Of a DNA stretch of 56,140 nt, positions 1 to 56,140 are shown one piece after another (positions within the stretch are counted from its first letter, which is position 1; each line of letters begins with the position of its first letter). The position numbers and the translations under genes are program-made. A model generated the notes under the pieces. That model had not been told where the DNA came from. It ran no database searches and saw nothing but the letters and a program-made list of their open reading frames with translations. This stretch comes from a virus (lineage: Duplodnaviria > Heunggongvirae > Uroviricota > Caudoviricetes), in the IMG/VR virus record IMGVR_UViG_2563366805_000004, positions 1 through 56,140 of that record; one strand, 5' to 3'.

Positions 1-1490
1 TCTGCGATGGTTTTGTAGCCAGCCTTGAACGCTTCTGATTTCTCATTAATCTCCTCTGGAAGTTGAATCATGACGAATCTTCGAGACGAACCATCGACGC
101 TATTTGCTGCAATAGTTGCATGTGCGGTAGTCGCCGATCCTGCAAAAAAATCCATCACTATATCGTCGCCTGCCGTGGTCATTTCCACTAGTGCCTGAAT
201 GATCGTTTCATCCTTCGGAAAATCAAAAACATGTGCTTCCATCAACGCATCAAGTCGAATTGATGCACCACGCCCATCTTGATAGAAAACGCTGTAAGCA
301 GCTTCTTTGTTTGCCTCGTGAAGATATACCTTTAATGTTGGCCGTGTCTTTTCGTCTGCACCAAATCGAATACGCTCATCTGCAAGCAACTCCTTCATGC
401 GCTCCGGGGCAAATGACCAGCCATTAGGATGCATATTCACTGGTTTCCCAGTTATTGGATGCAAAATTTCATAGCGCGAGCGCGATGTGGGCTGTGGTTT
501 GCGAAGATCACTTGCAAAATAGATACCTCGCTTGTCAACGTATTGATAGTGTTTATGCCGCTTACTTGGATCGCTATCGGAGAGGCTGCTATACCATTTT
601 CGCAAGCCAACTTCGACAGCCGCATCGTCACCACCAAACTTACGGCGCAACTCCGAATAGGTTTTCTCAATTTCGGTGAGACCCTTTTTCAGAATTTGCC
701 ACGAGGCTCCTCGCTCTTTAAGAGCATTCATACTACGCGCAAAGCAAATGATGTATTCGTGTGACGCCGATATAAAGCGCGAGTCATTCTTTCGTCCAGC
801 AGCCCAAACCATCGTACCTACAAAATTCTCTGCACCGAAAACTTCACTGGCTATACTTTTTAAGTTCTCAAATTCAGCATCATTGATGGAGATAAAGATG
901 GCACCATCTTCTTTTAATAACCCCCTGGCAAGACGAAGCCGTGAATAAATCATTGAGAGCCAATCGGAATGAAAGCGACCATTCGATACTGTGTTAGCCA
1001 CCAACCTATTTCCGTCTTCATCTACTTGATTTGAACGACGCAAGTATTCGTCTGCATCTTCGGCAAAGTCATCCTCGTAAATAAAGTCGTTCCCGGTGTT
1101 GTACGGCGGATCAATGTAGATCAGCTTCACCTTGCCCAGATACGTCTCCTGCAACAGCTTCAGTGCATCAAGGTTGTCTCCCTCAATGAACAGGTTCTTC
1201 GTCGTATCGAAGTCCACACTTTCCTCACGCACCGGGCGCAGTGTCTTGGCAATCGGCGCGTTAGCCGCGAGCAAGGCTTCGCGCTTACCGGGCCAGTTCA
1301 GGTGGTAGCGTTCTTGCGGTCCTTCCACAATCGACTCAGCAAGCTCCTGCCGCAGTTGGTCAAAATCCACCGCCAGTTTCACACTGCCGTCTTCGCCCTT
1401 GGCTTCGGTGATGCAGCCTGGAAACAGATCGCGAATGCGGGCGATGTTGTCCTGCGTGAGATTTGGTGAATGCATTTTTAGCTTTTCCAT
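1..1490 (-). CDS. Type III Mod-like N6-adenine DNA methyltransferase, partial (C-terminus beyond window start)
   Basis: Minus-strand frame opens at ATG 1490 (MEKLKMHSPNLTQDNIARIRDLFPGC) after a GAGGA RBS and has no stop before the window edge, so it is absent from the ORF track. Same frame carries DPPYNTGNDF near 1100 and DFFAGSATTA near 130-158, the motif IV-then-motif I order of beta-class Mod enzymes. Confidence 0.8.
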   Translation of the reverse strand, partial: MEKLKMHSPNLTQDNIARIRDLFPGCITEAKGEDGSVKLAVDFDQLRQELAESIVEGPQERYHLNWPGKREALLAANAPIAKTLRPVREESVDFDTTKNLFIEGDNLDALKLLQETYLGKVKLIYIDPPYNTGNDFIYEDDFAEDADEYLRRSNQVDEDGNRLVANTVSNGRFHSDWLSMIYSRLRLARGLLKEDGAIFISINDAEFENLKSIASEVFGAENFVGTMVWAAGRKNDSRFISASHEYIICFARSMNALKERGASWQILKKGLTEIEKTYSELRRKFGGDDAAVEVGLRKWYSSLSDSDPSKRHKHYQYVDKRGIYFASDLRKPQPTSRSRYEILHPITGKPVNMHPNGWSFAPERMKELLADERIRFGADEKTRPTLKVYLHEANKEAAYSVFYQDGRGASIRLDALMEAHVFDFPKDETIIQALVEMTTAGDDIVMDFFAGSATTAHATIAANSVDGSSRRFVMIQLPEEINEKSEAFKAGYKTIA

Positions 1491-1549
1491 GTTCTTTTCC
1501 TCTGGACGTCGCACTGTTGCGCGGCGTCCTAATTCTTTCTGGGCTGGTT

Positions 1550-2965
1550 TTATTCGGCGTCAGAATTGTTTTGGTGTTTGAGCTCGGCAAATTTGGCAGC
1601 CATCGTTGGGTTGCCGCGCGTGAGTCGCTTGACCGTCAGGTCTTCGGCTTTATCGTTGGCAAGCCGAAGATTGTTGGCGGACTTGTGCAGGGCTTCTTTG
1701 GTCTTTTCAAGGTCCTTGATGGCTTCGTCGATGCGCTTGACCGCTTCTTCAAACCCATCTGAAGCCAAACGCCAGTTGCGACCGAATGCGGTCTTGAAGT
1801 CATCGAGCTGGGTTTCAAATTGGGTGATGTCGATGTTCTGCGCCTTCACCAGCGCCAGCTCGGACTTGTATTGAAGTGACTTCATCGCTGCATTGCGTAG
1901 TAGCGTGATGATGGGGATGAAGAACTGAGGCCGAACGACATACATCTTCGGGTAGCGGTGAAACACATCAACGATCCCAGCGTTGTAAAGTTCACTGTCT
2001 GGCTCCAGCAGGGAAACCAGCACGGCGTATTCGCAACCTTTTTCGGTGCGGTCCTTGTCGAGCTCCTTGAAGAAGTCTTCGTTTTTCTTCTTGGTTGCTG
2101 TTTCGTCGCCTTCGTTCTTCATCTCGAACATGATCGAGACGATCTCGGTGCCTGCATCATCCATGTCCCGGAAGATGTAGTCGCCCTTGCTGCCGGTGCG
2201 AACGTCGTTGTCTTTTTCGAAGTAGGCCATTGGGAATGCGGTGGCTCGGAGACGGTTAAACTCAATCTCGCAATGCTGCTCCAGGGTTTCCCCAATCATC
2301 TTGGTCGACAGCCGTGCCTTCATGTCCCGCAGACGTACAATCTCACCATCGCGATCTTTAAGCTGTGTTTCGTATTTATCTTTGAGTGCAGTCTCGGCAA
2401 GTTGCTTTTCCAATGCTGCTCGCTCTAGTCCGTTCTTGAGTTCGTCACGCTCCTTCGTCACCACGCTGACCGCTTCGGTGAGCGCGAGCTTTTGTGTAAC
2501 TTCGCCCGCTGCAAGCTTGGCCTGCAGACGCTGAATCTCCGCATCCTTGGTGGCCTCGGCTTGCTGTAGCTCACTTAATCGCTTCGCCTCGGCCAGTTGA
2601 GCTTTAGTTTCAATCTCTTGCTTTGCTTTTTCCAGCGCGTTCCTCAGTGCATCGCGATCTTTTTCTACCGCGCTCAGCGCCTCACTGACAGCAAGCTTTT
2701 GCGCCACCTCTCCTGCATCCAGCCTAGCCTTTAATGCCTGGATTTCGGCATCTTTTTCAGAAGCAGCCTTCTGCAATTCGCTGGTAACCTTGGCTTGAGC
2801 CAGCTCGACCGCATTTTGCTTGTCCCTTTCGGCCAGCTCAAGGCGTTCATGTAACTGCTTCTCAAAGTCAGCATCGCGAACCTGTTTCAGAATGTCTGAG
2901 TAACCAGCTTCATCAATCTTGAAAGCCTTGCCGCAATGGGGGCAGATGATTTCATGCATAGTCAT
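1550..2965 (-). CDS. Zn-ribbon plus long coiled-coil protein, DUF2130-like
   Basis: 471-aa ORF with N-terminal CPHCGK zinc-ribbon motif, a long E/K/A/L-rich heptad region and a conserved C-terminal domain; start overlaps the upstream stop by 4 nt (ATGA); GAAGGA RBS. Confidence 0.6.
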
Positions 2966-4842
2966 TTTCCTTCTACCTTGGCCAAAATTTGCTGGAGCAT
3001 CTCTGGCACCGCCCCTGCGGATTTGAGTGTCGCCGTGCGGTATGCGAGTTGGTTCTTCGAGAGACTAATACCTGTGGCAATCTCGATTTCACTGCAAGCA
3101 GCTAGCCACTCAGGCCAGTTGGCTACGAGAAATGATTCCAGATGGTCTTCAAAAATGGCGACTGTGTCGCCTACGACAGCTTCCGGAAAATCTTCTTCAG
3201 CAATACCGAAGTATTTCAGAGCTGTCCGGTTTTCTCGGGCATTTTTTGCAAGTTCTTCATCGATCTTGTTTTGCTGTTTTCCTTTGGCTTTTGCTCGCGC
3301 CGCACATGCTCTGTCAGCATCGAAAAGCGCATAAACCGGGATACCGAGTGCGGACAGGATGGCATGGACAAGAGGAATCGACGTCTTGCCTCCGACTGGG
3401 ACAATGGAAATACCAGCGGCTTCAAGCGCACCATGAGATATTTTGTCGCCTATACCGTGGAACACCGATGACTCGGTGGTACCCTCCACAAGAAAAGCGC
3501 GATGGGCAAAGAGGGCTACAGCCAGTTGCTCTGAAACGATGCCATCTAACTGACGTTCGACAACATCACCATTTACTATCTGGTGCAGCCTGGTCTTCAC
3601 ATCATCAATGGAGGCAAAGTGGATAGTCACAGTCGGAGTCTCTCCAGATGATCGCGTCAATCTCCTGACATGATCAAAATGGCGGGCCTCAAGGAAATAA
3701 GGGCTGTGCGTTGCATAGGTTACTTGGATACACTTGTCGGGGTCTTCAACAAGTGAGCGGAGCACTTTTGCAAACGCCTGTGCCTGAATCGGGTGCTGAA
3801 AGAGCTCAGGTTCTTCAATTGCTAAACAGATGACTCCGTCGGCTGAAGCTGCTCCCGATTGTGCCAAGAGCTGGAGCGCCGAGATCAGAATAGTCCGCTG
3901 AAAACCATGCCCCTGTCGCTCTACCGCTGTTTCGGTTGTACCATCGAGCACGGATACTTCGAACGTGGTCTTGGGGGCTTTGAGCTCTACCTCTGCGGGA
4001 GAAACCGTGACCGCCCGACCGGGTGAGTATGAGCAAACAACCTCGTTAAGCTGCGTCGTCATCACCTTAAGCTGGGCTTGGAATTTCTCTTCGTAGACTT
4101 TCTGCTGCTTTGCTCTGGACTCCTCGACGATTGCCGCAATCTCCTGATCTGCCGCTGCACGATCAACGGAGCGTTCCAGGATGCGTCCGATGATGCTCGA
4201 TTTACCGTCAATGGACTCTTCGCTTGCACGAAGGTCTGCAGTCACCAGCACAAAATCGAAGAGGCCGCTCATCTTGCCGCCGCTGTTGAAACCAAAGAAG
4301 TTGGTTTGCAGCGATTCGGGGGCGTCTACGAGTAACTCTGTATGTGATGCCTCCCAGGTAGTCATTGCCTGGTCAATGGCTGTACCGGTAGTGGCTGTAG
4401 GAAGCTCCAGCTCTGGACGACTAGTTCTGAGATTTGTATAAAGCTCCCTCTTCGCCGCTACGCCATTTGCAGTTTTGATTACGTTGAACTCTGGGAATCC
4501 CTTTGCGTTTGCAGAGAGCACATCGGTGCCGTCAGCTGAACGGCGCTTCCACGCCGTGAATGTAGCTGCGCCCTCTGGAGTGTACTTACCAAGCGCCTCC
4601 CGATCCTTTTCGGTGAGATCTGCGAATGTGACTTGCACCTCGATGTCTTCGCTAGCTTCTCCAAAGGAGCAGTCTTTCTCTGTCAGCGAGCCGGGCTTGC
4701 CGTTGAAGAACCAATCGAGTGCATGTAGCACTGTCGACTTGCCAGCGCCGTTCGGCCCTATGAATGTCGTAACGGAGTCGAAGGGAATCGTGACGTCTTT
4801 GAGTGCCCGGAAGTTTTTGATGCGAACGGATTGAATCTTCAT
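2962..4842 (-). CDS. OLD-family ABC-ATPase / Toprim nuclease
   Basis: 626 aa; N-terminal [14 protein letters not shown]...[11 protein letters not shown] Walker A; C-terminal Toprim signatures FLVEGTTE and a DxD motif (ALFDAD). Confidence 0.8.
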
Positions 4843-4876
4843 TTCAGTTTTATTCCCTTATACCTGTTGTGATCTA

Positions 4877-5566
4877 TCAATGTTTGAGTTCTTCCAGTTC
4901 TATTTTCAACATTCGCAGTTTGGCGTTGATCTCTACCTTGCGGTTGAATTGTTTTTCTTTGGCAAGTCTGCTGGCTATTTTTTCAACCTCACGTTGCTTG
5001 GCTGCAACCAGTTCGACACGTGCGACCAAATCCGCGAGACTTTCTTGTAGGCGCGCGGGCGTGGAGATCAGGCTGTGAAGCAACTGCTCATACAAGCCGC
5101 CCAAGTCGAGTGCTAAGGGCATGGCGGCGCGCTCACAGTCACTCGGCAACCAGGCTGTTGCAAAGTAGTCACTCAAGACCCAACGGCTGGCGTCTGACTC
5201 ATTGGGGCGTTTGTACGCAGCGATCACCTTTGTTCGGCCATCAAAGCTCAGCTCGAAGATAATGGGAAACTGCACTGCGCCATCGATGCAACGCAAAACG
5301 TCCAGATTCAGCTCCGATGCCTTGAGCTGGATTGAGAAAATCTGAAGCTCTGGTACTCCCAGCCTGGCGGGCAGGTTGATCGTTTCCGGAGCCAACTTGT
5401 ATTGCCAGACGATCTGCTCCACCTGCTCGACGAACAAGTCCTTCAGCCTCGTATTGGCGCCGCTGTGTTCGTAGATCTTATTCTTTGGCAGGGTACGACC
5501 AAAGACAGCCTGCTTCGGATAGTTGATGAACGCGGTATTCGACTCAAATCGCGCAGACTGACTCAT
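4877..5566 (-). CDS. DUF4391-like protein
   Basis: 229-aa ORF, 4-nt overlap with helicase stop; family assignment is from recollection of this domain next to helicase/methyltransferase genes, not verified. Confidence 0.5.
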   Translation of the reverse strand: MSQSARFESNTAFINYPKQAVFGRTLPKNKIYEHSGANTRLKDLFVEQVEQIVWQYKLAPETINLPARLGVPELQIFSIQLKASELNLDVLRCIDGAVQFPIIFELSFDGRTKVIAAYKRPNESDASRWVLSDYFATAWLPSDCERAAMPLALDLGGLYEQLLHSLISTPARLQESLADLVARVELVAAKQREVEKIASRLAKEKQFNRKVEINAKLRMLKIELEELKH

Positions 5567-8500
5567 CCGGCCTCCTGAATCACGAGGAAGGTAATCAGTT
5601 CGAAGTCGTCCAGTCCGACGATAGTATTGACCAACGCGGTGGTCTTTCCGCTGCAGAAGAGGCTGTCCAGATCCTTATCTTCCTTCACCTCGATCATTGA
5701 GCGGATGGCCTTGCCAAGCAGGTCCGAATACATCTGCATCTTGCGGCCATCGGCCGTTTCCTTATTGAACAGGAGACAGGCATCTGTAATAGGCTGGGCT
5801 TGTCCCTTGCAGCAGGTGCGAACCAGATCCAGCAAACGTTTGACTTCGGTGTAATCGTGAATGACTTCCCCCTCGCGATTAATGTAGACGAGGTAATAAG
5901 GGTGCAGGCGGTTGTGCTGACTGACGTTGACGCTTGGATTCCGGTTGCGTAGCGTGAAGATTACACCCGGGCGTAGGCCCATCTCCGGCTTGGCAGGCAC
6001 TACGGCGTGCATCCCGCTTGGCACGTTGCTCATTTCGCCATTGGCCTTCACATAGTTGAGCAAGTCCATTCGGAAGTCATTGAGCCCGAGATCAGTAATC
6101 GACACTCCGGTTTTCAGGTCTTCCAGCTCAATCACTTCCTCTTGCAAACGTCGCAATTGCTCTTTGCGATAAGACACATCGTTGGCTTGGGCGCTCAGCA
6201 CATTGTCGTCACCGGTGGCAGTGACATCGGCAATCATCATTCGGCTTTCAACCCGTTCCTTCAGGTTGATGTATTCGTCGAGCGAGATGTCTGGCCAGTA
6301 GTTAACCAGTTGGATGCTGCTGTTGGGTGAGCCGATGCGATCCACACGGCCGAAGCGCTGGATGATGCGCACGGGATTCCAGTGGATGTCGTAGTTGATG
6401 AGGTAGTCGCAGTCCTGTAGGTTCTGGCCTTCAGAGATACAATCGGTGCCGATCAACACATCTATCTCTGCCTCCTCATTTGGCAGCACGATGGCTTTCT
6501 CCTTCGAGTGCGGCGAGAAGAGGGTGAGCAGTTCCTGGAAGTCATAGCTCTTCTTGAGCGTGCTCTTCGGTGCCCCTTTGCCGGTGACTTTTGCACTGTG
6601 CAAGGTCTGTGTAGCCAGCAATTCCGGAGCCAAATTGGCATACAGATAGTCAGCGGTGTCGGCGAAGGCGGTGAAGATCAGCACCTTCTTGTTGCCAGGA
6701 TTCAGCGGTGCTGCGATCTTTTCCAGAACCAGTGCTTTGAGATGCTGCAGTTTGGCATCATCGGCAGCCGTGATCTTGTTCATCGACGTCAGCAAAGCAT
6801 CAATGATTTCCAGATCGACCTTCAGCTCGTGCTCCCAGGAAGGCAAGTCCATATCGGCGAGGCTGATTTTGACCTTGCCACCGATCTCACTGTCGCCATT
6901 GCTTGGCAGGTCGTCGTCCGCGTCGAGGTTTTCTAACTGGTCGGTCAGGTCATTTATTCTGCTATCAATGCCACTGAGGCCGCCAGTCTCATTGAAAGTG
7001 CTGATCTTGGCCAGCGTATTAGTGTGGTTCGCGCGCAGGGACTTGAGCGTCAAGCGGAAAGACTCAATCGAGCTTTCCAGGCGCTTGAGCAGGTTGGTCG
7101 TCATCAATGCCTGCAAACTCTTTTCACGGTCGATTTGTTTAAGCTTGCCTTTCCCTGCAACCTGAGTGTCATACATCTCCTCGTACTTCTTGAGCCGACT
7201 GGGCAGAATGTAGCTGATCGGGGCATAAACGGCGAGCTTGAGCAAAGACAGCTGCTCGAAGATCTCGTTGAAGCTCATCACATCCGTTCGCTGCGTGAGC
7301 GGACAGTGGAACGACAAGGGTTTGCGGCGCTCGGGGAATTGGCCTATTTCCTTGGTGTCGTAGAAAGTCTGGATATGCTTGCGTGAGCGTGCGATGGTGA
7401 CGCTGTCGAGCAATTCGAAGAAGTCGAAGTCCAACGAGTCCAGGATGGCCCGCGCTGTGCGCTCTTCCGGTGGAAGCTTTGCCCATGCATTGAAGCTGGC
7501 CTGCGCACCACGGAAAATGTCCTCTACCGTCTTGCCGGTACGCAGCTTCTTGCTGAGGTTTTCGGAATCGCCTTCGTAGGCCAGTGCCAGTTGGTTGCGC
7601 AGGTCATTGAAGCGGTTGTTCACCGGGGTGGCCGAAAGCATCAGCACCTTGGTCTTCACGCCTTCCTTGATAACCTTGTTCATCAGCTTCTGGTAGCGGG
7701 TTTCCTTGTCCTTATAGGCGTCATTGTTGCGGAAGTTGTGTGACTCGTCGATGACGACGAGGTCGTAGTTGCCCCAGTTAATGCGATTCAGCGGTGTGCC
7801 AAATGACTCACCGCTCGTACGGCTGAGGTCGGTATGACAAAGTACGTCGTAGTTGAACCGGTCGCGAGCAAATATGTTGGTTTTGAGGTTACGGCTGTAG
7901 TTCAGCCAGTTGTCCGCCAGCTTCTTGGGGCATAACACCAGAACTGACTTGTTGCGCAGTTCGTAATACTTTATCACGGCCAGCGCGGTGAAAGTCTTGC
8001 CCAAGCCCACGCTGTCGGCCAAGATGCACCCGCTGTAGCTCTCAAGTTTGTTAATGATCCCGGTGGCAGCATCTTTCTGGTAATTGAAGAGTTTGTTCCA
8101 GATGAGCGTGTCTTGATAGCCTGTGCGGTCGTTCGGTAGGACATCCTCGTTGATGTCGTCCAGAAACTCATTGAAGATATTGTAGAGCATCAGGAAGTAG
8201 ATGCTCTCGGGCGAGTTTTCCTGGTAGACGGATGCAATGTGGTCGCAGATCTGCTCCGTTACATCCTCCAGCTTCTCAGGATCTTGCCAGATCTGGTTAA
8301 ACAGACTGAGGTAGGTCGCCGTAAACGTCGACTCGTCCATTTTGTTGACGAGGTTTGAGACAGCGTTGCCTTGCTGGTAGCCAAGATCGACGGCGGTAAA
8401 TCCGTGCAGTGGCATGTAGGCAGTCTCTGCGGCGGCGGCCTGAACACAAGCAAACTGCTGCATCGGAGCCTTGCTGCGATTGGACTTGAATGTTGCCTTG

Positions 8501-8844
8501 CGCCGCATCCAGTCCGCGCACTCTTTTGCAATTGCGCGCTGGGTCAGTTTGTTACGCAGCTGAATTTCGAACTCACTCCCGTACAAGCTCCGTTCGCGGT
8601 CAGCCTTCGGTATGTGAAATTCTCTGCGTTCCTTGCGAATCTTGTCGGTAACCTCGTTAGCGGTAAACGTCGGTGAGGTAAAGATGAATTGCAGCTCGTC
8701 GATTTTTTCCAGCTCTGCTTTGAGCGCTTCGAACGCGTACATCGAAAAGCAGGAGGCGGCGATCTTCAGGCGAGCACTAGGTTTGAGCGTCTGCTTTAGG
8801 TCGTCTCCGAGCAGGTGGTTGATATTGTCGATCAGTTCCATCAA
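5563..8844 (-). CDS. SNF2-family (SF2) helicase/translocase with ~250-aa N-terminal extension
   Basis: 1093 aa; motif I LADSVGLGKTFTA, motif II VVIDESHNFRN, motif III LMLSATPVNN, motif VI QRFGRVDRIGS; no recognisable nuclease motif seen by eye. Confidence 0.85.
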   Translation of the reverse strand: MMELIDNINHLLGDDLKQTLKPSARLKIAASCFSMYAFEALKAELEKIDELQFIFTSPTFTANEVTDKIRKERREFHIPKADRERSLYGSEFEIQLRNKLTQRAIAKECADWMRRKATFKSNRSKAPMQQFACVQAAAAETAYMPLHGFTAVDLGYQQGNAVSNLVNKMDESTFTATYLSLFNQIWQDPEKLEDVTEQICDHIASVYQENSPESIYFLMLYNIFNEFLDDINEDVLPNDRTGYQDTLIWNKLFNYQKDAATGIINKLESYSGCILADSVGLGKTFTALAVIKYYELRNKSVLVLCPKKLADNWLNYSRNLKTNIFARDRFNYDVLCHTDLSRTSGESFGTPLNRINWGNYDLVVIDESHNFRNNDAYKDKETRYQKLMNKVIKEGVKTKVLMLSATPVNNRFNDLRNQLALAYEGDSENLSKKLRTGKTVEDIFRGAQASFNAWAKLPPEERTARAILDSLDFDFFELLDSVTIARSRKHIQTFYDTKEIGQFPERRKPLSFHCPLTQRTDVMSFNEIFEQLSLLKLAVYAPISYILPSRLKKYEEMYDTQVAGKGKLKQIDREKSLQALMTTNLLKRLESSIESFRLTLKSLRANHTNTLAKISTFNETGGLSGIDSRINDLTDQLENLDADDDLPSNGDSEIGGKVKISLADMDLPSWEHELKVDLEIIDALLTSMNKITAADDAKLQHLKALVLEKIAAPLNPGNKKVLIFTAFADTADYLYANLAPELLATQTLHSAKVTGKGAPKSTLKKSYDFQELLTLFSPHSKEKAIVLPNEEAEIDVLIGTDCISEGQNLQDCDYLINYDIHWNPVRIIQRFGRVDRIGSPNSSIQLVNYWPDISLDEYINLKERVESRMMIADVTATGDDNVLSAQANDVSYRKEQLRRLQEEVIELEDLKTGVSITDLGLNDFRMDLLNYVKANGEMSNVPSGMHAVVPAKPEMGLRPGVIFTLRNRNPSVNVSQHNRLHPYYLVYINREGEVIHDYTEVKRLLDLVRTCCKGQAQPITDACLLFNKETADGRKMQMYSDLLGKAIRSMIEVKEDKDLDSLFCSGKTTALVNTIVGLDDFELITFLVIQEAG

Positions 8845-9746
8845 GAGTCAGCCTTTGTAGCGGCGCTATAGCCTGGTGCCAGTAAGGCGTTTTTCACGCC
8901 GTAAATCGCGAGATGATCTTTGAGCCATAAACGGTACTCCGGTCCATTTAGGCAATGATCGGGTGAGCAGTCAACCCGCCAGCGCTGCAACATATAGCCC
9001 ACTACAGCCGCGCGAACGCGCATCCTAATCGAGCCATCGGCCATCCCGTAGTCCATCTTGATGATCTCGGGGCGTTCAATGCGCGGGTGCGGCACGAAAT
9101 CCAACTCGACGATGCGCGTCCACTGGATATCATTATCCGGTCGTTCGTTGGCCTGTGGAACCTCTTCAAGCAATGTTGGCGCTTCGATGCGGGTGACGAC
9201 GAAATCCCGAAACTCTCCACTTTTGCGATCAAAGGCCCGGGCGTGCCAGCGCAGGCCGGTATCTACCAAAGCAAAGGGCACAATGACCCGTTCGGACTTG
9301 CCGCTGCTCATCGAGTGGTAGCGGATGGCGACGGGGCGCTTGGAGTGGATGGCTCGACAAATCACGGCCAACACATCCATCTTGGGTATGCTCAGGACTG
9401 TGGGGGATTCACAGGGTAGCAACGCCTGCATTGGGCCATTCACGCCATCGCCAAAGCCCAGAGCCAGCGCCGACAGAACACGCTGCGATGCGTGCTCGAA
9501 TAACGGAGAGAACGCCTGCCCGATACGATAGATCTTGTCGCTACCATCAAAGGTGATGTTATTCGGAGCGATTTCCCGGTACAAAGCCAAATCGCGAGTC
9601 GCTCCTGCTGGAGCAACGCCAAAGCGCTCAATCAAATCTGGGCGACCGATCTCACCGAAGAAGTAAAGCCGAAAATCGATGTAGGCCAGCCGTTCGCGCT
9701 GGACCTGGCTCAAGTCGTCAAGCCGCTTACAAGGGGGACTAGGCAT
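8841..9746 (-). CDS. WYL-domain transcriptional regulator, BrxR/CapW-like
   Basis: 301 aa; N-terminal wHTH signature ERLAYIDFRLYFFGEIGRPDLIERFGVAPAGATRDLALYREIAP; stop overlaps helicase start (ATGA); first gene of the co-directional operon. Confidence 0.8.
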   Translation of the reverse strand: MPSPPCKRLDDLSQVQRERLAYIDFRLYFFGEIGRPDLIERFGVAPAGATRDLALYREIAPNNITFDGSDKIYRIGQAFSPLFEHASQRVLSALALGFGDGVNGPMQALLPCESPTVLSIPKMDVLAVICRAIHSKRPVAIRYHSMSSGKSERVIVPFALVDTGLRWHARAFDRKSGEFRDFVVTRIEAPTLLEEVPQANERPDNDIQWTRIVELDFVPHPRIERPEIIKMDYGMADGSIRMRVRAAVVGYMLQRWRVDCSPDHCLNGPEYRLWLKDHLAIYGVKNALLAPGYSAATKADS

Positions 9747-10090
9747 GAATCATCACTATAGGGAAAAATTAAAATTTAATACGGTAATCAATAAAGTGCC
9801 ATGATTATAATCAAATTGATGATAATCGACATTAATATTTATGTAAAAGCAAGAGATGACGTTTCAAACGTAGACAGTCATCGTATTAGCCGATGTTTCT
9901 ACAACGTTAGATTAATGCCTAACAACTATAAAACCTTACTGCCCAATGCCCTATCGCCCCTCGGACAATTTGTCCTTACCCACTGATCTGGCTTGAGGAT
10001 GAGGGGGACAGAATAACCTAACGACTTAGTAGCCGGGATCACCGGCGGAAGGGGTCTAACACCTACCTTAACTCAAATTAATTTCAGTTA

Positions 10091-10250
10091 TATATCATCC
10101 CTCTGAACATATCCGATTAACGGCGGAATCTCTCGATCCTGCCGTTTTTGTATTATTTTTCAGAGGAGTAGTAATGAACAATTCTGAAGGTTTGAAGCCA
10201 TTTCAGCAGTCGCTTGATGGTCTGCCACAATGGGTCTCAGAACGAGTCAT
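10091..10250 (+). repeat. Copy A of ~160-bp direct repeat (5' leader plus first codons of yfjP-type GTPase gene)
   Basis: About 80% identical by eye to 17285-17445; contains a hairpin followed by a T-run just upstream of a GAGGAG RBS. Confidence 0.6.
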
Positions 10251-11037
10251 GCAGCAAATTCGTCAACTGACAAACTACGAACCAGTGATCGGCATCATGG
10301 GTAAAACCGGTGTTGGGAAGAGCAGTCTGTGCAATGCCCTGTTTGCTGGAGAGGTATCGCCGGTCAGCGATGTGGCGGCCTGTACTCGTGAGCCACTGCG
10401 CTTTCGACTGCAAGTTGGCGACCGCCATATGACGCTGGTGGACCTGCCCGGCGTAGGCGAAAGTGGCGCTCGCGATATCGAGTATGCTGCGCTGTATCGC
10501 GAACAACTCCCCCGGCTCGACCTGGTGCTGTGGTTGATCAAGGCTGATGACCGGGCGCTGGCAGTAGATGAACACTTTTATCATCAGGTGATTGGGGAGG
10601 CATACCGGCATAAGGTGCTGTTTGTTATCAGCCAGTCGGATAAGGCCGAACCCACCAGCGGTGGGAGACCATTGTCCATCACGCAGAAGCAGAACATCAG
10701 CCGCAAAATCTGTCTGCTGCATGAGCTGTTCCAGCCCGTACATCCAGTATGTGCCGTGTCGGTCCGTCTTCAGTGGGGGCTGCGGGTGATGGCCGAGCGA
10801 ATGATTAAGTGTCTGCCACGTGAGGCCACCAGCCCGGTGGTGTCGCAACTCCAGCCTTCCTTTCGCACGACGTTAGTCCGGGAGCAGGCTCGTAGCGATT
10901 TTGGTGAAACCATCGGTGCTGTACTCGATAGCATCAGTGCCTTTCCCCTGATACCCGCCCCGGTGCGGGCCGTCATTCAGGCCGTGCGCACCACTGTGGT
11001 GTCAGTGGCCCGCGCCGTCTGGGATTTCTTCTTCTAA
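10174..11037 (+). CDS. yfjP: YfjP/YeeP/YkfA-family GTPase
   Basis: 287 aa; P-loop GIMGKTGVGKSSLCNAL and DLPG motif; length and order match the CP4-57 backbone. Confidence 0.85.
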   Translation: MNNSEGLKPFQQSLDGLPQWVSERVMQQIRQLTNYEPVIGIMGKTGVGKSSLCNALFAGEVSPVSDVAACTREPLRFRLQVGDRHMTLVDLPGVGESGARDIEYAALYREQLPRLDLVLWLIKADDRALAVDEHFYHQVIGEAYRHKVLFVISQSDKAEPTSGGRPLSITQKQNISRKICLLHELFQPVHPVCAVSVRLQWGLRVMAERMIKCLPREATSPVVSQLQPSFRTTLVREQARSDFGETIGAVLDSISAFPLIPAPVRAVIQAVRTTVVSVARAVWDFFF

Positions 11038-11128
11038 GTATTTAACCCATTCCTGTTATTTCCCTGACCCTGTCGCCGATGCGACGGGGATCCCTTTTAT
11101 TTGTTTTCCCGTTATGAGGAGTCTGCTT

Positions 11129-11950
11129 ATGACCCGTCTGGCTTCGCGCTTTGGCGCAGCAAATTTTATCCGTCGCGACCGCCCTTTAACCCGTGAGGAG
11201 CTGTTTCGCGTGGTGCCCAGTGTGTTCAGCGAGGACAAACATGAGTCCCGCAGTGAGCGTTATACCTATATACCCACCATATCCCTGCTGGGCAGCCTAC
11301 AGCGAGAAGGCTTCCAGCCATTCTTTGCCTGTCAGACCCGGGTACGTGACCCGGGTCGTCGGGAACACACAAAGCACATGCTGCGCCTGCGTCGGGAGGG
11401 ACAGATTACCGGTAAGCAGGTGCCGGAAATCATTTTGCTGAATTCACATGATGGCACCAGTTCGTACCAGATGTTGCCGGGACTATTTCGTGCGGTTTGT
11501 CAGAACGGGCTCGTCTGTGGTGAGTCATTTGGCGAGGTGCGGGTGCCGCACAAGGGGGACGTGGTAAGTCAAGTGATTGAAGGCGCGTATGAAGTGCTGG
11601 GCATTTTTGACCGTGTGGAGGAGAAGCGGGATGCGATGCAGTCGTTGCTGTTGCCGCCACCGGCGCAGCAGGCACTGGCAAAAGCCGCGCTGACGTACCG
11701 CTTTGGTGAAGACCACCAGCCGGTGACTGAATCGCAGATCCTCTCCCCGCGCCGCTGGCAGGATGAGAGTAACGACCTGTGGACCACGTATCAGCGTATT
11801 CAGGAGAACCTGATTAAGGGCGGGCTCAGTGGCCGTAATGCCAAAGGGGGACGGTCACATACCCGGGCCGTTCGCGGTATAGACGGGGACGTGAAACTTA
11901 ACCGGGCACTGTGGGTGATGGCGGAAGCGATGCTCACGCAACTGCGGTGA
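11129..11950 (+). CDS. yfjQ: YfjQ-like protein (DUF932 family)
   Basis: Start moved to MTRLASRFGAA (GAGGAG RBS 8 nt upstream); sequence matches recollected YfjQ/YeeQ N-terminus. Confidence 0.75.
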   Translation: MTRLASRFGAANFIRRDRPLTREELFRVVPSVFSEDKHESRSERYTYIPTISLLGSLQREGFQPFFACQTRVRDPGRREHTKHMLRLRREGQITGKQVPEIILLNSHDGTSSYQMLPGLFRAVCQNGLVCGESFGEVRVPHKGDVVSQVIEGAYEVLGIFDRVEEKRDAMQSLLLPPPAQQALAKAALTYRFGEDHQPVTESQILSPRRWQDESNDLWTTYQRIQENLIKGGLSGRNAKGGRSHTRAVRGIDGDVKLNRALWVMAEAMLTQLR

Positions 11951-12166
11951 CCGTTTCATGTTGCCACGTTGTTAATATCGGACACCACCTGTCCGCATTG
12001 CAACGTGCTGGCGGTCCTTACACACCGAGGGATGGCCTGTAACCCCCGCTACATCTGGCTTTTGCAGAAATAAAAAATAGTTTCTGTGGTGTCCATACCC
12101 TGTCCGCCCCCTTATTTAAAGTAATCACATCATTTTCAGTCAGTTAACTTCCACGGAGAACGTCTC

Positions 12167-12868
12167 ATGACACAGGCAGAACGCCGCCATGACCGGCTGG
12201 CTGTCAGACTGTCACTGATAATCAGCCGTCTGGTGGCGGGGGAAACGCTGAGTGTGCATAAGCTGGCCGCTGAGTTTGGTGTGTCGGTGCGCACGCTGCG
12301 GCGTGATTTTCGCGAGCGGCTGATGTATCTGGACCTGGAGTATCAGTCCGGATATTGCCGCTTACGTACTGCTGGCAGTGAAATGCAGATGGTGCCCGAC
12401 GTGCTTATCTTTGCTCACCGCAGCGGGCTGGCCGGACTTTTTCCAGGCCTTGACCGCCGTCTGGTGAACGCTCTGCTGATGTGCGATGAGTCTCCCTGCG
12501 TGATAGCACCAGCTAATCCGGTTCCTTCGCCCTCAGGAGCATTGTCTTTCTGGAGACTGATTCAGGCCATTACCGGGCGCAGGCGGGTGACGCTGATTGC
12601 GGAGGGGCGACGCTGTGAGCGCCTGGCTCCCTGCCGATTACTCATACACCAGCAGACCTGGTATCTGGTGGCTGAACACTACGGGCATATCGCCGTATTC
12701 ACACTTGATGAAATCCATCTGATTCATCCTTTGCAGGAGACTTTTCGCCGCAATGACAGTCTGTGCCGTCTGACTGAAGACCCGGTTTTCATTCAGGCCT
12801 TACCCCATTTTCGCTTTATCCAGCAGTCACTGCTTACGTTTGTTCCGGCTGACAGCCCACCGGAATAG
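12167..12868 (+). CDS. yfjR: YfjR-like HTH transcriptional regulator
   Basis: 233 aa; N-terminal HTH ([21 protein letters not shown]); position after yfjQ. Confidence 0.7.
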
Positions 12869-12908
12869 CGTAGGCGTTGTTATCAACCCGGCAACAGGGA
12901 GGAACCCG

Positions 12909-13154
12909 ATGCCCGTTATTGCCATTATCGCCATTGTTGTTATCGTCATCATTCTGAACAAAACCGGGGTGTCCGACAGCCTCATCGCCCTGACGCTTGC
13001 CACCGTTGCCGCTCTGCTGACGGGCGGCGGTGCAGCCGGTGCTGCCAGTGTTGCACTGACGCCGTTCGTCGGTGTGCCGGTGGGTATTTTTGTGGGGATT
13101 TATGTCTTTGCCAAAGTGGTTCGTCTGATTTCAGGAAAAAATAATGAAACGTAA
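12909..13154 (+). CDS. Small hydrophobic membrane protein (YpjK-like)
   Basis: Start at MPVIAIIAIVV with GGGAGGAA RBS; two predicted TM segments. Confidence 0.5.
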   Translation: MPVIAIIAIVVIVIILNKTGVSDSLIALTLATVAALLTGGGAAGAASVALTPFVGVPVGIFVGIYVFAKVVRLISGKNNET

Positions 13155-13587
13155 AACACTACCTCTGCTGGGGCTGGTTGCCGCCACTCTGTTTCTGAGC
13201 GCCTGCGATGACAGGAGTGATGACCTCAAAGCTATCAGTAAATTTAAGGACCTCACGCCTCCGCGCTTCAGCGATGTTGTCAGCCGTCAGGATGATGTCA
13301 GCGAAGAATGGTCCCAGGTTGGCTTCTCATCCGGTCTCACCCTGCAGGTCTTACGTACCCGCCAGTCGCCCGATGGCTGCGAGGGAGGCAGTTACTACTA
13401 TCTGGTGGATATGGAGGAAAAAACCGTCCAGCCGCTGATGAATGCGCTATGTATTGCCGACAACATCAGCCTGGAATACCACGAGAAAACTGACCCGCGC
13501 ACCCGGGAGCGTTTCCTTGAATATTCCCATGACGGCAAACTGATGGGACGGCTGCTGATACCCTCAAATCCTGATAACCGGGAATAA
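13144..13587 (+). CDS. yfjS: YfjS-like lipoprotein
   Basis: 147 aa; signal peptide with lipobox LFLSAC. Confidence 0.65.
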   Translation: MKRKTLPLLGLVAATLFLSACDDRSDDLKAISKFKDLTPPRFSDVVSRQDDVSEEWSQVGFSSGLTLQVLRTRQSPDGCEGGSYYYLVDMEEKTVQPLMNALCIADNISLEYHEKTDPRTRERFLEYSHDGKLMGRLLIPSNPDNRE

Positions 13588-13610
13588 ATACAAAGACAAA
13601 GGAGACAGAA

Positions 13611-14078
13611 ATGAAAGTACGTTCACTAAGCCGGTATGTGCTCTCAGGCGTGCTGCTTACCAGCTTTAATGCCTCAGCGGTTCCCGGACTATGGCAGCAG
13701 GGTTATGGCCAGGGCAATGCGGAATACAGCGTGACGGATGGCAGCGGAAAGATATTTACCATCAACTGCACGGAAAATCCGGACCAGAACGGTATTTACC
13801 AGCACTCGGTTTTTCTGACCCTCGCAGGGGATAAAACGATCAGCTCGCATGATGACAGTACCGACATCACAGTGGTGATGGACCATAAGCAATATGCCAT
13901 TCCCTCAACCCTTGGCTGGCGTAACGGGGATAATGCCTGGTTTAGTTTCATCATGGATATCCGTAAGGCCAGTCAGTTCGACGTCTACGTTAATGACCGC
14001 AAAGCGGGGACCTTCAGCGTTGACCTGACGAACGCTACGAAAGCACTGCCAACATTAGCAGACTGCACTAACGAGTGA
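13611..14078 (+). CDS. yfjT: YfjT-like secreted protein
   Basis: 155 aa; N-terminal signal peptide (LLTSFNASA); position after yfjS. Confidence 0.6.
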   Translation: MKVRSLSRYVLSGVLLTSFNASAVPGLWQQGYGQGNAEYSVTDGSGKIFTINCTENPDQNGIYQHSVFLTLAGDKTISSHDDSTDITVVMDHKQYAIPSTLGWRNGDNAWFSFIMDIRKASQFDVYVNDRKAGTFSVDLTNATKALPTLADCTNE

Positions 14079-14107
14079 CAGTTGTGCTTTCCATCCATAA
14101 CAACATA

Positions 14108-14141
14108 CCTGACTGCCAGGAGCAGTCAGGGTTTATTTTTT
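14108..14141 (+). terminator. Rho-independent terminator downstream of yfjT-like gene
   Basis: cctgactg / cagtcagg 8-bp stem followed by gtttatttttt. Confidence 0.6.
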
Positions 14142-14275
14142 CCTTTTTATTTCCACCGATTAGTCCAGGCACTTCCGAATGACGATCACAGTGGCCAGTT
14201 TTAGTTGACTATATAGCAATGATAAAATAATCACGTGTTATGTTGAGATTGTTTATTTAGCGGTTGAGAGAAACT

Positions 14276-14464
14276 ATGGATAAAATTTGTGATAAGTGTG
14301 CACACATGATGAGTGCATGCACCTGTGGAACTTGTGAGAACTGTGACGAGAAAGAGTCGGACTGCACCTGCAAAAAATGTAGCCAGTGCAATAAACTTGA
14401 GGACTTCTGCTCTTGCAGAGTTTGTGAAGAATGTAGTGAAAAAGAAGCAGAGTGCTGCTGTTAA
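14276..14464 (+). CDS. Cysteine-rich small protein (62 aa) with three ~15-aa CxCxxCxxC repeats
   Basis: MDKICDKCAHMMSACTCGTCENCDEKESDCTCKKCSQCNKLEDFCSCRVCEECSEKEAECCC; strongly periodic Cys spacing with TGT/TGC codons; GAGAGA RBS-like sequence upstream. Confidence 0.45.
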   Translation: MDKICDKCAHMMSACTCGTCENCDEKESDCTCKKCSQCNKLEDFCSCRVCEECSEKEAECCC

Positions 14465-14699
14465 AATGTTAACAATACAGGCTGCAGGAGCTGCCTGCCT
14501 GCAGCTTCGATTGCCGACGTCAACCGCTCCCAGTTGGTTAGGGTACTTCGATTCTTGCAACAATCGCTGGACTCACAGCACAAAGCGGACAAACTTTCTA
14601 AACCAAAGGTCCGCTGAGAGCGAGAATCAGACGTTACTAAGACATTACGTACACCACGGCGCCTTAGTCGACTGGAAATAGGTATTCCTACCATAAGGT

Positions 14700-16322
14700 T
14701 CATTCTTCCTCATGATAATCGCTCTTGCTCCATAATGGCTTGATAGCGTGATAGGCGCCACTGAATGGACATTTAGAATTTTTGTTCCGCTGGATTCGGA
14801 GCAAATCATCAATATCCTTTTCGATGATTTTTTTTACCTGTGAATGGTATCGCTGAAGTGAGACATCACTAATGGACTTTTCAAAGCGGAGGCTGGTGTC
14901 TTGATTCACAAGATCGTAAACACCGTCTTTTATTTTCATTCTGTTGCCTTCAGGGATGCCCATTTTCAGGTCATAGCATTTCAACCCGGCCAGACGGACT
15001 TCGACACCGACGCGCTCAGTACGTGTTTTCTTGTGGCTAATCAGAAGCACTTTATTGTTTTCGTACCATTTTTCAAAGGATTGCACTATATCTCTGTTCT
15101 TTTGTTGGTTGCCTTGAGAAGCGCTGTAAAAATGATAACTGTTCGAACTATAGACGTGACGTTCCCGGTCGGAGATTTGCGGAATGGTACCTTTCTGCCT
15201 GCGCATCTGGTCGGCAGGCTGCTCATAAATACGTAGTAAGCAGTCTGCGAGAGAGTCTGAAGCATCATGCAACGTATTGGTCTGGATGAGTTTCAGGAGG
15301 GTATCTCGCTTGATTGAAATCTGGCAATAATCGCTCTCCCAAGCCACTGTCGGTTGCTGCTCTTCCCCTTCTGAAGAGGTGGTGATATCAGGCGTAACAG
15401 TGGTGAATTTCCAGACAAATGGTGTTGATTGCGAATATTTGAAATACATCTGAAGCTCAGCCAGCCACTGTATGATCTCCGAAGCATAAATGCCCACATA
15501 CTGGTCGAACAGATATTCGGCGTACTGAGGTGCGCACTGTTCAACAATCCTTTCAATGAACTCAACACGCCCTTCATCGTTAATTAACTTTATTATTTTA
15601 TGGAATACGCCGTTCTTCCGCCTTTCTCCTATCAGAAAATTTGTGTGAACTTTTTCAAATTCGGACAGCCAGTCGGGAGTAACAATGCCGGCATCATGCA
15701 AAGCGGTAATTAAGTTGTAAATTGCATCAGCAAGTATCGGAAGTGAATCTATTTTGTGGAAATCGTTCAATCGGGAAAGTAGCTCCTGGCTGCATGAGTG
15801 CGCAATGGAAAGGTCCTGATGGCAGTAGCCTTTTCGTGCCTGAGGCGGGATTGGCGAACAATGTGTCGGGCCCTCGGCCAAGATGGCAAACATATCATCG
15901 TGAATAAACTGCTCCAGAAGTTTGCTTTGTTCCGTAAAGCGGAACCCCTGCTCTGTTGGCTGCCGGTTCATCTCTCTCCAGGTCTTCAGACTGACCTTGC
16001 CATCATCAAAACCGGCATAGAGTTGATGCATGAAAATGAGTGCATCCATGAGGCTGTCCTGCTTTTGTTCCTTAAAATGAAACTCATATGTGTTCTGAGA
16101 GTAGATTTTGTTGATTTTATTGCTCTGGGCTCGCAGCTTTGTCAGTACCTTGTGCTGCTCATCAAACCACTTGCTGAATTCAGTATCTTCATTCAGTTGC
16201 CGGGCCTTAAGGATGAGGAGAAGTATCTGTTCGCTGATTGCATCATAAATGTTCGGGAAAGGGTTGGCGGCACCAGAAAGAAACGTGCAGAACAGAGACT
16301 TGTTATGTTCAGAATGGTGCAT
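14700..16322 (-). CDS. Hypothetical 540-aa protein, AT-rich (positional equivalent of CP4-57 yfjW)
   Basis: Long uninterrupted ORF in a visibly AT-rich segment with AT-rich promoter-like region upstream (16323-16660); no motif recognised by eye. Confidence 0.6.
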   Translation of the reverse strand: MHHSEHNKSLFCTFLSGAANPFPNIYDAISEQILLLILKARQLNEDTEFSKWFDEQHKVLTKLRAQSNKINKIYSQNTYEFHFKEQKQDSLMDALIFMHQLYAGFDDGKVSLKTWREMNRQPTEQGFRFTEQSKLLEQFIHDDMFAILAEGPTHCSPIPPQARKGYCHQDLSIAHSCSQELLSRLNDFHKIDSLPILADAIYNLITALHDAGIVTPDWLSEFEKVHTNFLIGERRKNGVFHKIIKLINDEGRVEFIERIVEQCAPQYAEYLFDQYVGIYASEIIQWLAELQMYFKYSQSTPFVWKFTTVTPDITTSSEGEEQQPTVAWESDYCQISIKRDTLLKLIQTNTLHDASDSLADCLLRIYEQPADQMRRQKGTIPQISDRERHVYSSNSYHFYSASQGNQQKNRDIVQSFEKWYENNKVLLISHKKTRTERVGVEVRLAGLKCYDLKMGIPEGNRMKIKDGVYDLVNQDTSLRFEKSISDVSLQRYHSQVKKIIEKDIDDLLRIQRNKNSKCPFSGAYHAIKPLWSKSDYHEEE

Positions 16323-16667
16323 TCGGACCTCTTTTTTGTGATATTTATCACAATTTATGATTATGTTTATGCCGTTCAGCTGAAGAGAAAATTGATAAAG
16401 CTGGCCATTTCAACACCGCCGCCTGTGTTTTCATCTAAAAATCATAGCAGAATGATTATAAAAATCACGAAAATTATCTATTTGATTTTAAATTGTGACT
16501 TTTCTTTACCAAAAAACGAAAAATAAAAAAAATTGATAAATTAACAACGTGGAATTTTAAAATTAATCAATTTAATAAAATAATTAACTAACTTGATTTT
16601 TTTATCGCCATATACCATTGTGTCTTCAGCGGGGTGTGTTGCCTCGCATTTCATGAGGGTGATAGAC

Positions 16668-17108
16668 ATGAGTGAAGTAACGACGCAGGATATTGATGAT
16701 GCATTGGAGCGAGCCCAGACGTTGAAAGATATAGCTGAGGAGTTCGTCGATATCGCTGATGGCATCAATAATGCTGAGCGTATCAGATTGGAGGAAGAGC
16801 GTGATATCGACATTGATAGCTCACGCTGGGTTCCTCTGGATGACATCCCACTGGGTGAAGAAGTGCTTCGAGTGAAAGATGATACGCCTAGCCTAGAAAG
16901 CGCAATCCAGACGCTGGAAAACCTGGCTGAAGGTAAAATTCCTGCTGCTGATATCATCGAAAAATTCCAAGAGGCGATGGAAGACCTGGAAACTGTCGAA
17001 GGTACGCTTCAAGATGTAGGCGCAGAAGAAGTCATCAAAGCCTCTCAAGCACCTTACGAAAATGACTTCGACGATGAGCAGGATGACGGGGAATACAGTG
17101 AAGAGTAG
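16668..17108 (+). CDS. Highly acidic small protein (~146 aa)
   Basis: Start at MSEVTTQDIDD; extremely D/E-rich throughout (…ENDFDDEQDDGEYSEE at C-terminus). Confidence 0.6.
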   Translation: MSEVTTQDIDDALERAQTLKDIAEEFVDIADGINNAERIRLEEERDIDIDSSRWVPLDDIPLGEEVLRVKDDTPSLESAIQTLENLAEGKIPAADIIEKFQEAMEDLETVEGTLQDVGAEEVIKASQAPYENDFDDEQDDGEYSEE

Positions 17109-17284
17109 GACAATTAACGGGTATGGCTACCCGTTCAACTTGAACCGCTCCATGTAGTTTGAATTCACGGGCCTGCTATTAAAGTCAGGCCCTGAATTTT
17201 TAAACAACACATGATAATCCTGCGTATTAAGGAACGTCCGCCAATGGCACAGAATGGTCTATCAGCATTATAAAAGTATTCAGA

Positions 17285-17445
17285 TATATATCATTCCTCT
17301 GAACATACCCGATTAGCGGCAGAAACTCACGATTCTGCCGCTTTTTTATTATTTTTCTGAGGAGTAATAATGAACAGTTCTGAAGATTTAAACTCGTTTC
17401 ACCAATCGTTTTATGACCTACCTCAGTGGGTATCGGCTGATTGCG
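17285..17445 (+). repeat. Copy B of ~160-bp direct repeat (see 10091-10250)
   Basis: Near-identical leader, RBS and first ~25 codons of the yfjP-type gene; homology ends inside the ORF. Confidence 0.6.
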
Positions 17446-17654
17446 CAGCAGGGCTACTGGTACCTGTCGGTATCACCGGCATTAACATTGAAGACGACCA
17501 GGGCAGTCACGTCCGCATGATAGTTTGCGATGCCGAAGGTCGGATGGCTGGCAGGCATGGAACTTTTAACCGGAAGCCGGTGAAGGTCTTAACCGCTATA
17601 TCTCCAAGCCAGATATCTTTACGGACTTATTCACCCATTACCAGCAACATTTAA
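17370..17654 (+). pseudogene. Truncated yfjP/yeeP-type GTPase remnant
   Basis: N-terminus MNSSEDLNSFHQSFYDLPQWVS parallels MNNSEGLKPFQQSLDGLPQWVS of the intact gene, but no P-loop follows and the ORF is only 94 aa. Confidence 0.55.
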
Positions 17655-17728
17655 CCTTCCCGAACACACATTATTACTCCATACGCCAGCCATCGCCGCT
17701 GGCGTTTTTTATTGACGGAGACATACCC

Positions 17729-18187
17729 ATGACAACAGCGGCACAAAACAATCTTGCATCTGCTAACGAGTCCGAATTTGAACTGACCGTAACGCAGGTA
17801 CCTGACGAACAGCGTCTCGATTTCTGGCCGCAGCACTTTGGCGCTATCCCGCAGTGGATAACGCTGGAACCCCATATTTTCGCCTGGATGGACCGCTTCT
17901 GTGATGAGTACTGCGGGGGTATCTGGTCCTTTTACACGCTCAGCAATGGCGGCGCGTTTATGGCCCCAGATGCTGAGAGTGGCGATAAATGGCACCTGTG
18001 CAACAGCATGAACGGCAATGGTGCGCAAATGAGCGCGGAAGCCGCAGGTATCGCTGTCTGCCTGATTGAATACAGCCATCACGCCTGTCGCACCGAATGT
18101 GATGCCATGACTGAGCACTATTACCGCCTGCGGGATTACGCCCTGCAGCACCCTGAATCCAGCGCCATTCTGAGCATTATTGATTGA
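17729..18187 (+). CDS. yfjX: Antirestriction protein (YfjX/KlcA/ArdB-like)
   Basis: 152 aa; conserved position and length in CP4-type islands. Confidence 0.8.
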   Translation: MTTAAQNNLASANESEFELTVTQVPDEQRLDFWPQHFGAIPQWITLEPHIFAWMDRFCDEYCGGIWSFYTLSNGGAFMAPDAESGDKWHLCNSMNGNGAQMSAEAAGIAVCLIEYSHHACRTECDAMTEHYYRLRDYALQHPESSAILSIID

Positions 18188-18678
18188 GGATACTCATGAT
18201 GGAACAGTCACTTACCCCACTGGCTCCGGTACTCCCACTGAGCGCTCAACGCACTGTGCAACATGCCCTGGCCCTGCTTGACCGCCACCTGCGCGAAACA
18301 GGCGTGGCATTCACTTCCACTCAGGCTGCCCGTGACTGGCTGAAACTGAAAATGGCGGGACTGGAGCGCGAAGAGTTTATGGTGCTGTACCTGAACCAGC
18401 AGAACCGGTTGATTGCCCACGAAACCCTATTTGTCGGTTCCATTAGCAGTACCGAGGTACATCCCCGTGAGGTGGTCAAACGCGCCCTGTACTTCAATGC
18501 GGCAGCAGTGATATTGGCTCATAACCATCCCTCCGGCGACACCTCGCCCAGCAAGGCAGATAAGACCATCACGCAGCGTCTGGTGCAGGCGCTCCAGCTC
18601 GTTGATATCCGTGTGCCTGACCACCTTATCGTTGGTGGCACGCAGATATTGTCGTTCGCTGAACACGGTCTGCTTTGA
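18184..18678 (+). CDS. yfjY: RadC-like JAB/MPN domain protein
   Basis: JAMM-like motif AHNHPSGDTSPSKAD; ATGA overlap with preceding gene. Confidence 0.85.
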   Translation: MRILMMEQSLTPLAPVLPLSAQRTVQHALALLDRHLRETGVAFTSTQAARDWLKLKMAGLEREEFMVLYLNQQNRLIAHETLFVGSISSTEVHPREVVKRALYFNAAAVILAHNHPSGDTSPSKADKTITQRLVQALQLVDIRVPDHLIVGGTQILSFAEHGLL

Positions 18679-18686
18679 GGTCTGCC

Positions 18687-18908
18687 ATGAAAATTATCAG
18701 TAAACGCCGGGCGATGACGATTTACCGTCAGCATCCGGCTTCCCGCATTTTTCGCTACTGCACCGGCAGATACCAGTGGCACGGCAGTGTCTGTCATTAC
18801 ACCGGTCTTGTAGTTCCTGACATTCCCGGTGTGCTGGCGATATACGCCGAACGCCGCCAGGACCGCAACGGGCCCTATGCCTGTCTGATGAGTATCACCC
18901 TGAACTGA
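18687..18908 (+). CDS. DUF987 protein (YeeT/YkfH/YpjJ-like)
   Basis: Start at MKIISKRRAMTIYRQ; conserved position between RadC-like and antitoxin genes. Confidence 0.6.
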   Translation: MKIISKRRAMTIYRQHPASRIFRYCTGRYQWHGSVCHYTGLVVPDIPGVLAIYAERRQDRNGPYACLMSITLN

Positions 18909-18925
18909 CAATAAAGGAAAAGCTG

Positions 18926-19246
18926 ATGAGGAGTAACGCTACATGGGGACTGCAACGTGATATCACACCGCGTCTGGGAGCCCGTCTGGTGCAGGAGGGC
19001 AACCGGCTGCACTATCTGGCTGACCGGGCAAGTATCACAGGTAAGTTTAGTGATGCCGAATGCCTGAAGTTGGATGCCGCATTTCCGCATTTTATCAGTC
19101 AGATGGAATCGATGCTGACCACTGGTGAAATGAACTCTCGCCATGCCCACTGCGCCATCCTGTATCACAACGGCTTTACCTGCGAAGCCGATACTCTTGG
19201 TAGTTGCGGCTACGTATACATCGCCATTTATTCCACTCAACGCTAA
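18926..19246 (+). CDS. yfjZ: Type IV TA antitoxin CbeA/YeeU/YfjZ family
   Basis: Near-identical to recollected YeeU (…[20 protein letters not shown]…[19 protein letters not shown]…). Confidence 0.85.
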
Positions 19247-19266
19247 CAAATTTCACGAGAGCAAAC

Positions 19267-19596
19267 ATGAAAACTCTACCTGCTACAATTTCGCGGGCGG
19301 CGAAGCCCTGTCTGACGCCCGTGGCTGCCTGGCAAATGTTACTGACACGTCTGCTAGAACAGCACTATGGCCTGACACTGAACGACACGCCGTTCAGTGA
19401 TGAAACTGTTATTAAGGAACATATTGATGCAGGGATCACCCTGGCCGATGCAGTCAACTTTCTGGTGGATAAGTACGAACTAGTTCGTATCGACCGGAAG
19501 GGATTTTCGTGGCAAGAGCAGACCCCGTATCTTTCCGTAGTGGATATTCTGCGAGCAAGGCGCTCTACCGGATTGCTAAAAGCCAAGGTGAAATAA
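19267..19596 (+). CDS. ypjF: Type IV TA toxin CbtA/YeeV/YpjF family
   Basis: Start at [12 protein letters not shown]; [14 protein letters not shown] and DAVNFLV motifs match CbtA family. Confidence 0.8.
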
Positions 19597-19928
19597 ACGC
19601 TTAAATACAGAGCAGACTAAAGGAAAGCAACATGCTAATCTCACAGACGAAGAAGCTCCTGCTGTAACCTCCCCTCCCCTGCAAAAAAACCTGACATTTT
19701 CTTTTAGGACCAACAATAGGACCAAAATAAAATTTGAATTGAAAGTTAAAAATTATAAAACAACAAGTTACACAACCAATTCAGACTCCGCCAGCCCAAT
19801 CATGATTGGACGGTGTAAGGACAACACCAACAAAAACAGGAAGTTAGCAGTCTCAGCAGGACACCGACCAGACGGTGAGGAGACAAAAAAGGATACGCAA
19901 AGGAGCCGCGGCTCTCGAGTGACACAAA

Positions 19929-19956
19929 AGCCCGCTTATGCGGGCTTTTTGTTTTT
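19929..19956 (+). terminator. Rho-independent terminator
   Basis: agcccgc ttat gcgggct hairpin followed by tttttgttttt. Confidence 0.6.
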
Positions 19957-20032
19957 CCCTTAAGTTCCTAGCCGCTTATCTATAACTATGGAAAAATGTT
20001 AACCCTGACTGTATGTTAACAAAGGGATGTAT

Positions 20033-21241
20033 ATGTCGGTTTTTCATAACTGGCTGCTTGATATCGCAAGCGGGAATTACTTTATCTACATCAAACGCCT
20101 TTCTGCAAACGACACAGGCGCAACAGGTGGCCATCAGGTCGGACTTTATATCCCCTCAAATATCGTTGAAAAGCTTTTTCCATCTATCAATCATACTCGC
20201 GAACTGAACCCTTCAGTCTTCCTTACTGCGCATGTATCATCCCATGATTGCCCTGATACCCAAGCACGCGCAATTTATTACAACAACCGTTATTTTGGTA
20301 AGACCCGAAACGAAAAAAGAATTACGCGCTGGGGGAGAGGAAGTCCATTACAGAACCCTGAAAATACAGGAGCCCTCACAATTCTTGCTTTCAGGTTAAA
20401 CGAACAGAACACTGACTGTTCCGAGGTAGATATATGGGTCTGCGTCAATCCCGATGAAGAGGATATCATCGAGTCTGCTATTGGCGAAATCATACCTGGA
20501 ACCCTAATTTCCGGCCCTGCCGGACAAATTTTGGGCGGATTGTCTCTTCAGCAAACTCCAGTAAATCATAAATATGTTATTCCTGAAGACTGGAAGAAGC
20601 GTTTTCCTTCTGGAAACGAAATTATTCAATATGCTGCTGGCCATTATGCTAAAAACTCCAAGGATCCAGATGAGCAACTGATTGACCGTCGGCGTGTCGA
20701 GTATGATATTTTTCTACTCGTCGAGGAATTACATGTTCTTGATATTATTAAGAAAGGATTCGATTCTGTAGATGAGTTTATTGCATTAGCCAACTCTGTC
20801 AGTAATCGACGTAAATCAAGGGCAGGCAAATCACTTGAACTTCACCTAGAGAAGCTTTTTATCGAGCACGGACTACGGCATTTCTCCACTCAGGCAGTTA
20901 CTGAAGGTAATAAAAAACCAGATTTCCTGTTTCCTTCAGCAGAGGCATATCATAACGTTGAATTTCCTGTAGAAAACTTACGTATGCTGGCAGTAAAGAC
21001 CACCTGCAAAGATCGCTGGCGTCAGATACTGAATGAAGCAGATAAAATCCATCAGGTACATTTATTTACACTGCAAGAAGGTGTTTCTTCAGCACAATAC
21101 CGAGAAATGAAAGATGCGGGTGTCAGACTCGTTGTACCATCAACTTTACATAAAAAATACCCAGAAGCAGTTAGAGAAGAATTAATAACGCTCGGAGCAT
21201 TCATTACTGAGCTGATAGAGCTTTACGCTGAACTATCATAG
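20033..21241 (+). CDS. ecoRIIR: EcoRII-like Type IIE restriction endonuclease
   Basis: Near full-length match to recollected EcoRII (MSVFHN…RLSANDTG…GGHQVGLYIPS…VENLRMLAVKTTCKDRWRQILNEADKIHQVHLFTLQEG). Confidence 0.9.
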   Translation: MSVFHNWLLDIASGNYFIYIKRLSANDTGATGGHQVGLYIPSNIVEKLFPSINHTRELNPSVFLTAHVSSHDCPDTQARAIYYNNRYFGKTRNEKRITRWGRGSPLQNPENTGALTILAFRLNEQNTDCSEVDIWVCVNPDEEDIIESAIGEIIPGTLISGPAGQILGGLSLQQTPVNHKYVIPEDWKKRFPSGNEIIQYAAGHYAKNSKDPDEQLIDRRRVEYDIFLLVEELHVLDIIKKGFDSVDEFIALANSVSNRRKSRAGKSLELHLEKLFIEHGLRHFSTQAVTEGNKKPDFLFPSAEAYHNVEFPVENLRMLAVKTTCKDRWRQILNEADKIHQVHLFTLQEGVSSAQYREMKDAGVRLVVPSTLHKKYPEAVREELITLGAFITELIELYAELS

Positions 21242-21245
21242 GCTG

Positions 21246-21270
21246 ACTCCCGGCTTAAAAGGCCGGGAGA
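21246..21270. other. Perfect 8-bp-stem hairpin between convergent R and M genes
   Basis: ctcccggc ttaaaag gccgggag; no flanking T-run, so terminator function is uncertain. Confidence 0.4.
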
Positions 21271-21275
21271 TGTTC

Positions 21276-22709
21276 TTAAGGCTGCCCAGTCTTACCAGCA
21301 TCAGCAGAAACAGCTTTGAGGATATAGGGTTCCAGAAGTCTGGCAACAGCTTCAAATACTGGCACCACAACTGAGTTACCGAACTGCCGATATGACTGAG
21401 TATCTGAAACCGGAATACGGAATGGTTTCCCTCCAGGTTTTTCAAATCCCATAAGGCGTGCGCACTCTCGGGGAGTCAGCCTGCGTGGTCGACGAGCCTG
21501 ATTACTCTCATTCATAAAGTCAGCCTCTCCCGTTGCCATATCCCAACCACGATCAATAAGAATTTCTGATCCGTCTTTGTGATATCTGGCAGAAAGTGTG
21601 CGTGCAATGCTTTCCTTATTCTCAGGATTGACCAACCCAAAGCCAAAACCATTCCCCTTGGCTGCATGCTTTTTGGCGTAGTTATAAAGGTACTCCCATA
21701 GTTTTGGCGTAAGTATATATTTACTGTCGACTACAGGCTCCAGCAATTCACCAAATGATGGGCGGTGTTCCGGATAAAAACGACTGATATCACGCAAGGT
21801 AAACCCCTTGTGAATATTCAGATCTCGTCTAAATCCGACCAGAACAATACGTTCACGATGCTGAGGCAAAAAATGCTTCCCATCGATAATCTTTGGATCG
21901 TTTTTTCCCATTTCTGCAGCATCGGCAACTTCGTAGCCCAGCTCGTCAAGGGTCTCCATAATGACTTTGAAAGTTTTACCCTTATCATGGCTCTTCAGAT
22001 TTTTGACATTTTCCAGCACAAAAATTGCCGGTTTTTTTGCTCGTATAATACGTGCCACGTCAAAAAAAAGTGTTCCTTGTGCTTCACATTCAAAACCATG
22101 CGCACGACCAAGTGAGTTTTTCTTACTAACACCAGCAAGGCTAAATGGCTGGCACGGGAACCCCGCAAGAAGCACATCATGATCCGGCACATGCTCATCA
22201 ATATATGCATAAGCATCCGTTTCCAATACATCGGTTTTATCACTCAGCGTGACTTCCCGAATATCGAGATTGAATTTATGCACCTGTTCATCGTTAAACC
22301 AGTTGGCCTTGTATGTACGCACAGCATCTTTATTCCATTCACTGGTAAAAACACACTGGCCTCCAATGGCCTCAAAACCTTTCCGTATCCCTCCAATTCC
22401 AGCAAATAAGTCAATGAAGCGGAAAGCATATTCCGGATGGTTTGCAGGTGGTTCTGGTAGCATCTTACGCAGAAGAGACTCTTCTACTGAAGTCAACGAT
22501 TTTGGTAAACACTTGCCATTAATCCAGCGGTTAATGGTTTCACGGCTCCACTCATTTTTTCCGACTTTTCTCAGTAATTCAGCCACATACTTCTGATCAT
22601 AGATTTCCAGCACTTTCTCGATAAGCTTTTTATCATTTTCCTGTCGCAGCTTTTCTTCCGCCTCGGCTTCCTTCAGCAGATGCTGTGCCAACACTTCAAA
22701 TTCAGACAT
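21276..22709 (-). CDS. ecoRIIM: M.EcoRII/Dcm-type C5-cytosine DNA methyltransferase
   Basis: Start moved to MSEFEVLAQ (GGAGG RBS); motifs FAGIGG, PCQPFS, ENV; near-identical to recollected M.EcoRII and Dcm. Confidence 0.9.
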
Positions 22710-23070
22710 AATTCCTCCAAGGGGTCTAATGGGTGAAACTTTATCACTCATTCAACCCAGAAGGAAATGTTTTATCTGGATATTTAAACAGTGACTACAA
22801 CGTAATCTAGCACTGGTGATGCTTTGTTAGGCATAGAGAATCATTCTATATACGACTAATGACAGAAAAACAGCAGACAAGTAGTTTGTTCATAAATTAA
22901 CGCATACTATGTGTCTACGGTTTTCGAGACCGGTCCAATCATCAAACGAAACATAAAATTAGCTCACATTATGAGGAAAAGTATCTTTTTTGTACTATGT
23001 AAATTCAAAGGCTTAGCCTCATTTCTCCGATGGTTTTCTCAACACTACTGGTTGTGAGCCCTTGCAATGA

Positions 23071-23889
<819 letters not shown>

Positions 23890-23911
23890 GTCTTTAAGTG
23901 ATAAGCATAAA

Positions 23912-23956
23912 CCGCAGCACGTCATGCATACGTCGTGTCTGCGGTTTTTCTTTTTT
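23912..23956. terminator. Bidirectional terminator between GIY-YIG gene and tfa
   Basis: ccgcagcacg…cgtgtctgcgg hairpin followed by tttttctttttt on the plus strand. Confidence 0.6.
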
Positions 23957-23958
23957 GC

Positions 23959-24543
23959 TTACACGGTGTCTGGTTCTTCTGGCCACTCAATATCCGGTGC
24001 AGTTGATGTATCAACACGGTTCAGCAACACCCGATACTTTTTCCAGGCTTCCAGCAATGAGGTTTCTTCCTCCGTTGCGATTTCCAGATCTACAGCATCC
24101 TGAAGTGGCGCAATATGCTCACTGGCTACCTGCATCAGGCTGTTTTTTGTTTCTTCTGCCTCCCGGATCCGGAACAGTTTTTCTGCTTCCGTATCCTTCA
24201 CCCAGGCTGTGCCGTTCCACTTCTGATATTCCCCTCCCGGCGACAACCAGGTAACATTTTCCGGTAACGGACCGAGTTCAGAAATAAATAACGCGTCGCC
24301 GGAAGCCACGTCATAAACCGTTTTACCCCGATGGTCTTCAACGAGATGCCACGATGCCTCATCACTGTTGAAAACAGCCACGAAGCCTGCCGGAATATCT
24401 GGTGGTGCAATATCGGTACTGTTTGCTGGCAGACCTGTATGAGGCGGAATATATGCGTCACCTTCACCAATAAATTCATTAGTTCCGGCCAGCAGATTAT
24501 AAATTTTTATGGTCCGTGCTTGTTCACTCATTCTGAATGCCAT
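23959..24543 (-). CDS. tfa: Tail fiber assembly protein Tfa
   Basis: 194 aa; conserved C-terminus [19 protein letters not shown] typical of lambda Tfa family; directly downstream of stf. Confidence 0.85.
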
Positions 24544-27509
24544 TATGCAAGCCTCACAATATAGTTAAATGCGATGTTTTTGACGGTGTTTTCCGCGTTA
24601 CCAGCAGCGTTAACGGTGATGGTGTGTCCATGTGAACCAATCGCAACGGAGTGCGTATGAGCACCAATACCGACAGTATGCGCGTGTGCACCTGCAGATG
24701 CTGCTGTGCCGGACAGTGAATGGCTATGATTACCATCTGTACTGGTATTCGCTAACCACCCCGTAGACATACCTACTGAGCCTTGTACCCCCCAGGTATT
24801 TTGACCTGAGCTTGTATAACCATATTGATAAGTATCTTTAAAAACACTGGGGTTAAATCGACGGCCATCTCTATGGCTGTGATTACCAGCTGCATTCGTG
24901 CTGCCACTTAAACTATGGGTATGCGCACCAGTGTTATTCGTGGATTTAGTGCCGTAATCAAACGACGATGTGGTTTTCGTCCCCAAATCCGTACTGGATG
25001 CGCTGGCGCTGTGGGTATGCGATTTAATGCCGTCCTGTTCCTGAGACAATACGGCCCGACCACTGGCAGGTTTGCCCTTAATCGTCCAGCCACGCATATC
25101 AGGGATCACGCCTGACGGATAAGCGGCTGCAAGTTTCGGGTATGCAGATTTGTCAAAAGTCTGCCCCTGCATCAGGGCATAGCCAGACGGAACGGTATCT
25201 GATGGCCACGGGATTGGTGCGCCAGGCGGATAAAACTGCTCTGATGGCGTATAGAGTGAATAAACTGTACCGTCCGTTAACCCTTCCGGCTTATTAGCAG
25301 AATATGCTGGTGACGTATGAATCGTCACGCTGGCATTACTGGTATAATCCCATTGAATATTTACACCAGTCGCATAATTTCCGATTGCAACGTAAATATC
25401 GTAAGTATCACCAGATGTATTGACCCAGGCAAAATTTGTAAACCCTGTCGATGTGCGCTGCCATAAAGCACCAGTAATCCCCTTCGGATTACCATTACCT
25501 GCACGTAAAACAAGTTCAGATATACCTGCCTGTTGAGGTGACCCCACGTTAAATCCAGCGCCACCAATCAACGTAATTGAAACAACAGAACTCGCCTGTG
25601 GCATGGTTACCGTTGCTAATTTGAACCAACCAGCACCACCGCTGAATGACATTGTTGTTGAGTTAAGCGTACCAATATCTTTCGGCGTCAGTGTTATATC
25701 CGCTGAAAGCGCCTTACCATTCACCTTACGGGCAGAAGGTACCCGACCATTCGCATTGTCATTAGCTGCTTTCACTGCTTTCGGTGTCGCAGCAAGCGTT
25801 TCAGATGTGCTGTTGGTTGCACTACTGAGCTGGACAATTCCTTTTTGTGCTGTCGTAGCGTCCTGTGCGGTGTATTTCCCGTTAGCCAGGTCATACGCGG
25901 CCTTAACGGCTTTTGGCGTTGCCGCCTGTGACTCGGAAGTGCTGTTAGTCGCACTGCTGAGCTGAACTATCCCTTTCTGTGCTGTCGTTGCATCCTGTGC
26001 GGTGTATTTCCCGTTAGCCAGGTCATACGCGGCCTTAACGGCTTTTGGCGTTGCCGCCTGTGACTCGGAAGTGCTGTTGGTCGCACTGCTGAGCTGTACT
26101 ATCCCCTTTTTCGTCGTGCTCGCATCCTCAAGCGCCACGGCGGATGCAATATCCTCTGCCCGTTTTGCTGCTGTCTCGGCGCGCGTTGCCGCGGATTCCG
26201 CCGTACTTTTGCTCTGTGCTGCCGCTGCCGCACTGCCAGCAGCCTCTGTCGCCTTCGTGGATGCCGTCGTGGCGCTGCCCCTCGCTGCTGACGCCTGTCT
26301 GGTCGCCTCATCTTTTGAAGCAGACGCAGATGATGCCGATGACGCCGCCGAACTGGCGGACGATGCGGCAGCCGTTTTTGAGGATTCTGCGCTGGTTTCC
26401 GACGCTTTCGCGTTCGTTTCGGATGTCTTCGCTGCGGAAGCAGACCTCGCTGCTGCGCTGGCCTGTTCAGTGGCTTCGCCAGCCTTCGTTGTGGCTGTTG
26501 AAGCGGATGATGCGGCGCTTTCTGCCGATTTTCCGGCGGCGGTGGCACTGACTGCTGCCTCCTCTGCCTTAATGGACGCCTCACGGGCCGATGATGCAGC
26601 TGCTGTCTCAGAGTCTGCCGCAGCTGAGGCGCTCTGTTCCGCTGCCGTTTCAGAAGACCTGGCATTCGTCTCGGACGTTTTTGCCGCCTTCACGGAATTT
26701 CCTGCCGCCGTTGCCGAGGAGGCTGCACTGCTGGCGCTTGTGGAGGCGTTCGTTTCTGATGATTTTGCCGCCTCTTTGGAGGCCGCCGCATCTCTGGCTG
26801 AAGTGGCGGCTTCTGACGCTTTCGTCGTCGCAGTGGATGCAGAAGTGGCTGCTGATTTTTGTGACGCTGCAGCATTCGTTTCTGACGTTTTCGCCGCACC
26901 GGCACTGGTGGCCGCCGCGCTTTTTGAGGACTCTGCAGCGGCAGCACTTTTTGATGCTTCAGTGGCCTTTGTTGATGCCGTTCCTGCGCTGGAAGACGCC
27001 TCCTGAGCCGAAGTCGCGGCCTGTCCGGCTGACGTGCTGGCTGCACGCGCTGAGCCTGCAGCATCAGTCGCATGGGTTGCCGCCTCACGGGCAGATGTGC
27101 CGGCATCACTGGCTGACTTCTTCGCGGCTGCCGTGTTCTGTGCCACCGCGGACGCGTTACGCGTCACCTCTTCCACCATCAGTTCAAAACGGCGCAGTGC
27201 CTCTGGCCGGGCATCATCCTCCGTCATGGCACCGAGAAAATCATTCAGCGTACCGGGTCGGGAATCTTCATACACGGTGATGGTCCCGGCATGTGACGGC
27301 GGGAATCCTTCCACCAACAGAATAACGCTGTACTGACCGTACTCAACGTCCATGCTGTAACGCCCGGCTTCATCCGGATTTTCTGAGGCCAGCGTGTTCA
27401 CCACCACCGTGGTGCTGTTACGTTTTGCTTTCAGCTGGATTGTGCAGTTCTGTACCGGTTTTCCTGTGCCGTCTTTCAGTACACCTGAAATCTTTACTGC
27501 CATATTCAC
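24543..27509 (-). CDS. stf: Side tail fiber protein Stf
   Basis: 988 aa; N-terminus [24 protein letters not shown], Ala/Ser/Thr-rich coiled region, repeated [14 protein letters not shown] collar modules, His-rich C-terminus. Confidence 0.9.
25770..26110. repeat. ~132-bp tandem repeats (about 2.5 copies) inside stf
   Basis: Near-identical nucleotide units encoding [44 protein letters not shown]. Confidence 0.6.
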
Positions 27510-27514
27510 CCCAC

Positions 27515-27540
27515 AAAAAAGCCCGCCTGAACCGGCGGGC
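27515..27540 (-). terminator. Rho-independent terminator downstream of lom
   Basis: Minus strand reads gcccgcc ggttca ggcgggc followed by tttttt. Confidence 0.6.
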
Positions 27541-27567
27541 TGTCATAACACTGTGTTACCTGGCTAA

Positions 27568-28167
27568 TCAGAACTTATAACCGACACCCACGATGAAACC
27601 GTCAGTGCGCCAGTCGCCACTGCCGGAGCCTTCATAAGCAATATCAATGGCCACGGATTCGGTCGGGTTAAACTGCACGCCAGCTCCCCACGCCAGAGAC
27701 GTGTTGCTGTGGCGACCGTCATCACTTCCGGTCAGCACGTCGTGCGTTTTCCCCTTGTTGTCAGTTACGCGGAGATAATCCCCGGAGAAAGTCGACACAC
27801 GGCTGTAAGCCACACCCGCCATCGCATACGCGCTGAACCATTCATTCACGCGCACAGATGGCCCCGCCATTACGCTGAACCAGCGGTTACGAACGGAATC
27901 TTCATGCCAGCGAGTATCGCTGTAATGGGTCAGCTGGCGATTCTTGTCTCCTGCATAGCTGAATGACGTCACCAGCCCCAGCGTATCCGTAAACTCATAA
28001 CGGTATTTCACGTTAATCCCGTTCAGATCATCACTGCCGGGAACGTTGGTCCGGGCATGAAGATACCCCGCGCTCAGCGTGGACTGATGTTCAGACGCCC
28101 ATGCAGGCGCACCGGATACGGCCAGACAAATGGCTGCGGACAAAATGGCGGCACAAACTTTACGCAT
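27568..28167 (-). CDS. lom: Outer membrane protein Lom (Ail/Lom family)
   Basis: 199 aa with signal peptide and C-terminal GVGYKF beta-barrel signature. Confidence 0.9.
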   Translation of the reverse strand: MRKVCAAILSAAICLAVSGAPAWASEHQSTLSAGYLHARTNVPGSDDLNGINVKYRYEFTDTLGLVTSFSYAGDKNRQLTHYSDTRWHEDSVRNRWFSVMAGPSVRVNEWFSAYAMAGVAYSRVSTFSGDYLRVTDNKGKTHDVLTGSDDGRHSNTSLAWGAGVQFNPTESVAIDIAYEGSGSGDWRTDGFIVGVGYKF

Positions 28168-28190
28168 AATTACCTCTCGCTTTTCTGCAA

Positions 28191-28216
28191 TAAAAAAGGC
28201 GTCATTCCTGACGCCA
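28191..28216 (-). terminator. Rho-independent terminator downstream of J
   Basis: Minus strand reads ggcgtca ggaa tgacgcc followed by ttttttatt. Confidence 0.6.
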
Positions 28217-28237
28217 TTTATTGGGGTTATAAATATT

Positions 28238-31200
28238 TCAACGAATACTGATGCCGGAAGCCGCTTTTTTGGTCACAATCACCGTACAGTCGGTGATATT
28301 GCCTGCCCCCTGATTGCCTTTCTGGAAAATCTTAAACTCCAGAGTGACGCTACCACCACCACTAGGCATATCAATAACTGCACTGTAACTACCGGGAATG
28401 GCCCCTTTAGTTTCTCTGGATGCGATTAATACGCCGTTTTTGCGAACTTCAAAACCATAACCCGTGTATCGCGTGCCTCCCGGGTTATTTCCGCTCCCCG
28501 GATCGTCATACGCTATACCGTTAAAAATAATGGGCGGAATAATAATCTGGCGGTCAAAGTTATGATCATCGCTGATGGTGACTGTAACCGTACCGTTTGG
28601 TGTTTCCGTGTTACCCCACGTACCGACTTTTTTCGGGAAGGCTTTTGATACAGCTTTAACGAAATCTCCTCTGACCTGGGTCGCCTCCAGCATGCCCTTA
28701 ATCGTACAGTTCTGGTTAATCGTGACATTGTTGAGCGTTCCTGAGTTCGCATTCACACTGCCACTGATATCCGCATTTTTCGCCGTCAGTCTCCCGTCTG
28801 ATGTCAGGGAAAATGCCGGAGGATTACCGCCGCTGGTAATGGTGGGGGCCGTCAGGCGTTTCAGGAACACTTCATTCATGAATATCTGATCGCCCTGACC
28901 AACAAACATCGGCTTTGTGTTGCCATTCGCAGGATTAATCATCGCAATCCTGTCTGCTGCCAGCAGCACCTGACTCTGCATGCCGTCAGGGGTGTTCTCA
29001 ATACCGGCACCGATACCCGCAATATAAAGGCGTCCGTCCTGCATCTGCTGCAGCTTCACTGCCCACATGCTGTTCAGGTTATTATTTGTATCAACCTGAA
29101 CCTTCTGTATCTGCTGGATCGCTGCACTCTGGTCTTCCAGTTTCTTATTGACGGTCTGTGTTATTTCATTGCTGACATCCGTTATGGACGTCCTGATTTC
29201 AGTCAGGTCAGGCGCAAGCTGACCGTTATCAATCTGCGTCCACAGCTCCTGAGCCAGATGGGTTTTCCCTATCTCGCCTTTGAAAAAATCCAGATAGCCT
29301 GATGCATCATCACTCGGCTGACCGACAGCCTCCACGAATGCCGATTTGCCAACGGTGTTCACACTGCGAACGTAAAAATAATAATCATGGCCCGGTTTGA
29401 TATTGATACTGGCGGCTATCCAGTACAGTGCCGTACCAAGATAACGCGCGCTGGTTTCAACCTGCCTGATATCCGCAATCCGTTTTTCCGAGAACCAGAA
29501 CTCAAACTGTACCGTCGGGTCATAAACCGCAAGATGCGGCGTGGCGGTTATCTGAAAATAGCCCGGCGTCAGCTCAATCCGCGACGGCGCTGCCGGTGCG
29601 GCAATCCGGAACGATACCGACGCCGGATCGCCCTGCAGCCCCCACGCATTTACCGCCCGGACCGTCAGCATGTAACGCCCCAGCGCCAGTTGCGTGAAGC
29701 GGTATGTGGTTTCCGTCGTCCGGGCCGTGCTGACCAGCCGCTCACTGCCGTCATCCGCTGCCACGGTCAGGCGAAGCAGGAAGCTCACGCCCTTCACCAC
29801 CTTCGGCGTGTCCCAGCGCGCCAGCACCTGGTATTCCCCGCTGTCTGCGGTGACTTCTGCGGTCAGGTGCTGCACCGCTGGCGGCGTGACACCATTTACC
29901 GTGCCGCTCTGGTCGCCGTCAAAGTGCGCCCCGTTATCCACGATGGCCTCTTTTTCCGGTACATGCTGCACGGCGGTGATGGCATACGTGCCGTCGTCGT
30001 TCTCACGGATACTCACACAGCGGAACAGGCGCTGGCGCAACGTCGGCAACTTCAGCCCCCACACGCTGTATTCAGCAACGCCGTCAGGAACACGGCTCAC
30101 TTTCACCTTCACGCCGTCGGTGACGGACTGGACCTCCACGCTGACCGGATTACCCTCACCGTCAACCAGGCTTATCAGCGTGGTGCCGGAGGATGGCAGC
30201 GTGATTTCACGGTCGAGCGTCAGCGTCCGGGTCTGGCTGTTTACCGCCAGCACGCGCCCGCCGGTGCTGATACCGGCATAGTCATCATCACAGATTTCAA
30301 TGACATCGCCCGGCACATGGCGAAGCCCTTCTGCGCCCACGCTGAAGTCCACGGTCTGCGTTTCCAGCAGTTCTGTTTTAATCAGCCACAGCCCGGCGCG
30401 GTGTGCCTGCCCCCGGCTGGTACAGCCAAAAGCATCCATCTTCGTGACGTTACGACCGTAACGGGCAATGGCCTGCGTATCCTCCACAAGCTCTGTCGCC
30501 GTCTCCCAGCCGTTGTTCGGGTCAATCCAGTTCACCTCAACGGCATTATGGCGGTCTTTCAGGGCGCTGAAGCTGTAGCGGAACGGCGCGCCATCATCCG
30601 GCATCACCACATTACTGCGGTTATAGGTCCACACCTTATCCGATGGCCGGTCCTGCACAAACGTCAGCGTCTGCCCGTTCCATACCGGCATACAGCGCAT
30701 CGCCGAGCAGAAATCACTGAGCACATCCCACGCCTTGCGCTGCGTGGTCAGGTACGCATTACAGGTAATACGCGGCTCCGTGCCACCAAAGCCATCCGGC
30801 ACCGACTGGTCGCAATTCTGGCCGATGACATACAGCGCCCATTTATCCACATCCGCCGCACCAAGACGTTTCCCCATGCCGTAGCGCGGATGGGTCAGCA
30901 TATCCCACAGACACCAGGCCATGTTGTTGCTGTATGCCGGTTTAAACGTTCCGTCCCAGATACCGCTGTATTGCCGCGTCTGCGGGTTATAATTCGACGG
31001 CACCTGCAGAATACGCCCGCGCAGATGATAATTACGGCTCACCTGCTGGCTGCCGAACTGCTCCGAATCCACCTGCACGCCGACCAGTGCCGTGTTCGGG
31101 TAGCACTGTTTCACATCGATGATTTCGGTGTATGACGACCAGAGCGTTTTGTTCTGCAGCTGGTCTGTGGTGCTGTCCGGCGTCATTCTGCGCATCCGGA

Positions 31201-31735
31201 TATTAAACGGGCGCGGCGGCAGGTTATCCACCACCACCGAGGCCAGATACTGCGAGGTGGTTTTGCCCTTAATGGTGATGTCTTTTTCCGTCACCCAGCC
31301 ACCATTACGCTGTATCTGAACCAGCAGGCGAACTTCCGACGGATTCCGGTCACCCTTTGAGGTGGTTTCCACCAGTGCCTGCACACCGAAGGTAAAGCGC
31401 AGACGGTCGATGTTTGCCGACGTGATGGTGCGGGTGATCGGCGTGTCATATTTCACTTCCGTACCCAGCACCGTCTCGGAACCGGAGGATTCAAACCCCT
31501 CCGGCGGAGTCTGCTCCTGCTCACCTGCCCGGAACACCACCGTGACACCGGAGATATTGGTATTCCCCTCATTGTCCAGCACCGGCGTACTGTTCAGCAG
31601 CACGCTTTTTAATCCCTCCACCGGACCTTCAACCGGCCCTTCGCTGATGGCATCGATCACACTCAGCAACTGCGTGGACTTCAGGTTGTCCTTCGCTTCG
31701 CGCGGAGTATGCCCCTTACTGCTGCCTTTACCCAT
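28238..31735 (-). CDS. J: Host specificity protein J (central tail fiber)
   Basis: 1165 aa; N-terminus [34 protein letters not shown]… matches recollected lambda J over most of its length; C-terminal receptor-binding part diverges. Confidence 0.95.
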
Positions 31736-31795
31736 TCCTCACGCTCCATAAACGACAAAACCGCCCGGAGGCGGTTTCACATAAAACGTTTTTCA

Positions 31796-32443
31796 TCAGC
31801 GACCAATCACCACAACCTGACCACCATCCCCTTCGTCTGCCGTGCTGATCTCCTGAGAGACCACCCGCGACCCCACGCGCATTTCACCGTACAGAACGGG
31901 CAGAACATTGCCCTGGGCAACCATGTTATCCAGTGAGGAGAAATAGGTGTTCTGTTTGCCGTTATCTGTACTTGCTGCCGTGGGCGTCCTGGCTTTCGGT
32001 GCCAGCATCTGCGCCACTCCGCCCAGGATCATACTGGCCCCTGCCGCATACATGCCCGATACAGCCGCGGCACCCAGCCAGCCCACAGGGTTCCACCATG
32101 CCACCGCAATCAGCGCCGCCCCCAGCACCACCTGAAACACACCGCCACTTTTAGCTCCCGCCAGACGCGGCACGATGTGGATCACGGCACCATTTGCCAG
32201 CGGCTCATTAAGACGGGCAGACAATTCGGTTTCACCTGCATCACGCCCGGCAATGCGTACCTGGTACCAGCCGTCGCTCAGTTTCTGACGAAACGCCGGG
32301 ATCTGCATGGCCAGCGCCCGGATGGCTTCGGACCCCGTTTTCACTCGAAGGTCGATGCGGCGGCCAAATCGTTGTAAATCCCCGTAAAGGCAGATGCGTG
32401 CCATGCCCGGTGACGCCAGAGGGAGTGTGTGCGTCGCTGCCAT
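31796..32443 (-). CDS. I: Tail assembly protein I
   Basis: C-terminus NYFSSLDNMVAQGNVLPVLYGEMRVGSRVVSQEISTADEGDGG matches lambda I; true start may be downstream of the listed ATG. Confidence 0.85.
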   Translation of the reverse strand: MAATHTLPLASPGMARICLYGDLQRFGRRIDLRVKTGSEAIRALAMQIPAFRQKLSDGWYQVRIAGRDAGETELSARLNEPLANGAVIHIVPRLAGAKSGGVFQVVLGAALIAVAWWNPVGWLGAAAVSGMYAAGASMILGGVAQMLAPKARTPTAASTDNGKQNTYFSSLDNMVAQGNVLPVLYGEMRVGSRVVSQEISTADEGDGGQVVVIGR

Positions 32444-33084
32444 TTGTCGGTGTACCTCTCTCGTTTGCTCAGTTGTTCAGGAATATGGTGCAGCAGCTCG
32501 CTGTCACCACAGTAAATGGCGGCATGATTCGGCACCGATGAACCAAAACAGCACAGCAGCACATCGCCCGGCTGCGCCGCTGACAACGGCACCTGATACA
32601 GCCCTGTGGCCTCCAGATTATCCAGATAGAGATTCTGACCGTTACGCCACCAGTCATCCTCGCGATGAAAATCCGGCATCTCAATCCCCGCCAGATGGTA
32701 AGCATCCCGGAACAGCGTGTAACAGTCCGTCACCCCGTGCTCAAAGCGCCGCCCGGAAAGATGTGGCACACAGCGGAACTTGTGAATCGCCCCCCGGCAA
32801 ACCAGCCACCACGGCAAATCACTCTGCACCTGCAGCCGCCGGTCGGTCTCACTCAGCCAGGGCAGACCACCGGGGTGGCTGTGGACCAGCGCCACAATCT
32901 CACCCTGCATCTCTGCCCGCAGCCAGTACTCCGGCGACATCCGGAAATACTCCTCCGGCTCACCGGAGATATTCACGCAGGGAAAATATCTTTCCCCCTC
33001 CGGCGTGCTTACCACGAAGCCGCACGACTCCGCTGGCGCACATCGCCGGGCGTGCGCCAGAATCGCTGATTCTGTCTGTGTCAT
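32341..33084 (-). CDS. K: Tail assembly protein K (JAB/MPN plus NlpC/P60)
   Basis: 247 aa; HSHPGG JAMM motif; lambda K-like. Confidence 0.9.
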   Translation of the reverse strand: MTQTESAILAHARRCAPAESCGFVVSTPEGERYFPCVNISGEPEEYFRMSPEYWLRAEMQGEIVALVHSHPGGLPWLSETDRRLQVQSDLPWWLVCRGAIHKFRCVPHLSGRRFEHGVTDCYTLFRDAYHLAGIEMPDFHREDDWWRNGQNLYLDNLEATGLYQVPLSAAQPGDVLLCCFGSSVPNHAAIYCGDSELLHHIPEQLSKRERYTDKWQRRTHSLWRHRAWHASAFTGIYNDLAAASTFE

Positions 33085-33089
33085 GGGAT

Positions 33090-33788
33090 TTACTGCGAAA
33101 GTTTGTTAATGGAAAGGAAGCCGCCAAAGTTGCCGACGTTATTGCGGAACTTACAACCGCTCAGGCATTTGCTGCATTTATCCTTCGTGATATCGGACGT
33201 TGGCTGGTCATATTCATCCGCGACAGCCGGACCGCTATAACCGCACTCGTCACCGCGATAGGTCCAGGTGCAGGTGTTGGCCAGCATGATACGTCCCGGA
33301 AAAACAGCGCCATCCGTTTCCGTCGGCGTGGACAGTACAAAGGAGGCACTCACCGCGCTCAGTTCGCTGCACTGCTCAATGCGCCAGCGGCTGATCACCT
33401 CCTGCTCCGGATCGGCGTCACTGTTTCCGTTGACGAAGTTCACCGCATCCAGAAAACGGGCGTAAACCTTACGCCGGACCACCGTTCCTCCGACCAGACT
33501 CTGCAGGTCTTCCGCCATCCCGGTGACCATGCCGTGCAGGTTAGAAACCGTCAGTGTCGGACGGGCAGCACTGCCCTTGCCGTTCAGTTCAAATCCCGTC
33601 CCCTGAATGGGGTATACCTGATACTGCCGCCCCTGCCAGATAACCGGCTCACCTTTTTCGTTCTGCTCATTACAGAAAAAATAACGTTCACCACCGACCT
33701 CTGTCAGATCGATTTCCCAGAGCACCACCTGGGCTGACTGAGTGAGGCGTGTCGTCTCATGATGTGTTTCCTGTGGAATATCCTGCAT
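33090..33788 (-). CDS. L: Minor tail protein L
   Basis: 232 aa; lambda L-like including C-terminal Cys cluster. Confidence 0.9.
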   Translation of the reverse strand: MQDIPQETHHETTRLTQSAQVVLWEIDLTEVGGERYFFCNEQNEKGEPVIWQGRQYQVYPIQGTGFELNGKGSAARPTLTVSNLHGMVTGMAEDLQSLVGGTVVRRKVYARFLDAVNFVNGNSDADPEQEVISRWRIEQCSELSAVSASFVLSTPTETDGAVFPGRIMLANTCTWTYRGDECGYSGPAVADEYDQPTSDITKDKCSKCLSGCKFRNNVGNFGGFLSINKLSQ

Positions 33789-33797
33789 CAGAGCCTC

Positions 33798-34127
33798 CTA
33801 TGCCACGACCTGTTCAAAATCTGCCGTTATGGTTACCCACAACGCCCCCACGCTTGCCGACCATTTACGACAAACCACCCTGATCGGTTTCCAGTCATAA
33901 GGTGGCGTCCACTGAAATGCACGGACGCCACCGTGCCGTTCCAGAAAGGCTTTTAAAGATGGGTGTTCACATTTACGAACACGTATCGTCACGCTGTAAG
34001 TCGACAACTGGTTATTCAGTCCCGCCGCACGACGCTGTTCATAACCATCGCCAAGCTTCACTGTCACCACTTTCGGCTCTGATACCACATTCATATCCGG
34101 GCGCACTTTCCAGTGAAACGTCTCCAT
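33798..34127 (-). CDS. M: Minor tail protein M
   Basis: 109 aa; lambda M-like; position between H and L. Confidence 0.85.
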   Translation of the reverse strand: METFHWKVRPDMNVVSEPKVVTVKLGDGYEQRRAAGLNNQLSTYSVTIRVRKCEHPSLKAFLERHGGVRAFQWTPPYDWKPIRVVCRKWSASVGALWVTITADFEQVVA

Positions 34128-37100
34128 TACCGATATGCTCCACTTAACCGACCACCATCACGGGCCTGCTGTTGCATAAAGTCCGCTGCCGCTTTTTTCC
34201 CGAGGTCATAAACCGCCTTCAGGGCAGCCGGACCTATCTGCCCGTTCGTGCCATCGTTATTGATCTCGATGTTGTACTGCGGGGAAAACATCGCCATACC
34301 TGAACCCCCAATATCCGCCACAACCCCCAGCTTACCGTCAGCACCACGACGCAATGGCAGAATGGCTTCAGGTCCCGCTTCCCCCATCACACCCGCGCCT
34401 TTTGCAAAAGCAAAAAACGTCGGACGGTTAACCACCGTGCCACTGTAACGACTCAAATCAGCAGACTGATAAATCCCCCCATTGGCATTCAGGGAAAGGC
34501 TGCTGAGATCAAATCCCAGTACACTGCCAATCCCTTTTATCGATTTCATCATGGTTGCCTGCGCCAGGATTTTCGCCATATCTGACAGCACCGAAGAGGT
34601 GAAGGATTTGAAGTTGAGTTTGCCGGTAGTGACAAAAGTTGCCAGGCCATTTCCCATGTTGCTGAAAGCTGACGAGAACACCTGTTCTGCTGTTCCTGCC
34701 GTATTATCTGCATCCACGGTAAAATCCTGAAATGCACGCAGGACTCCGTTTTTCCAGTTACCCTGCACAACTTCAAGCTGTTGCCAGTAACGGCGATTCT
34801 CATTCAGTTGTCGGTTCAGGCTCTCCGTCAGCGCCTGCTCGGCCTTTCTGTAGTCATCCGTGTTATATGTCCCTTTCTGCTCACTATCCCGCCTCAACTG
34901 CTCCAGCTGTTGCTGGTATTTCTGGCGAAGACTCAGTTGTACCTGATATCGCTGCCGCTGCTGATCACCCATACCCACCGTGGCGATATCCAGGTCATGT
35001 TGCTGACGCTGAGCGCGCTCTTCTTCAGCCAGTTGACTGGTCAGCTGAATTGTTTTTTTCTTCAGATCGTTGAGTGCCGTCTGTTTCTGAAGCTCCTGCT
35101 GTTTTACATCCAGCAGCGTCAGTGCCTGAATCAGTTCATCTTTACGGGCCAGCACACTCTTTTCATCTGCCGTCAGTTTTTTCCCGTCCAGATCGCTGAT
35201 GCGCTGCTGCAGAGCCAGAAGCTGTTTATGCGCTTCTGTCATCCTGTCAGTGGCAATGCCTGCTGACTGTCTTGCAGCAGCAATCTGTCCTTCCACCTGT
35301 GCCTGTTGCTGACTGTACTGCAGCAATAACCGGGTGGCCTCATCATTACGGGTTTCGCGTGTTTTTTTCTTACCGGATGCCAGGGCTTTCTCGTAACGTT
35401 CATTTTCACGTTGTATCGCCGCATCCCTGACAGCCTGATCGGCGTACTGCATGGCATTAATACGCGCAATTTCACGCTGATGTCGTGCAGCTTCCGTTTC
35501 ATTCATCCGGTTCAGTGCAGCATTTTCAGCATTACGGCGTTTCTGTTGCTCCTGATAATTCCGCTCTGCCTGCTCTTTTGCATCCTGCAAATCCTTCTGG
35601 CGTTTTTTCTCCTGAAGATCGTTAAGACGCTGCTGATCGTATTCAACCTGAGAAGATGATGCCGTCCAGGGGAGTCTTTTCGCCCGCGACACTTTCTCCT
35701 GCAAAGTGGCAATCTGCGCATCCAGCGAATCTTCACGACCAATATTCATGGCCGCATCCCAGAACTGCTTCCACCAGTCAGACAAGGTTTGCAGCGTACT
35801 ACCCAGCGCATTGAGGTTATTATCAATATCCGCAGTACGCCGTCCGGTTTCCTCTGCCAGTGCAGACATGGCTATCCGTGCAGCATCACTGGACCGCCCC
35901 TGCTCTCCAAGGACGCGTATCTGCTCAAGCTGAGTGGCAGTAAGAAAATGCAGCTCATTGTCCAGAGACTTCGCGGCATTTACAGGATCATCCTTCAGCC
36001 GCTTAAACTGATTTATGGTATCGCTGACCGACTGGCCAACCGATCGCTCCATCTGTGCGGCAGCTCTCGCCACCATACCGATATCGTTTCCACGAAATGC
36101 ACCACTCCCCACCACCTGAGCCAGCGCACCGGCTGCAGCATGTTGCGTGATACCATTCCCGGAAATAGTACGACTGAGCGTCCACAGCTGCCCGGCAGTG
36201 ACTCCGGCATAATGCCCCGTCAGCGACAGCTGGCGGTTAAATTCTTCCCCCTCCTTCTGACCGTCATACCAGGCTTTACCCAGACCATAGACGGCCGCGG
36301 TAATACCGCCAATAACCCCGCCCAGCATCATGCCTTTCGGTGACATCAGTGTGTCTATCCATCCGGCACGGTTAGCCAGCGTTATCCCGGATCCCCTCAG
36401 CGCCCCTAAATTGCCGCGGGCCAGTTCACCTATCAGAACGCCTATCTCCTGGCGGGCCGCTGCACTTTTCAGACCCAGCGAATGCGTGGCTTTTCCTGCC
36501 CGCTCCATTTTGCGGATATACACTTCTGCAGCACTGCTTACCCCCAGCTGGGCAGCCCTGGCACGAAGCAACTCAGAAGAAGAAAGATTCTGGCGGGTTG
36601 CCTGCTCTTTAAGCTGACGGATAAACGCCACTTTCTGTCGGGTAGCCTCTGCCTCAGCCTGCGTAAGAACACGGGTTTTCGCCGTAACCTCAGAAATCAG
36701 CGCCAGATAATCCTGCTGACCAATCCCGCCACTGTTTCTGGCCTGTCGGATCTGCTGCTGAATACGCTGTAATTCCTGCAACCCCGCACTGGCCTGTTTC
36801 ACACTGTCAATCTGACGATAAAACGCGGCAGCCGCTTTATCCTGAGCCTCCGCCAGAGCCATGGCCTGCGCCTGTTCCTCGCGCATTTTCTGGCTCAGTG
36901 CCTCCATACGCTGGCGGGTTTGCTCCACCTCGCGGGCCATGCGTTCATGAGCCTGTGCGCTCTTCTCCACCGTCTGCGCATGGACGGATGCGGCTGTTGC
37001 AGCCGAAGACGCCGCCTGCATTGTCTGCCGGGCGGCCTGAGTCTGACGATCCATAAAACGCTGCATACGGGCAGAAGACCGTTCTGCATCGCTGGCTGCA

Positions 37101-37222
37101 CCATTCAGAAGGTTTTTGATACGGGGAATTTCATTTTTAAACTCTGCCGCATCAATCCCCAAATCAATGACCAGGTTGGCTATCTGGTCCATAACGCACA
37201 CCTCCGGAAATACCTTCCCCAA
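34127..37222 (-). CDS. H: Tail tape measure protein H
   Basis: 1031 aa, coiled-coil-rich; C-terminus INNDGTNGQIGPAALKAVYD matches lambda H; true start probably at MDQIANLVIDL near 37192. Confidence 0.85.
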   Translation of the reverse strand: MGKVFPEVCVMDQIANLVIDLGIDAAEFKNEIPRIKNLLNGAASDAERSSARMQRFMDRQTQAARQTMQAASSAATAASVHAQTVEKSAQAHERMAREVEQTRQRMEALSQKMREEQAQAMALAEAQDKAAAAFYRQIDSVKQASAGLQELQRIQQQIRQARNSGGIGQQDYLALISEVTAKTRVLTQAEAEATRQKVAFIRQLKEQATRQNLSSSELLRARAAQLGVSSAAEVYIRKMERAGKATHSLGLKSAAARQEIGVLIGELARGNLGALRGSGITLANRAGWIDTLMSPKGMMLGGVIGGITAAVYGLGKAWYDGQKEGEEFNRQLSLTGHYAGVTAGQLWTLSRTISGNGITQHAAAGALAQVVGSGAFRGNDIGMVARAAAQMERSVGQSVSDTINQFKRLKDDPVNAAKSLDNELHFLTATQLEQIRVLGEQGRSSDAARIAMSALAEETGRRTADIDNNLNALGSTLQTLSDWWKQFWDAAMNIGREDSLDAQIATLQEKVSRAKRLPWTASSSQVEYDQQRLNDLQEKKRQKDLQDAKEQAERNYQEQQKRRNAENAALNRMNETEAARHQREIARINAMQYADQAVRDAAIQRENERYEKALASGKKKTRETRNDEATRLLLQYSQQQAQVEGQIAAARQSAGIATDRMTEAHKQLLALQQRISDLDGKKLTADEKSVLARKDELIQALTLLDVKQQELQKQTALNDLKKKTIQLTSQLAEEERAQRQQHDLDIATVGMGDQQRQRYQVQLSLRQKYQQQLEQLRRDSEQKGTYNTDDYRKAEQALTESLNRQLNENRRYWQQLEVVQGNWKNGVLRAFQDFTVDADNTAGTAEQVFSSAFSNMGNGLATFVTTGKLNFKSFTSSVLSDMAKILAQATMMKSIKGIGSVLGFDLSSLSLNANGGIYQSADLSRYSGTVVNRPTFFAFAKGAGVMGEAGPEAILPLRRGADGKLGVVADIGGSGMAMFSPQYNIEINNDGTNGQIGPAALKAVYDLGKKAAADFMQQQARDGGRLSGAYR

Positions 37223-37493
37223 GATGCATCAGTTCTTCGTCCGTTCGCTCCGGTATCCCGTTCTCTTCCGGTAAAAGGCTGAAATCAGCCACCGCAGCAT
37301 CACTGCTGCCGGACACCATTCTCACGATCAATGCCTTCAGCGAGGCAAACTGCGCATCCATCCACACATCACTGAAGCTCTGCATCCGGAAATAATCGCC
37401 CCACTCACCAAGCTCAGTGGCCGACATTTCCGACAGCATCCGCCGCCAGTCTGCCCGCCGGAACTCCCGGGCAAGCCGCATGACAAACTGCAT
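37164..37493 (-). CDS. T: Tail assembly chaperone T segment (expressed as G-T fusion by -1 frameshift)
   Basis: ORF lies in the -1 frame relative to G and follows its 3' end; coordinates are the ATG-delimited part only. Confidence 0.7.
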   Translation of the reverse strand: MQFVMRLAREFRRADWRRMLSEMSATELGEWGDYFRMQSFSDVWMDAQFASLKALIVRMVSGSSDAAVADFSLLPEENGIPERTDEELMHLGEGISGGVRYGPDSQPGH

Positions 37494-37501
37494 TTCCCGC
37501 G

Positions 37502-37888
37502 TCAGGACTTTTCCGGCGTCAGCACCTCATGCTCCAAATCCCCGGCATTCTCAATGGCTCCCATACCGCTCAGCGACAGAACCATCTCCGCCCCCGCTCC
37601 CAGGGCATCATACGACCATGTTGTAATAACGGATGCGCAAAGCGTCTCAACATCCTGAGACTGTTCCGCATTCCACAGTGAGCGGGAAACCAGCCAGGCA
37701 TTGATATCCATCCCCATCCGCAGAAAAGCAATCTGTCGTTCAGCCTCCGGCAGTTCTCCCTCTTCGGCATCAAACTTTGCCGTTCGCTGCTGAACAAACG
37801 CCAGATATTCAATTCTCTGCAGCCCGGACAGCTCACTGAGCACCACGGACTGCTTTTCATAATTAAACGTGCCCTGTTTCAGAAACAT
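37502..37888 (-). CDS. G: Tail assembly chaperone G
   Basis: Start at MFLKQGTF…VVLSELSGLQRIEYLAF, similar to lambda G. Confidence 0.75.
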   Translation of the reverse strand: MFLKQGTFNYEKQSVVLSELSGLQRIEYLAFVQQRTAKFDAEEGELPEAERQIAFLRMGMDINAWLVSRSLWNAEQSQDVETLCASVITTWSYDALGAGAEMVLSLSGMGAIENAGDLEHEVLTPEKS

Positions 37889-37948
37889 CATGTTCTCCAC
37901 CTGCAAAAAAGCCCCTGATAACCGGGGCAAATGATGAGTATCGTCCTG

Positions 37949-38692
37949 TTAACCTGCGGCGCTGACAGCCACCGTAGCCACTGCCACAAAATCGCCGTCA
38001 GAAGTCATGCCCACAATGCTGACACTGCCCTGCTTCACGCCTTTCACCGTGGCCACAAGCCCGTTCAGGGTCACCGTGGCAGTCTGTGGATCTGTCGAAT
38101 GCACGCTGATCGCTTTGTCACTGGCTCCGTCAGGTTTTACTGTAAAGGTCAGCGTGGTGGTTGCTCCCACTTTTACACTGGCAGATGCCGGTGCCACCGT
38201 CAGCCCGGTAACGCTCACTGTTTCAGTGCCTTCCTCTGCCAGATACGGACGCCCAACACCGCTGATTTTCACTGTGCGGGTCATCACGTCTTTTGAGGCA
38301 ATGGTTTTACCCAGTGAGCTCAGCCAGCCACGGAAAACATCAACAGTGCCGTTGGGATATTTGATACGAAACGCGCAGACTTCACCGGAGTCGAACAACT
38401 GAACCAGTTTTTTCTGCCCGCTGTCACCCGGACGCCAGGCCAGCGTCGCCGAAGTATCACCAACGGATTTCTGCCCCTGGGTTGTCGTTTTCCAGTCTGC
38501 ATCTTCATCATCGAGATAAGTGTCATCTTCTGCATCAGCGGTCATTTCGCCAGGTTGCAGATCCTTCACCATCGCAAGACGCAGCCAGTCAGTGTCCGAC
38601 AAAGGGTTCGCAAACGCATCGCCGTTGCCGGTATACATCCAGAACGTCGTCCCCGCACCTTTCGTCTTTGCCAGTGGATTTGGTGTGGTCAT
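37949..38692 (-). CDS. V: Major tail protein V (with C-terminal Ig-like domain)
   Basis: Start at MTTPNPLAKTKGAGTTFWMY; FRGW and YLDDEDADW motifs match lambda V. Confidence 0.9.
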   Translation of the reverse strand: MTTPNPLAKTKGAGTTFWMYTGNGDAFANPLSDTDWLRLAMVKDLQPGEMTADAEDDTYLDDEDADWKTTTQGQKSVGDTSATLAWRPGDSGQKKLVQLFDSGEVCAFRIKYPNGTVDVFRGWLSSLGKTIASKDVMTRTVKISGVGRPYLAEEGTETVSVTGLTVAPASASVKVGATTTLTFTVKPDGASDKAISVHSTDPQTATVTLNGLVATVKGVKQGSVSIVGMTSDGDFVAVATVAVSAAG

Positions 38693-38702
38693 TACCACCT
38701 CC

Positions 38703-39116
38703 TTAATTCGTGTACGTGATCTGGTACGTGATTTCCGCCATCGCCCAGGTGGCCATCTCATTATCACGTTGATAGTTAAAACCGAGTGGGATCAGGGTGT
38801 CGATGAGTCCGGAAAGTGCCGGTATATCATTCAGGGCAGGGAAAATGGTGCTCTCCATCCACATATCCAGCTCTGAATCCGGTGCCTGTGCCCGGATGAA
38901 GACGGCAATATGCAGAACAGCCTGCCAGTCATCTTCATCCGTCATTTTTCCGGTGTACTGAGCATCACTCAGCCACACCGCCACGGCAGGCAGTTCCTGC
39001 GCATCAATAAATGCCGGAAGCCCGTCAAAAAATGTGGCGCTGTCTCCACACTGTTCCCGAAGGCGTGCCAGTACGGCCTGGCGGATTTGTGTATGTCGGT
39101 TCATCGGGTCAGCCAT
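38703..39116 (-). CDS. U: Tail terminator protein U
   Basis: ATFFDG, AVAV and SDIPALS motifs match lambda U. Confidence 0.8.
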   Translation of the reverse strand: MADPMNRHTQIRQAVLARLREQCGDSATFFDGLPAFIDAQELPAVAVWLSDAQYTGKMTDEDDWQAVLHIAVFIRAQAPDSELDMWMESTIFPALNDIPALSGLIDTLIPLGFNYQRDNEMATWAMAEITYQITYTN

Positions 39117-39679
39117 AACCTCAGTTGTTGTTTCAGTGCATACCCCAGCTGTTTCGGCATTTCCGCAGCAATGATGTGGTCGCGGGCATCTTCAAATGCC
39201 TGTGTCAGCGGCCCGGACAGCGGGATTTTCACCACATCAATGGGGTAACGATTTTTGCCATCAATACGTCGCATCACATGCCAGCGACCATTCGCCAGTT
39301 GCTGAATAAACGCATCCCGGAAAAGATATTTACCCACCTTCAGCACGCTGCCACGGTACTGCAGTTTTCCACCACGCCGGGCCAGTCTGACCCGGGCTGT
39401 CCCCAGCTTAATGGCGGGCAGATTGCCCCGGTTAACGCGGATCCTGGCCGTCATTTTTCCTGACGGACTGGCTTTAAACACCCGGACACGCTGACGTACC
39501 AGTTTCAGGGGGATCCCTTTCACCTGGTTATCTCCCGCAACGGTATTCCCGGCAACCTGCCGGGTGGCAACCGAGACCGCTTTCTGTGCCACACGGTTTA
39601 TCGCCCATGCGCTGGCCTGTGGCACCATACGGGTATCAAGGCTGTTCAGATTGCGGATGGCATTCTCAAGCCCCTTCAT
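39101..39679 (-). CDS. Z: Tail completion protein Z
   Basis: 192 aa; position between FII-like and U. Confidence 0.75.
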   Translation of the reverse strand: MKGLENAIRNLNSLDTRMVPQASAWAINRVAQKAVSVATRQVAGNTVAGDNQVKGIPLKLVRQRVRVFKASPSGKMTARIRVNRGNLPAIKLGTARVRLARRGGKLQYRGSVLKVGKYLFRDAFIQQLANGRWHVMRRIDGKNRYPIDVVKIPLSGPLTQAFEDARDHIIAAEMPKQLGYALKQQLRLWLTR

Positions 39680-39690
39680 CCCACACCTCT

Positions 39691-39966
39691 TTACTCAATA
39701 AAGATCATTGGCTTACCGTTAAAGCGTTCATGCCGTGTGACCGTCCATTGTTGTCCGTCATAAACAACGCGATCCCCGCGCCGTGGGCGGTATCCCGAAG
39801 AAAACACCACCAGAGAGACCGCAGGTCCGGACAGAGCATTCAGCTCTGCCAGTGTTTCTCCCGGGATCACAGTCATATCGACATCATTAATCGAGGCTGT
39901 CTTTCCCATCTTTCTGACCGTGATCGCATCCATACGCGCTGCCAGCCGGGAAAAGGGATCAGACAT
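39691..39966 (-). CDS. Head-tail connector FII-like protein
   Basis: 91 aa; RRGD motif and position. Confidence 0.6.
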   Translation of the reverse strand: MSDPFSRLAARMDAITVRKMGKTASINDVDMTVIPGETLAELNALSGPAVSLVVFSSGYRPRRGDRVVYDGQQWTVTRHERFNGKPMIFIE

Positions 39967-40282
39967 TGAGTTTTACCGGCACTTCTTCTGCACTGGTTCC
40001 GGCATCTGCCCAGACAACCCCGACCAGCGGATCAGAGCCGCTGTTAGTCAGCTGAACTTTTCCGGACTTCAGATAAACCTTCTTACCCGTTTTCATATCA
40101 TCCGTTTTCAGCTTAGGCAGCATAAACACACCTTCGGTCATGCCGTCGCCTGTTTCACCCTGTGGAATATCGGTCAGCGCCACCGCAAAAACATCACCCA
40201 CCTGCACCAGATCTCCGCTGCTGATGGCTGCACTGGCAACAATCGCCACCGTTTTTCCTTCTTCTACAAAATTCTTTGCCAT
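39959..40282 (-). CDS. Small head protein (possible decoration/cement protein)
   Basis: Start at MAKNFVEEGK; lies immediately after the capsid gene; assignment by position only. Confidence 0.4.
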   Translation of the reverse strand: MAKNFVEEGKTVAIVASAAISSGDLVQVGDVFAVALTDIPQGETGDGMTEGVFMLPKLKTDDMKTGKKVYLKSGKVQLTNSGSDPLVGVVWADAGTSAEEVPVKLNV

Positions 40283-40368
40283 AACTGTCTCCGCACAGCC
40301 CCGTTCAGGGGCTGATTTCAGGTACAAAAAAAGCCCTTACGGGCCATCAGAGTTGTTGTCTGCGACGT

Positions 40369-42327
40369 TTACGCCGTACATTTCACCAGACCACGGTGAT
40401 CAACTGGCGCGACACCGGCGTCAATACGCACTTTCGTTGTCACGCCATCCACACTGAAGCCCTCCATCTGATCAATATATGGCGTATCCACACCGTTGAG
40501 ATAAGCCACTTCAATCGTATCGGAGCCTTTTGACGCAGCCAGGTAGAAGGTGGTCTGGCTGTTATCATCAAGACGAGGCTCTGCAATAACGGTCGCAAAA
40601 TCTTTCACCGGGTTAATAATACCGGCGTTAATGTCAGCCCCCTTGACACTTGAGGAGCGAATGACCTGGTTAGCAACAGACTCCATCGCCGTCGGTACCA
40701 GTACGAACGCAGGACGAATATTCAGATGACGCTCCCCCTCTTTCTGAACGCGCATCAACTGGCGGGCTTTATCCAGCGATGCCACGTCCATTGCAGCGCT
40801 CTCCAGTACGTTTGCATGTTTCGCTTTATCGAACAGACTTACATTATCTGTGGAGATTTTCGGGTTAGACGTCAGAATGGCATAAACCAGATCGGCAATA
40901 GTGGATTTCGCCGCACGGCCCAGTTTCATCGGGACATCGGTCAGCATATTCAGATCATCATTGATAATGGCCTGACGGGTGATACTGAACAGCTCGCCAT
41001 AGGTCGCCAGTGCAATAGTGGCCTGTTTATCTCCGGTGGTGACGTATTTATATTCCGCCCCTTCACGCACCTGACGCAGAGCACTGAAGCCCCCCATACC
41101 CACACGATGGGCAATTTTAAAATCAGACAACTGACCTTTCCGCGTCCACTGTTCATAGGTTTCAGGGGCATCTTCCCAGCCCTGCAGAATGGCTTTGTTC
41201 GCAACATCCAGCAGAATATTACCGAAGTCAGACGTACTGTGTGTGAACGCCGCACCGACCATCTGCATCGGGTTATAACTGGAAACCCCAATACCCCGTT
41301 CAGTCAGTGACATACGGGCATATTCACGCAGGGTCATCCCGTTGTAGACATTATCACGTTCGGTTTTTTCAAATCCGGCACGCGCCATCAGCGCCTGGCG
41401 GATCCCGTCCCCCACAAAATTACCGTTACCGGCATAAATATGAGCCGGGGTATTTTTATTGGATGGCGTGGACTCGCGCCCCATCTCGTTCAACAGCTTT
41501 TCGCGGGCCTGCTCCAGCGAACATTCAGGATCGGCAAGACACTGAGCCTGCAGCGTCTGATAACGCCCGCCAAACATGGCAAACAGATCATTAATACCGT
41601 TTACACGCGCTTTTTGCTCTGCCAGTACCTGCGCACGGATGCTGTTTTCATCCACCACGGGTGCTGCTGCCTGCACTGGCGTCCGGGAGGCTGCAGGTTC
41701 ATCATCCTGTACGCGTGGAGCACTGTTGCGTGGCGGAGTAATCATGTTTCGAATGGATTCCGGCATCTTTTTAAATTCCTCTGTACGTTTTGACTGAATA
41801 CATGCCATTGCCTTAACGGCTGGCGTCACCTGATCAGCAAATCCCTGTGCCAGACATTCGGCACCGGACATCCAGGTCTCATCCGCCAGCATGGCAGCAA
41901 TTTCATCGGTGGTTTTCCCGGTTTTCTGTGCATAAGCGGGTAACAGAACCGCCTCAACCTTATCGAGCAGGTCGGCATAGGTGCGCATGTCCTCCGCATC
42001 ACCGCCCGTAAAGCCAAATGGTTTATGAATCATCATGAAGGTGTTTTCCGGCATAATGACCGGGTTTCCCACCATCGCAATGACCGACGCCATTGACGCC
42101 GCCACACCGTCGACATAAACGGTAATGGACGCACCATGTGTTTTCAGTGCATTAAAAATGGCGATGCCTTCAAAGACATCGCCACCCGGTGAATTGATAT
42201 GGAGATTAATGTGGGTGATATCGCCCAGTGCATTCAGATCACTGATAAACTGCTTCGCTGTAACACCCCAGAAACCAATCTCGTCATAAATATAAATATC
42301 CGCGTCACTCTGGTGACCAGCCTGCAT
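40369..42327 (-). CDS. Prohead protease (ClpP/S49-like) fused to major capsid protein
   Basis: Start moved to MQAGHQSDADIYIYDEIG; ClpP-like motifs SPGGDVFEGIAIFNAL and DGVAASMASVIA; ~400-aa C-terminal capsid-like domain. Confidence 0.75.
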   Translation of the reverse strand: MQAGHQSDADIYIYDEIGFWGVTAKQFISDLNALGDITHINLHINSPGGDVFEGIAIFNALKTHGASITVYVDGVAASMASVIAMVGNPVIMPENTFMMIHKPFGFTGGDAEDMRTYADLLDKVEAVLLPAYAQKTGKTTDEIAAMLADETWMSGAECLAQGFADQVTPAVKAMACIQSKRTEEFKKMPESIRNMITPPRNSAPRVQDDEPAASRTPVQAAAPVVDENSIRAQVLAEQKARVNGINDLFAMFGGRYQTLQAQCLADPECSLEQAREKLLNEMGRESTPSNKNTPAHIYAGNGNFVGDGIRQALMARAGFEKTERDNVYNGMTLREYARMSLTERGIGVSSYNPMQMVGAAFTHSTSDFGNILLDVANKAILQGWEDAPETYEQWTRKGQLSDFKIAHRVGMGGFSALRQVREGAEYKYVTTGDKQATIALATYGELFSITRQAIINDDLNMLTDVPMKLGRAAKSTIADLVYAILTSNPKISTDNVSLFDKAKHANVLESAAMDVASLDKARQLMRVQKEGERHLNIRPAFVLVPTAMESVANQVIRSSSVKGADINAGIINPVKDFATVIAEPRLDDNSQTTFYLAASKGSDTIEVAYLNGVDTPYIDQMEGFSVDGVTTKVRIDAGVAPVDHRGLVKCTA

Positions 42328-42340
42328 CCTGAACCAGGAA

Positions 42341-43849
42341 TTATTCTTCGGACTGGTCGTCGATGTGCTGCGGCTCCTGTCGTTTCGTTGCGGCACTGCT
42401 GCCTCCTTTATCACTGGCCGGATCGGTATCAAATACCAGATCCAGCTTGCGGTTTTCATCAATTTCGGCCTTGCGCCGACGTTTGACATCATCCGGATTA
42501 CGACCACCAGCACGTACCCAGTCTGATTCTGTCGCCGCTCCACCACGAATCTGGATTTTCCAGGCCTCAGCCTCCTTAACAGGGTCAATCCACGGCATCA
42601 CCGGTCCGGAATACACCGCGGTATACAGTGAAGAACGGTCAAGATCGCGGGGTAGCCTGATAACACCGGATGCCACAGCCTGTTTCAGCCAGGCACGGTA
42701 CATCGGGCGGGTGACGGCACCAATAAACCAGTCCTGCAGGATCAGGTAGCCATCAGTGGATTCAACCAGCTCCTGACGCTGGGCGCTGTAAGTGCCGTTA
42801 TAGTTGCGCGCTGTACTGGAAAAACTCAGACGACTGCCAGCCGCCACTGCACGCAACTGACCATTACGAAAAGTTTCAAGGTTAGGATTGGGACGATCCG
42901 ACTTCACCATTCCGATTTCTTCGCCGGGTTTCAGATCGTCGTAAATAATGCCTGGCTGAATGGTAAGCTCGCGTTCCTTATCCTTGCTGCCATTACCATC
43001 CGGTTCATAGCTCTGCCCGTCGCCTTTGCGGATGTACATCCCCAGAGCAGCGGCGATCCTTGCTGCAGTCAGCTCAGAATCTTCATACTCTTTCAGGGCA
43101 CTGAGGCGGATCAGTACACCGGACAATAAAGACGTCCCGCGCATCTGGTGCAGACGGCGAACAAATTTAAGATGCAGCATTCGCTCTGCATCCACTTCTT
43201 TGGTTTCCATCTGCCGTCCGGATACAGGACGACTTTTATACACCAGATATTTTTCGGGACGCCCCCAGTCATCAACAAACACGCCCTGATTCAGCCTGTT
43301 GCTCTCATCACTGGTCATGGGAATAAAGTCCGGCTCGAGTGCCTCCAGCCAGAAATGAACACCGGCAGAAGGCGTCAGGCTGTTTATGCGCCCGGAAACC
43401 ATCTGGGCAAACACCTCACCATCGCGCAGCCAGGTACGCAGCATCAGACGTTCCAGCATCGGACGGGTAAACTGCCCGGTGACTTCCGGGCTGACAGACC
43501 ATTCACTCCATCGGGTGCGAATCTCCGCAGCCAGGTCACGGGCAATGGCCCCATTGCGTAATACCGGATGTGGCTCGACAATAATCCCGTTTTTCCCCAC
43601 CACCCGTTCTTCCAGCTTGTCAAATACACCAATGACCAGATCGTGGTTGTTATCAAGGTAACGGGCCTGCTCACGTAACGACACGGCCCCGTACTGGCTT
43701 AACTGGTCGGCAGTTCGGTTTTCCCGCCGGGCTTTGTGTGTCCGCGTCGTTTTTACGGCCTCATAAGCCTGGATCACCGCACGGGAACGCAGCCTTGCCG
43801 CTTTCCATCCTGGTGAAAAAACGCCAATCACATCATCAAGAATTGCCAT
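42341..43849 (-). CDS. Portal protein
   Basis: Start moved to MAILDDVIGVF (TGATG overlap with W stop); position between W and the protease-capsid gene. Confidence 0.75.
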   Translation of the reverse strand: MAILDDVIGVFSPGWKAARLRSRAVIQAYEAVKTTRTHKARRENRTADQLSQYGAVSLREQARYLDNNHDLVIGVFDKLEERVVGKNGIIVEPHPVLRNGAIARDLAAEIRTRWSEWSVSPEVTGQFTRPMLERLMLRTWLRDGEVFAQMVSGRINSLTPSAGVHFWLEALEPDFIPMTSDESNRLNQGVFVDDWGRPEKYLVYKSRPVSGRQMETKEVDAERMLHLKFVRRLHQMRGTSLLSGVLIRLSALKEYEDSELTAARIAAALGMYIRKGDGQSYEPDGNGSKDKERELTIQPGIIYDDLKPGEEIGMVKSDRPNPNLETFRNGQLRAVAAGSRLSFSSTARNYNGTYSAQRQELVESTDGYLILQDWFIGAVTRPMYRAWLKQAVASGVIRLPRDLDRSSLYTAVYSGPVMPWIDPVKEAEAWKIQIRGGAATESDWVRAGGRNPDDVKRRRKAEIDENRKLDLVFDTDPASDKGGSSAATKRQEPQHIDDQSEE

Positions 43850-44067
43850 CAGAACCTCGCCAGCCGGTACCCGGGATGCCCCCGTCGTCGTGTAATCAGA
43901 GCCGCAAGGCGGCGCTCCCACTCCTGCCGTCCCTGCCGGATCTCAGATAAGTTTTCCATGGTCATCTGCTGACCATTAAAGGTGACGGATTTTCCGTCCA
44001 GCACCGCCATTTCAGCTTCCGTATAACGCTGAATCATGGCTTCGATATCATTCTGGTTCATAACCAT
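43849..44067 (-). CDS. W: Head-to-tail joining protein W-like
   Basis: 72 aa; between terminase large subunit and portal; C-terminus RRRGHPGYRLARF resembles lambda W. Confidence 0.6.
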   Translation of the reverse strand: MVMNQNDIEAMIQRYTEAEMAVLDGKSVTFNGQQMTMENLSEIRQGRQEWERRLAALITRRRGHPGYRLARF

Positions 44068-46160
44068 CCTCCGGAAGTCAGCCAGGGGTTAACATCGTCA
44101 GTTACTGTTTTCTTCCGTTTTTGTTTTTTAACAGGCGTGGATACCGGTTCCGGTGAGGGTGACGGTTCGGTACTGTCCGGGACACACTCCAGCCAGGTTT
44201 CCCGGCTCGCCCATTCCGGTACATCCGGCCAGCGGATCTTTTCGTATCCATGCAGAATGACCAGAGCCTCGGCATACACCATCAGGTCAAAGGCTTCGTT
44301 GGCACCGCGCCCCGGCTTACTCCATTTCCCGTCACTGCTCCGCTCTTCATACGTCAGTTCGTCGTAAAACCAGCTCCCCAGCCAGTCAGGAAAATGCACA
44401 TAGCCGGGACCTGGCGAGTCACGCCATAACGCGTTATTCACCCGGTCTTTCAGGGCATCCGTCTGAAGAAGCCAGAGCGGCACATCACCTGCGGCCTGCG
44501 CCCGTCGGCCCGTTCGTCCGGTGTTATCAGGGAATGTACGGGTGATCAGTTTTGCGCGCCGGATGCTGTCGCCCTTAAACAGGTAAATACGTTTACCAAG
44601 GCCATCACGACGGCAACGACGCCAGAATTTATAGGCATTATCAGTGACCCCGTCTTCACCGCCGGAGTCCACCGCCATTGCCATCAGTCGCATTTGTTGA
44701 GAAGGATCGGAGGCCAGCGGCCAGCTTTTATGAAAAACATCCGTCAGCAGGACATCCCAGTCTTCCGGATAGCTGGCCGGATCAATTCGCTGGCTCTCCC
44801 CGTCGCTGTCACCGCGCAATGACTGCGTGATGTTGTAACGATCAATAATCCAGCGTTCGCCACGGCTGCCATAGCCCGTTACCTGAACCACAAAACGGCG
44901 ATGACGTCCCGCCTGCACATCCACTGTCGCCACAAGGAAATTAACGCCATCCGGCACACTGCGGGAAGGAACTGGCTCTGCCCGCTGCTCAAGCAGTTCA
45001 CTTTTTCGTTGCTCCATGCTGGCGCGGGGAAGATAAGGTAATCCCCAGTCAGTATTGATAACCGCCCTGAGTGTTTCTTCACTTCCGGTTGTCTCGTATT
45101 CCTGTTCTGCAGTAAGCAGTTTGTAAACGAGTTGCGAGAGTGTCTGGTAAGCAGCTGCCGGACCCTCCATCCAGAATGACGCAATACGTGAGCGTCGGGG
45201 ATCACCATAACGACTACCATCCGCATTGATGGATTCACCATCCCGCAACCAGACCCCACGTCCGTTCAGCTCACGTTTTTGTTCAGGCATAATCCGTCCT
45301 GAACAGGAAGGACACTGAATATAAGCCGCCTCACTTGCCAGCACGGGATCGGCAATATCACGGAAACCAGCAACCACATCGCCGCAGGGCTGAAAATACT
45401 CACCACAGTGTGGACAGGGCCAGTACCAGCGACGGCGATCGCCACGGTTATAGAGCGACAGTATCCCCGTGGTTGGTGGAGCCTCATGCGGTGAAGTCCG
45501 TCGCCATTTCACATCCTTCACATCCCTGCCGGGGGAACTCTCCACCAGCGTCATACCACTGGACATAAATGTTGTGGTACGTTTTGAGGCAAGAGAGAAA
45601 GCATCCCCCTCGCCATCAATATCTTCCGGAAAACGGTCATAATCCGTCAGCGCGACGCATTTATAATCTGATGAGGACATGATATTGACTGACGGCCAGC
45701 CGATTTTCAGGTAGTTACCAGCAAGGAATGTTCTGTCATAAACGTTGTTGTCATTTTTGTTCGGACTCAGGCGACTGACCACTTCCGGGCTGACGCGAAT
45801 CGTTCTGGCGAGTCGTTTTTTGGAGTGTTCGCGGGCTTTTTCCTCCGTCATCTGAATGATCAGCATATCAGCAGGATCGCAAATCACGTTGTAAATCACC
45901 CAGCCGTCAATCAGGCCGATAGTCTTGCCGGTTCGTGCCGGGCCAACAAATATCACTGCGTCGTATTCACGCGAGGCCAGGCAGTTCATCGGCTCAATAA
46001 CATACGGTGCCACCAGCGGATCCCACGGGACTGAGTTCCCTGCCCCCATGGGCACCCGCATATACTGAGCAACGGCATCAGCAACCCGCATTCGCCTCGG
46101 TGCGCGAAGGATATAACCTGAATCGGTTCGTGCTGCCTTTGCGGTTTCCTGATTCAGCAT
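44058..46160 (-). CDS. Terminase large subunit (lambda GpA family)
   Basis: 700 aa; Walker A VGPARTGKT and CPHCGEYF zinc-binding motif. Confidence 0.85.
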   Translation of the reverse strand: MLNQETAKAARTDSGYILRAPRRMRVADAVAQYMRVPMGAGNSVPWDPLVAPYVIEPMNCLASREYDAVIFVGPARTGKTIGLIDGWVIYNVICDPADMLIIQMTEEKAREHSKKRLARTIRVSPEVVSRLSPNKNDNNVYDRTFLAGNYLKIGWPSVNIMSSSDYKCVALTDYDRFPEDIDGEGDAFSLASKRTTTFMSSGMTLVESSPGRDVKDVKWRRTSPHEAPPTTGILSLYNRGDRRRWYWPCPHCGEYFQPCGDVVAGFRDIADPVLASEAAYIQCPSCSGRIMPEQKRELNGRGVWLRDGESINADGSRYGDPRRSRIASFWMEGPAAAYQTLSQLVYKLLTAEQEYETTGSEETLRAVINTDWGLPYLPRASMEQRKSELLEQRAEPVPSRSVPDGVNFLVATVDVQAGRHRRFVVQVTGYGSRGERWIIDRYNITQSLRGDSDGESQRIDPASYPEDWDVLLTDVFHKSWPLASDPSQQMRLMAMAVDSGGEDGVTDNAYKFWRRCRRDGLGKRIYLFKGDSIRRAKLITRTFPDNTGRTGRRAQAAGDVPLWLLQTDALKDRVNNALWRDSPGPGYVHFPDWLGSWFYDELTYEERSSDGKWSKPGRGANEAFDLMVYAEALVILHGYEKIRWPDVPEWASRETWLECVPDSTEPSPSPEPVSTPVKKQKRKKTVTDDVNPWLTSGGWL

Positions 46161-46654
46161 TACTCCTCCTGCTGTAATTCCTCCTCATCATCCGCACCTG
46201 CTTCGGTCACCCGCAGGGCTATCTGATCGCGCAGATCATCAATAATGGACTGAACACGGCTCACAGCGGCAGGCTGCAGACCGCAGTCACGTTCCAGAAT
46301 ATCCGGTAATGTCTCCAGCACCTGCACGACCGCTTTTGCCCAGATGGCAAACTCCCGTCTGACATCACTGGCCGGAATGAGTTGCGCCGTTTCCTGTTCG
46401 AACTTAAGACGCTCACGTTCAGACTGATACCAGGCTTTGCGCTCATGCGCGTCCATTTCGCCTTCTGCAACCGGCGGTGGTAATGCCAGAAATGCCGACA
46501 CAATATCAACCACCCGATAAAGCTTGAGGTTGCTTTCATGCCCCCCTGCAACGGGTAGATTTTGCAGCCTTGCCGCAGCAGTCTGGCGATGTACACCTGA
46601 CAGTGCCGCCAGTTGACTGATATTCAGCGTCAGATTTTTTAACTCTCGATCCAT
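46160..46654 (-). CDS. Terminase small subunit
   Basis: 164 aa; N-terminal HTH (LNISQLAALSGVHRQTAAARL), acidic C-terminus; 1-nt overlap with large subunit. Confidence 0.6.
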   Translation of the reverse strand: MDRELKNLTLNISQLAALSGVHRQTAAARLQNLPVAGGHESNLKLYRVVDIVSAFLALPPPVAEGEMDAHERKAWYQSERERLKFEQETAQLIPASDVRREFAIWAKAVVQVLETLPDILERDCGLQPAAVSRVQSIIDDLRDQIALRVTEAGADDEEELQQEE

Positions 46655-47469
46655 ACCCGCTCCAGAATGTTTTAAACATGCATCTTGCGAACAACTTTAG
46701 GCAAACGGTGTTAGTGATGAACAAAAAACAATCAAAATCGACACCATAAAAATAAAACCAATGTAATATCAATGCATTACAGTAGTGGTGATGACGAATG
46801 AAATTTCAAAAACTAGCCTTTTCCCGCGCCGCTCCCGCCCCGTGGCAGGCCACCCCACCGGGAGGACCCGTCAGCCTGACAGCTCTGACGAACGTCTGAT
46901 ACAACGCCTTGCATGAATGGCATCGGGATAATCCAGAAAGGCATAGCATCGCGCCCACAAGAATCTGTGTAAGTGTCCTGTTTCTTCCACCCCCGCACAG
47001 GACTGGCGAGCATGAGGGACAAACCCGCGAACCATAAACGCGGTAAAAACCCGGTGTGCATCGTTTTTGATTATTCCCGCACACTCGCGCAGAAGGAGTT
47101 CCCCGTCGGGCTACGGTCTCTGTTAATACGGGAATACGGCGACGATACAGCGCATGATGTGTCAGGCTTGAATACCTTTATCCGTTAAAAGGGATATCAG
47201 TTAAGCTATCCCGTGTAGGGTATAAGCCATTATCAAAGCCACTCTGTAGGGAGTGGCTTTTGTAATGGCAATAAAAAGCCCCGCGAATGCGAGGCTAAAT
47301 CCTGGTATTTGTAATGACTGGCTCTTATCTCAACGCAGCCCCTTACCGCGCGCAAGATGCTCAATATCAAGCATCAGCAATGAGATGTTTAATCTGGATT
47401 CACTCCAGAAGTGATCACCATCCTGTCTACAGAGCCAGATGTGAAGGATGATGAGTAAAATTATCGCTA

Positions 47470-47937
47470 TCATCGAAGGCATTGCGTCCTGATGTATTCC
47501 TGAAGCGTTCTCAGTGCTGTTTGGTCGCGGATAATTCCGTCCCGGATACCGAGAACGTTTCGTCCAGCAACTGGAGAGAGTTCGACGGTGGCATCATTGC
47601 CCATGCCGGAGGCGCTGGAGGTTTCGGCTGAGGATGGCACAGGGCATTTTCCTTTGACGAACACCCGACCACCATTATCAAGCTTGCGCCGAAGAGCATC
47701 ATTTTTAGCTTTCGCATCAGCTAACTCCTTCGTGTATTTAGCATCGAGTGCATCAGCAGAACGCTGGCGCTGCTGCATGTCAGTAATGGTGGCGGTCGCC
47801 TCCTTCAGCTCACTGACTTTTTTATCTCGCTGTTCTTTGTAGGCGATGGCGTTATCACGGTAATGATTGACCGCCCACGACAGGCAGACGATGATGCAGA
47901 TAACCAGAGCGGAGATAATCGCGGTTACTCTGCTCAT
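47470..47937 (-). CDS. Rz: i-spanin Rz
   Basis: N-terminal TM anchor then coiled-coil; 4-nt overlap with endolysin stop. Confidence 0.75.
47511..47717 (-). CDS. Rz1: o-spanin Rz1 (embedded in Rz, +1 frame)
   Basis: Lipobox (VVGC) followed by Pro-rich segment [11 protein letters not shown], fully nested in Rz. Confidence 0.65.
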
Positions 47938-48431
47938 TGTTGCCCCCACAAACAGACTTCACGCTCAATCTCACGACGAGTCATCAGGCCTTTCCATTGC
48001 TTACCGCCAGCGTATATCCAGCGACGTAGCTGGTCACATGCGCCTTTGATATCGCCCTGGTTTATTTTGCGAAGAAGCGTCGATGTTCTGAAATTGCCAG
48101 CACCCACGTTGTAGACGAACGAGTAAAGAGCGCCGCGCGTTGTTTCCGGTATATCGACTTTGATGTACGGGTTAATTTGTCTGGCAACCGTGGCAAGGTC
48201 TTTATTCAGGAGGGCTTTGCATTCTGCTTCGGTATACGTTTTACCGAGCATGATGTCTTTTCCGGTGTGTCCGTGACATACAGTCCATACGCCAACGATA
48301 TCTTTGTATGGTATGTAACTGACACCTTCCAGGCCATCGTCACCACTTGGGCCAGTGATTAACACTGATGCTATAGCAATTGCTCCGCCACCAATAGCAG
48401 CAGCAACTGCTTTTCGTAATGATGGAGGCAT
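47934..48431 (-). CDS. R: SAR endolysin (T4-lysozyme-like, R21-type)
   Basis: N-terminal Gly/Ala-rich SAR domain [17 protein letters not shown]; lysozyme catalytic region. Confidence 0.85.
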
Positions 48432-48646
48432 TATTCACCTCTCGCAGCCTTGCGCTTATCTTCTTTAATCTTGAAATAAAGGTTTGTCAGGTACGTCAGC
48501 AGGCCAAATACCAGACTACCCAGCACACCTATTGCCGCCCACTGTGAGGGCGTGACTTTATCGAGCAACTGTAAAAACCAGTACCCGGCACTACCTGCTG
48601 AGGTGCCATAGGCGACACCCGTTGTTAACTTATCCATGGATTTCAT
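48431..48646 (-). CDS. S: Class II holin (S21-type), dual-start motif
   Basis: Start [26 protein letters not shown] with GAGGTGGGG RBS; MKSM dual start typical of antiholin/holin pair. Confidence 0.8.
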
Positions 48647-48713
48647 AACCCCACCTCGCAGATGCGGGTGCTGTGTAATGGAAATAAAAAGGCCACCTGA
48701 CGTGGCCACCAGA

Positions 48714-49766
48714 TTATTTCCCCACCAGCTCGTTTATCTCTTTCACTGTCTGGTTAAACCGCTCTGACTCAAGCTCAACACCTAAGGCCCGACGCCCCAG
48801 CGCCATTGCTGCTTTTATTGTGGAACCGGATCCCATAAAAAAATCAGCAACCAGATCACCAGGTCGACTACTGGCATTGATTATTTGCCTGAGCATATCC
48901 ACTGGTTTCTCACACGGATGTTTACCCGGGTAGAACTGAACGGGTTTATGCATCCAGACATCGGTATAAGGCACGGAGACTGATACGGAGAAATAGCGCC
49001 GGAGAGATTTAAACTCATCCAGCAATTCAGAATATTTGCGATTCAGTGAATCATAAGATGCCACCAGCTGGTGGTGTGGTTGTTCCAGTTGTTGTTCCTG
49101 AAACTTCTCTGCCGCTATACGGGAAAACAGTGCCTGTAACTTCCGATAGTCAGCCTCATTCGGCAACTGCCACTGACTGGCACCAAACCAGTGGGAAACC
49201 ATATTTTTCTTACCTGTGGCTTCGGCAATTTGTTTTGCCGTTATACCCAGTTCGGCACGAGCATCCCTGAAATACGATATCAGCGGTGCCATTATGTGCT
49301 GTTTGAGTTCCCTTTCTTTTGCCGCATAGCCGTCACTTTTGCCGCGATATGGCCCCTGGTAATGTTCAGCAAACAGAACGCGCTCTGTGGCAGGAAAATA
49401 TGCGCGCAGACTTTCTTTATTACACCCATTCCAACGTCCGGACGGCTTCGCCCAGATGATATGGTTAAGCACGTTGAAACGTTCACGCATCATGATCTCA
49501 ATATCAGATGCCAGGCGATGCCCACAGAACAGGTAAAGGCTTCCGGCAGGTTTCAACACCCGCCAGAACTGGGCCAGACAGTGGTCCAGCCACTTAAGGT
49601 AATCTTCGTCCCCTTTCCACTGATTGTCCCAACCGTTGGGTTTCACCTTGAAGTAAGGCGGATCGGTAACAATCAGGTCAATGGAATCATCAGGCAGGGA
49701 CTGAATAAAATGCAGGCAATCAGCGTTGATTAAATCAACACTGTTTATTTTTACAGTATTTTTCAT
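48714..49766 (-). CDS. Phage DNA N6/N4 methyltransferase
   Basis: 350 aa; TDPPYF motif near N-terminus and FMGSGST near C-terminus. Confidence 0.8.
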
Positions 49767-49916
49767 GGATCAGTAAGCGTAACTCTGGTAGGCTCACTCT
49801 GCTTTTGCGCTAAAGCAGTGGGCCGTGGTTCGCTTGTGACCAGTAAGCATGAGCGAATGGCTGGCAGGTGCTACCAACACCCACCAGCCGCCCATTTTCA
49901 CAGCAGGAAACCGCCA

Positions 49917-50120
49917 TTACTGGCAGCGTCTGAATTTATTCCCGTACCCGCCGTTATCCTTCGCCAGACCCGCCAGAACTAACTGAGTCAGTATTAACTG
50001 GCACCGGGCTTCGCTTACTCCGGTAGTTCTCGTCATCATGCGTGGCGTTACCCACTTGTCAGCAGGTAAGAAATGAAGGACTGCGGCGGCGGTTTCTGTC
50101 ATATCTTGCTGTTTTAGCAT
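49917..50120 (-). CDS. Small hypothetical protein (67 aa)
   Basis: Start at MLKQQDM with AAGGGA RBS; lies between the cassette and the methyltransferase. Confidence 0.35.
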   Translation of the reverse strand: MLKQQDMTETAAAVLHFLPADKWVTPRMMTRTTGVSEARCQLILTQLVLAGLAKDNGGYGNKFRRCQ

Positions 50121-50240
50121 GTCTTTTCCCTTCTGGTTAACATGACATACCAATAACTCTTGTCTAAAAAGCCAGCAAGATAAAAAGCCAGTATTCACGA
50201 CCACCAGCGTGTTTACTGTACTGCACAAGGTTTACAGGTA

Positions 50241-50263
50241 CAAAAAAACCGCTCAGCGGCGGG
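50241..50263 (-). terminator. Rho-independent terminator on minus strand (candidate tR'-like)
   Basis: Minus strand reads ccgc tga gcgg followed by ttttttt. Confidence 0.5.
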
Positions 50264-50384
50264 TTTAAGTTGTGTGGCGAAGTAACCACTCTTAACACGA
50301 TATAATACTTTTTGCGTACGCGTTAGGATTTTTATAAACTATGCGTCCCCATTCTCGCTATCTTTAGTCGGTCCTGGAATACAC

Positions 50385-51311
50385 ATGAAAGTTAGAAGCA
50401 TAGGATTTACAATAAATAACAATAACAAAAATATTAATACCGTTGACGTAATGAATGCTTTTATCAACGCATCAAACAGAGAACACAGTCGCACAGACTA
50501 TACTCGTAAAATTCTCATTTCGGATGTGAATGATTTCTATTATGGATTAGTTGTCACATTCAGAAACCAAAAAAAGAACTGTAAGTCGCAATTTGTTGAT
50601 GGTAAATTCCAGCTTAAAATTGAAGATCTTCAAGGAAGTGACAAACTTGCTAATTTCAACTTTTTCTTAATTAAAAAATCTAATCTTTCTGGTCTCTATA
50701 TGTATCACCACGGTTCATGCAGTCTGAACACTCTCTTTTCTCATTTAGAAACAATAAGTAATGAATTTATCAGAAATCAAAATAAAGAAGAAATAAAAAA
50801 ACTTGGTGATAAACCAAAACAAAAAGAAGTAACTGCAATAAATAAAAAATACAAAGAAAGACTGACTTTCAGCCTTATGACAAATAAAAACAACATTCAG
50901 AGTGTTTTATGTCAATTCAAAGAGATTAAAAGCACAAGCTTTAAATTTAATTATATAGATTTTAAAGGTGGACCAATGACTGCGCTTGAACAATTTGTTA
51001 ACACCACCACAATAGATATGAATTTTAATTCTAGCGACAGAACAAAAGTGCAACAACTATCTCAGAATCTTTCAAATATTTATAATTCTATGAGTGGAGT
51101 TGCTAAAGCACAGGTTATTGCAGTAAACCATGCAGGAATAGAAAAAACCATTGATTTTATGAACTGCCCTGTTTTTTTTGAAACATACGATTTCGATATA
51201 ATTGCCGATAAAGTCAATGGATTGACAAACGATAATTATACAACAAACCCTGTTTTTGATATGATAAAAGAAGAAATGCTGAACGGGACGAATAAAAATG
51301 CCTTTATATGA
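50385..51311 (+). CDS. Hypothetical 308-aa soluble protein, first gene of AT-rich two-gene cassette
   Basis: Asn/Lys-rich ORF on the strand opposite to all flanking phage genes; no motif recognised by eye. Confidence 0.65.
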   Translation: MKVRSIGFTINNNNKNINTVDVMNAFINASNREHSRTDYTRKILISDVNDFYYGLVVTFRNQKKNCKSQFVDGKFQLKIEDLQGSDKLANFNFFLIKKSNLSGLYMYHHGSCSLNTLFSHLETISNEFIRNQNKEEIKKLGDKPKQKEVTAINKKYKERLTFSLMTNKNNIQSVLCQFKEIKSTSFKFNYIDFKGGPMTALEQFVNTTTIDMNFNSSDRTKVQQLSQNLSNIYNSMSGVAKAQVIAVNHAGIEKTIDFMNCPVFFETYDFDIIADKVNGLTNDNYTTNPVFDMIKEEMLNGTNKNAFI

Positions 51312-51846
51312 ATGGCTAATAAATAAAAGATTGAGGTATCAGTACCTTACACTGCTTGCATTCTCGATCCTGGCATTGCTTGCACTTTACCTATTGTACA
51401 GAAACACACCTAAAGTAAGTGTTAACTTTTTTGATTTTTATCATAAAAACTTACGAGGCTATCTCTTCTCCGGTTTTATTTCCGTGGGCTCATTTTTATT
51501 GAGCCTGCATACCTTTGTCATAATAAATTTACGCGATAAGGTTTTTGCAACTCAGGAATATAAGGAAATTTATAGCATTGCCACTGGTATACCTATTGAC
51601 AAAATCAATGATAGTGTACTTTATAAACCTTTAGACAATTTATCCTCATTTATTAATACATCAATATTATGTTCTATCACAACAGCAATTGCACAATTCA
51701 CTATTGGGCTTTCAACTAATTTATATGCATGCTTATTTTGCGTATGGCTTGCAATACTAACGGTATTTCTTTTATTACATTGCCTCATCATAATCAGACA
51801 AAATATTAAAATTTTATTAAAGCAACAGAGAAAAAAAGGGGGGTAA
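51298..51846 (+). CDS. Hypothetical 182-aa integral membrane protein (4 predicted TM helices), second gene of cassette
   Basis: Overlaps upstream gene by 14 nt; four hydrophobic segments at approx. aa 16-34, 54-78, 115-137, 141-166; basic C-terminus. Confidence 0.65.
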   Translation: MPLYEWLINKRLRYQYLTLLAFSILALLALYLLYRNTPKVSVNFFDFYHKNLRGYLFSGFISVGSFLLSLHTFVIINLRDKVFATQEYKEIYSIATGIPIDKINDSVLYKPLDNLSSFINTSILCSITTAIAQFTIGLSTNLYACLFCVWLAILTVFLLLHCLIIIRQNIKILLKQQRKKGG

Positions 51847-51853
51847 TCCCCCC
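51838..51853. terminator. GGGGGG-TAAT-CCCCCC hairpin between convergent cassette gene and Q
   Basis: Perfect 6-bp G/C stem; A-run on plus side gives T7 run after the hairpin on the minus strand, 5 nt after the Q stop; cassette stop codon sits in the loop. Confidence 0.6.
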
Positions 51854-51858
51854 TAATA

Positions 51859-52200
51859 TTACAACATTGAAAGCACACCATCCAGAAAACCAAGAGCTGT
51901 TTGCAACTCTTTTCTTATTGTCCCATCAGAACACTTCTGCTTCTTTGCAATAGTTCTTAGTGAGATGCCGATAACAAAATGAGCAATAACCAACTCATAC
52001 TCTTCGGGCTTATATTTCCGCAATCGCGCAACACAGCTGTCAATCATGATTCCTTCATCATCATCGCATTGTTGGCGTGTTTTCTTTCCATGAGGTAGTA
52101 AACCTTTAAACCCTGCAGCAACAGGCTGCCAGTCCACACCACTGTTATCTGCTGCAGCCCATGCACCCCAGCGGTCCAATACTTCATACATATCACGCAT
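51859..52200 (-). CDS. Late-gene antiterminator Q (QuuD-like)
   Basis: MRDMYEVLDRWGAWAA…GFKGL…CDDD matches recollected QuuD family; start chosen by homology (listed ORF starts 15 nt upstream at 52215). Confidence 0.75.
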   Translation of the reverse strand: MRDMYEVLDRWGAWAAADNSGVDWQPVAAGFKGLLPHGKKTRQQCDDDEGIMIDSCVARLRKYKPEEYELVIAHFVIGISLRTIAKKQKCSDGTIRKELQTALGFLDGVLSML

Positions 52201-52217
52201 CAACTTTCTCCACAAAA

Positions 52218-53213
52218 TCAGGCCAGTACGCCAATTGCCAGTGCACGATCGATAAAACGAAATATCAGCTCCAGCTGGGAGCCATACTTCTCTTCAAATG
52301 CCACGGTATCCGCATGCAGCTCGTCGTGATGCTTTCTGCACAAAGGCAACACAAAGAGGTCATGCGCTTTTGTAGCCATTCCACCCTGACCGTGACCTAT
52401 CAGGTGGTGGGGATCATCAGCAGGTTTTCCACAACATGCGCACGGCTGCGTCTTAACCCATCGCGTGTACTTTTCATTAACCCAGCGGCGACGTTTGGGG
52501 CGTAACATAAAAGACTCCGGCGACTCCGGATCCACTTTCAGCGCCAGCACCTTTTTCGCCTTATCCTGGATGATGCTGGTGGCAGGAACCGAAGGCATAA
52601 GGTCACTTTCCCGGGTAACAGACGGCACAACAGGCTTCGGTAATCTCAGTGCCTTACGGGCTGCACTTTCCGGTAAGGCATCCGCCAGATCATTACGAAT
52701 CAGCCACCAGCACAGTTCCGGCATTGTCACAACGTGACTATCATCAAAACCGAGATCCCGACGCACAACAGACAACACCCAGCGGGCACAGTTATCCGTT
52801 GCCATTGATTCCAGCCGTTCCGTGAACTGATCGCGCAGCTGGTTATCGCAGTGCCAGCACAAACGGATTGCGCCCGGAGCGTGTCGCATTGTTGTCATGT
52901 TCTCGCTGTGCCAGTCGGAATGAGGCCACTGGCAGCCTTTTTCACGAAGTAACCAGCTTTCAAGACATTCCACGCCACCAGCACGACGGATCACTGCCTC
53001 ATTGCGGAACACGGCCCGAACGGCAGGATCATCCGCCAGCGGTTGTGATGCCGCCGGAACGGCACCACTGGCGAAAGATGAATAACGTTCCGGCTCAGGC
53101 TCCAGCAAGACACGCCCCTGCATAAACAAGGGCATCAGCTCTGAACCTGGTCTGAACAATACGATCCCCATACGCGGGGCAATTTCAGGGGTCAGTAGTG
53201 CTCTCACGGTCAC
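52218..53213 (-). CDS. DUF968 (YdfU-like) phage protein with C-terminal HNH-like Cys/His cluster
   Basis: C-terminus CACCGKPADDPHHL…LPLCRKHHDELH. Confidence 0.7.
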   Translation of the reverse strand: MTVRALLTPEIAPRMGIVLFRPGSELMPLFMQGRVLLEPEPERYSSFASGAVPAASQPLADDPAVRAVFRNEAVIRRAGGVECLESWLLREKGCQWPHSDWHSENMTTMRHAPGAIRLCWHCDNQLRDQFTERLESMATDNCARWVLSVVRRDLGFDDSHVVTMPELCWWLIRNDLADALPESAARKALRLPKPVVPSVTRESDLMPSVPATSIIQDKAKKVLALKVDPESPESFMLRPKRRRWVNEKYTRWVKTQPCACCGKPADDPHHLIGHGQGGMATKAHDLFVLPLCRKHHDELHADTVAFEEKYGSQLELIFRFIDRALAIGVLA

Positions 53214-53214
53214 C

Positions 53215-54024
53215 TCAATGAACGGTATCGAGCAGCTTTAACAGCTCAGGGAATCGGGATTCGAAGAAATGCGGCTGCGTCTCGCGCGGATTTGCGGGAC
53301 TGGTGATGTTCTTGCCGAACATGCAGCCTTTCGCCGTCAGCGACCAGAATTTTTTGATGTTGTTAATCGCAGTGCGGCTGTATCGTTCACGTTGTTCAAC
53401 GATCCCCAGCTTCGCCATCTGGTGATATGCCTGATTAGCTGTCAGGCGGATACCATACTGCTTCAGCAGTGCACTCAATGATAGCGTGGGGCGGCTTGAG
53501 CCATCAGGCGCGTCAGCAGGAGCATCAATGGCATAGCGCGGTGCCAGATTCGGTAAGCCAACAGCCTCCTGGAGTTTCTGACAGGCACCAAGCACTGAAG
53601 AGTTAGACAGGTTTAACTCCCGGCGCATAAAGTCCAGCAGGATCACGCCAGCCTGCATCTTGTCAGCAGCCTGTCCGGATAATTTTTCCGGTGCGCTGGT
53701 TACCATATCGAAAGTACGGATCACCTTCAGATGGAATGACGGGCTGATCCACATTGCATAGGCATACACCAGTTCCTTGCAGACATACGTTCCCCGTTCA
53801 TTTCCCCCATGAATCACACTCACCGGGTCAACACCCAAATTCTGGGTGTTGGTCAATTCATGAACAAGCTCAACAGTTTGTTGGCTGGAAAGAAACTTTC
53901 CCGGCTCCTTGGTTCTGGCATTTGCACCAGATGCTACTGCAGCGCGATGCAGATCGTTCAGGCTGTAACGCCCATAAGCATCACGACGAACTTCAATACC
54001 ATCAATGACCATCAGATTATTCAT
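53215..54024 (-). CDS. KilA-N domain antirepressor-like protein
   Basis: N-terminal KilA-N signature GTYVCKELVYAYAMWISPSFHLKV. Confidence 0.8.
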   Translation of the reverse strand: MNNLMVIDGIEVRRDAYGRYSLNDLHRAAVASGANARTKEPGKFLSSQQTVELVHELTNTQNLGVDPVSVIHGGNERGTYVCKELVYAYAMWISPSFHLKVIRTFDMVTSAPEKLSGQAADKMQAGVILLDFMRRELNLSNSSVLGACQKLQEAVGLPNLAPRYAIDAPADAPDGSSRPTLSLSALLKQYGIRLTANQAYHQMAKLGIVEQRERYSRTAINNIKKFWSLTAKGCMFGKNITSPANPRETQPHFFESRFPELLKLLDTVH

Positions 54025-54043
54025 ACTTCGTTTCTCCTCTTAA

Positions 54044-54433
54044 TCAGGCGGCTGCACCCGCCGTTTTCTCGTACTTACTGATAGTGATCTCGACCTTCCC
54101 TTCCGGGATAACCGGTCCCCACTCCACCAGCATTCTTTTCACCTGACTGTCGTCTTCCCACACACCCGCGTGGGTCAGGGCGTCAAACAGCGCCTTGTTA
54201 TAGTTGTCCAGATCGCGGATCCGGTTATCCGGAGGAAACAACACGATCTCCACTGAAGCAGGTGCCGACGTTGGTTTTGGCAGACGACGTAACTGCTCAA
54301 CTATTGCTGCACACGCCGCGCTCTGGAATTTGCGCCCCGCCGCGCTTATCAGGCTCTTACCTGCAAACGCCCCTTTGTTGGGGTGTCGCCAGTACGTGTT
54401 CACGCTGGGCGGGAAAGGCAGAATCAGCTTCAT
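54044..54433 (-). CDS. rusA: RusA-family Holliday junction resolvase
   Basis: 129 aa; PPSVNTYW and DLDNYNKALFDALT motifs. Confidence 0.85.
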   Translation of the reverse strand: MKLILPFPPSVNTYWRHPNKGAFAGKSLISAAGRKFQSAACAAIVEQLRRLPKPTSAPASVEIVLFPPDNRIRDLDNYNKALFDALTHAGVWEDDSQVKRMLVEWGPVIPEGKVEITISKYEKTAGAAA

Positions 54434-54756
54434 ACTTTCAGACCCCTCTCATGTAACCAGTGGGCTGCACGCAGCCTGGCGTTTTCCTCACCGGCAAGCA
54501 GTGAGCGGATAATCCCGACCGCCTCGCTGTCGTCGTCCTTCACCGCGGTATGAAGCGTTATCCCCCGGGCCACACCACGCTTTATCGTGATGACGCCTTT
54601 TTTCTCCAGTGCGCGAAGATGCTCCACCGCTGCATTCACTGAACGATATCCCAGCATGGTTGCCACCTCCTGATTGGTTGGCGGAAAGCCACGCTCTTTC
54701 TGGTAAGAAATCAGCATATCCAGCACCTGCTGCTGGCATTGAGTTAACGTCGTCAT
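54430..54756 (-). CDS. LexA-N-terminal-like winged-helix DNA-binding protein
   Basis: LTQCQQQVLDMLISYQKERGFPPTNQEVATMLGYRSVNAAVEHLRALEKKGVI resembles the LexA DNA-binding domain; no peptidase domain. Confidence 0.6.
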   Translation of the reverse strand: MTTLTQCQQQVLDMLISYQKERGFPPTNQEVATMLGYRSVNAAVEHLRALEKKGVITIKRGVARGITLHTAVKDDDSEAVGIIRSLLAGEENARLRAAHWLHERGLKV

Positions 54757-55406
54757 GCCGCCATCTCCCTGACCAGTTTTTCCGCCTGCTGGCGAACCTG
54801 CGCCAGAAACGCCTCACCACATGCCTCAAGTTCATCACGCCCGATGTAGCTGATTGCCGGTCCCTTCCAGGTCTTGTCGAAAACAGCAATAGCACCAGCG
54901 AAGAAAGCGCCTGTCGGCACCTGCTTCTCGTCCTTCGGTATAAACCAGGCAGGCAGTTCAAAACCAATACGCCCGCGAATAAAAGCAATATGATCTGCAT
55001 CTTCCGGCCACCACACTTCGCTGGTGGCCGCTTTGATCAGGAAAACATAGCGCCCGCCCTTATCACGCATGGCACTGGCATGTTTCATGATGTAACGCAT
55101 GCCGGTGATGTATTGCCCCTCATGCTGACTGGCGCGGCTGTACGGGGGATTACCAAAGGCAGCACCTTTAAGCTCCGCAAGACGTTCTGACCAGTCATGC
55201 GCCAGCGCGTTATCTTCCGCCGTGTAATACGCGGCACATTTGGCGTTATCACCGTCAGTAAACAGATCCAGAACAAACGGGCCAAACAGGGTGTTAATTC
55301 CCCAGAAAATGTTGTCCGGCGTGCGCCACTGATCGCCCACTTCCTTCAGTTCATGGGCTGGTTTGTTCCGCAGTTCCACCAGCGCCTGGCAATATTTATT
55401 ACTCAT
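54753..55406 (-). CDS. Phage N6-adenine DNA methyltransferase (Dam-like)
   Basis: NPPYS catalytic motif; start chosen at MSNKYCQ (TAATG overlap with upstream stop); listed ORF starts at 55439. Confidence 0.8.
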   Translation of the reverse strand: MSNKYCQALVELRNKPAHELKEVGDQWRTPDNIFWGINTLFGPFVLDLFTDGDNAKCAAYYTAEDNALAHDWSERLAELKGAAFGNPPYSRASQHEGQYITGMRYIMKHASAMRDKGGRYVFLIKAATSEVWWPEDADHIAFIRGRIGFELPAWFIPKDEKQVPTGAFFAGAIAVFDKTWKGPAISYIGRDELEACGEAFLAQVRQQAEKLVREMAA

Positions 55407-55900
55407 TAAGCCCCCACGTAATTCCCTGACAGATACCACTCTTCACCCGATGCAGCGCGCTTGCTGCTTTTCCGTAAGCACCGCTCACGACGCGCCAGAA
55501 AATTGTTTCGTTCTGGCTGGGAGTGGCTTTCACGGAATGCCGCCATCCACACGGTTGCAGCACGACGGTATAAGCCCCTGGACTCCAGTTCTTCCGCCTG
55601 GCGGGTCAGGCACAAAATCACCCGAGGATCGTTAGTGCCGACATAGAAATTGCGCACAGATCTGGTTTCTCGAACTGGTTGTGGTTCCGGTTCCTGCGCT
55701 CTCTCAGTCAGGCGCGGAAAATGTCTGCGTGTATCTCCTTCACAACGGTGAGCCACACGCCCACTCTGACGTAACTTGCTTGCAGACTGCAGAACGCGCT
55801 GCCGTGAGTAACCTGCAAAAGCATCCGCAATGTCTCCGGAAGTACACCCCGGATGGGCTTCAATGTATTTCTGAACTTCATTCAAAAGACTCATGATCAC
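55406..55900 (-). CDS. Hypothetical phage protein, possible DNA-binding
   Basis: 164-aa ORF coupled to flanking genes by overlaps; basic, Arg-rich. Confidence 0.5.
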   Translation of the reverse strand: MIMSLLNEVQKYIEAHPGCTSGDIADAFAGYSRQRVLQSASKLRQSGRVAHRCEGDTRRHFPRLTERAQEPEPQPVRETRSVRNFYVGTNDPRVILCLTRQAEELESRGLYRRAATVWMAAFRESHSQPERNNFLARRERCLRKSSKRAASGEEWYLSGNYVGA

Positions 55901-56139
55901 CCCCTGAATCCTGCCGGGATCTGGCTGTAGTCCACGTTGTCGTAACTGGCTTTGAAGTACGGGTCTTCGCGTTTTTCGGTGTACGTGCTGACGGACGGCG
56001 ATAAGCGCAGGGAAAGCTCATCCCATTTTTCCCGCAGCTTCGACGGGCTGAGCACGTTACGGCACCAGAACGGATCGCGGCTGACGCGGCTGTACATCTC
56101 GCAGATTTGTTTGTGAGTACGACCATCCTGCACACACAT
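55897..56139 (-). CDS. Hypothetical phage protein, probably 5'-partial (start beyond window end)
   Basis: ORF reaches the window edge; ATGA overlap with downstream gene. Confidence 0.4.
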   Translation of the reverse strand: MCVQDGRTHKQICEMYSRVSRDPFWCRNVLSPSKLREKWDELSLRLSPSVSTYTEKREDPYFKASYDNVDYSQIPAGFRG

Positions 56140-56140
56140 C

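Follow-up and report, generated by a model that had tools for sequence, protein, structure and literature searches.

Class 1 OLD nucleases are described as single genes that lie away from other defence genes (PMC10568477, PMC12392090), and reviews, which place them as lone genes outside defence neighbourhoods, pose their partners and broad anti-phage roles as questions. Defence genes embedded inside other defence operons have also been documented; one such system, HEC-02, comprises an ABC ATPase and a NERD PD-(D/E)xK protein, both of which are needed for defence (10.1101/2024.01.29.577857). In Gabija, the OLD-family nuclease GajA is tightly linked to a downstream partner, the UvrD-like helicase GajB. 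Rad50/SbcC unite an ABC ATPase and a nuclease with a long coiled coil and a CxxC motif, and RmuC joins a coiled coil to a PD-(D/E)xK domain. Here, we describe an OLD gene followed directly by a gene for a DUF2130 protein in a 56,140-nt stretch of Caudoviricetes DNA (IMG/VR record IMGVR_UViG_2563366805_000004; hereafter, the window).

Results

The OLD protein is nearest to class 1

An OLD-family ABC-ATPase/Toprim nuclease gene had been predicted from the sequence at positions 2962–4842 (minus strand, 626 aa), and Pfam and PADLOC matches bore this out. The Pfam domains AAA_15 (2.1e-43, residues 1–383) and OLD-like_TOPRIM (3.5e-18, residues 444–510) are fused in one ORF in the N- to C-terminal order that the OLD family requires, and the PADLOC model "Old" matched at 7.5e-59. 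The best relative of solved structure was the class 1 OLD of Thermus scotoductus (Ts OLD, 6p74; 1.1e-25). When the alignment with Ts OLD was read against the residues named in PMC7049728, Walker A K35, Walker B IEEPE 342–346 (E343/E344), D-loop H350 and H-loop H379 were found to be kept in the ATPase, as were E453 and D508/D510 in the Toprim domain; the metal-B residue D381 of Ts OLD corresponds to E457. The window protein is approximately 100 aa longer than Ts OLD. By these alignments, the OLD protein is nearest to class 1 and its catalytic motifs are intact.

The likeness to class 1 (P2 Old, Ts OLD and Vc OLD from Vibrio cholerae) thus includes the best structure match and the kept ATPase and metal-A residues, and it extends to gene organization, in that a helicase or reverse transcriptase (RT) partner and split ATPase/Toprim genes are absent and no gene of the operon carries a UvrD or RT domain. 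Like Gabija, the locus pairs an OLD-family nuclease with a tightly linked downstream partner, and PADLOC GajA models matched the OLD protein at 1e-31 and weaker. However, the window protein is nearer to class 1 (6p74, 1e-25) than to GajA (~3e-7), its partner is a coiled-coil, predicted PD-(D/E)xK protein without a helicase domain rather than a UvrD-like helicase, and this partner is dispensable for persistence of the OLD gene. In PARIS (class 4), AriA and AriB (DUF4435) are separate, and the AriA model matched only residues 1–384 of the OLD protein. HEC-01A matched only the N-terminal part (1.6e-17).

The host operon contains a type III Mod-Res module

The OLD gene had also been placed within an operon, which is supported by co-orientation and spacing: five co-oriented minus-strand genes form an operon in which all neighbours overlap or lie no more than 59 nt apart, and no minus-strand terminator was seen between the operon genes within the window. 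The first gene encodes a WYL-domain/HTH regulator (8841–9746, minus strand, 301 aa). Upstream of it lies the best promoter-like match, a candidate sigma-70-like operon promoter (9847–9819, minus strand) proposed from its match to the consensus at 10 of 12 positions. The WYL gene is followed, on the same strand, by genes for an SNF2-related helicase (5563–8844, 1093 aa; PADLOC C3a139 "HKD+Snf2", 4.4e-128) and a DUF4391 protein (4877–5566, 229 aa), by the OLD and DUF2130 genes, and by the 5′ part of a type III mod methyltransferase gene (1–1490, minus strand), which is truncated by the window edge. The 496 mod codons in the window show 100% protein identity with the corresponding gene of E. coli locus L002, where a type III res gene follows. 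In complete orthologous loci mod is likewise followed by type III res; in one of them (L001), the two matched PADLOC MTase_III (2.4e-229) and REase_III (E = 0). The host operon is composed of WYL, SNF2 helicase, DUF4391 and type III Mod-Res genes. Its assignment to Hma or DISARM was rejected, as the helicase matches HmaA (1.4e-26) and DrmD (1.3e-33) only partially, and the NCBIfam DrmD model reached 143 bits where its cut-off is 610.

The OLD stop had been read as overlapping the start of a 471-aa DUF2130 protein (1550–2965, minus strand). The overlapping ATGA does exist at 2965–2962, but the conserved start lies beyond the OLD stop, at a second in-frame ATG at 2959, which is 2 nt past the stop and has GAAGGA 8 nt upstream. 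Among 65 OLD-DUF2130 pairs, the gap was +2 nt in 50 and −4 nt in 8, so that 58 show one or the other. Because the ATG at 2959 matches the start of homologues, a DUF2130 protein of 469 aa appears more likely than one of 471 aa from the overlapping ATG.

The DUF2130 protein is a predicted nuclease

The Pfam DUF2130 profile matched residues 193–450 of the downstream protein (1.7e-90). CPHC at residues 8–11 forms a single, invariant CPxC knuckle (C8 and C11). The original prediction of a Zn ribbon was right about this N-terminal motif, but with one knuckle per chain it is not a full ribbon. Zn_ribbon_4 matched residues 6–20 only, which is half of the profile (E 0.0086), and in the DUF2130 alignment neither a second CxxC knuckle nor any other conserved Cys or His was observed near C8/C11. 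A zinc ribbon was rejected, since only C8 and C11 are conserved instead of four ligands in one chain. In the predicted structure, the CPxC hairpin has a pLDDT of ~50.

The partner had been described as a coiled-coil protein, and long helices are indeed present: one of ~190 residues (19–212) containing two 69-aa repeats, and a C-terminal one of ~80 residues (364–442). The repeat is visible at the protein level only, and TRF detected no tandem repeat in the DNA of this region. What the description missed is a predicted PD-(D/E)xK core at residues 228–362 (E229, D262, E281 and K283), for which the model gives the alpha-beta-beta-beta-alpha-beta order of the superfamily, with D starting strand 2 and (D/E)xK in strand 3. 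The DUF2130 protein is therefore more than a coiled coil and is predicted to be a PD-(D/E)xK nuclease. The predicted fold, strand order and D...ExK triad are shared with PD-(D/E)xK nucleases such as Can2/Card1 domains, McrC, type II REases and Hjc, from which it differs by the two helices flanking the core and by the CPxC knuckle. Our searches found no solved structure related to DUF2130 by sequence and no Foldseek match to the fold among the viral proteins of BFVD at E ≤ 0.001. No function was assigned to DUF2130 in the literature searched, where the name turned up in 3 unrelated papers and DUF4391 in 2, and neither DUF2130 nor DUF4391 appears in the text and supplements of 10.1101/2024.01.29.577857 or in PADLOC v2. 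An E. coli modularity screen makes no mention of OLD or of any DUF.

DUF2130 is a very large family (790 clusters at 50% identity, E ≤ 1e-30), and members were found on 77 plasmids and in Mesomycoplasma. Many copies are solitary, often beside housekeeping genes; tblastn gave no match in 50,697 phage records, and no PADLOC model matched. These features would suit a recombination, repair or cassette-mobility factor of RmuC-like architecture that hitch-hikes with mobile DNA. We consider this very unlikely, because the recurrent neighbours of DUF2130 are defence-type ATPases only, and some solo copies belong to defence islands, among them one that neighbours QatABCD and one that lies, on a Lactococcus plasmid, next to an Eco57I-type RM gene and a TrlF ATPase. 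Moreover, the patchy distribution, with 60–80% identity across phyla, looks typical of horizontally transferred accessory genes. Homology to RmuC was also rejected, leaving a likeness of architecture only, as hhalign against E. coli RmuC gave a probability of 0.2% (E 0.26), a weak test with a single-sequence template. Still, the missing PADLOC match, the frequent housekeeping neighbours and the Mesomycoplasma copy make a non-defence role of DUF2130 possible.

OLD and DUF2130 form an exchangeable cassette

Comparison with two E. coli loci, one with other cargo (L002) and one with an empty slot (L003), revealed that homology ends at 1503/1509 on one side and at 4889 on the other. These breakpoints delimit an exchangeable 3.4-kb cassette (1504–4888) consisting of OLD, DUF2130 and short flanks, showing that this segment is a mobile two-gene cassette between DUF4391 and mod of a type III RM-like operon. 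The DUF4391 gene bounds the slot on its upstream side, with its final four codons within the variable segment. Among other E. coli strains, CFT073 has an empty slot and PCP06171 has a 900-aa UvrD-like gene in it; the slot is occupied by OLD with DUF2130 in H5/H6 and by SIR2-HerA-DUF2130 in Hydrogenophaga. The 59 nt that separate the DUF2130 stop codon from the start of mod contain a GC-rich inverted repeat of 9 bp (1504–1529), which lies at the left boundary of the cassette and has no T-run after it on the coding (minus) strand.

[quoted passage not shown] Whereas the hosts in that study were Hma, BREX, DISARM and type I systems, the host here is a WYL-SNF2-DUF4391-type III Mod-Res operon. With HEC-02 it shares the pairing of an ABC ATPase with a PD-(D/E)xK protein, NERD in that case.

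Two further candidate features were assessed and set aside. A 9-bp direct repeat, GAATAAAAC, brackets OLD-DUF2130 and was considered as an insertion scar; ~0.08 chance matches are expected, and the repeat is unconserved in other loci. The other was a conserved hairpin in the 5′ leader of OLD genes that are not embedded. RNAalifold found no structure there, and a hand-drawn 4-bp stem paired in 61.8% of cells versus 57.5% in shuffled sequences, and 52 of 500 shuffles scored as high.

The pairing is conserved yet not obligate

A check of OLD and DUF2130 co-occurrence, proposed together with the original prediction, showed that conservation of the pairing extends far past this locus: among 70 metagenomic loci with an OLD gene of this clade, 52 have DUF2130 directly downstream. 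In contrast to the published picture of class 1 OLDs, approximately three quarters of the clade have this downstream gene, and many members lie in or beside RM operons. The pair occurs in at least four kinds of context, namely in SNF2-DUF4391-Mod-Res operons, after hsdMSR, beside GmrSD, and without a recognisable RM neighbour. SNF2-DUF4391 operons account for 29 of 80 OLD loci, and others adjoin type I, III or IV restriction genes or Shedu.

The remaining 18 of the 70 clade loci have OLD without DUF2130. The stand-alone state of class 1 genes, which the window OLD does not share, is seen in phage KS5, a P2-like phage (gp28, 70.7% identity), and in an E. coli lambdoid prophage (SCU-113). Two OLD-only loci (L118 and L139) are simple DUF2130 deletions in which OLD was retained. 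Conversely, only ~7–8 of 71 DUF2130 genes have OLD upstream, and ~90% of those sampled have no OLD neighbour. On the DUF2130 tree, paired proteins are scattered among solo ones, and a comparison of the two groups yielded no partner-specific residues beyond alignment-end artefacts. Across roughly 50 distinct OLD-DUF2130 pairs, co-phylogeny was weak, with an r of 0.37 for the whole set and 0.21 when pairs were distant. The pairing is conserved yet not obligate.

These observations suggest a serious, if doubtful, alternative: that the locus holds two independent single-gene functions in defence or DNA metabolism, an ordinary class 1 OLD and an unrelated stand-alone nuclease that became linked by chance. 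One ancestral juxtaposition would then have spread horizontally, and the tight spacing would only ensure co-expression. The solo copies of both genes, the interleaved tree, the weak co-phylogeny and the deletion derivatives fit two independent co-travelling genes equally well. On the other hand, the fixed gene order and near-zero spacing persist over 61–100% OLD identity and many contexts, and an OLD of only 26% identity (L079) also precedes DUF2130, an independent recurrence of the adjacency. DUF2130 also follows other defence ATPases, two of them LmuB-like ABC ATPases and one HerA, whose stop overlaps the DUF2130 start. Among the 71 upstream neighbours of DUF2130, only OLD-type domains recur (AAA_15 in 8, OLD-like TOPRIM in 7), and no other family occurs more than twice, generic ATPase domains excepted.

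The same data bear on the idea put forward in the original prediction, an obligate two-component OLD system in which DUF2130 is a required subunit, as GajB is for GajA; for example, it could act in trans as a coiled-coil/CPxC "hook" scaffold for the OLD ABC heads in the manner of Rad50/SbcC. The conserved adjacency and coupling, the invariant CPxC with its long helix, and the HEC-02 precedent (10.1101/2024.01.29.577857) all speak for such a system, as does a match of a PHROG SbcC-like family to the helical half of DUF2130. This match is weak (E 0.0023), however, and probably reflects coiled-coil composition, both genes commonly persist alone, near-identical clade members included, and a partner-specific signature is absent, so we regard the obligate system as quite unlikely. 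What stands of the two-component claim is that the pairing is widespread and lacks a helicase or RT partner; its obligate character does not, given the unpaired OLD loci. The original prediction also missed that the pair is exchangeable cargo and that paired DUF2130 proteins are indistinguishable from solo ones.

Discussion

With a confidence that falls a little short of even, we favour the view that OLD and DUF2130 constitute a defence cassette of two co-expressed but separable nucleases, lodged within an RM system. Both genes would be transcribed together from the operon promoter, with their translation coupled, and the pair would provide a second line of defence that targets DNA and works beside the restriction system. 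By analogy with other class 1 OLDs, the OLD protein may provide ATP-gated nicking and exonuclease activity. DUF2130, probably a dimer formed through its helix, with two CPxC knuckles possibly sharing a metal, may supply a second endonuclease, as its predicted fold suggests. The partnership would be cooperative but separable, with each protein autonomous elsewhere, and would not involve an obligate Gabija-like complex.

A bolder and unlikely possibility is that the pair represents an OLD class not recognised before, with a Rad50/SbcC-like machine divided between two proteins that guards against restriction bypass, and with DUF2130 as a general plug-in effector. In this case, a dimeric DUF2130 coiled coil whose CPxC knuckles share a metal would serve as the docking site for the OLD ABC-ATPase/Toprim heads, and cleavage of the second strand by the PD-(D/E)xK domains would convert ATP-gated nicks into double-strand breaks. 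The complex would stand guard and fire once the surrounding restriction was bypassed or inhibited. Unlike Rad50/SbcC, the window pair carries the coiled coil and the CPxC on the nuclease partner, with the CPxC at the N-terminus and not at the apex. If this reading were true, DUF2130 would be an effector that plugs into defence ATPases of the ABC and HerA types in general (OLD, LmuB-like and SIR2-HerA).

As a separable cassette, OLD-DUF2130 is plausible as a new OLD variant, unproven as a two-part machine because either gene also occurs alone. The locus directs attention to an OLD clade that is widespread and horizontally mobile, usually travels with a conserved second predicted nuclease and often resides inside restriction operons. 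It also offers a first functional handle on DUF2130, a very large and unusually conserved family, and it marks out, between DUF4391 and mod in SNF2-type III RM operons, a cargo slot that could be mined for further defence genes.

Operon context of the OLD and DUF2130 genes

Positions 1–9746 of the window carry, on the minus strand, six co-oriented genes that overlap or are separated by short gaps. ORF and domain searches identified a WYL/HTH regulator (9746–8841), an SNF2-related helicase of 1093 aa (8844–5563) and a DUF4391 gene (5566–4877). The OLD gene follows (4842–2962; assigned by Pfam, PADLOC and solved-structure comparison), then the DUF2130 gene (2965–1550; ORF and domain search). A 59-nt spacer separates the latter from a type III mod methyltransferase gene that runs off the window start, so that only its 5′ 496 codons are included. 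The top promoter-like site of the operon was 5′ of the WYL gene, and no terminator-like sites were found between the operon genes on the coding strand. The host Mod and Res matched PADLOC type III models (2.4e-229 and E=0, respectively), by which they can be classed as bona fide type III proteins. Identification of the helicase as HmaA or DrmD was rejected on defence-model comparison.

The original prediction placed the OLD stop codon over the start of its partner, and an ATGA was indeed present at 2965–2962. A second in-frame DUF2130 ATG occurs at 2959, 2 nt past the OLD stop, with GAAGGA 8 nt upstream; RefSeq annotates DUF2130 as the 469-aa form. In pairs from other loci the gap was +2 nt in 50/65 and −4 nt in 8/65. 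Whichever start is used, the two genes are tightly coupled.

OLD is of class 1 type by sequence

The proposed OLD-family identity was borne out by Pfam (AAA_15, 2.1e-43; OLD-like_TOPRIM, 3.5e-18), by PADLOC (“Old”, 7.5e-59) and by the nearest solved relative, the class 1 Thermus scotoductus OLD (6p74, 1.1e-25); GajA and the retron Eco8 OLD scored near 1e-7 to 1e-6. In the alignment with the Thermus protein, for which residue roles were taken from PMC7049728, Walker A K35, the Walker B motif IEEPE, D-loop H350, H-loop H379 and the Toprim metal-A residues E453, D508 and D510 were all kept. Sequence and domain content thus assign the protein to class 1, whereas by context it is not the lone gene away from defence genes that class 1 calls for (PMC10568477), and it lacks the partners of classes 2 to 4.

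OLD genes not embedded in such operons (L028, L038, L040, L056, L137, L157 and L160) have a leader in common, in which a small TTCG-containing hairpin-like motif lies ~20–35 nt 5′ of the OLD start, followed by a CACAAGGAG Shine-Dalgarno region. A leader hairpin in these genes was not supported, pair counts not exceeding those of shuffled controls.

DUF2130 is a predicted nuclease

The partner had been described as a coiled-coil protein with an N-terminal Zn ribbon. In the AlphaFold2 model (mean pLDDT 80.8), a poorly defined N-terminal hairpin is followed by a single helix (residues 19 to 212), an alpha-beta-beta-beta-alpha-beta core (228–362) and a second long helix (364–442). In an alignment of 36 DUF2130 sequences (42–58% identity), C8-P9-x-C11, E226/E229, K251/D252, K260/D262, D305/R306 and R345-P346-Q347 were invariant, and E281 and K283 were kept in at least 90%. 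The core, predicted to be of PD-(D/E)xK type, and the conserved residues make the partner a predicted nuclease rather than merely a coiled-coil protein. The CPxC motif is present but forms only one knuckle, not a ribbon, and a metal site there would require two chains.

Within the long helix a 69-aa repeat occurs twice in tandem (residues ~62–199, window 2380–2790; copies 64% identical in protein sequence), undetected by TRF at the DNA level. Overlapping tblastn segments suggest a third copy in 538-aa homologues from Aeromonas, Citrobacter and Shewanella, so that helix length appears to vary in 69-aa steps.

The pairing is recurrent but separable

An OLD-anchored metagenome scan yielded 80 loci (61–100% identity), 70 with room downstream. 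DUF2130 followed OLD in 52/70 (51 scored plus L107, counted as paired despite its frameshifted OLD), indicating that the pairing is conserved beyond this locus. SNF2-DUF4391 operons accounted for 29/80 loci, and at further loci the neighbouring genes encoded type III Res/Mod, HsdR or Shedu. The pair sits after hsdMSR in Klebsiella and E. coli ET245 and adjoins GmrSD genes in Gluconobacter. Complete E. coli genomes carried it in 3/5,426 cases, with OLD alone in 3 more, so the exact arrangement is rare there; in metagenomes it is common, and its range extends across Proteobacteria.

A DUF2130 scan of GTDB species representatives gave at least 596 loci, and the analysis used the best 80 of them (57–80% identity). 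Among their 71 upstream neighbours, AAA_15 occurred in 8 and OLD-like TOPRIM in 7; no other upstream family recurred more than twice, excepting generic ATPase domains that these OLDs have in common with other ABC ATPases, nor did any downstream family among these best 80 loci. OLD is hence the sole significant DUF2130 partner. Among the OLD neighbours is a 727-aa Polaromonas OLD, only 26% identical (PADLOC Old, 5e-97), and two more DUF2130 genes, both solo, come after LmuB-like SMC/ABC ATPases (L045, 4710–7811; L030, 5211–7838). On pCV56A, a Lactococcus plasmid, DUF2130 precedes a gene annotated “TrlF family AAA-like ATPase” (L183, 7334–9874); the same annotation occurs in E. coli PCP06171 just past the type III res gene (L002, 2467–5118). 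About 90% of DUF2130 genes among the best 80 of at least 596 loci had no OLD neighbour. A non-defence role for DUF2130 seems improbable.

OLD proteins of the same clade occur as lone genes in KS5, a P2-like Burkholderia phage (70.7% identity), where tail genes flank the OLD gene, and in an E. coli SCU-113 lambdoid prophage; DUF2130 had no match among 50,697 phage records. L118 and L139, where the SNF2-DUF4391 slot holds OLD only, retain 3′ or 5′ DUF2130 remnants and are therefore deletion derivatives. Paired and solo proteins were intermixed on a neighbour-joining tree built from 122 DUF2130 sequences, and, end artefacts aside, no alignment column told paired proteins from their close solo relatives. 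OLD and DUF2130 distances were weakly correlated (r 0.37, Mantel p<=0.0005; distant pairs, r 0.21), which indicates reassortment within the cassette. Together these observations indicate that the partnership is separable. An obligate complex, as originally proposed, is consistent with the tight coupling but, given this separability, is unlikely. That two independent genes are merely co-located would fit the weak correlation and the lone OLD genes, less readily the recurrence of the pair. We tentatively favour a cooperative but non-obligate pair; mere co-location is somewhat less likely, although the data fit either reading.

The surrounding island

Beside the operon, window 10174–14100 holds genes (GTPase family protein, DUF932) that by ORF layout and RefSeq neighbour annotation are typical of CP4-type integrative islands; the Enterobacter plasmid pAR0468_1 bears the same island, whole operon included. 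A 540-aa ORF without a Pfam match (14700–16322, minus strand; 40–46% GC stretch) has a PCP06171 counterpart annotated as hypothetical in RefSeq. At 20027–22751, the genes for an EcoRII-like restriction endonuclease (EcoRII-N/C, 2.4e-71) and a C5 cytosine methyltransferase (4.7e-78) converge and make up a second restriction-modification system in this island. A lambdoid prophage segment (~24500–49800, minus strand) encodes a tail fibre, tip attachment protein J, tape measure, ClpP-protease/capsid fusion, terminase gpA and an N6/N4 DNA methylase (48714–49766). ORFs in a low-GC patch (33–35%) at 50–52 kb had no Pfam match.

A cargo slot within the operon

The backbone of WYL, SNF2 and DUF4391 followed by mod and type III res was found in 162/5,426 complete E. 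coli genomes. Homology of the window to PCP06171 and CFT073 ends at 1503/1509 and at 4889, and these breaks define a 3.4-kb cassette; a 9-bp GC-rich inverted repeat (1504–1529) lies exactly at its left boundary, in the spacer before mod, and is not a terminator on the coding strand. The DUF4391/mod junction (window 4877–4888 and 1490–1550) behaves as a cargo slot, with variants in L001, L002, L003, L072, L118 and L138. It is empty in CFT073 (L003), holds a 900-aa UvrD-like gene in PCP06171 and relatives (L002; flanks 99% identical to the window), OLD alone at other loci, OLD and DUF2130 in strains H5/H6 (L001) as in the window, and SIR2-HerA-DUF2130 in Hydrogenophaga intermedia. Embedded OLD and DUF2130 were also found in Aeromonas veronii, on an Enterobacter plasmid and in many metagenomic contigs.

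That defence genes can lie embedded within defence operons is already known, and this cassette is analogous to further ABC-ATPase modules housed inside operons for restriction or defence (10.1101/2024.01.29.577857). The host operon type and DUF2130 are absent from that study and from PADLOC v2, and no paper linking OLD with DUF2130 was found in the literature searched. The cassette would be expressed together with the WYL-controlled operon, and its two nucleases, one of ATP-dependent Toprim type and the other of predicted PD-(D/E)xK type, may provide a second defence line. The DUF4391/mod slot could be mined for new defence genes.

What the first reader, a model, noticed from the sequence alone, without database searches (positions are those of the whole stretch)
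4877..8844. SNF2-type helicase with an unassigned ~250-aa N-terminal domain, translationally coupled to a DUF4391-like gene, and no nuclease domain
The helicase has complete SF2 motifs but no PD-(D/E)xK, HNH or PLD signature that I can see, so it is unlike a Type III Res subunit. The N-terminal region (MMELIDNINHLLGDDLKQTL…IAASCFSMYAFEAL) is conserved-looking but unassigned. If this is a restriction-like module paired with the Mod enzyme, the cleavage activity must come from a separate gene such as the adjacent OLD-type Toprim protein, which would be an unusual split-Res arrangement.
Basis: inference. Interest (0 to 1): 0.6.

Follow-up and report, generated by a model that had tools for sequence, protein, structure and literature searches.

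The report
Four-gene Type III restriction operon variant

The parts
8841..9746 (-). BrxR-family WYL transcriptional regulator (301 aa), first gene of the operon
   Evidence: Pfam WYL E 3e-14. 48% identical over its full length to a protein with WHD_BrxR+WYL+BrxR_CTD hits. The orthologue in L114 carries PF26109/PF13280/PF26107. Its stop overlaps the helicase ATG as TGATG.
9819..9847 (-). sigma-70-like promoter match upstream of the regulator gene (weak evidence)
   Evidence: TTTACA-17-TATCAT, 10/12. The number of such sites in the region is not above the shuffle expectation. No convincing minus-strand terminator lies between the genes.
5563..8841 (-). SNF2-family ATPase ('helicase-related protein', 1092 aa from ATG 8841)
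   Evidence: Pfam SNF2-rel_dom, ResIII, DEAD, Helicase_C. PADLOC 'HKD+Snf2' full length E 4e-128. phrog_26785 full length. 50-100% identity across 86 loci.
8218..8841 (-). N-terminal PLD-superfamily fold domain without an HKD active site (residues ~1-208), with a highly conserved but low-confidence insert at residues ~60-90
6292..8109 (-). SNF2 ATPase core (residues ~245-850) with intact motifs I, II (DESH), III and VI
5566..6291 (-). conserved C-terminal region of the helicase (residues ~851-1092), unassigned
   Evidence: No Pfam or PDB sequence match at E<=10. Conserved at 78-96% per 50-residue block. No D...ExK pattern seen.
4877..5566 (-). DUF4391 protein (229 aa): alpha/beta domain (14-166) plus a long helical hairpin (177-228). 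Start overlaps the helicase stop (ATGA).
4937..4957 (-). invariant EKQFNRK motif of DUF4391 (residues 204-210)
   Evidence: Residues 204-209 (EKQFNR) are invariant in alignments spanning 100% to 29% identity; K210 is invariant in A2 and in A3.
2962..4842 (-). OLD-family ABC-ATPase + Toprim nuclease (626 aa): cargo in slot 1, not a core component
   Evidence: Pfam AAA_15 + OLD-like_TOPRIM and PADLOC Old. Present in only some loci. Lies inside the segment 1024-5521 that is nearly identical to L114 while the flanks are not.
1550..2965 (-). DUF2130 protein (471 aa), overlapping the OLD stop (ATGA): second gene of the cargo cassette
   Evidence: Pfam DUF2130 E 1.7e-90. Travels with OLD in L001, L015, L020, L042, L057, L080, and with other partners in L026 and L078.
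1..1490 (-). 5' part (496 codons) of the Type III Mod methyltransferase, cut by the window edge. Res follows outside the window.
   Evidence: Open frame from ATG 1490. Same N-terminus as the Mod of L001-L003, which is PADLOC MTase_III over its full length and Pfam N6_N4_Mtase. Collinear with L114, where Mod is followed by Res.

Best explanation
[quoted passage not shown] The order is (BrxR-type regulator) - SNF2 ATPase with a catalytically dead PLD-like N-terminal domain - DUF4391 - [cargo slot 1] - Mod - [cargo slot 2] - Res. Shown: the gene order, its conservation, the PLD fold, the loss of the HKD residues, the intact SNF2 ATPase motifs, the intact Res ATPase and PD..ExK motifs, and the interchangeable cargo (here OLD+DUF2130). 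Inferred: Mod methylates host sites and Res supplies the DNA cleavage. Also inferred: the helicase and DUF4391 are made in fixed ratio (overlapping genes) and form a complex. The dead PLD domain would serve as a dimerisation or DNA/partner-binding module, as single-HKD PLD nucleases dimerise through this fold. DUF4391 would be the adaptor, and the SNF2 motor would translocate on DNA in concert with Mod/Res. That could mean acting as a second motor or collision partner, or clearing and marking unmethylated invader DNA, so widening or controlling what the Type III enzyme restricts. OLD+DUF2130 is a separate two-gene back-up module parked inside the operon.
For: Synteny: of 97 loci seeded on DUF4391, 82/83 have the helicase directly upstream, 60/60 have Mod and 59/59 have Res downstream. 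It holds at 27% DUF4391 / 51% helicase / 47% Res identity (L099, L100) and in Morganellaceae and Acinetobacter. In complete E. coli genomes the pair and the Res DNA each match 54/5426 genomes once, and all 40 listed Res records are in the helicase list. Helicase and DUF4391 co-diverge (Spearman 0.72; helicase-Res 0.56). Overlapping stop/start codons. PLD fold; HKD absent; SNF2 motifs intact; Res complete. Cargo variety in two slots. The gap from DUF4391 to Mod is <=150 bp in 45/88 loci and >1 kb in 31/88; the gap from Mod to Res is <=150 bp in 49/77 and >900 bp in 21/77. The window is itself a recombinant: 1-1503 and 4923-12000 are 99.3-99.5% identical to E. coli PCP06171, which has a UvrD-like cargo. 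Positions 1024-5521 differ at 3 sites from AP025919.1 (OLD+DUF2130 cargo), whose flanks differ by 7-10%. The same kinds of embedded OLD/Schlafen/REase cargo are reported inside BREX and BREX-related operons (PMC12839542).
Against: No experiment or interaction prediction links the helicase-DUF4391 pair physically or functionally to Mod/Res; the coupling rests on co-occurrence alone. The left and right halves recombine: 42 locus pairs have helicase >=94% but Res <=78% identical, so no tight co-adaptation is visible. A canonical Mod+Res pair is in principle self-sufficient. DUF4391's fold and role are unassigned. The loci were found by seeding on DUF4391, and the reverse test (does this Res clade ever occur without the pair?) was done only in E. 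coli. Res is not inside the window itself.
Confidence: 0.6

Rival explanations
1. The helicase-DUF4391 pair is a self-contained two-gene defence system (a motor plus a sensor/effector of unknown fold) that merely sits next to a Type III system in a defence island and works independently of Mod and Res.
For: Canonical Type III systems need only Mod and Res. The two halves of the locus recombine independently. Other defence genes are freely inserted between them. The pair forms its own overlapping gene unit.
Against: The pair has no active nuclease or other recognisable effector. It was never seen without Mod and Res where the contig allowed (60/60, 59/59), even at 27% identity. In E. coli the counts are 54 versus 54. 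Order and strand are fixed and the operon shares one upstream regulator.
Confidence: 0.2
2. The pair is a control device rather than an extra weapon. It would restrain or time Res (restriction alleviation, protection of unmethylated host sites after replication or repair, safe establishment after horizontal transfer) or help Mod reach its sites.
For: The system is highly mobile: near-identical helicases occur in Gamma- and Betaproteobacteria, and it sits in integrative elements. Establishment in a naive host is then a recurrent problem. Type III enzymes methylate only one strand, so self-protection is delicate (established knowledge). The SNF2 motor lacks a nuclease.
Against: There is no direct evidence. 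A BrxR-type regulator is already present for transcriptional control in part of the loci. A 1092-aa motor conserved at a median 84% identity is a costly regulator.
Confidence: 0.12
3. One reading: the module lacks its own Res, and the adjacent OLD Toprim protein supplies cleavage (split-Res).
For: Inside the window no Res is visible, and OLD lies between DUF4391 and Mod, apparently co-transcribed.
Against: Res lies directly after Mod in contigs with the identical cargo and in all other loci, with intact nuclease motifs. About half of the loci have no gene in this slot (45/88 gaps <=150 bp) and others have unrelated cargo. The OLD+DUF2130 block was recently swapped into this lineage.
Confidence: 0.03
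4. The pair hides a non-canonical nuclease. Either the PLD-like domain uses a different catalytic constellation (for example the conserved F-K-S-N strand, residues 118-121), or the alpha/beta domain of DUF4391 is a very divergent nuclease (invariant E73, D95 and K119, and near-invariant E105).
For: There are many invariant polar residues in both proteins. The fold search for DUF4391 was dominated by its helical hairpin, so a weak nuclease-fold match to the alpha/beta domain could have been hidden.
Against: PLD chemistry needs the histidine nucleophile, which is absent in the whole family. No nuclease family matched DUF4391 by sequence profile or Foldseek. The secondary-structure order of DUF4391 does not follow the alpha-beta-beta-beta-alpha-beta core of PD-(D/E)xK enzymes.
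Confidence: 0.05

Closest known systems
Classical Type III restriction-modification systems (EcoP15I, EcoP1I: Mod + Res)
   Same: Mod is a Type III N6_N4 methyltransferase and Res an SF2 ATPase with a C-terminal PD..ExK endonuclease domain, adjacent and in the order mod-res.
   Different: Two further conserved genes (an SNF2 ATPase with a dead PLD domain, and DUF4391) always precede mod, and there are two hot spots for defence cargo inside the operon. Classical systems are two-gene units.
Type-2 BREX-related (BR) systems: HKD-endoDNase+Swi2/Snf2 helicase, DUF3780, DUF499 ATPase, N6-MTase (Rakesh and Krishnan, NAR 2026, PMC12839542)
   Same: A helicase with an N-terminal PLD/HKD-fold domain fused to an SNF2 core, paired with a small alpha+beta protein of unknown fold and a methyltransferase. 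OLD, Schlafen and REase cargo is embedded in the operon. The best PADLOC model for our helicase is named 'HKD+Snf2'.
   Different: Here the HKD site is lost. The small partner is DUF4391, not DUF3780. There is no DUF499 ATPase. The methyltransferase is a Type III Mod, and a separate Res supplies the nuclease. In Type-2 BR the HKD domain is proposed as the primary effector.
DISARM class 1 (DrmD SNF2 helicase, DrmMI methylase, DrmA, DrmB/DUF1998, DrmC PLD nuclease)
   Same: An SNF2 ATPase plus an adenine methylase plus a second SF2 helicase plus PLD-fold material in one methylation-based operon. DrmD is the best NCBIfam hit for the helicase core.
   Different: The DrmD score is 143 bits against a cut-off of 610. 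No DrmA, DrmB or DUF1998 genes are present. The PLD fold is fused and inactive. The second helicase is a true Type III Res with a PD..ExK nuclease.
SauUSI and other PLD-helicase restriction enzymes (NgoAVII, BfiI as PLD nucleases)
   Different: Those enzymes keep HxK...GSxN and cut DNA through a PLD dimer. This family has lost these residues and has an SNF2-type motor.
Hma (HmaA SNF2-nuclease, HmaB methylase, HmaC DUF499 ATPase; PMC11232893)
   Same: An SNF2 motor in a methylase-containing operon that has a defence-gene insertion hot spot.
   Different: HmaA carries an active C-terminal PD-(D/E)xK nickase and protects on its own. The partner families differ (DUF1156, DUF499). The PADLOC HmaA score is only 90.7 bits.
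BrxR-regulated defence islands (Picton et al. 2022, PMC9122601)
   Same: A BrxR-family WYL regulator heads the operon. BrxR homologues are reported next to Type III systems.
   Different: That work does not describe the helicase-DUF4391 pair. The regulator is absent from many non-enterobacterial loci.

Membership tests
Type III restriction-modification system | Mod: Type III (beta-class N6_N4) DNA methyltransferase | tested here: met
   The window holds the first 496 codons. Full-length orthologues hit PADLOC MTase_III at E 2e-229 and Pfam N6_N4_Mtase.
Type III restriction-modification system | Res: SF2 ATPase with C-terminal PD-(D/E)xK endonuclease, encoded next to mod | tested here: met
   Not inside the window, but present directly after Mod in collinear contigs with the identical cargo and in 59/59 loci. 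Motifs are intact. Pfam ResIII + RE_endonuc.
Type III restriction-modification system | Two-gene system (mod, res) sufficient by itself | tested here: not met
   Two additional conserved genes accompany this clade in every locus examined. Whether they are required was not testable.
HKD/PLD nuclease-helicase fusions (SauUSI-like; Type-2 BR helicase) | PLD-superfamily fold at the N-terminus of an SF2 motor | tested here: met
HKD/PLD nuclease-helicase fusions (SauUSI-like; Type-2 BR helicase) | Catalytic HxK(x)4D...GSxN motif | tested here: not met
   No conserved H, K or N at the mapped positions in 182 sequences. No PLDc Pfam hit at E<=10. The mapping is by secondary-structure order, not by a residue-level structural superposition.
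Type-2 BREX-related system | DUF499 ATPase, DUF3780 protein and BR-type N6-MTase in the locus | tested here: not met
   The operon genes hit DUF4391, N6_N4_Mtase and ResIII/RE_endonuc instead; no DUF499 or DUF3780 hits.
DISARM | DrmD at the NCBIfam equivalog cut-off; DrmA and DrmB (DUF1998) present | tested here: not met
   DrmD 143 bits versus a cut-off of 610. No DUF1998 or DrmA genes among the called genes of the loci.
SNF2 family ATPase | SNF2-rel_dom + Helicase_C with motifs I, II (DExH), III and VI | tested here: met
   Pfam, PDB sequence hits to SNF2H, RapA and Rad54-like proteins, motif conservation.
Pfam DUF4391 | Full-length match above the gathering score | tested here: met
   191 bits versus 29.9, profile positions 1-232 of 232.
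OLD family nucleases / Gabija | ABC-type ATPase + Toprim in one protein; for Gabija, a GajB UvrD-type helicase partner | tested here: inconclusive
   The neighbouring gene has AAA_15 + OLD-like_TOPRIM and the best PADLOC hit 'Old'. Its partner is DUF2130, not GajB, so it is an OLD-family module but not Gabija.
BrxR family regulators | WHD_BrxR + WYL + BrxR_CTD architecture | tested here: met
   The direct Pfam scan gave only WYL. The orthologue in L114 carries all three families on record, and the window protein is 48% identical over its full length to another such protein.

The most novel reading that the evidence does not exclude
The SNF2 motor with its dead PLD domain and the new-fold DUF4391 adaptor form a complex with Mod/Res that changes the rules of Type III restriction. 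It could give a directional, ATP-driven collision partner so that single or same-orientation unmethylated sites become cleavable, which closes the classic escape route of phages such as T7. Alternatively it could exclude DNA without cleavage. This would define a distinct four-component class of restriction-modification system, present in hundreds of species, that also serves as a docking platform for other defence modules.
Probability: 0.3. Interest if true: 0.8.

Novelty: new variant of a known kind. Interest (0 to 1): 0.6.

Why it matters
Type III restriction enzymes are textbook two-subunit machines. A large, horizontally spreading clade of them never occurs without an SNF2 motor and a protein of unknown fold. 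It was found in 405 species-representative genomes with close-relative patterns alone, and its protein families have thousands of sequence clusters. This means a component of their biology is unexplained: either a new way of extending restriction or a new way of keeping it safe. The operon is small, occurs in well-studied strains such as E. coli CFT073 and ABU 83972, and can be tested by simple deletions. It also offers a clean natural example of defence genes being swapped in and out of two fixed slots by homologous recombination. Finally, it shows a nuclease fold recycled as a non-catalytic module. Annotation pipelines currently label these genes only 'helicase-related protein' and 'DUF4391', and the PADLOC library used here (v2.0.0) has no DUF4391 model.

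Full report
WHAT IS THERE. On the minus strand of the first 10 kb the window carries a tight gene row.
- A 301-aa WYL regulator lies at 9746-8841.
- A 1092-aa SNF2-type ATPase lies at 8841-5563.
- A 229-aa DUF4391 protein lies at 5566-4877.
- A 626-aa OLD-family ATPase/Toprim protein lies at 4842-2962.
- A 471-aa DUF2130 protein lies at 2965-1550.
- From ATG 1490, the first 496 codons of a methyltransferase run off the left edge.

Pfam, PADLOC and NCBIfam confirm these identities. The regulator's stop overlaps the helicase ATG (TGATG). The helicase stop overlaps the DUF4391 ATG (ATGA, preceded by AGGAGG). The OLD stop overlaps the DUF2130 start. The helicase most likely starts at ATG 8841 (MELIDN...), as in its homologues, not at the TTG three bases upstream.

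THE N-TERMINAL DOMAIN. Sequence profiles give nothing for residues 1-250, even at E<=10. Two results nevertheless assign it.
- The best PADLOC model for the whole protein is one named 'HKD+Snf2', aligned end to end (E 4e-128).

An insert at residues ~60-90 is among the most conserved stretches of the protein but is modelled with low confidence. That pattern would fit a partner-binding segment; this is inference.

The SNF2 motifs I, II (DESH), III and VI are >=97% conserved. The C-terminal 240 residues are conserved but unassigned.

CONTEXT DECIDES THE INTERPRETATION. [quoted passage not shown] In between there is either OLD+DUF2130 (strains H5/H6), a 900-aa UvrD-like protein (PCP06171, 0H strains) or nothing (CFT073, ABU 83972).

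I collected 80 loci from species-representative genomes and 17 from viral contigs by seeding on DUF4391, and annotated them by BLASTP.
- 82 of 83 loci with enough upstream sequence have the helicase directly upstream.
- 60 of 60 have Mod downstream and 59 of 59 have Res downstream.
- The order persists where DUF4391 is only 27% identical (helicase 51%, Res 47%).
- It also persists in Morganellaceae and Acinetobacter.

In 5426 complete E. coli genomes the helicase-DUF4391 DNA and the Res DNA each occur in 54 genomes, once each. All 40 listed Res records are in the helicase list.

Mod and Res are canonical. They match PADLOC MTase_III and REase_III over their full length and Pfam N6_N4_Mtase and ResIII + RE_endonuc. 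In 62 Res sequences GTGKT, DEPQ, SAT, QEVGRGLRL and PD...ETK are all >=97% conserved. Contigs that encode the identical DUF2130 protein are collinear with the window over 12 kb. They show Res starting 11 nt after Mod, about 0.5 kb beyond the window's edge.

OLD+DUF2130 IS CARGO. The gap between DUF4391 and Mod is <=150 bp in 45 of 88 loci and >1 kb in 31. The Mod-Res gap is <=150 bp in 49 of 77 and >900 bp in 21.
- Slot 1 holds, in different loci, OLD+DUF2130, a UvrD-like protein, SIR2+HerA, AAA_13 ATPases, an AAA+ ATPase with an S8 peptidase, or Schlafen/AlbA_2+HATPase.
- Slot 2 holds YhcG/DUF1016 PD-(D/E)xK proteins, Schlafen+HATPase, a PLDc_2 protein, or AAA_21+DUF4276.

The window itself documents a swap. 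Positions 1-1503 and 4923-12000 are 99.3-99.5% identical to E. coli PCP06171, which carries the UvrD-like cargo. Positions 1024-5521 differ at only three sites from AP025919.1, which carries OLD+DUF2130, although that record's flanks differ by 7-10%. The cassette was exchanged by recombination in the conserved 3' end of DUF4391 and the 5' end of mod. The same habit of parking OLD, Schlafen and REase modules inside methylation-based operons has been described for BREX and BREX-related systems (PMC12839542) and for Hma (PMC11232893).

HOW IT PROBABLY WORKS. Shown:
- a complete Type III Mod/Res;
- an intact SNF2 motor with a dead PLD domain;
- a co-translated small partner;
- fixed synteny.

Co-divergence is strongest between the helicase and DUF4391 (Spearman 0.72). 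It is moderate between the helicase and Res (0.56) and weak for Mod, whose specificity region varies.

Inferred: Mod marks self and Res cuts. The helicase and DUF4391 form a complex, with the PLD fold retained for dimerisation or binding. The SNF2 motor acts on DNA together with Mod/Res. It would then extend restriction (second motor or collision partner, removal of obstacles, cleavage-independent exclusion) or control it.

Against a tight complex: the left and right halves recombine freely. In 42 locus pairs the helicase is >=94% but Res <=78% identical. An independent two-gene system, a self-protection device and a cryptic nuclease remain rivals.

COMPARISON AND NOVELTY. The nearest described systems are:
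- classical Type III RM, with the same Mod/Res but without the pair;
- Type-2 BREX-related systems, which have an HKD-Snf2 helicase, a small unknown-fold DUF3780, a DUF499 ATPase and an MTase;
- DISARM class 1, with the DrmD SNF2 protein, a methylase, a second helicase and a PLD nuclease;
- Hma.

Membership fails for each of the last three on tested features. DrmD scores 143 bits against a cut-off of 610. No DUF499, DUF3780 or DUF1998 is present. The HKD motif is absent. Full-text searches for DUF4391, PF14335 and the E. coli protein accessions found no description of this four-gene arrangement. One possibly relevant preprint (MANTIS) could not be read.

I therefore rate it a new variant of a known kind. 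It is widespread: 405 species genomes were confirmed with close-relative patterns, 6401 DUF4391 clusters were found, and 2048 representative clusters match the N-terminal domain. It is easy to test in E. coli.

LIMITS. No interaction or functional data exist. The HKD mapping rests on secondary-structure order rather than a residue-level superposition. The DUF4391 fold search could not be repeated on the alpha/beta domain alone. Res is inferred for this genome from collinear relatives.

Noticed in passing
window 1-1503, 1024-5521, 4923-12000 (versus L002 and L114): The window is a recombinant. Its flanks are 99.3-99.5% identical to E. coli PCP06171, which has a UvrD-like cargo. The DUF4391-OLD-DUF2130-Mod-5' segment differs at only 3 sites from AP025919.1, whose flanks diverge by 7-10%. 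This looks like a recent cassette swap by homologous recombination.
   Followed up: yes
L004-L116 (e.g. L078:10692-14224, L095:10705-14058, L107:12872-14681, L062:12636-13685): There are two cargo slots inside the operon (DUF4391|Mod and Mod|Res). They hold SIR2+HerA, AAA+ with an S8 peptidase, AAA_13, Schlafen+HATPase, UvrD-like, YhcG/DUF1016, AAA_21+DUF4276 or a PLDc_2 protein. The 349-aa PLDc_2 cargo in L062 is curious next to a helicase with a dead PLD domain.
   Followed up: partly
window 8572-8664 (helicase residues ~60-90): A very strongly conserved insert in the PLD-like fold (REFxIP...RE.SLYGSEFE) is modelled with pLDDT below 50. It may be a partner- or DNA-binding segment.
   Followed up: no
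window 20027-23889: A second, unrelated restriction system lies in a low-GC stretch: an EcoRII-type endonuclease (20027-21241, +), a C5 cytosine methyltransferase (21276-22751, -) and a GIY-YIG protein (23116-23889, +).
   Followed up: partly
window 24543-49766: Lambdoid prophage structural genes are present: tail fibre (24543-27509), gpJ tip attachment protein (28238-31735) and terminase large subunit gpA (44058-46160), with a strongly negative GC skew throughout.
   Followed up: partly
window 10174-12868: This is the backbone of a CP4-type integrative element next to the operon: a YeeP/LeoA-like GTPase, DUF932 and a second small HTH/WYL protein. E. coli relatives continue with ypjK, yfjS, antirestriction, RadC-like and CbtA/CbeA-type toxin-antitoxin genes and a tRNA. 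A Cronobacter element with the same cargo is described in PMC12757443.
   Followed up: partly
window 14700-16322 (-), 50385-51846 (+): A 540-aa ORF, and two ORFs of 308 and 182 aa, have no Pfam match. They sit in low-GC patches (GC 0.44 and 0.34).
   Followed up: no
window 1550-2965 (-): DUF2130 has an N-terminal CxxC..., long repeated coiled-coil segments and a C-terminal block with a D...EMK pattern (GDYIF...FEMKNE) reminiscent of PD-(D/E)xK/RmuC-like nucleases. This was read from the sequence only. There is no PADLOC, NCBIfam or PHROG model.
   Followed up: no
L024:7586-8218: This is the one locus with ample upstream sequence but no helicase before DUF4391. The DUF4391 there is N-terminally truncated, so it is probably a rearranged or mis-binned contig.
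   Followed up: no

What the first reader, a model, noticed from the sequence alone, without database searches (positions are those of the whole stretch)
8841..9800. BrxR-like regulator positioned as the operon gatekeeper
WYL-domain regulators of this family repress downstream defence genes and are thought to respond to ligands. The ATGA overlap with the helicase and the AT-rich divergent intergenic region upstream (9747-10170) fit autoregulated control of the whole operon.
Basis: partly seen in the sequence, partly recalled or inferred. Interest (0 to 1): 0.4.

Follow-up and report, generated by a model that had tools for sequence, protein, structure and literature searches.

The report
BrxR repressor heading a restriction operon
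The gene at 8841-9746 is an ordinary but well-preserved member of the known BrxR family of defence-gene repressors.

Summary
The ORF 8841-9746 (minus strand, 301 aa) is a genuine BrxR-family wHTH-WYL-WCX regulator. It is 49% identical over its full length to the crystallised E. fergusonii BrxR (PDB 7QFZ, E=4e-89). The DNA-binding arginine and all four ssDNA-contacting residues described for CapW are conserved.

About 70 nt upstream lies a 25-bp palindrome, GATTATCATC-AATTT-GATTATAATC (9827-9803). It overlaps the best sigma-70-like promoter in the region. It has the same 10-5-10 geometry as the co-crystallised Acinetobacter BrxR site.

The core ATCA-N3-TGAT occurs once, at a similar distance (71-107 nt upstream), in 68 of 78 usable upstream regions (the window's own plus 77 orthologues at 76-96% aa identity, in Entero-, Beta- and Gammaproteobacteria). 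Everything further upstream differs between loci.

The cargo is interchangeable. Here it is a SNF2-type helicase, DUF4391, an inserted OLD nuclease plus DUF2130, and a type III Mod (Res lies beyond the window). Elsewhere it is mostly GmrSD and/or type I R-M.

Corrections to the finding: the brxR/helicase junction is TGATG (1-nt overlap), not ATGA. Only about 155 bp of the intergenic region travels with brxR.

Repression, ssDNA sensing and control of the distal genes are inferred, not shown. Verdict: new member of a known kind, modest interest.

The parts
8841..9746 (-). brxR: 301-aa wHTH-WYL-WCX regulator. Approximate domain spans: wHTH residues 12-75 = 9522-9713; WYL residues 124-191 = 9174-9377; WCX residues 192-295 = 8862-9173.
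   Evidence: ORF. Pfam WYL. PDB 7QFZ E=4e-89 over residues 9-295, CapW 9C5G 3e-36, BrxR_Acin 7T8K 3e-24. 49% identity to BrxR_Efer. RefSeq names the identical protein WP_016243777.1 'helix-turn-helix transcriptional regulator'.
9803..9827 (.). Predicted BrxR operator. On the minus strand it reads GATTATCATC-AATTT-GATTATAATC: 10-5-10 with 9 of 10 arm positions matching, or 12-1-12 with one mismatch.
   Evidence: Inverted repeat I2. An arm of 12 or more with at most 1 mismatch occurs in 1.5% of 1000 dinucleotide shuffles of the intergenic region. The core ATCA-N3-TGAT occurs once, 71-107 nt upstream, in 68 of 78 usable upstream regions (the window's plus 77 orthologues). Information-content footprint. 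A 15-nt block is invariant across Enterobacterales while the flanks diverge. It is the only operator-like site in the operon.
9819..9847 (-). Best sigma-70-like promoter: -35 TTTACA (9847-9842), 17-nt spacer, -10 TATCAT (9824-9819). The -10 lies inside the left operator arm.
   Evidence: Matches 10 of 12 positions. It is the only such hit on either strand in 1-10300. This is a consensus match only; the transcription start site is not known.
9847..9852 (-). Alternative -35 (TTGCTT). This block is conserved across the whole orthologue set. In most orthologues it is followed 17 nt later by CATAAT or CATGAT, directly 5' of the operator.
   Evidence: Information-content profile and consensus; enterobacterial alignment. 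In the window the matching -10 position reads TCGATT, which is poor, so which promoter is used is undecided.
5563..8841 (-). SNF2-type helicase, 1092 aa ('helicase-related protein'). Its start shares one base with the brxR stop.
   Evidence: Pfam SNF2-rel_dom, ResIII and Helicase_C. PADLOC model C3a139 'HKD+Snf2' matches end to end at 1e-127. No HxKx4D motif is present.
4877..5566 (-). DUF4391 protein, 229 aa. ATGA overlap with the helicase.
   Evidence: Pfam DUF4391 at 3.5e-56. Always paired with the helicase in relatives.
2962..4842 (-). OLD-family ATPase/TOPRIM nuclease, 626 aa. First gene of an inserted two-gene cassette.
   Evidence: Pfam AAA_15 plus OLD-like_TOPRIM. PADLOC Old at 7.5e-59. 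This slot is variable between strains.
1550..2965 (-). DUF2130 protein, 471 aa. ATGA overlap with the OLD gene.
   Evidence: Pfam DUF2130 at 1.7e-90.
1..1490 (-). 5' part of a type III-like DNA methyltransferase (mod), cut off by the window edge. In related E. coli the res gene follows.
   Evidence: Translation with the DPPYNTG motif. Pfam N6_N4_Mtase. Annotated Mod plus type III Res in strains H6, 0H26 and CFT073.

Best explanation
brxR encodes a homodimeric wHTH-WYL-WCX repressor of the BrxR/CapW family. In the resting cell the dimer binds the 25-bp palindrome at 9803-9827. That site overlaps the -10/+1 region of the brxR promoter, or lies directly downstream of it. Binding there blocks RNA polymerase, so brxR and the co-oriented, tightly packed genes behind it stay at a low level. 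Those genes are the SNF2-type helicase, DUF4391, OLD nuclease, DUF2130 and type III mod, with res beyond the window. This is negative autoregulation.

When single-stranded DNA appears (DNA damage, or a phage infection that is being restricted), it binds the basic pocket of the WYL domain (S145, R166, R170, R186; RWHAR motif). That rotates the wHTH domains off the operator and raises expression of the defence genes.

Shown here: family membership by sequence, residue conservation, the operator and its conservation, and the gene arrangement.

Inferred from characterised relatives: dimerisation, DNA binding, repression, ssDNA as the ligand, and the extent of the transcript.
For: - Family: 7QFZ (BrxR_Efer) E=4e-89 over residues 9-295; CapW and BrxR_Acin also match over their full length. 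Identity to BrxR_Efer is 49% over 289 aa.
- Residues: BrxR_Efer R17, essential for DNA binding and repression (PMC9122601), corresponds to R19 here. RlCapW S144/R164/R168/R184, which contact ssDNA (PMC11662680), correspond to S145/R166/R170/R186 here (alignment). These five residues are conserved in 99-100% of the 81 aligned sequences, the window's plus 80 orthologues.
- Operator: a palindrome with 12-nt arms, reached by 1.5% of shuffles. Its length and 10-5-10 layout with an A/T-rich centre match the co-crystallised BrxR_Acin site ATACCGTAAA-AATAA-TTTACTGTAT (PMC9122589). It is close to the pEFER R-BOX1 layout of 11-5-11.
- Conservation: the core is present once, at a similar distance (71-107 nt upstream), in 68 of 78 usable upstream regions. 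Seven more have a one-mismatch version. Upstream genes are unrelated between loci, so the promoter, operator and brxR travel as a unit.
- Position: the operator overlaps the only 10-of-12 promoter match in 10.3 kb. This fits a repressor, not an activator.
- Operon: overlaps of 1, 4 and 4 nt and gaps of 34 and 59 nt. No intergenic terminator-like site on the minus strand.
- Published precedent: BrxR homologues repress downstream BREX and other defence genes and bind inverted repeats at their own promoter (PMC9122601, PMC9122589). BrxR WYL-pocket mutants blunt induction during restricted infection (bioRxiv 10.1101/2025.11.13.688357).
Against: - Nothing here is experimental for this locus.
- The operator sequence is unrelated to the two characterised BrxR sites, so binding is inferred from geometry and co-conservation only.
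- Which promoter is used is ambiguous. TTTACA-17-TATCAT is good in the window but weaker in CFT073-type relatives. The family-wide TTGCTT -35 has a poor -10 in the window.
- The distal genes lie behind 34-nt and 59-nt gaps, and in CFT073 behind about 290 nt. They could be transcribed independently.
- ssDNA binding has been shown biochemically for CapW, not for any BrxR.
- In Acinetobacter the brxR gene also has a cis role that is separable from the protein (PMC9122589). That was not examined here.
Confidence: 0.8

Rival explanations
1. BrxR autoregulates only a short unit (brxR, helicase, DUF4391). The inserted OLD+DUF2130 cassette and the type III mod/res genes are expressed from their own promoters, so BrxR does not gate the whole operon.
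For: - There are gaps of 34 nt before OLD and 59 nt before mod, with a GC dip at 4650-5100.
- The slot after DUF4391 is filled differently in different strains. In CFT073 mod lies about 290 nt downstream with an opposite-strand ORF in between.
- The helicase-DUF4391-Mod-Res unit exists without any BrxR on other plasmids.
- In pEFER a second R-BOX was needed in front of brxA (PMC9122601). No second operator exists here.
Against: - No minus-strand promoter-like match of 9 of 12 or better, and no intergenic terminator-like site, lies between 1 and 8840.
- All genes are co-oriented and closely packed.
- In the 0H26 and Raoultella variants the slot gene overlaps DUF4391 by 4 nt.
Confidence: 0.3
2. 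The protein acts as a WYL-type transcriptional activator, like DriD or PafBC. It would switch the operon on when ssDNA is bound, rather than acting as a repressor.
For: The same wHTH-WYL-WCX architecture and the same ssDNA pocket are used by activators (PMC11662680, PMC10853764).
Against: - It is far closer in sequence to the repressors: 7QFZ 4e-89 and CapW 3e-36, against PafBC 3e-06.
- It carries the repressor-type RWH(V/A)R motif.
- The operator overlaps -10/+1 rather than lying upstream of -35.
Confidence: 0.04
3. The palindrome is not the BrxR site. It would be the site of a host factor, or part of the regulation of the divergent GTPase operon, or an accident of AT-rich sequence.
For: - The region is AT-rich, and both arms look like -10 boxes.
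- About 1.5% of shuffles give an equally long palindrome.
- A second WYL/DeoR regulator is encoded 2.4 kb away at 12167-12868.
Against: - The palindrome co-occurs with brxR in Beta- and Gammaproteobacteria, where the GTPase operon and the upstream genes are absent.
- In CFT073 the GTPase side is replaced but the palindrome is kept.
- No Fur-box match within 3 mismatches.
- The GTPase start is about 350 bp away.
Confidence: 0.05

Closest known systems
BrxR of Escherichia fergusonii pEFER (PDB 7QFZ; Picton et al. 2022, PMC9122601)
   Same: - 49% identity over the full length, with the same wHTH-WYL-WCX layout.
- R17 is conserved (R19 here).
- It is the first gene of a co-oriented defence operon.
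- An imperfect inverted repeat with an A/T-rich centre lies at or just downstream of the -10.
- That paper already lists type III, type I and type IV restriction systems among BrxR-associated cargo.
   Different: - The operator sequence is unrelated: GAAACCTACTG-AAAAA-CAGTAGGTTGC there against GATTATCATC-AATTT-GATTATAATC here.
- The cargo is BREX plus BrxU there, and helicase/DUF4391/OLD/DUF2130/type III R-M here.
- No second R-BOX lies inside the operon here.
- brxR and the next gene overlap here, whereas they are separated by 9 nt in pEFER.
BrxR of Acinetobacter sp. NEB394 (PDB 7T8K/7T8L; Luyten et al. 2022, PMC9122589)
   Same: - Homologous over residues 19-261 (E=3.5e-24).
- Its co-crystallised site is 25 bp, 10-5-10, with 9 of 10 half-site positions matching and an A/T-rich centre. 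This is the same geometry as 9803-9827.
   Different: - The site there overlaps the -35 (-51 to -27), and here the -10/+1.
- The half-site sequence is different.
- The relationship is more distant: E=3.5e-24 against 4.3e-89 for BrxR_Efer.
CapW, the CBASS-associated repressor (PDB 7TB5, 7TB6, 9C5G; PMC9122588, PMC11662680)
   Same: - Same fold family (E=3e-36 to 4e-32).
- All four ssDNA-contacting residues and the RWHxR motif are conserved.
- It therefore provides the mechanistic model for de-repression.
   Different: - It regulates a divergently transcribed CBASS operon rather than heading a co-oriented restriction operon.
- It is less similar in sequence than BrxR_Efer.
Controller (C) proteins of type II restriction-modification systems
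   Same: They work alike at the system level. Each is a small autoregulated DNA-binding protein encoded at the head of a restriction operon, binding a palindromic box in its own promoter to time or limit nuclease expression. This comparison is from established knowledge and was not tested here.
   Different: C proteins are unrelated proteins of about 80 aa with an Xre-type HTH, no ligand-sensing domain, and mixed activator/repressor logic. BrxR is not a member of that family.

Membership tests
BrxR/CapW family (wHTH-WYL-WCX repressors) | Three-domain architecture (N-terminal winged HTH, central WYL, C-terminal WCX) in a protein of about 290-300 aa | tested here: met
   Full-length alignment to the solved structures 7QFZ (residues 9-295 against 7-294), 9C5G, 7TB6 and 7T8K. 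Pfam WYL at residues 124-191. No structure was predicted here.
BrxR/CapW family (wHTH-WYL-WCX repressors) | Conserved RWHVR motif and basic ligand pocket in the WYL domain (S, R, R, R contacting ssDNA) | tested here: met
   RWHAR at 166-170, plus S145 and R186. These align to RlCapW S144/R164/R168/R184 (residue roles from PMC11662680). Conserved in 99-100% of the 81 aligned sequences. The V-to-A change is a minority variant (V in 86%).
BrxR/CapW family (wHTH-WYL-WCX repressors) | N-terminal arginine needed for DNA binding (R17 in BrxR_Efer) | tested here: met
   R19 aligns with R17 and is invariant in the aligned sequences.
BrxR/CapW family (wHTH-WYL-WCX repressors) | Encoded directly upstream of, or next to, anti-phage defence genes | tested here: met
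   It is followed by the SNF2-type helicase, DUF4391, OLD nuclease, DUF2130 and type III mod. Orthologues are followed by GmrSD and type I R-M.
BrxR/CapW family (wHTH-WYL-WCX repressors) | Pseudo-palindromic target of about 25 bp (10-11 bp arms, about 5-bp A/T-rich spacer) in its own promoter | tested here: met
   The candidate site at 9803-9827 has this geometry, overlaps the promoter and is conserved. Actual binding was not tested.
BrxR/CapW family (wHTH-WYL-WCX repressors) | Homodimer that binds the site and represses transcription, and is released by a ligand (ssDNA) | not testable with these tools
   Needs EMSA, reporter assays and ssDNA competition. Inferred from PMC9122601, PMC9122589, PMC11662680 and bioRxiv 10.1101/2025.11.13.688357.
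WYL-domain transcriptional activators (DriD, PafBC) | Binding site upstream of or overlapping -35 that recruits RNA polymerase; canonical WYL motif; closer sequence relationship to DriD or PafBC | tested here: not met
   PafBC matches only at 3e-06 and over the WYL domain alone, and DriD is not among the hits. The candidate site overlaps -10/+1.
BREX system (as the regulated cargo) | Presence of brxC, pglZ and pglX or other core BREX genes downstream | tested here: not met
   No BREX core gene lies downstream. The helicase hits BrxHI/HII models only partially, at 1e-25. The 'Brx' in the name refers to the regulator family only.

The most novel reading that the evidence does not exclude
This BrxR clade and its 25-bp operator form a nearly invariant, portable regulatory head. 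The protein is 76-96% identical from E. coli to Comamonas, Nitrosomonas and Stenotrophomonas. The head is exchanged horizontally with interchangeable restriction cargo, on chromosomal islands and on plasmids, most of them conjugative. Here it has captured a conserved but uncharacterised four-gene type III-like system: a SNF2-type helicase without an HKD motif, DUF4391, Mod and Res. That system has a cassette slot, here holding OLD+DUF2130. The result would place a composite restriction island under one ssDNA-sensing switch, so that restriction itself (DNA ends and ssDNA made by Res, OLD or the helicase) feeds back to boost expression.
Probability: 0.4. Interest if true: 0.45.

Novelty: new member of a known kind. 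Interest (0 to 1): 0.27.

Why it matters
The result adds little conceptually. BrxR-family repressors in front of BREX, type I, III and IV restriction and other systems were described in 2022, and their ssDNA-sensing logic in 2024-2025.

What is useful is practical:
- It gives a precise, testable operator (9803-9827; clade consensus about ATGTCATCA-NTT-TGATGATAT) and promoter for a BrxR clade that is widespread in Enterobacterales chromosomes and plasmids.
- It shows that the regulator and operator travel as one module with swappable cargo.
- It flags the cargo here as an experimentally untouched system that could be switched on simply by deleting brxR. That cargo is helicase/DUF4391/type III R-M with an embedded OLD+DUF2130 cassette.

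Tried and rejected
- Second operator (an R-BOX2 analogue) inside the operon. The core ATCA-N3-TGAT occurs only at 9810-9820 and at 38763-38773. The latter lies inside prophage tail genes and is at chance level (32 of 100 shuffles give 2 or more). Rejected.
- Fur box or another host site. No Fur consensus match within 3 mismatches.
- Structured 5' leader or riboswitch for brxR. The fold of 9744-9815 is no better than shuffles (z=+0.7). There is no Rfam family in the region.
- tRNA-adjacent insertion. A palindrome resembling a tRNA T-arm lies upstream of several beta-proteobacterial brxR genes, but ARAGORN finds no tRNA there.
- Relationship between BrxR and the second WYL regulator at 12167-12868. 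No significant similarity.
- Catalytic PLD (HKD) motif in the helicase, as suggested by the PADLOC model name. Absent.
- Phage-borne copies. Only two distant Acinetobacter phage hits at 26% identity.
- Literature on DUF4391. Only 2 papers mention it, neither functionally.
- Structure prediction and the large protein-database searches were deliberately not run. A 49%-identical crystal structure aligned end to end already settles the fold. The only alignment sources allowed for the predictor would have cost a whole-database search for a confirmatory result.
Full report
**1. What is at the coordinates**

The minus strand carries an intact ORF at 8841-9746 (301 aa). The finding's upper limit, 9800, reaches 54 nt into the untranslated leader.

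Pfam finds a WYL domain at residues 124-191 (E=3e-14). PADLOC finds only generic 'WYL' models, and NCBIfam finds nothing.

The decisive result is the search of solved structures:
- The protein aligns end to end (residues 9-295) with the E. fergusonii BrxR crystal structure 7QFZ at E=4.3e-89.
- It aligns with three CapW structures at 3e-36 to 4e-32.
- It aligns with Acinetobacter BrxR (7T8K) at 3.5e-24.
- The activator PafBC matches only through the WYL domain, at 3e-06.

Direct BLASTP against BrxR translated from pEFER gives 49% identity over 289 residues.

The window is E. coli. The identical gene is annotated as 'helix-turn-helix transcriptional regulator' WP_016243777.1 in strain 0H26 and seven other complete genomes. 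A version about 93% identical in DNA sits in the leuX island of CFT073 and many other complete E. coli genomes, many of them urinary isolates.

**2. Functional residues**

BrxR_Efer R17 is essential for DNA binding and repression (PMC9122601). It corresponds to R19 here.

The four residues that contact ssDNA in the CapW-ssDNA structure are RlCapW S144, R164, R168 and R184 (PMC11662680). The PDB chain index is offset by +2. They align to S145, R166, R170 and R186 here. The repressor-type RWHVR motif reads RWHAR.

I aligned the window's protein with 80 orthologues. R19, S145, W167, H168, R170 and R186 are invariant, and R166 is conserved in 99%. The wHTH and WYL domains are the best conserved parts (93-95% mean column conservation).

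**3. Junctions and the intergenic region**

The brxR stop and the helicase ATG share a single base (TGATG at 8839-8843). The stated ATGA overlap is therefore wrong in detail, although translational coupling remains plausible. Yersinia, Pectobacterium and other relatives have TAATG at this position, which fixes ATG 8841 as the helicase start. Genuine ATGA overlaps occur at helicase/DUF4391 and at OLD/DUF2130. DUF4391 to OLD is a 34-nt gap, and DUF2130 to mod is a 59-nt gap.

The intergenic region 9747-10173 is 38.6% GC, against 55-59% in the neighbouring genes. The GTPase gene at 10174 is divergent.

Only about 155 bp next to brxR (to about 9901) is shared with CFT073-type loci. In those loci the GTPase side is replaced by a BrxA pseudogene remnant.

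**4. Promoter and operator**

The only 10-of-12 sigma-70-like match on either strand of 1-10300 is TTTACA-17-TATCAT at 9847-9819 on the minus strand.

Overlapping its -10 is a 25-bp palindrome at 9827-9803, GATTATCATC-AATTT-GATTATAATC. A palindrome with arms this long occurs in 1.5% of dinucleotide shuffles of the region.

Its geometry matches the characterised sites:
- It equals the co-crystallised Acinetobacter BrxR site ATACCGTAAA-AATAA-TTTACTGTAT in length and layout: 25 bp, 10-5-10, 9 of 10 arm positions matching, A/T-rich centre.
- It resembles pEFER R-BOX1, GAAACCTACTG-AAAAA-CAGTAGGTTGC, which I read from the plasmid sequence.
- The sequences themselves are unrelated, as expected from the diverged recognition helices.

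**5. Comparative test**

A scan of one genome per species found 217 relatives. The best 80 are 76-96% identical in protein and come from Enterobacterales, many Beta- and Gammaproteobacteria, and a few MAGs of doubtful binning.

In 68 of 78 usable upstream regions (the window's own plus 77 orthologues), the core ATCA-N3-TGAT occurs exactly once within an extended palindrome. (L070 has a second, non-palindromic match.) The site starts 71-107 nt upstream of the start codon. Seven of the remaining ten have a one-mismatch version at the same distance.

Anchoring on the site gives a clear information-content footprint. It consists of a conserved TTGCTT about 35 nt upstream, a CATAAT-like hexamer, and then the operator. 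The sequence on either side shows little conservation. The clade consensus is about ATAATGTCATCA-NTT-TGATGATATAAA.

Within Enterobacterales a 15-nt block, TCATCAATTTGATTA, is invariant, while the flanks in Citrobacter and Buttiauxella are unalignable.

The genes upstream of brxR are unrelated from locus to locus. So the conserved unit starts at the promoter.

Which -10 is used in the window is undecided. The family-wide -35 (TTGCTT, 9852-9847) is followed at 17 nt by a poor hexamer here. Under either promoter the operator covers -10/+1 or sits immediately downstream of it, which is a repressor position.

No second operator-like site lies in the operon. There is no Fur box, no structured leader and no Rfam element.

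**6. What is gated**

Downstream of brxR lie, in order:
- A 1092-aa SNF2-type helicase. PADLOC 'HKD+Snf2' matches at 1e-127, yet the protein has no HxKx4D motif.
- DUF4391.
- An OLD-family ATPase/TOPRIM nuclease.
- DUF2130.
- The 5' 1490 nt of a type III-like methyltransferase, which runs off the window.

In related E. coli the type III res gene follows mod.

The unit helicase-DUF4391-Mod-Res is conserved without BrxR on plasmids of E. coli, Acinetobacter and Mycolicibacterium. With BrxR it occurs on a conjugative IncFII plasmid of Raoultella.

The slot between DUF4391 and mod varies between strains:
- OLD+DUF2130 in the window and in strains H5 and H6.
- A UvrD-like ATP-binding protein in 0H26, Yersinia and Pectobacterium.
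- Nothing in CFT073.

In the other orthologous loci the same regulator and operator are followed by a GmrSD type IV enzyme (20 loci) and/or type I hsdM-hsdS-(insert)-hsdR (38-48 ORFs per subunit family).

Homologues at 60% identity or more occur on 98 plasmids. Of all 225 matching plasmids, 130 are predicted conjugative. Practically none occur in phages.

This matches the picture published by Picton et al. (PMC9122601, section read). They reported BrxR homologues with BREX, type IV, type I and type III restriction and other systems, often with inverted repeats upstream.

**7. Mechanism and its status**

The best explanation is negative autoregulation by a BrxR dimer bound at 9803-9827. Relief would come when ssDNA binds the WYL pocket, as shown biochemically and structurally for CapW (PMC11662680). 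Pocket mutants support the same logic for a Vibrio BrxR during restricted infection (bioRxiv 10.1101/2025.11.13.688357).

Shown here:
- Membership by sequence.
- Residue conservation.
- The operator and its phylogenetic footprint.
- The operon layout.

Inferred:
- Binding and repression.
- The ligand.
- That the distal genes (OLD, DUF2130, mod, res) depend on this promoter. No internal promoter or terminator signal was detected, but the scan is crude and the gaps leave room for one.

The main rival is control of only the proximal genes. An activator role, or a non-BrxR function for the palindrome, is unlikely for the reasons given under the rival explanations.

**8. Verdict**

This is a new member of a known kind. 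The new details are the clade-specific operator, the evidence that regulator plus operator form a portable head for interchangeable restriction cargo, and the uncharacterised nature of the cargo here. Interest is modest.

Noticed in passing
window 10095-10176 (+), just upstream of the GTPase gene (start 10174): There is a strongly folding RNA leader (dG -26.4 kcal/mol, z=-4.7, 0 of 200 shuffles as good). A hairpin AACGGCGG...CUGCCGUU followed by a U-run is nested in an outer helix CCUCUGAA/UUCAGAGG. The 3' strand of that outer helix contains the GAGGAG Shine-Dalgarno of the GTPase gene. It looks like a terminator or SD-sequestering leader for the CP4-57-like yfjP-type operon.
   Followed up: partly
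window 9049-10300; e.g. L005 (E. coli NCTC11121) 5001-6252: About 175 complete E. coli genomes carry an approximately 86%-identical remnant. It consists of the promoter, the operator and the 5' two-thirds of brxR next to the GTPase gene, and is cut by an IS5-family element. In NCTC11121 it lies beside the heat-resistance island (kefB-GI, psiE-GI). No gene is annotated on the remnant.
   Followed up: partly
window 5563-8841 (-): The helicase matches the PADLOC model named 'HKD+Snf2' end to end, but it has no HxKx4D phospholipase-D motif anywhere. If an N-terminal PLD-like domain is present, it is probably catalytically dead.
   Followed up: partly
window 1-8841 (-); L089, L090, L091, L087: The four-gene unit of SNF2-type helicase, DUF4391, type III-like Mod and Res-like DEAD/DEAH helicase is conserved from E. 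coli plasmids to Acinetobacter and Mycolicibacterium. The held literature mentions DUF4391 in only 2 papers, neither functionally. It appears to be an uncharacterised elaboration of type III R-M.
   Followed up: partly
window 1550-4842 (-): The OLD-family nuclease plus DUF2130 form a two-gene cassette inserted between DUF4391 and mod. The same slot holds a UvrD-like ATP-binding protein in other strains and is empty in CFT073. This is reminiscent of the accessory genes (Abi_C, BstXI-like) found between hsdS and hsdR in the type I cargo of orthologous loci.
   Followed up: partly
window 12167-12868 (+): A second, unrelated WYL-domain regulator (DeoR-type HTH plus WYL, 233 aa, YfjR-like) lies 2.4 kb from brxR in the divergent GTPase-DUF932 operon. 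It has no significant similarity to BrxR.
   Followed up: partly
L023, L047, L054, L076, L077, L083 and others, about 190-230 nt upstream of brxR: A second conserved palindrome, GTTCGATTCC-N7-GGAATYGAAC, lies about 130 nt upstream of the operator in at least 8 beta- and gammaproteobacterial loci. No tRNA gene is there, and its function is unknown. It could be the end of a mobile unit or a recombination site.
   Followed up: partly
L088 (K. pneumoniae pS-3002cz) 8529-11654: On this NDM-1 plasmid, a 78%-identical brxR followed by a DUF262/GmrSD gene sits immediately after a Tn7-like tnsE fragment. This hints that the module also rides in the cargo region of Tn7-like transposons.
   Followed up: no
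window 17300-56140: The rest of the window holds further island genes and a prophage. The island genes are an antirestriction gene, RadC/JAB, DUF987, a YeeU/CbtA toxin-antitoxin pair, an EcoRII-like endonuclease (20027-21241) with a Dcm-type methylase (21276-22751), and a GIY-YIG protein. A lambdoid prophage then contributes tail, head, terminase and lysis genes. An IS009 sRNA (Rfam RF02111) lies at 24002-24200 (-).
   Followed up: partly
window 1504-1529: A GC-rich inverted repeat, GGACGTCGCACTGTTGCGCGGCGTCC, lies in the 59-nt gap between DUF2130 and mod. On the operon (minus) strand it forms a hairpin without a U-run. It could be a processing or stability element, or a weak attenuator, between the cassette and mod.
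   Followed up: no

Follow-up and report, generated by a model that had tools for sequence, protein, structure and literature searches.

Described systems and the present locus

Integrative islands and phage satellites have variable hotspots for cargo and defence genes. Classical intrinsic-terminator attenuators place a covarying GC-rich stem and a U-run between promoter and SD. In Pseudomonas aeruginosa, the AlpA-controlled promoters of alpB and PA0807 combine an in-promoter factor-loading site with an intrinsic terminator placed shortly before the first gene (PMC7969949, PMC9371919). In vitro RNA-polymerase holoenzyme SELEX located sites in the rnlB-yfjP, perR-ykfA and yfjW-yfjX spacers of Escherichia coli K-12 (PMC3946193, PMC5493296). 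The yfjW-yfjX spacer of the K-12 island CP4-57 carries the pseudogene ypjI; a literature search on ypjI yielded no relevant paper.

The present locus lies in a stretch of 56,140 nt (the window). Its gene order, GTPase-DUF932-DeoR/WYL-YpjK-YfjS-YfjT-(DUF905)-ArdB-RadC/JAB-DUF987-YeeU antitoxin-CbtA toxin, is that of a CP4-57/CP4-6-type island, as assigned from Pfam hits, the PGAP annotation of an identical strain, and comparison with K-12 and 39 loci. The leader and 5' end of the yfjP-type GTPase gene occur twice, as copy 1 and copy 2:

10083-10238, plus strand: repeat copy 1, native leader and 5' end of the yfjP-type GTPase gene (homologous leader before all 39 related GTPase genes)
10093-10098, plus strand: -10-like hexamer TATCAT within the conserved box TTCAGtTATATATCAT (comparison of 37 leaders; Shimada 2014 SELEX)
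10120-10159, plus strand: terminator-like hairpin (10120-10145), then T-run (TTTTTGTATTATTTT), in copy 1 (fold and covariation)
10163-11037, plus strand: SD GAGGAG (10163-10168) and intact yfjP-type GTPase gene, ATG at 10174, 287 aa, P-loop GKTGVGKS (ORF and Pfam)
11114-14078, plus strand: backbone genes yfjQ (DUF932), yfjR (DeoR/WYL), ypjK, yfjS and yfjT (syntenic in all relatives)
14108-14130, plus strand: conserved terminator hairpin after yfjT (comparison with relatives)
14571-14635, plus strand: 65-nt double inverted-repeat unit, left border of the cargo slot (comparison of loci)
14636-17235, no strand assigned: variable low-GC cargo (differing cargo in the same slot elsewhere)
14700-16322, minus strand: 540-aa protein without family match, in the cargo (ORF)
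16668-17108, plus strand: acidic 146-aa protein, in the cargo (ORF)
17236-17278, plus strand: degenerate half unit GTCCGCCAATGGCACAGAATGG and A/T-rich spacer, sharp right cargo border (common to 13 different cargo contexts)
17279-17434, plus strand: repeat copy 2, relic leader and 5' end of a GTPase gene (repeat search, blastn)
17289-17294, plus strand: -10-like hexamer TATCAT of copy 2 (box diversity; SELEX in the K-12 yfjW-yfjX spacer)
17315-17355, plus strand: hairpin (17315-17342) and T-run in copy 2 (fold -16 kcal/mol, z -5.9; diversity 0.022)
17370-17654, plus strand: chimeric 94-aa ORF, ortholog of the K-12 pseudogene ypjI (Pfam, alignment, MG1655 annotation)
17683-18187, plus strand: hairpin and T-run (17683-17705), then antirestriction gene of the ArdB/KlcA type (17729-18187) (Pfam, fold)

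The ypjI region of CP4-57 resembles the window in its position between cargo and antirestriction gene, and it has the same leader copy, ATG and GTPase'/DUF905' junction. Proteins of the flanking backbone are 84-98% identical; at DNA level the ypjI region is only about 82-83% identical. The K-12 ORF contains in-frame stops, whereas that of the window is open for 94 aa. K-12 carries an ars remnant and yfjW as cargo, the window the 540-aa protein and the acidic protein. Copy 1 of K-12 belongs to a different leader lineage, with 72% identity to the K-12 copy 2.

The repeated leader

The first-pass annotation had described a duplicated leader of ~160 bp with ~25 codons, ~7.2 kb apart. This was confirmed by a repeat search of the window, which returned an ungapped repeat of 156 nt (10083-10238 vs 17279-17434) with 82% identity and a spacing of 7196. 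Blastn between the copies aligned 153 nt at 82.4% (E=2.8e-36) and detected two copies only in the 56-kb window. The repeat clearly spans leader, SD and the first 22 codons (MNNSEGLKPFQQSLDGLPQWVS vs MNSSEDLNSFHQSFYDLPQWVS), while fainter similarity extends to ~codon 29. Identical positions amount to 79/91 in the leader part and 49/66 in the coding part, and the two copies agree without a mismatch over 12 nt at most.

A copy 1-type leader, comprising a -10-like box, a hairpin with T-run, an SD and the ATG, precedes every homologous GTPase gene at 39 enterobacterial loci, with a sharp upstream limit of conservation. Among 37 leaders, the hexamer is TATCAT in 33, TATTAT in three and TATAAT in one; position 4 alone varies, and T1, A2 and T6 of a sigma-70 -10 element are conserved in all 37. 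A sigma-70 -35 hexamer was not found at 16-18 bp. Weak matches occur at 15-bp spacing only (CTCAAA and TTATAA in the window, TTGAAA in K-12), and a generic promoter scan called neither copy. RpoD-holoenzyme SELEX led to the assignment of TTGAAA-15-TATCAT to the K-12 yfjP and ykfA spacers (Shimada 2014; PMC3946193). RpoD and RpoS holoenzyme peaks have been located in the yfjW-yfjX spacer, orthologous to the copy 2 site (PMC3946193, PMC5493296). These data resolve sites at the level of the spacer only, and for yfjW-yfjX the hexamer pair picked by the authors is another one, shortly before copy 2 (PMC3946193). In the Term-seq supplements for E. coli (Adams 2021), no 3' ends are given for yfjP, ykfA, yfjX, ypjI or yeeP; possibly, the islands are silent in the laboratory. 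Judged by the comparison of loci, the repeated unit is the putative expression leader of the CP4-57/CP4-6-type backbone operon, with a predicted sigma-70-type -10 box.

The hairpin and T-run, already noticed in the first reading as part of the repeat, are present in both copies (10120-10145 and 17315-17342). Covariation analysis of 37 sequences yielded compensatory changes in 10 of 11 pairs, with 93.7% of cells paired. None of 500 shuffles reached the observed value, and slid controls were 32-50% paired. Independently, RNAalifold predicted the same helix and no other (compensatory changes in 8/9 pairs). The GC-rich stem-loop is located on the coding strand with the U-run directly after it, and compensatory substitutions have kept the structure, both being features of an intrinsic terminator or attenuator. 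Hairpin and T-run are a genuine conserved structure. The earlier proposal of a possible attenuator holds as far as the structure is concerned (10/11 pairs, RNAalifold in agreement); in function, the hairpin would most likely be a leaky or factor-regulated terminator holding expression low. Neither leader matched an Rfam family at the gathering threshold or at a permissive one, the best sub-threshold match being Xoo2 (13.4 bits vs 45, E=3.8). An anti-SD helix (CCUCUGAA with UUCAGAGG) from single-sequence folds was rejected as a conserved feature: it was 75.6% paired with compensatory changes in 3/8 pairs, is not predicted by RNAalifold and lies mostly upstream of the predicted transcription start.

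The leader shares with classical attenuators the covarying GC-rich stem and U-run between promoter and SD, but an antiterminator helix, a leader peptide or a ligand-binding domain was not detectable in it. A conserved block between putative -35 and -10 and a terminator-like hairpin before the first gene are reminiscent of the AlpA promoters. However, the AlpA-binding motif GGGACGN5GGTA is absent from the leader. An alpA gene was not identified in the window; K-12 CP4-57 encodes a protein named AlpA. The likeness to AlpA promoters is an analogy only. For the widespread yfjP/ykfA/yeeP GTPase operons, the comparison identifies a conserved covarying leader, predicted to combine promoter and terminator and absent from Rfam. 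It is a directly testable candidate control point of these cryptic islands.

Junction and origin of copy 2

The ORF of copy 2 had been described as a 94-aa remnant without P-loop, which proved correct (17370-17654). Overlooked at that time was a match to Pfam DUF905 (1.5e-10): residues 31-67 correspond to DUF905 positions 16-52 and follow the GTPase N-terminus. Copy 2 comprises the leader and about 25-29 GTPase codons. Alignment to intact DUF905 genes puts the change from GTPase codons ~27-29 to DUF905 codons ~14-16 at a CAGCAG microhomology (17446-17451). K-12 and Kluyvera have the identical junction (...TGGGyATCGG|CTGATTGCGyAGCAGGG), as do two more cargo types of E. coli and 22 contigs from metagenomes. 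MG1655 ypjI (b4644) has this junction and starts at the copy 2 ATG; stop codons interrupt the ORF in the K-12 and Kluyvera copies. Since all carriers have the same junction, copy 2 arose once, long ago. It is an old inherited relic or recombination scar, the counterpart of K-12 ypjI.

The past recombination boundary suggested by the first-pass annotation is thus borne out at copy 2, with a defined breakpoint at CAGCAG. The identity of 82% between the copies is no higher than among leaders of unrelated islands. The K-12 pseudogene ypjI is thereby explained: in it, the start of a GTPase gene is fused to a DUF905 gene, and the scar would mark where one CP4-type island took cargo and leader from another. 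Copy 2 is real and informative but ordinary, and an annotation of K-12 ypjI already exists. It overturns no current view and represents a well-behaved case of mosaic island evolution.

Copy 2 has ~35 extra upstream nt in common with the intact-GTPase leader of a Buttiauxella locus (L009). Leaders from other genera match copy 1 at 88-90% identity, and copy 2 co-occurs with three different copy 1 lineages at 72-82% identity. In compact relatives, yfjT and its terminator hairpin lead straight to the SD and start codon of an intact DUF905 gene, with neither promoter room nor a second leader. Copy 2 may stem from a different island of this family, the Buttiauxella leader being the intact one closest to it, and would have arrived with cargo DNA, which is normally sited immediately upstream of such a leader. 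Alternatively, tandem islands followed by deletions would give the same product as a donor fragment; the products of the two routes are indistinguishable. After the formation of copy 2, the cargo upstream of it has been exchanged many times. An in-situ tandem duplication was rejected, the junction being of the deletion or fusion type and copy 2 being paired with three copy 1 lineages.

The two repeats had also been described as bracketing the segment from yfjP to the acidic protein, possibly as an insertion boundary. They do physically bracket 7.2 kb with low-GC cargo, and could delimit a segment that was inserted or can be excised, the repeats being duplicated by the insertion itself or recombining to loop out yfjP through the acidic protein. 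This is hardly credible. The copies are just 82% identical with a longest exact run of 12 nt. Efficient RecA recombination needs roughly 20-30 bp, so the short run counts against a loop-out between the repeats. Every yfjP-type GTPase normally has a leader of the copy 1 kind, as at all 39 loci, and two thirds of the supposed unit are backbone syntenic in all relatives. The joint at copy 2 is of the deletion or fusion type, not a duplication joint, and its partners belong to three unrelated copy 1 lineages. A mobile segment would show near-identical repeats at both ends of the foreign DNA as well as empty sites; neither was found. Foreign DNA extends from 14636 to 17235, and copy 1 is located at neither cargo border. 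No isolate without the bracketed segment turned up in the 39 genome loci, in several genomes of E. coli or in the 22 contigs from metagenomes, many of which reach too little upstream for a decision; yfjT was kept upstream in every context with enough flank. The reading as an inserted or excisable segment is already largely refuted.

Probable present role of copy 2

Downstream of copy 2, the ArdB/KlcA-type gene (17729-18187) is the first that is intact. Since the cargo has terminators and an opposite-strand gene, the ArdB-RadC-DUF987-YeeU-CbtA genes would be cut off from the yfjP promoter. Copy 2 would now supply them with a promoter and an attenuating leader. Its ORF appears to be a decaying pseudogene, with promoter box and hairpin presumably kept by selection. 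As an overall explanation, we consider it probable that copy 2, a relic leader of single old origin, has been kept as a predicted promoter/attenuator for the downstream island genes.

The selection argument relies on 13 related sequences, in which diversity is 0.019 for the box, 0.022 for the hairpin and 0.111 for the ORF remnant. Box and hairpin are ~5-fold less diverse than the decaying ORF and the spacer. Conservation is 91% in the leader, 84% and 74% in the ORF parts and 90% in ArdB. The leader is hence as conserved as the intact ArdB gene, which argues against an inert fossil, a functionless recombination scar with the downstream genes using other promoters. The binding of holoenzyme to the orthologous K-12 spacer in vitro (PMC3946193, PMC5493296) and the compact relatives without promoter space before DUF905 and ArdB point in the same direction. 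On the other hand, K-12 and Kluyvera have only a pseudogene in place of the ORF, the SD has decayed to GGGGGG in several copy 2 lineages, and the Term-seq supplements (Adams 2021) are without entries for yfjX and ypjI. A mobile element breaks the copy 2 -10 box in strains 0H15-0H26 and contig L056, where the box is therefore dispensable. Altogether, the inert fossil is a possible but rather unlikely reading. Very unlikely is a third one, in which box and hairpin form a short (~45-nt) terminated RNA or an insulating terminator instead of an mRNA attenuator, the two copies being small-RNA paralogs. The strong stem (11 bp in most leaders) is followed by U5 and lies ~15 nt past the predicted start, and Hfq-type sRNAs have their 3' ends built in this way. 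However, the distance from the hairpin to the GTPase start is only ~25 nt and contains nothing promoter-like, so that transcription of the gene has to pass the hairpin. Within the leader, variability is highest in the 15 nt that precede the stem, and there is neither an Rfam family nor a reported RNA. Retention of copy 2 as promoter and attenuating leader is preferred over both.

Cargo slot

Comparison of loci places the truly variable cargo slot at ~14636-17235, with copy 2 at its right edge. More than 10 different cargos occupy the slot elsewhere, including Gabija, ars, transporters and unknowns. PADLOC, NCBIfam and Pfam searches of the cargo proteins in the window found nothing. Sharp conserved borders and interchangeable cargo are in common with the hotspots of islands and satellites; different are the right border, a relic promoter-leader fused to a pseudogene, and the left border, a 65-nt double inverted-repeat unit. 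A second cargo hotspot of CP4-57-type islands is located in this way, holding Gabija, ars or unknown genes according to strain. It aids the mining for defence systems, with the unannotated 540-aa protein and the acidic protein of the window among the targets.

Defence genes occur upstream of copy 1 as well, e.g. retron Eco8 in one locus (L042). Further terminator-like hairpins lie between operon genes at 11068, 14108 and 17683, again in keeping with the AlpA layout. A wider reading takes the leader as a dedicated switch module (promoter with factor-loading box, and terminator passed only by processive antitermination) before each backbone block and, together with the ~65-nt units, as part of an undescribed cassette-exchange system. 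We regard this as quite unlikely. If true, cargo for defence, resistance and metabolism would be loaded by this system directly in front of the leader. The left border has a full 65-nt unit; at the right one, a half unit is fused to the leader. Integron attC sites were rejected because the ends of the unit (..AACG|TCCGCT and CGGACrT|) were seen on inspection not to fit R'' RYYYAAC / R' GTTRRRY, and an integron integrase (IntI) was not seen near the units. Inspection also dismissed a sigma-54 reading of TGGCAC in the half unit, its GG-to-GC spacing being one base short. The 65-nt units can form arrays, with three units in locus L018.

The repeat and the surrounding island

The leader and 5' end of the yfjP-type GTPase gene (copy 1, 10083-10238) recur at 17279-17434 (copy 2). 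A repeat search of the window revealed an ungapped match of 156 nt with 82% identity and a spacing of 7196 nt. Pairwise alignment of the copies with MAFFT and blastn agreed (153 nt, 82.4%, E=2.8e-36). No third copy is present in the 56-kb window. The non-coding leaders are identical at 79 of 91 positions and the first 22 codons at 49 of 66, and the longest exact run comprises 12 nt. Copy 1 reads into a P-loop GTPase of 287 aa, copy 2 into a 94-aa ORF without P-loop. This bears out the first-pass annotation, which described a duplicated leader and gene start with a truncated second copy.

The region is 100% identical to a few E. coli chromosomes, e.g. PCP06171, and 82-89% identical to CP4-57 of K-12. 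Annotation and Pfam yielded the following gene order:

4877-9746, minus strand, ahead of yfjP and directly upstream of copy 1: WYL-domain regulator, HKD+Snf2 helicase (PADLOC C3a139, 4e-128), DUF4391 protein
Next in order: yfjP GTPase, yfjQ (DUF932), yfjR (DeoR/WYL), ypjK, yfjS, yfjT
14700-16322, minus strand: 540-aa protein, no match in Pfam, NCBIfam or PADLOC
16668-17108, plus strand: very acidic 146-aa protein, no match in Pfam, NCBIfam or PADLOC
After the acidic protein: 94-aa ORF
After the 94-aa ORF, in this order: antirestriction protein (ArdB), RadC/JAB, DUF987, YeeU antitoxin, CbtA toxin

The genes at 4877-9746 are defence-type cargo abutting the copy-1 leader, as do RnlAB and AbpAB in K-12 and retron Eco8 in island L042.

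The conserved leader

The leader precedes the GTPase gene in all 39 compared loci, taken from Enterobacterales genomes encoding relatives of the window GTPase. A nearly invariant box, TTCAGATATATATCAT, is followed by a short variable stretch, a stem-loop with T-run, AGGAG and the ATG. In 37 leaders the box ends in TATCAT (33), TATTAT (3) or TATAAT (1), so the -10 hexamer varies at position 4 only. In vitro, RpoD holoenzyme binds the rnlB-yfjP and perR-ykfA spacers of K-12, with TTGAAA-15-TATCAT assigned, and also the yfjW-yfjX spacer (Shimada et al., PMC3946193). The same K-12 spacers are bound by RpoS holoenzyme (PMC5493296). The second leader copy of K-12 is located in the yfjW-yfjX spacer.

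When 37 leaders are aligned with MAFFT, 93.7% of the stem-loop cells are paired, and both sides have changed in 10 of 11 pairs. These values were reached by 0 of 500 shuffles, and pairing falls to 32-50% in slid controls. RNAalifold predicted this helix and no other. Some loci carry wholly different stems at the same position (AAGGCAGC...GCTGCCTT; AAGCAGTCT...AGACTGCTT). By this covariation the predicted stem-loop is strongly supported, and the hairpin with T-run noted at first pass is real. An anti-SD pairing from single-sequence folding found support neither in the 37-leader comparison nor in RNAalifold and was rejected. No Rfam family matches the leader.

The gap of ~25 nt between hairpin and start codon holds no promoter-like sequence, so transcription of the GTPase gene must pass through the hairpin. 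Most economically, the leader is read as a promoter with an attenuating intrinsic terminator downstream of it, in keeping with the attenuator suggested earlier. Genes with yfjP-type leaders have no entry in a published E. coli Term-seq table; termination at the hairpin is therefore a prediction. AlpA-controlled promoters of P. aeruginosa have a similar layout, in which a conserved block lies within the promoter and the first gene follows directly on a terminator. At those promoters, loading of a factor enables polymerase to read past terminators (PMC7969949). The likeness extends to intergenic terminator-like hairpins (window: 11068, 14108, 17683), but the AlpA-binding motif is absent and the analogy concerns layout only. 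Such hairpins occupy several backbone gaps (11068-11089, 14108-14130, 17683-17705, 19926-19949; plus strand). Some directly precede the next SD, before yfjQ, before ArdB and, in compact relatives lacking the second leader, before DUF905, which suggests serial attenuation or antitermination control.

Junction and origin of copy 2

The 94-aa ORF is chimeric: its residues 1-22 represent the GTPase N-terminus, residues 31-67 match positions 16-52 of Pfam DUF905, and PGAP annotates a DUF905 pseudogene here. Alignment with intact DUF905 genes placed the joint at CAGCAG (17446-17451), common to GTPase codons ~27-29 (...LQQ...) and DUF905 codons ~14-16 (...RQQ...). Small indels flanking the joint arose later. 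The compact relatives L004, L008, L011-L013, L030, L039 and L042 present yfjT, a terminator hairpin, SD, intact DUF905 and ArdB, with neither a second leader nor room for a promoter. The proposed comparison with CP4-57 revealed the same junction in K-12, where the MG1655 pseudogene ypjI (b4644) starts exactly at the copy-2 ATG. It also occurs in Kluyvera georgiana, two further E. coli strains and 22 metagenome contigs. The two-copy arrangement is ancestral, and in K-12 it was annotated already. The ypjI region is the closest known system; the window carries a diverged ortholog of it with other cargo. The copy-2 ORFs of K-12 and Kluyvera contain stop codons; the window ORF is still open.

In junction carriers, homology extends a further ~35-50 nt upstream of the box, and this extension is found as well in the leader of an intact GTPase gene in the Buttiauxella genome L009. 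Origin of copy 2 as a local duplicate of copy 1 is ruled out, because the copy-2 alleles form their own group (82-99% mutual identity, 86-88% to L009), yet are paired with copy 1 of three different lineages, 70-82% identical to copy 2. From these sequence relationships, copy 2 appears to be what remains of the left end of another island in the same family. The fusion to DUF905 happened once, and copy 2 has since been inherited and recombined. Relic leaders recur, as an independent second one is present in Kluyvera georgiana (L014, 9027-9110). The functional leader lies 0.9 kb downstream of this relic, which comprises hairpin, T-run, SD and just five GTPase codons.

The cargo slot and its borders

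The direct repeats had been considered a possible recombination or insertion boundary bracketing the segment from yfjP to the acidic protein. A real breakpoint exists at copy 2; the two copies do not form the ends of one mobile segment, as the bracketed 7.2 kb consists mostly of ordinary backbone. The variable slot covers ~14636-17235 (GC 39-47% versus 52-58% in the backbone). Its right border is identical across 13 different cargo contexts, its left border lies within 14623-14636 in all of them, and yfjT is upstream in every context with a long enough flank. Neither a form lacking yfjP-yfjT nor an isolate without the bracketed segment was seen, many contigs being too short upstream to decide. 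The slot holds an ars remnant and yfjW in K-12, and Gabija, LysR-AzlCD-hydrolase, an intact ars operon, or transporters and oxidoreductases in other genomes. The 540-aa and acidic proteins occupy this slot in the window and are candidate accessory or defence genes, because it holds Gabija or ars in other strains. The features that merit follow-up are the conserved leader and the slot with its defined borders.

The left slot border consists of a ~65-nt unit made up of two inverted repeats based on GTCCGCT/AGCGGAC (14571-14635); the right border opens with a degenerate half unit (17236-17257). The consensus is GTCCGCTyyTGGCACrAAGCGGAC - ~20 nt - GGTCCGCTGTGAGCGArGAnCGGAC. Other islands also carry units, with unrelated flanks, and those of the window, L018 and L042 are placed exactly at cargo borders. 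L018 carries three units in one orientation as an array between cargo blocks (14397-14460, 19881-19945, 20587-20652). In L042 a unit (773-841) lies left of the retron cargo, which ends at a half unit, leader and intact GTPase gene. Rare in E. coli, the unit is found at 1-2 sites per genome, none of them annotated, and Rfam offers no match to it. Integron attC identity was rejected, since the core sites do not fit; the unit may act as a recombination site, form an RNA element or represent a small mobile repeat. Between the yfjT terminator and the unit, a conserved ~550-nt module is 87-94% common to Kluyvera, Atlantibacter, Mangrovibacter, Buttiauxella, Leclercia and E. coli loci. It includes a 66-aa Cys-rich ORF with many CxxC motifs (14264-14464, plus strand), for which no family match was found.

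Present role of copy 2

Copy 2 probably survives as a putative promoter/attenuator for ArdB-RadC-DUF987-YeeU-CbtA. This reading is based on the low diversity of box and hairpin (0.019 and 0.022, pairwise, 13 distinct contexts; ORF remnant 0.111, adjoining spacers 0.10-0.14) and on holoenzyme binding, which puts RNA polymerase in the copy-2 spacer of K-12 (PMC3946193; PMC5493296). Moreover, DUF905 and ArdB have no promoter ahead in compact islands, and the window cargo includes an opposite-strand gene and terminator-like hairpins, which would block transcription from upstream. Among carriers, the 91-nt copy-2 leader is 89-99% conserved (mean 91%), similar to the intact ArdB gene (90%); the copy-2 ORF parts average 84% and 74%. 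A poor -35 counts against a copy-2 promoter, as does a mobile element interrupting the -10 box in E. coli strains 0H15-0H26 and contig L056. The element is located at ~930-1010 in L056, and the islands are otherwise identical; the annotated features are IS3 transposases and a group II intron. IS009 (229 bits; 24002-24200, minus strand), the sole Rfam gathering-level match in the window, lies outside the repeat region.

What the first reader, a model, noticed from the sequence alone, without database searches (positions are those of the whole stretch)
14276..14464. Cysteine-rich 62-aa ORF with three regular CxCxxCxxC repeats
Roughly a third of residues are Cys, arranged in three ~15-aa repeats (CTCGTCENCDEKESD / CTCKKCSQCNKLEDF / CSCRVCEECSEKEAE) ending in CCC. 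That periodicity is unlikely by chance and resembles a metallothionein-like metal-binding peptide or a Cys-rich RiPP-like precursor, neither of which I expect in this island backbone. It is convergent with the 540-aa orphan gene.
Basis: seen in the sequence. Interest (0 to 1): 0.5.

Follow-up and report, generated by a model that had tools for sequence, protein, structure and literature searches.

The report
Unannotated four-module cysteine mini-protein gene
The 62-codon cysteine-rich reading frame is a real, conserved but never-annotated gene for a tiny acidic protein built from four tandem four-cysteine (probably zinc-binding) modules, part of a family carried on plasmids and genomic islands of Gammaproteobacteria; its cellular role is unknown.

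Summary
Window 14276-14464(+) encodes a 62-aa peptide with 17 Cys (27%) at a strict 15-residue period; 0 of 200,000 shuffles reach that periodicity.

It is a real gene.
- pN/pS is 0.17 in its frame, against 1.6 for the 110-aa antisense ORF.
- In eight distant homologues, synonymous sites are near saturation, yet all 20 framework Cys are invariant.
- Each homologue has its own ribosome-binding site and terminator.

The natural unit is C-x2-C-x6-C-x-C plus a 2-residue linker. The window has 4 units; relatives have 2, 4 or 5.

The family occurs on:
- yfjP-yfjT type islands in at least nine enterobacterial genera;
- small ColE1-like plasmids;
- larger plasmids of Vibrio, Aeromonas and Pseudomonas.

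It has no conserved neighbour. The 540-aa orphan next to it is unrelated cargo.

No library matches it (Pfam, NCBIfam, PHROGs, PADLOC). RefSeq annotates it in none of 14 E. coli genomes. Five full-length members are absent from a 15-billion-protein collection.

- RiPP precursor: not supported, because no maturase is present, even on a 3.7-kb plasmid.
- Membership of a known metallothionein family: not met.
- Metal binding, one ion per module, is likely but untested.
- The biological role is open: a zinc-structured binding effector or a metallothionein-like sink.

The parts
14108..14130 (+). Intrinsic terminator of the upstream gene yfjT (stem-loop followed by GTTTATTTTT). It separates the Cys gene transcriptionally from yfjT.
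   Evidence: terminator scan; yfjT named in RefSeq annotation
14220..14228 (+). Extended -10 promoter-like element TGATAAAAT (TG-n-TAAAAT). The start of transcription is inferred to lie a few bases downstream (about 14235).
   Evidence: Read from the sequence. Conserved in all yfjT-linked loci including Serratia. Not reported by the two-hexamer scan, so this is an inference only.
14266..14270 (+). Shine-Dalgarno-like GAGAG, 5 nt before the ATG.
   Evidence: Distant homologues have stronger sites (GGAGG, GAAGGAG, AAGGA) at the same distance.
14276..14464 (+). CDS of the 62-aa Cys4-repeat mini-protein, stop codon included. An in-frame TTG at 14264 is an alternative start.
   Evidence: pN/pS 0.17; homologues
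14288..14326 (+). Module 1: C5-x2-C8-x6-C15-x-C17, preceded by the family-wide DKI motif.
14333..14371 (+). Module 2: C20-x2-C23-x6-C30-x-C32, containing the invariant K26.
14378..14416 (+). Module 3: C35-x2-C38-x6-C45-x-C47.
14423..14461 (+). Module 4: C50-x2-C53-x6-C60-x-C62. The 'x' is the non-conserved C61.
14466..14520 (+). Stable 3' stem-loop (core 14479-14507; -23.3 kcal/mol, z = -3.05) without a U-tract. Probably the transcript end or a stabiliser. It marks the end of the cassette shared with Serratia and Moellerella.
14521..14640 (.). Conserved non-coding tail of the island backbone. Homology to other islands stops at 14591-14640, where variable cargo begins.
14231..14563 (-). 110-aa antisense ORF. 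It is not a gene but a by-product of the Cys/Glu/Lys codon composition.
   Evidence: pN/pS 1.6 in its frame; the corresponding frames in distant homologues give 1.4-1.7

Best explanation
Shown:
- Window 14276-14464(+) is a genuine protein-coding gene. Its own start and end signals are inferred.
- Its 62-aa product has no signal peptide or hydrophobic segment.
- It is acidic (pI 4.6).
- It consists of a short DKI lead-in and four tandem 13-residue modules, C-x2-C-x6-C-x-C, joined by 2-residue linkers.
- It belongs to an unannotated family with 2, 4 or 5 such modules. The family travels as a self-contained cassette of about 300 bp on genomic islands and plasmids of Gammaproteobacteria.

Inferred:
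- In the reducing cytoplasm, each module wraps one divalent metal ion with four thiolates. Zn2+ is the most likely ion.
- Each module would then be a CxxC 'knuckle' plus a CxC half-site, comparable in size to a retroviral zinc knuckle.
- The four modules would form a beads-on-a-string, strongly anionic rod.
- By my arithmetic, Zn(Cys)4 centres would add about 8 negative charges to the 6 of the side chains.

Most likely role (weakest step):
- The metals are structural.
- The folded rod acts by binding one-to-one to a macromolecular partner, for the benefit of the mobile element. One possibility is a decoy or inhibitor of a DNA-binding host or defence protein.
- It would not act as an enzyme or as a peptide that needs modification.

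My estimates:
- real expressed gene: about 0.95
- metal-binding Cys4 modules: about 0.75
- binding-effector role: about 0.4
For: Coding:
- Variable columns at codon positions 1/2/3 number 6/10/23, and pN/pS is 0.17 in the close set.
- In eight 5-module homologues pS is 0.88 and pN is 0.25. All 20 framework Cys are invariant, and TGT and TGC are mixed at every position.

Stand-alone unit:
- The yfjT terminator lies upstream.
- A conserved extended -10 element is present.
- Distant homologues have their own SD sequences, and most shown have GC-rich stem-loops followed by T-runs after the stop, read by eye.
- Only 14215-14520 is shared with Serratia and Moellerella.

Module register:
- Every family member starts with CxxC and ends with CxC.
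- All 64 modules have exactly x6.
- Linkers are 2 residues in 48 of 49 cases and 0 in one, and 3 in some large proteins.
- Residues after the second Cys are small or turn-forming (A/D/G/S/N). D/E precedes the third Cys. Both are as in knuckle-type sites.

Structural rather than amorphous:
- I4, K3, K26 and S13 are conserved from Vibrio to Pseudomonas.
- The same 13+2 module forms arrays of 6-11 in large proteins. These include a BspA-LRR surface protein and an Rmf/CrpP-like fusion.
- AF2 places isolated beta-bridges around each CxxC (low confidence).

Mobile-element conflict setting:
- The gene lies in a backbone with antirestriction, RadC and CbtA/YeeU genes.
- Elsewhere its neighbours include Mrr, SIR2+HerA, a KAP NTPase, an HD protein, integrases, and a T5orf172 gene with a DNA methylase a few kb away.
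- It is present on 3.7-5.4-kb plasmids that otherwise carry only toxin-antitoxin and mobilisation genes.
- No metal-resistance gene or metal-sensing regulator lies next to it in any context.
Against: - No metal content, expression or phenotype data exist.
- The AF2 model is poor (pLDDT 60), and Foldseek finds nothing.
- Predicted Cys4 micro-proteins do not always bind zinc: 5 of 14 purified Haloferax C(P)XCG proteins were zinc-free (PMC11241148).
- No partner is identified.
- No neighbour is conserved, so the 'conflict' setting may only reflect where accessory genes accumulate.
- On the ColE1-like plasmid the gene lies next to the 3' end of the mob operon, which does not obviously look like a leading region (my reading).
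- Variable module number and decayed copies fit a dosage-type 'sponge' function at least as well.
- The alternative register, contiguous CxCxxCxxC sites with the two termini forming a further site, is not excluded. The weak resemblance to CXXC fingers points that way.
Confidence: 0.4

Rival explanations
1. Modular metallothionein-like sink. The same protein exists mainly to sequester thiophilic metals (Zn, Cd, Cu(I)) or to scavenge oxidants. Its capacity would scale with the number of modules, giving the host of the plasmid or island a tolerance advantage.
For: - 27% Cys in CxC and CxxC motifs, one Phe and one His only, and small size.
- 4n invariant Cys, with loop residues varying more than the framework Cys.
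- Module number varies between 2, 4 and 5. Modular eukaryotic metallothioneins do the same (my own knowledge).
- High-copy small plasmids carry it.
Against: - No hit to any metallothionein model.
- No adjacent metal sensor or regulator, and no efflux or resistance genes, in more than 10 contexts.
- A strict 15-residue architecture, with conserved non-Cys residues and a conserved N-terminal DKI motif.
- The module also serves as a stalk-like array in large surface proteins.
- The composition is acidic rather than Lys-rich.
Confidence: 0.3
2. Precursor of a ribosomally made, post-translationally modified peptide whose cysteines are cross-linked by a maturase (ranthipeptide, sactipeptide or lanthipeptide-like).
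For: A Cys-rich short ORF with a conserved N-terminal motif.
Against: - No radical-SAM, LanM, YcaO or other maturase gene, and no exporter gene, is nearby in any context. One context is a 3.7-kb plasmid with no CDS over 420 nt.
- The conserved 'leader' is only about 4-7 residues long.
- No NCBIfam precursor model hits.
- Hosts range from Vibrio to Pseudomonas, so a shared chromosomal maturase is unlikely.
Confidence: 0.04
3. Not a functional protein: a chance ORF, a Cys-sensing leader peptide, or a case in which the real gene is the antisense 110-aa ORF.
For: - Never annotated by PGAP in 14 E. coli genomes.
- RefSeq annotates an antisense ORF on one Cronobacter plasmid.
- A hairpin follows the stop codon.
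Against: - Purifying selection acts only in the Cys frame, while the antisense frames give pN/pS above 1.
- The frame, the length in whole modules and all framework Cys are kept at 55-60% amino-acid identity across four orders.
- No downstream gene is conserved, which a leader peptide would need.
Confidence: 0.03

Closest known systems
Metallothioneins (bacterial SmtA/BmtA, MymT; modular eukaryotic metallothioneins)
   Same: Small size, about 27% Cys in CxC and CxxC motifs, few aromatic residues or His, and probably several metal ions per chain. Module number varies between homologues.
   Different: There is no sequence homology and no Pfam or NCBIfam hit. The protein has a strict 13+2 period with exactly 4 Cys per unit, suggesting separate tetrahedral sites rather than shared thiolate clusters. 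It has conserved non-Cys residues, is acidic, has no linked metal-sensing regulator, and is carried on mobile elements.
Tandem CCHC zinc knuckles (retroviral nucleocapsid, CNBP; C-x2-C-x4-H-x4-C, 14 residues)
   Same: Minimal metal modules of 13-14 residues that begin with a CxxC knuckle and are strung in tandem with very short linkers.
   Different: The ligand set is Cys4 with a terminal CxC. The protein is acidic rather than basic, so nucleic-acid binding is unlikely. No zf-CCHC profile hit was found.
Archaeal C(P)XCG zinc-finger micro-proteins (e.g. Haloferax HVO_2753, PDB 6YDH)
   Same: Stand-alone proteins of under 70 aa made almost entirely of Cys4 motifs and often missed by annotation. 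HVO_2753 was the only Foldseek hit, and it was non-significant (E = 5).
   Different: Those have two knuckle pairs with long spacers and no 15-residue periodicity. There is no homology. Zinc occupancy there is variable (PMC11241148).
Eukaryotic CXXC-type zinc finger (TET1, CXXC4, MLL)
   Same: It contains CGxCxxC strings, and 8 Cys bind 2 Zn. It gave the best, though non-significant, PDB profile match (E = 0.054).
   Different: CXXC domains are basic CpG-DNA binders with a KFGG-type loop and a non-repeating topology. The similarity here is essentially Cys spacing only.
DnaJ cysteine-rich domain (4 x CxxCxGxG)
   Same: Four tandem Cys motifs in a cytoplasmic bacterial protein that bind Zn through Cys4 sites.
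   Different: The DnaJ motifs pair non-locally (1+4 and 2+3) to give 2 Zn. The spacing and Gly signature differ, and no profile hit was found.
SCIFF and other Cys-rich RiPP precursors
   Same: Short ORFs with many Cys.
   Different: Those are always next to a radical-SAM maturase. Here there is none, and no NCBIfam hit.

Membership tests
Bacterial metallothionein (SmtA/BmtA, Pfam Metallothio_Pro) and other metallothionein families | Sequence match to a family profile | tested here: not met
   No Pfam hit up to the E-value limits used (1 for the window peptide; 10 for two plasmid homologues). No NCBIfam hit.
Metallothionein (operational definition) | Low molecular weight, high Cys content, CxC/CxxC motifs, few aromatic residues or His | tested here: met
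   62 aa, 17 Cys (27%), 1 Phe, 1 His
Metallothionein (operational definition) | High metal content in metal-thiolate clusters | not testable with these tools
   Needs ICP-MS or native MS of purified protein. The strict 4-Cys modules suggest isolated sites rather than clusters.
Metallothionein (typical bacterial genetic setting) | Adjacent metal-responsive regulator or metal-resistance genes | tested here: not met
   None in more than 10 contexts
RiPP precursor (SCIFF/ranthipeptide, sactipeptide, lanthipeptide) | Co-located maturase (radical SAM, LanB/C/M, YcaO), usually with an exporter | tested here: not met
   Absent in all contexts, including a 3,760-bp plasmid
RiPP precursor | Match to a curated precursor family model | tested here: not met
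   NCBIfam: 0 families for three members
CXXC-type zinc finger (zf-CXXC) | Significant profile or structure match, and a basic DNA-binding surface | tested here: not met
   PDB profile E = 0.054 only; no Pfam hit; pI 4.0-4.8
Zinc knuckle or zinc ribbon (generic Cys4 structural site) | Four invariant ligands with CxxC knuckle spacing, conserved across homologues | tested here: met
   16/16 (window) and 20/20 (5-module set) framework Cys invariant; x2, x6 and x1 spacing in 64/64 modules
Zinc knuckle or zinc ribbon (generic Cys4 structural site) | Tetrahedral metal coordination in the folded protein | tested here: inconclusive
   AF2 pLDDT 60, with beta-bridges around each CxxC only. The literature warns that AF2 cannot decide this (PMC11241148).
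Known anti-phage defence or anti-defence proteins | Match to PADLOC or PHROG models | tested here: not met
   0 families. Anti-defence libraries as such were not available.

The most novel reading that the evidence does not exclude
This would be the founding member of an unrecognised family that gene callers do not see. Its members are modular poly-zinc mini-proteins, (C-x2-C-x6-C-x-C)n with n = 2-5. Plasmids and genomic islands of Gammaproteobacteria would use them as a highly anionic, rod-like decoy (nucleic-acid mimic) against host or defence DNA-binding proteins. That would be a new structural class of anti-defence or establishment factor. The 13+2-residue unit would also be a new minimal metal-binding repeat, used as well in large surface proteins.
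Probability: 0.2. Interest if true: 0.8.

Novelty: new variant of a known kind. Interest (0 to 1): 0.6.

Why it matters
Three points make it worth attention.

1. It is a clear example of a conserved small gene that standard pipelines miss.
   - It is absent from RefSeq annotation of all 14 E. coli carriers.
   - It is annotated on none of the 41 carrier plasmids. The only feature under a match lies on the opposite strand.
   - Full-length members are absent from a collection of 15 billion proteins.
2. Its architecture is unusually clean. It consists of whole numbers of a 13-residue Cys4 module with 2-residue linkers. That makes it an attractive minimal system for metal-site design and folding studies, and defines a repeat not covered by Pfam.
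3. It spreads on small mobilisable plasmids of clinical Enterobacteriaceae and on islands that carry defence and antirestriction genes. Either function would therefore bear on how mobile elements establish and persist:
   - a metal or oxidant sink (zinc, copper or cadmium tolerance);
   - a zinc-structured inhibitor (anti-defence).

Tried and rejected
**Family libraries.** Pfam, NCBIfam, PHROGs and PADLOC scans of the peptide and two longer homologues gave no hits.

**RNA.** An Rfam scan of 13500-17500 found nothing.

**Protein databases.**
- Single-sequence and profile searches of 5.8 billion proteins found only 12 called relatives. Most are 2-module, frameshifted or truncated forms, and all are 'hypothetical'.
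- An exact look-up of five full-length members found none in the collection.

**Structure.**
- AF2 with a 6-sequence alignment gave pLDDT 60.
- Foldseek against the PDB found nothing significant.
- A PDB sequence profile gave only non-significant CXXC-finger and complement C7 matches.

**Repeats.** TRF finds no 45-nt DNA repeat.

**Literature.** Searches for the motif in several notations, for peptide strings and for plasmid small Cys-rich proteins found nothing relevant.

**Viral contigs.** Only two hits, both the island form, so the family is not typically phage-borne.

**Ideas considered and dropped.**
- *Link to the 540-aa orphan:* it is absent elsewhere.
- *Antisense ORF as the real gene:* pN/pS is above 1.
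- *Cys-sensing leader peptide:* no conserved downstream gene exists.
- *Functional link to Mrr endonucleases:* the gene is adjacent to one in L021/L022 and L055. However, the L055 copy is a pseudogene, the two Mrr proteins are only 27% identical over 119 aligned residues, and most members have no Mrr neighbour.
- *Fur, Zur or MerR-type operators at the promoter:* nothing convincing by eye, and not tool-tested.
- *14 weak Bacillus plasmid hits:* they disappeared at E <= 1e-3 with a second query and were not pursued.

Full report
**1. The observation**

Window 14276-14464(+) translates to MDKICDKCAHMMSACTCGTCENCDEKESDCTCKKCSQCNKLEDFCSCRVCEECSEKEAECCC. It has 17 Cys in 62 residues (27%), at positions 5, 8, 15, 17, 20, 23, 30, 32, 35, 38, 45, 47, 50, 53, 60, 61 and 62.

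- There are 12 Cys-Cys coincidences at lag 15. None of 200,000 residue shuffles reached that at any lag from 5 to 25.
- It is by far the most Cys-rich of the 483 open segments of at least 50 aa in the window.
- The repeat is old at the DNA level. The units are 41-64% identical, and TRF finds no 45-nt period.

**2. Is it a gene?**

In complete E. coli genomes the locus is rare: 14 of 5,426. PGAP never annotates it.

Translated searches nevertheless find the same frame in many places:
- Siccibacter, Kluyvera (two species), Mangrovibacter, Buttiauxella, Leclercia, Atlantibacter, Moellerella and Serratia, at 85-100% identity;
- 41 plasmids;
- 30 metagenome contigs.

Selection acts on the Cys frame:
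- In the close set, variable columns fall 6/10/23 on codon positions 1/2/3.
- pN/pS is 0.17 in the Cys frame. It is 1.6 in the frame of the 110-aa antisense ORF.
- Among eight 5-module homologues, synonymous sites are near saturation (pS 0.88) while pN is 0.25.
- In that set all 20 framework Cys are invariant, with TGT and TGC mixed at every one.

This is selection on the amino acid, not on the RNA or DNA.

**3. Expression unit**

- yfjT ends with its own intrinsic terminator at 14108-14130.
- A conserved extended -10 element (TGATAAAAT, 14220-14228) and a GAGAG ribosome-binding site precede the ATG. The promoter is an inference, because the two-hexamer scan did not report it.
- A stable stem-loop follows the stop at 14466-14520 (-23.3 kcal/mol, z = -3.05).
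- In Serratia and Moellerella only window 14215-14520 is shared, which is exactly the promoter, ORF and hairpin.
- Distant homologues have unrelated flanks. Each has a good SD sequence, and most shown have a terminator-like stem-loop, as read by eye.

The gene therefore behaves as a self-contained cassette of about 300 bp.

**4. The family and its architecture**

Unique members recovered:

| Modules | Length | Where found |
|---|---|---|
| 2 | 37-39 aa | Vibrio plasmids of 230-300 kb; marine metagenomes |
| 4 | 62-67 aa | the window and all yfjT islands; 6-kb contigs with Rop, a pesticin-like gene and a ProQ-domain gene, apparently small plasmids |
| 5 | 81-85 aa | 3.7-5.4-kb ColE1-like HigBA/Mbe plasmids of Klebsiella, Enterobacter, Citrobacter, Salmonella and Cronobacter; larger Aeromonas plasmids; a 54-kb P. 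aeruginosa plasmid; metagenomes |

- All members begin with ...DKIC-x2-C and end with C-x-C.
- All 64 modules have the spacing C-x2-C-x6-C-x-C.
- Linkers are 2 residues in 48 of 49 cases and 0 in one.
- The module consensus is C-[DE]-x-C-[ADGS]-E-K-E-[SD]-[ED]-C-[TS]-C.

The complete units at both termini, the invariant x6 and the variable linker favour the register 4 x (CxxC-x6-CxC).

All members are acidic (pI 4.0-4.8). None shows a signal peptide or hydrophobic segment on reading the sequences.

Decayed copies also exist:
- Cys-to-Arg and Cys-to-Tyr changes on Klebsiella 3.6-kb plasmids;
- an in-frame stop in L055;
- a frameshift in L003/P0001.

**5. Context**

In the window the gene is the last backbone gene of a CP4-57-like island:
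- The order is yfjP GTPase, yfjQ DUF932, yfjR WYL, ypjK, yfjS, yfjT, then the Cys gene.
- Backbone homology stops at 14591-14640, mostly 14623-14640, in more than 25 loci. Different cargo follows.
- The 540-aa ORF and the acidic 171-aa ORF are such cargo. They are found only in the identical E. coli genomes and one metagenome contig.

Elsewhere the neighbours are unrelated to one another:
- HigBA and Mbe genes;
- Rop, a pesticin-like gene, LprI and ProQ;
- T5orf172, with a DNA methylase a few kb away;
- Mrr;
- SIR2 with HerA;
- a KAP NTPase;
- an HD protein;
- P4-type integrases.

No maturase, exporter, metal-sensing regulator or metal-resistance gene accompanies the gene in any context.

**6. 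Comparison with known families**

- Pfam, NCBIfam, PHROGs and PADLOC gave no hits. Rfam also found nothing.
- A PDB profile search gave only non-significant matches to eukaryotic CXXC fingers (E = 0.054).
- AF2 gave a low-confidence model (pLDDT 60) with beta-bridges flanking each CxxC.
- Foldseek returned only the archaeal zinc-finger micro-protein HVO_2753, at E = 5.
- A full HMMER scan of 1.8 billion representatives found the same 13+2 module in arrays of 6-11 in unrelated large proteins. These include:
  - a 1,614-aa BspA-LRR surface protein, with the array just before its membrane anchor;
  - signal-peptide proteins;
  - an Rmf/CrpP-like fusion with an acidic tail;
  - an F-box protein that looks viral or eukaryotic.
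- Pfam models matched only other parts of these proteins, never the Cys-module arrays. This points to an undescribed structural repeat. Convergence driven by Cys spacing cannot be fully excluded.
- Literature searches for the motif, peptide strings or plasmid small Cys proteins found nothing.
- The closest conceptual precedent is the C(P)XCG micro-proteins of Haloferax. That work also warns that predicted Cys4 sites are not always zinc-loaded and that AF2 cannot tell (PMC11241148).

**7. Mechanism**

Shown:
- a conserved, selected, stand-alone gene;
- a product made of whole numbers of Cys4 modules;
- a mobile-element lifestyle;
- no partner gene.

Inferred:
- In the reducing cytoplasm, 4n invariant Cys with knuckle-type spacing most plausibly bind one divalent metal per module, with Zn2+ the default.
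- This would give an elongated, very anionic chain.

For the biological role I weigh two readings.

(a) A zinc-structured binding effector that helps the element, acting as a decoy or inhibitor. I put this at about 0.4. It is favoured by:
- the conserved non-Cys positions (DKI, K26, [DE] before the third Cys);
- the use of the module as a structural stalk elsewhere;
- the acidic character;
- the antirestriction and defence-rich neighbourhoods;
- the absence of any metal-related neighbour.

(b) A modular metallothionein-like sink. I put this at about 0.3. It is favoured by:
- the composition;
- the variable module number;
- carriage on high-copy plasmids.

A RiPP precursor (about 0.04) and a non-gene (about 0.03) are essentially excluded by context and by the selection pattern.

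**8. Verdict**

- 'metal-binding-like' is plausible;
- 'RiPP' is not supported;
- 'foreign to the backbone' and 'linked to the orphan' are wrong.

The feature is a previously unannotated small-protein family with a new, very regular Cys4 repeat. The family is missed by gene callers: five full-length members are absent from 15 billion catalogued proteins. Its function needs experiments.

I rate it as a new variant of a known kind (small Cys-rich metal-binding proteins), interest 0.6.

Noticed in passing
window 1550-9746 (- strand): The island carries defence-type cargo. A 626-aa OLD/GajA/AriA-like ATPase lies at 2962-4842, next to a 471-aa ORF (1550-2965) with no PADLOC hit. A 1,093-aa HKD+Snf2 helicase lies at 5563-8844 (PADLOC PDLC01075, E = 4e-128). 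It is flanked by a DUF4391 gene (4877-5566) and an HTH regulator (8841-9746).
   Followed up: partly
window 14700-16322 (-) and 16593-17108 (+): The 540-aa ORF and a very acidic 171-aa ORF have no significant hit in Pfam, NCBIfam, PHROGs or PADLOC. They occur only in the eight E. coli genomes with an identical locus and in one metagenome contig. They sit in a lower-GC stretch (0.39-0.47, against 0.54-0.59 for the backbone). They are orphan cargo, unrelated to the Cys gene.
   Followed up: partly
window 14521-14640: About 120 nt of conserved non-coding sequence follows the 3' hairpin. Homology between islands ends at 14591-14640 in more than 25 loci, mostly within 14623-14640. This marks a recurrent cargo-insertion junction. 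No Rfam match was found.
   Followed up: partly
L013 (Cronobacter plasmid pCS-WR4) 2185-2412 (-): RefSeq annotates a 75-aa hypothetical protein (WP_104669273.1) on the strand opposite the 82-aa Cys-repeat gene (2272-2520 +). Two of the three antisense frames give pN/pS above 1 and the third 0.46, against 0.29 for the Cys frame. I did not determine which frame this ORF uses. The annotation is probably on the wrong strand.
   Followed up: partly
L024 2125-2286; L055 4001-4180; L003 141-470: Decayed family copies. Klebsiella 3.6-kb plasmids have Cys-to-Arg and Cys-to-Tyr changes and a shortened array. One metagenome copy has an in-frame stop. One assembly has a frameshift in the AAAAAA run, giving the 109-aa artefact P0001; this was the only hit in the first protein search.
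   Followed up: yes
proteins P0007-P0013: The same C-x2-C-x6-C-x-C module with a 2-3-residue linker forms arrays of 6-11 units in large proteins: a BspA-LRR surface protein, signal-peptide proteins, an Rmf/CrpP-like fusion and an F-box protein. Pfam models matched only other parts of these proteins, so this is probably an undescribed structural repeat.
   Followed up: partly
window 17370-17654 (+): A 94-aa ORF whose first ~22 residues (MNSSEDLNSFHQSFYDLPQWVS...) resemble the N-terminus of the YfjP-like GTPase at 10174-11037. It looks like a truncated duplicate at the far side of the cargo. This was seen by eye only.
   Followed up: no
L021/L022 6357-7274 and L055 4357-5358: Mrr-type restriction endonuclease genes lie immediately downstream of the Cys gene, in the same orientation, in two otherwise unrelated contexts. 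The two Mrr proteins are only 27% identical over 119 aligned residues, and the L055 Cys copy is a pseudogene. This is probably coincidence, but it might be a lead.
   Followed up: partly
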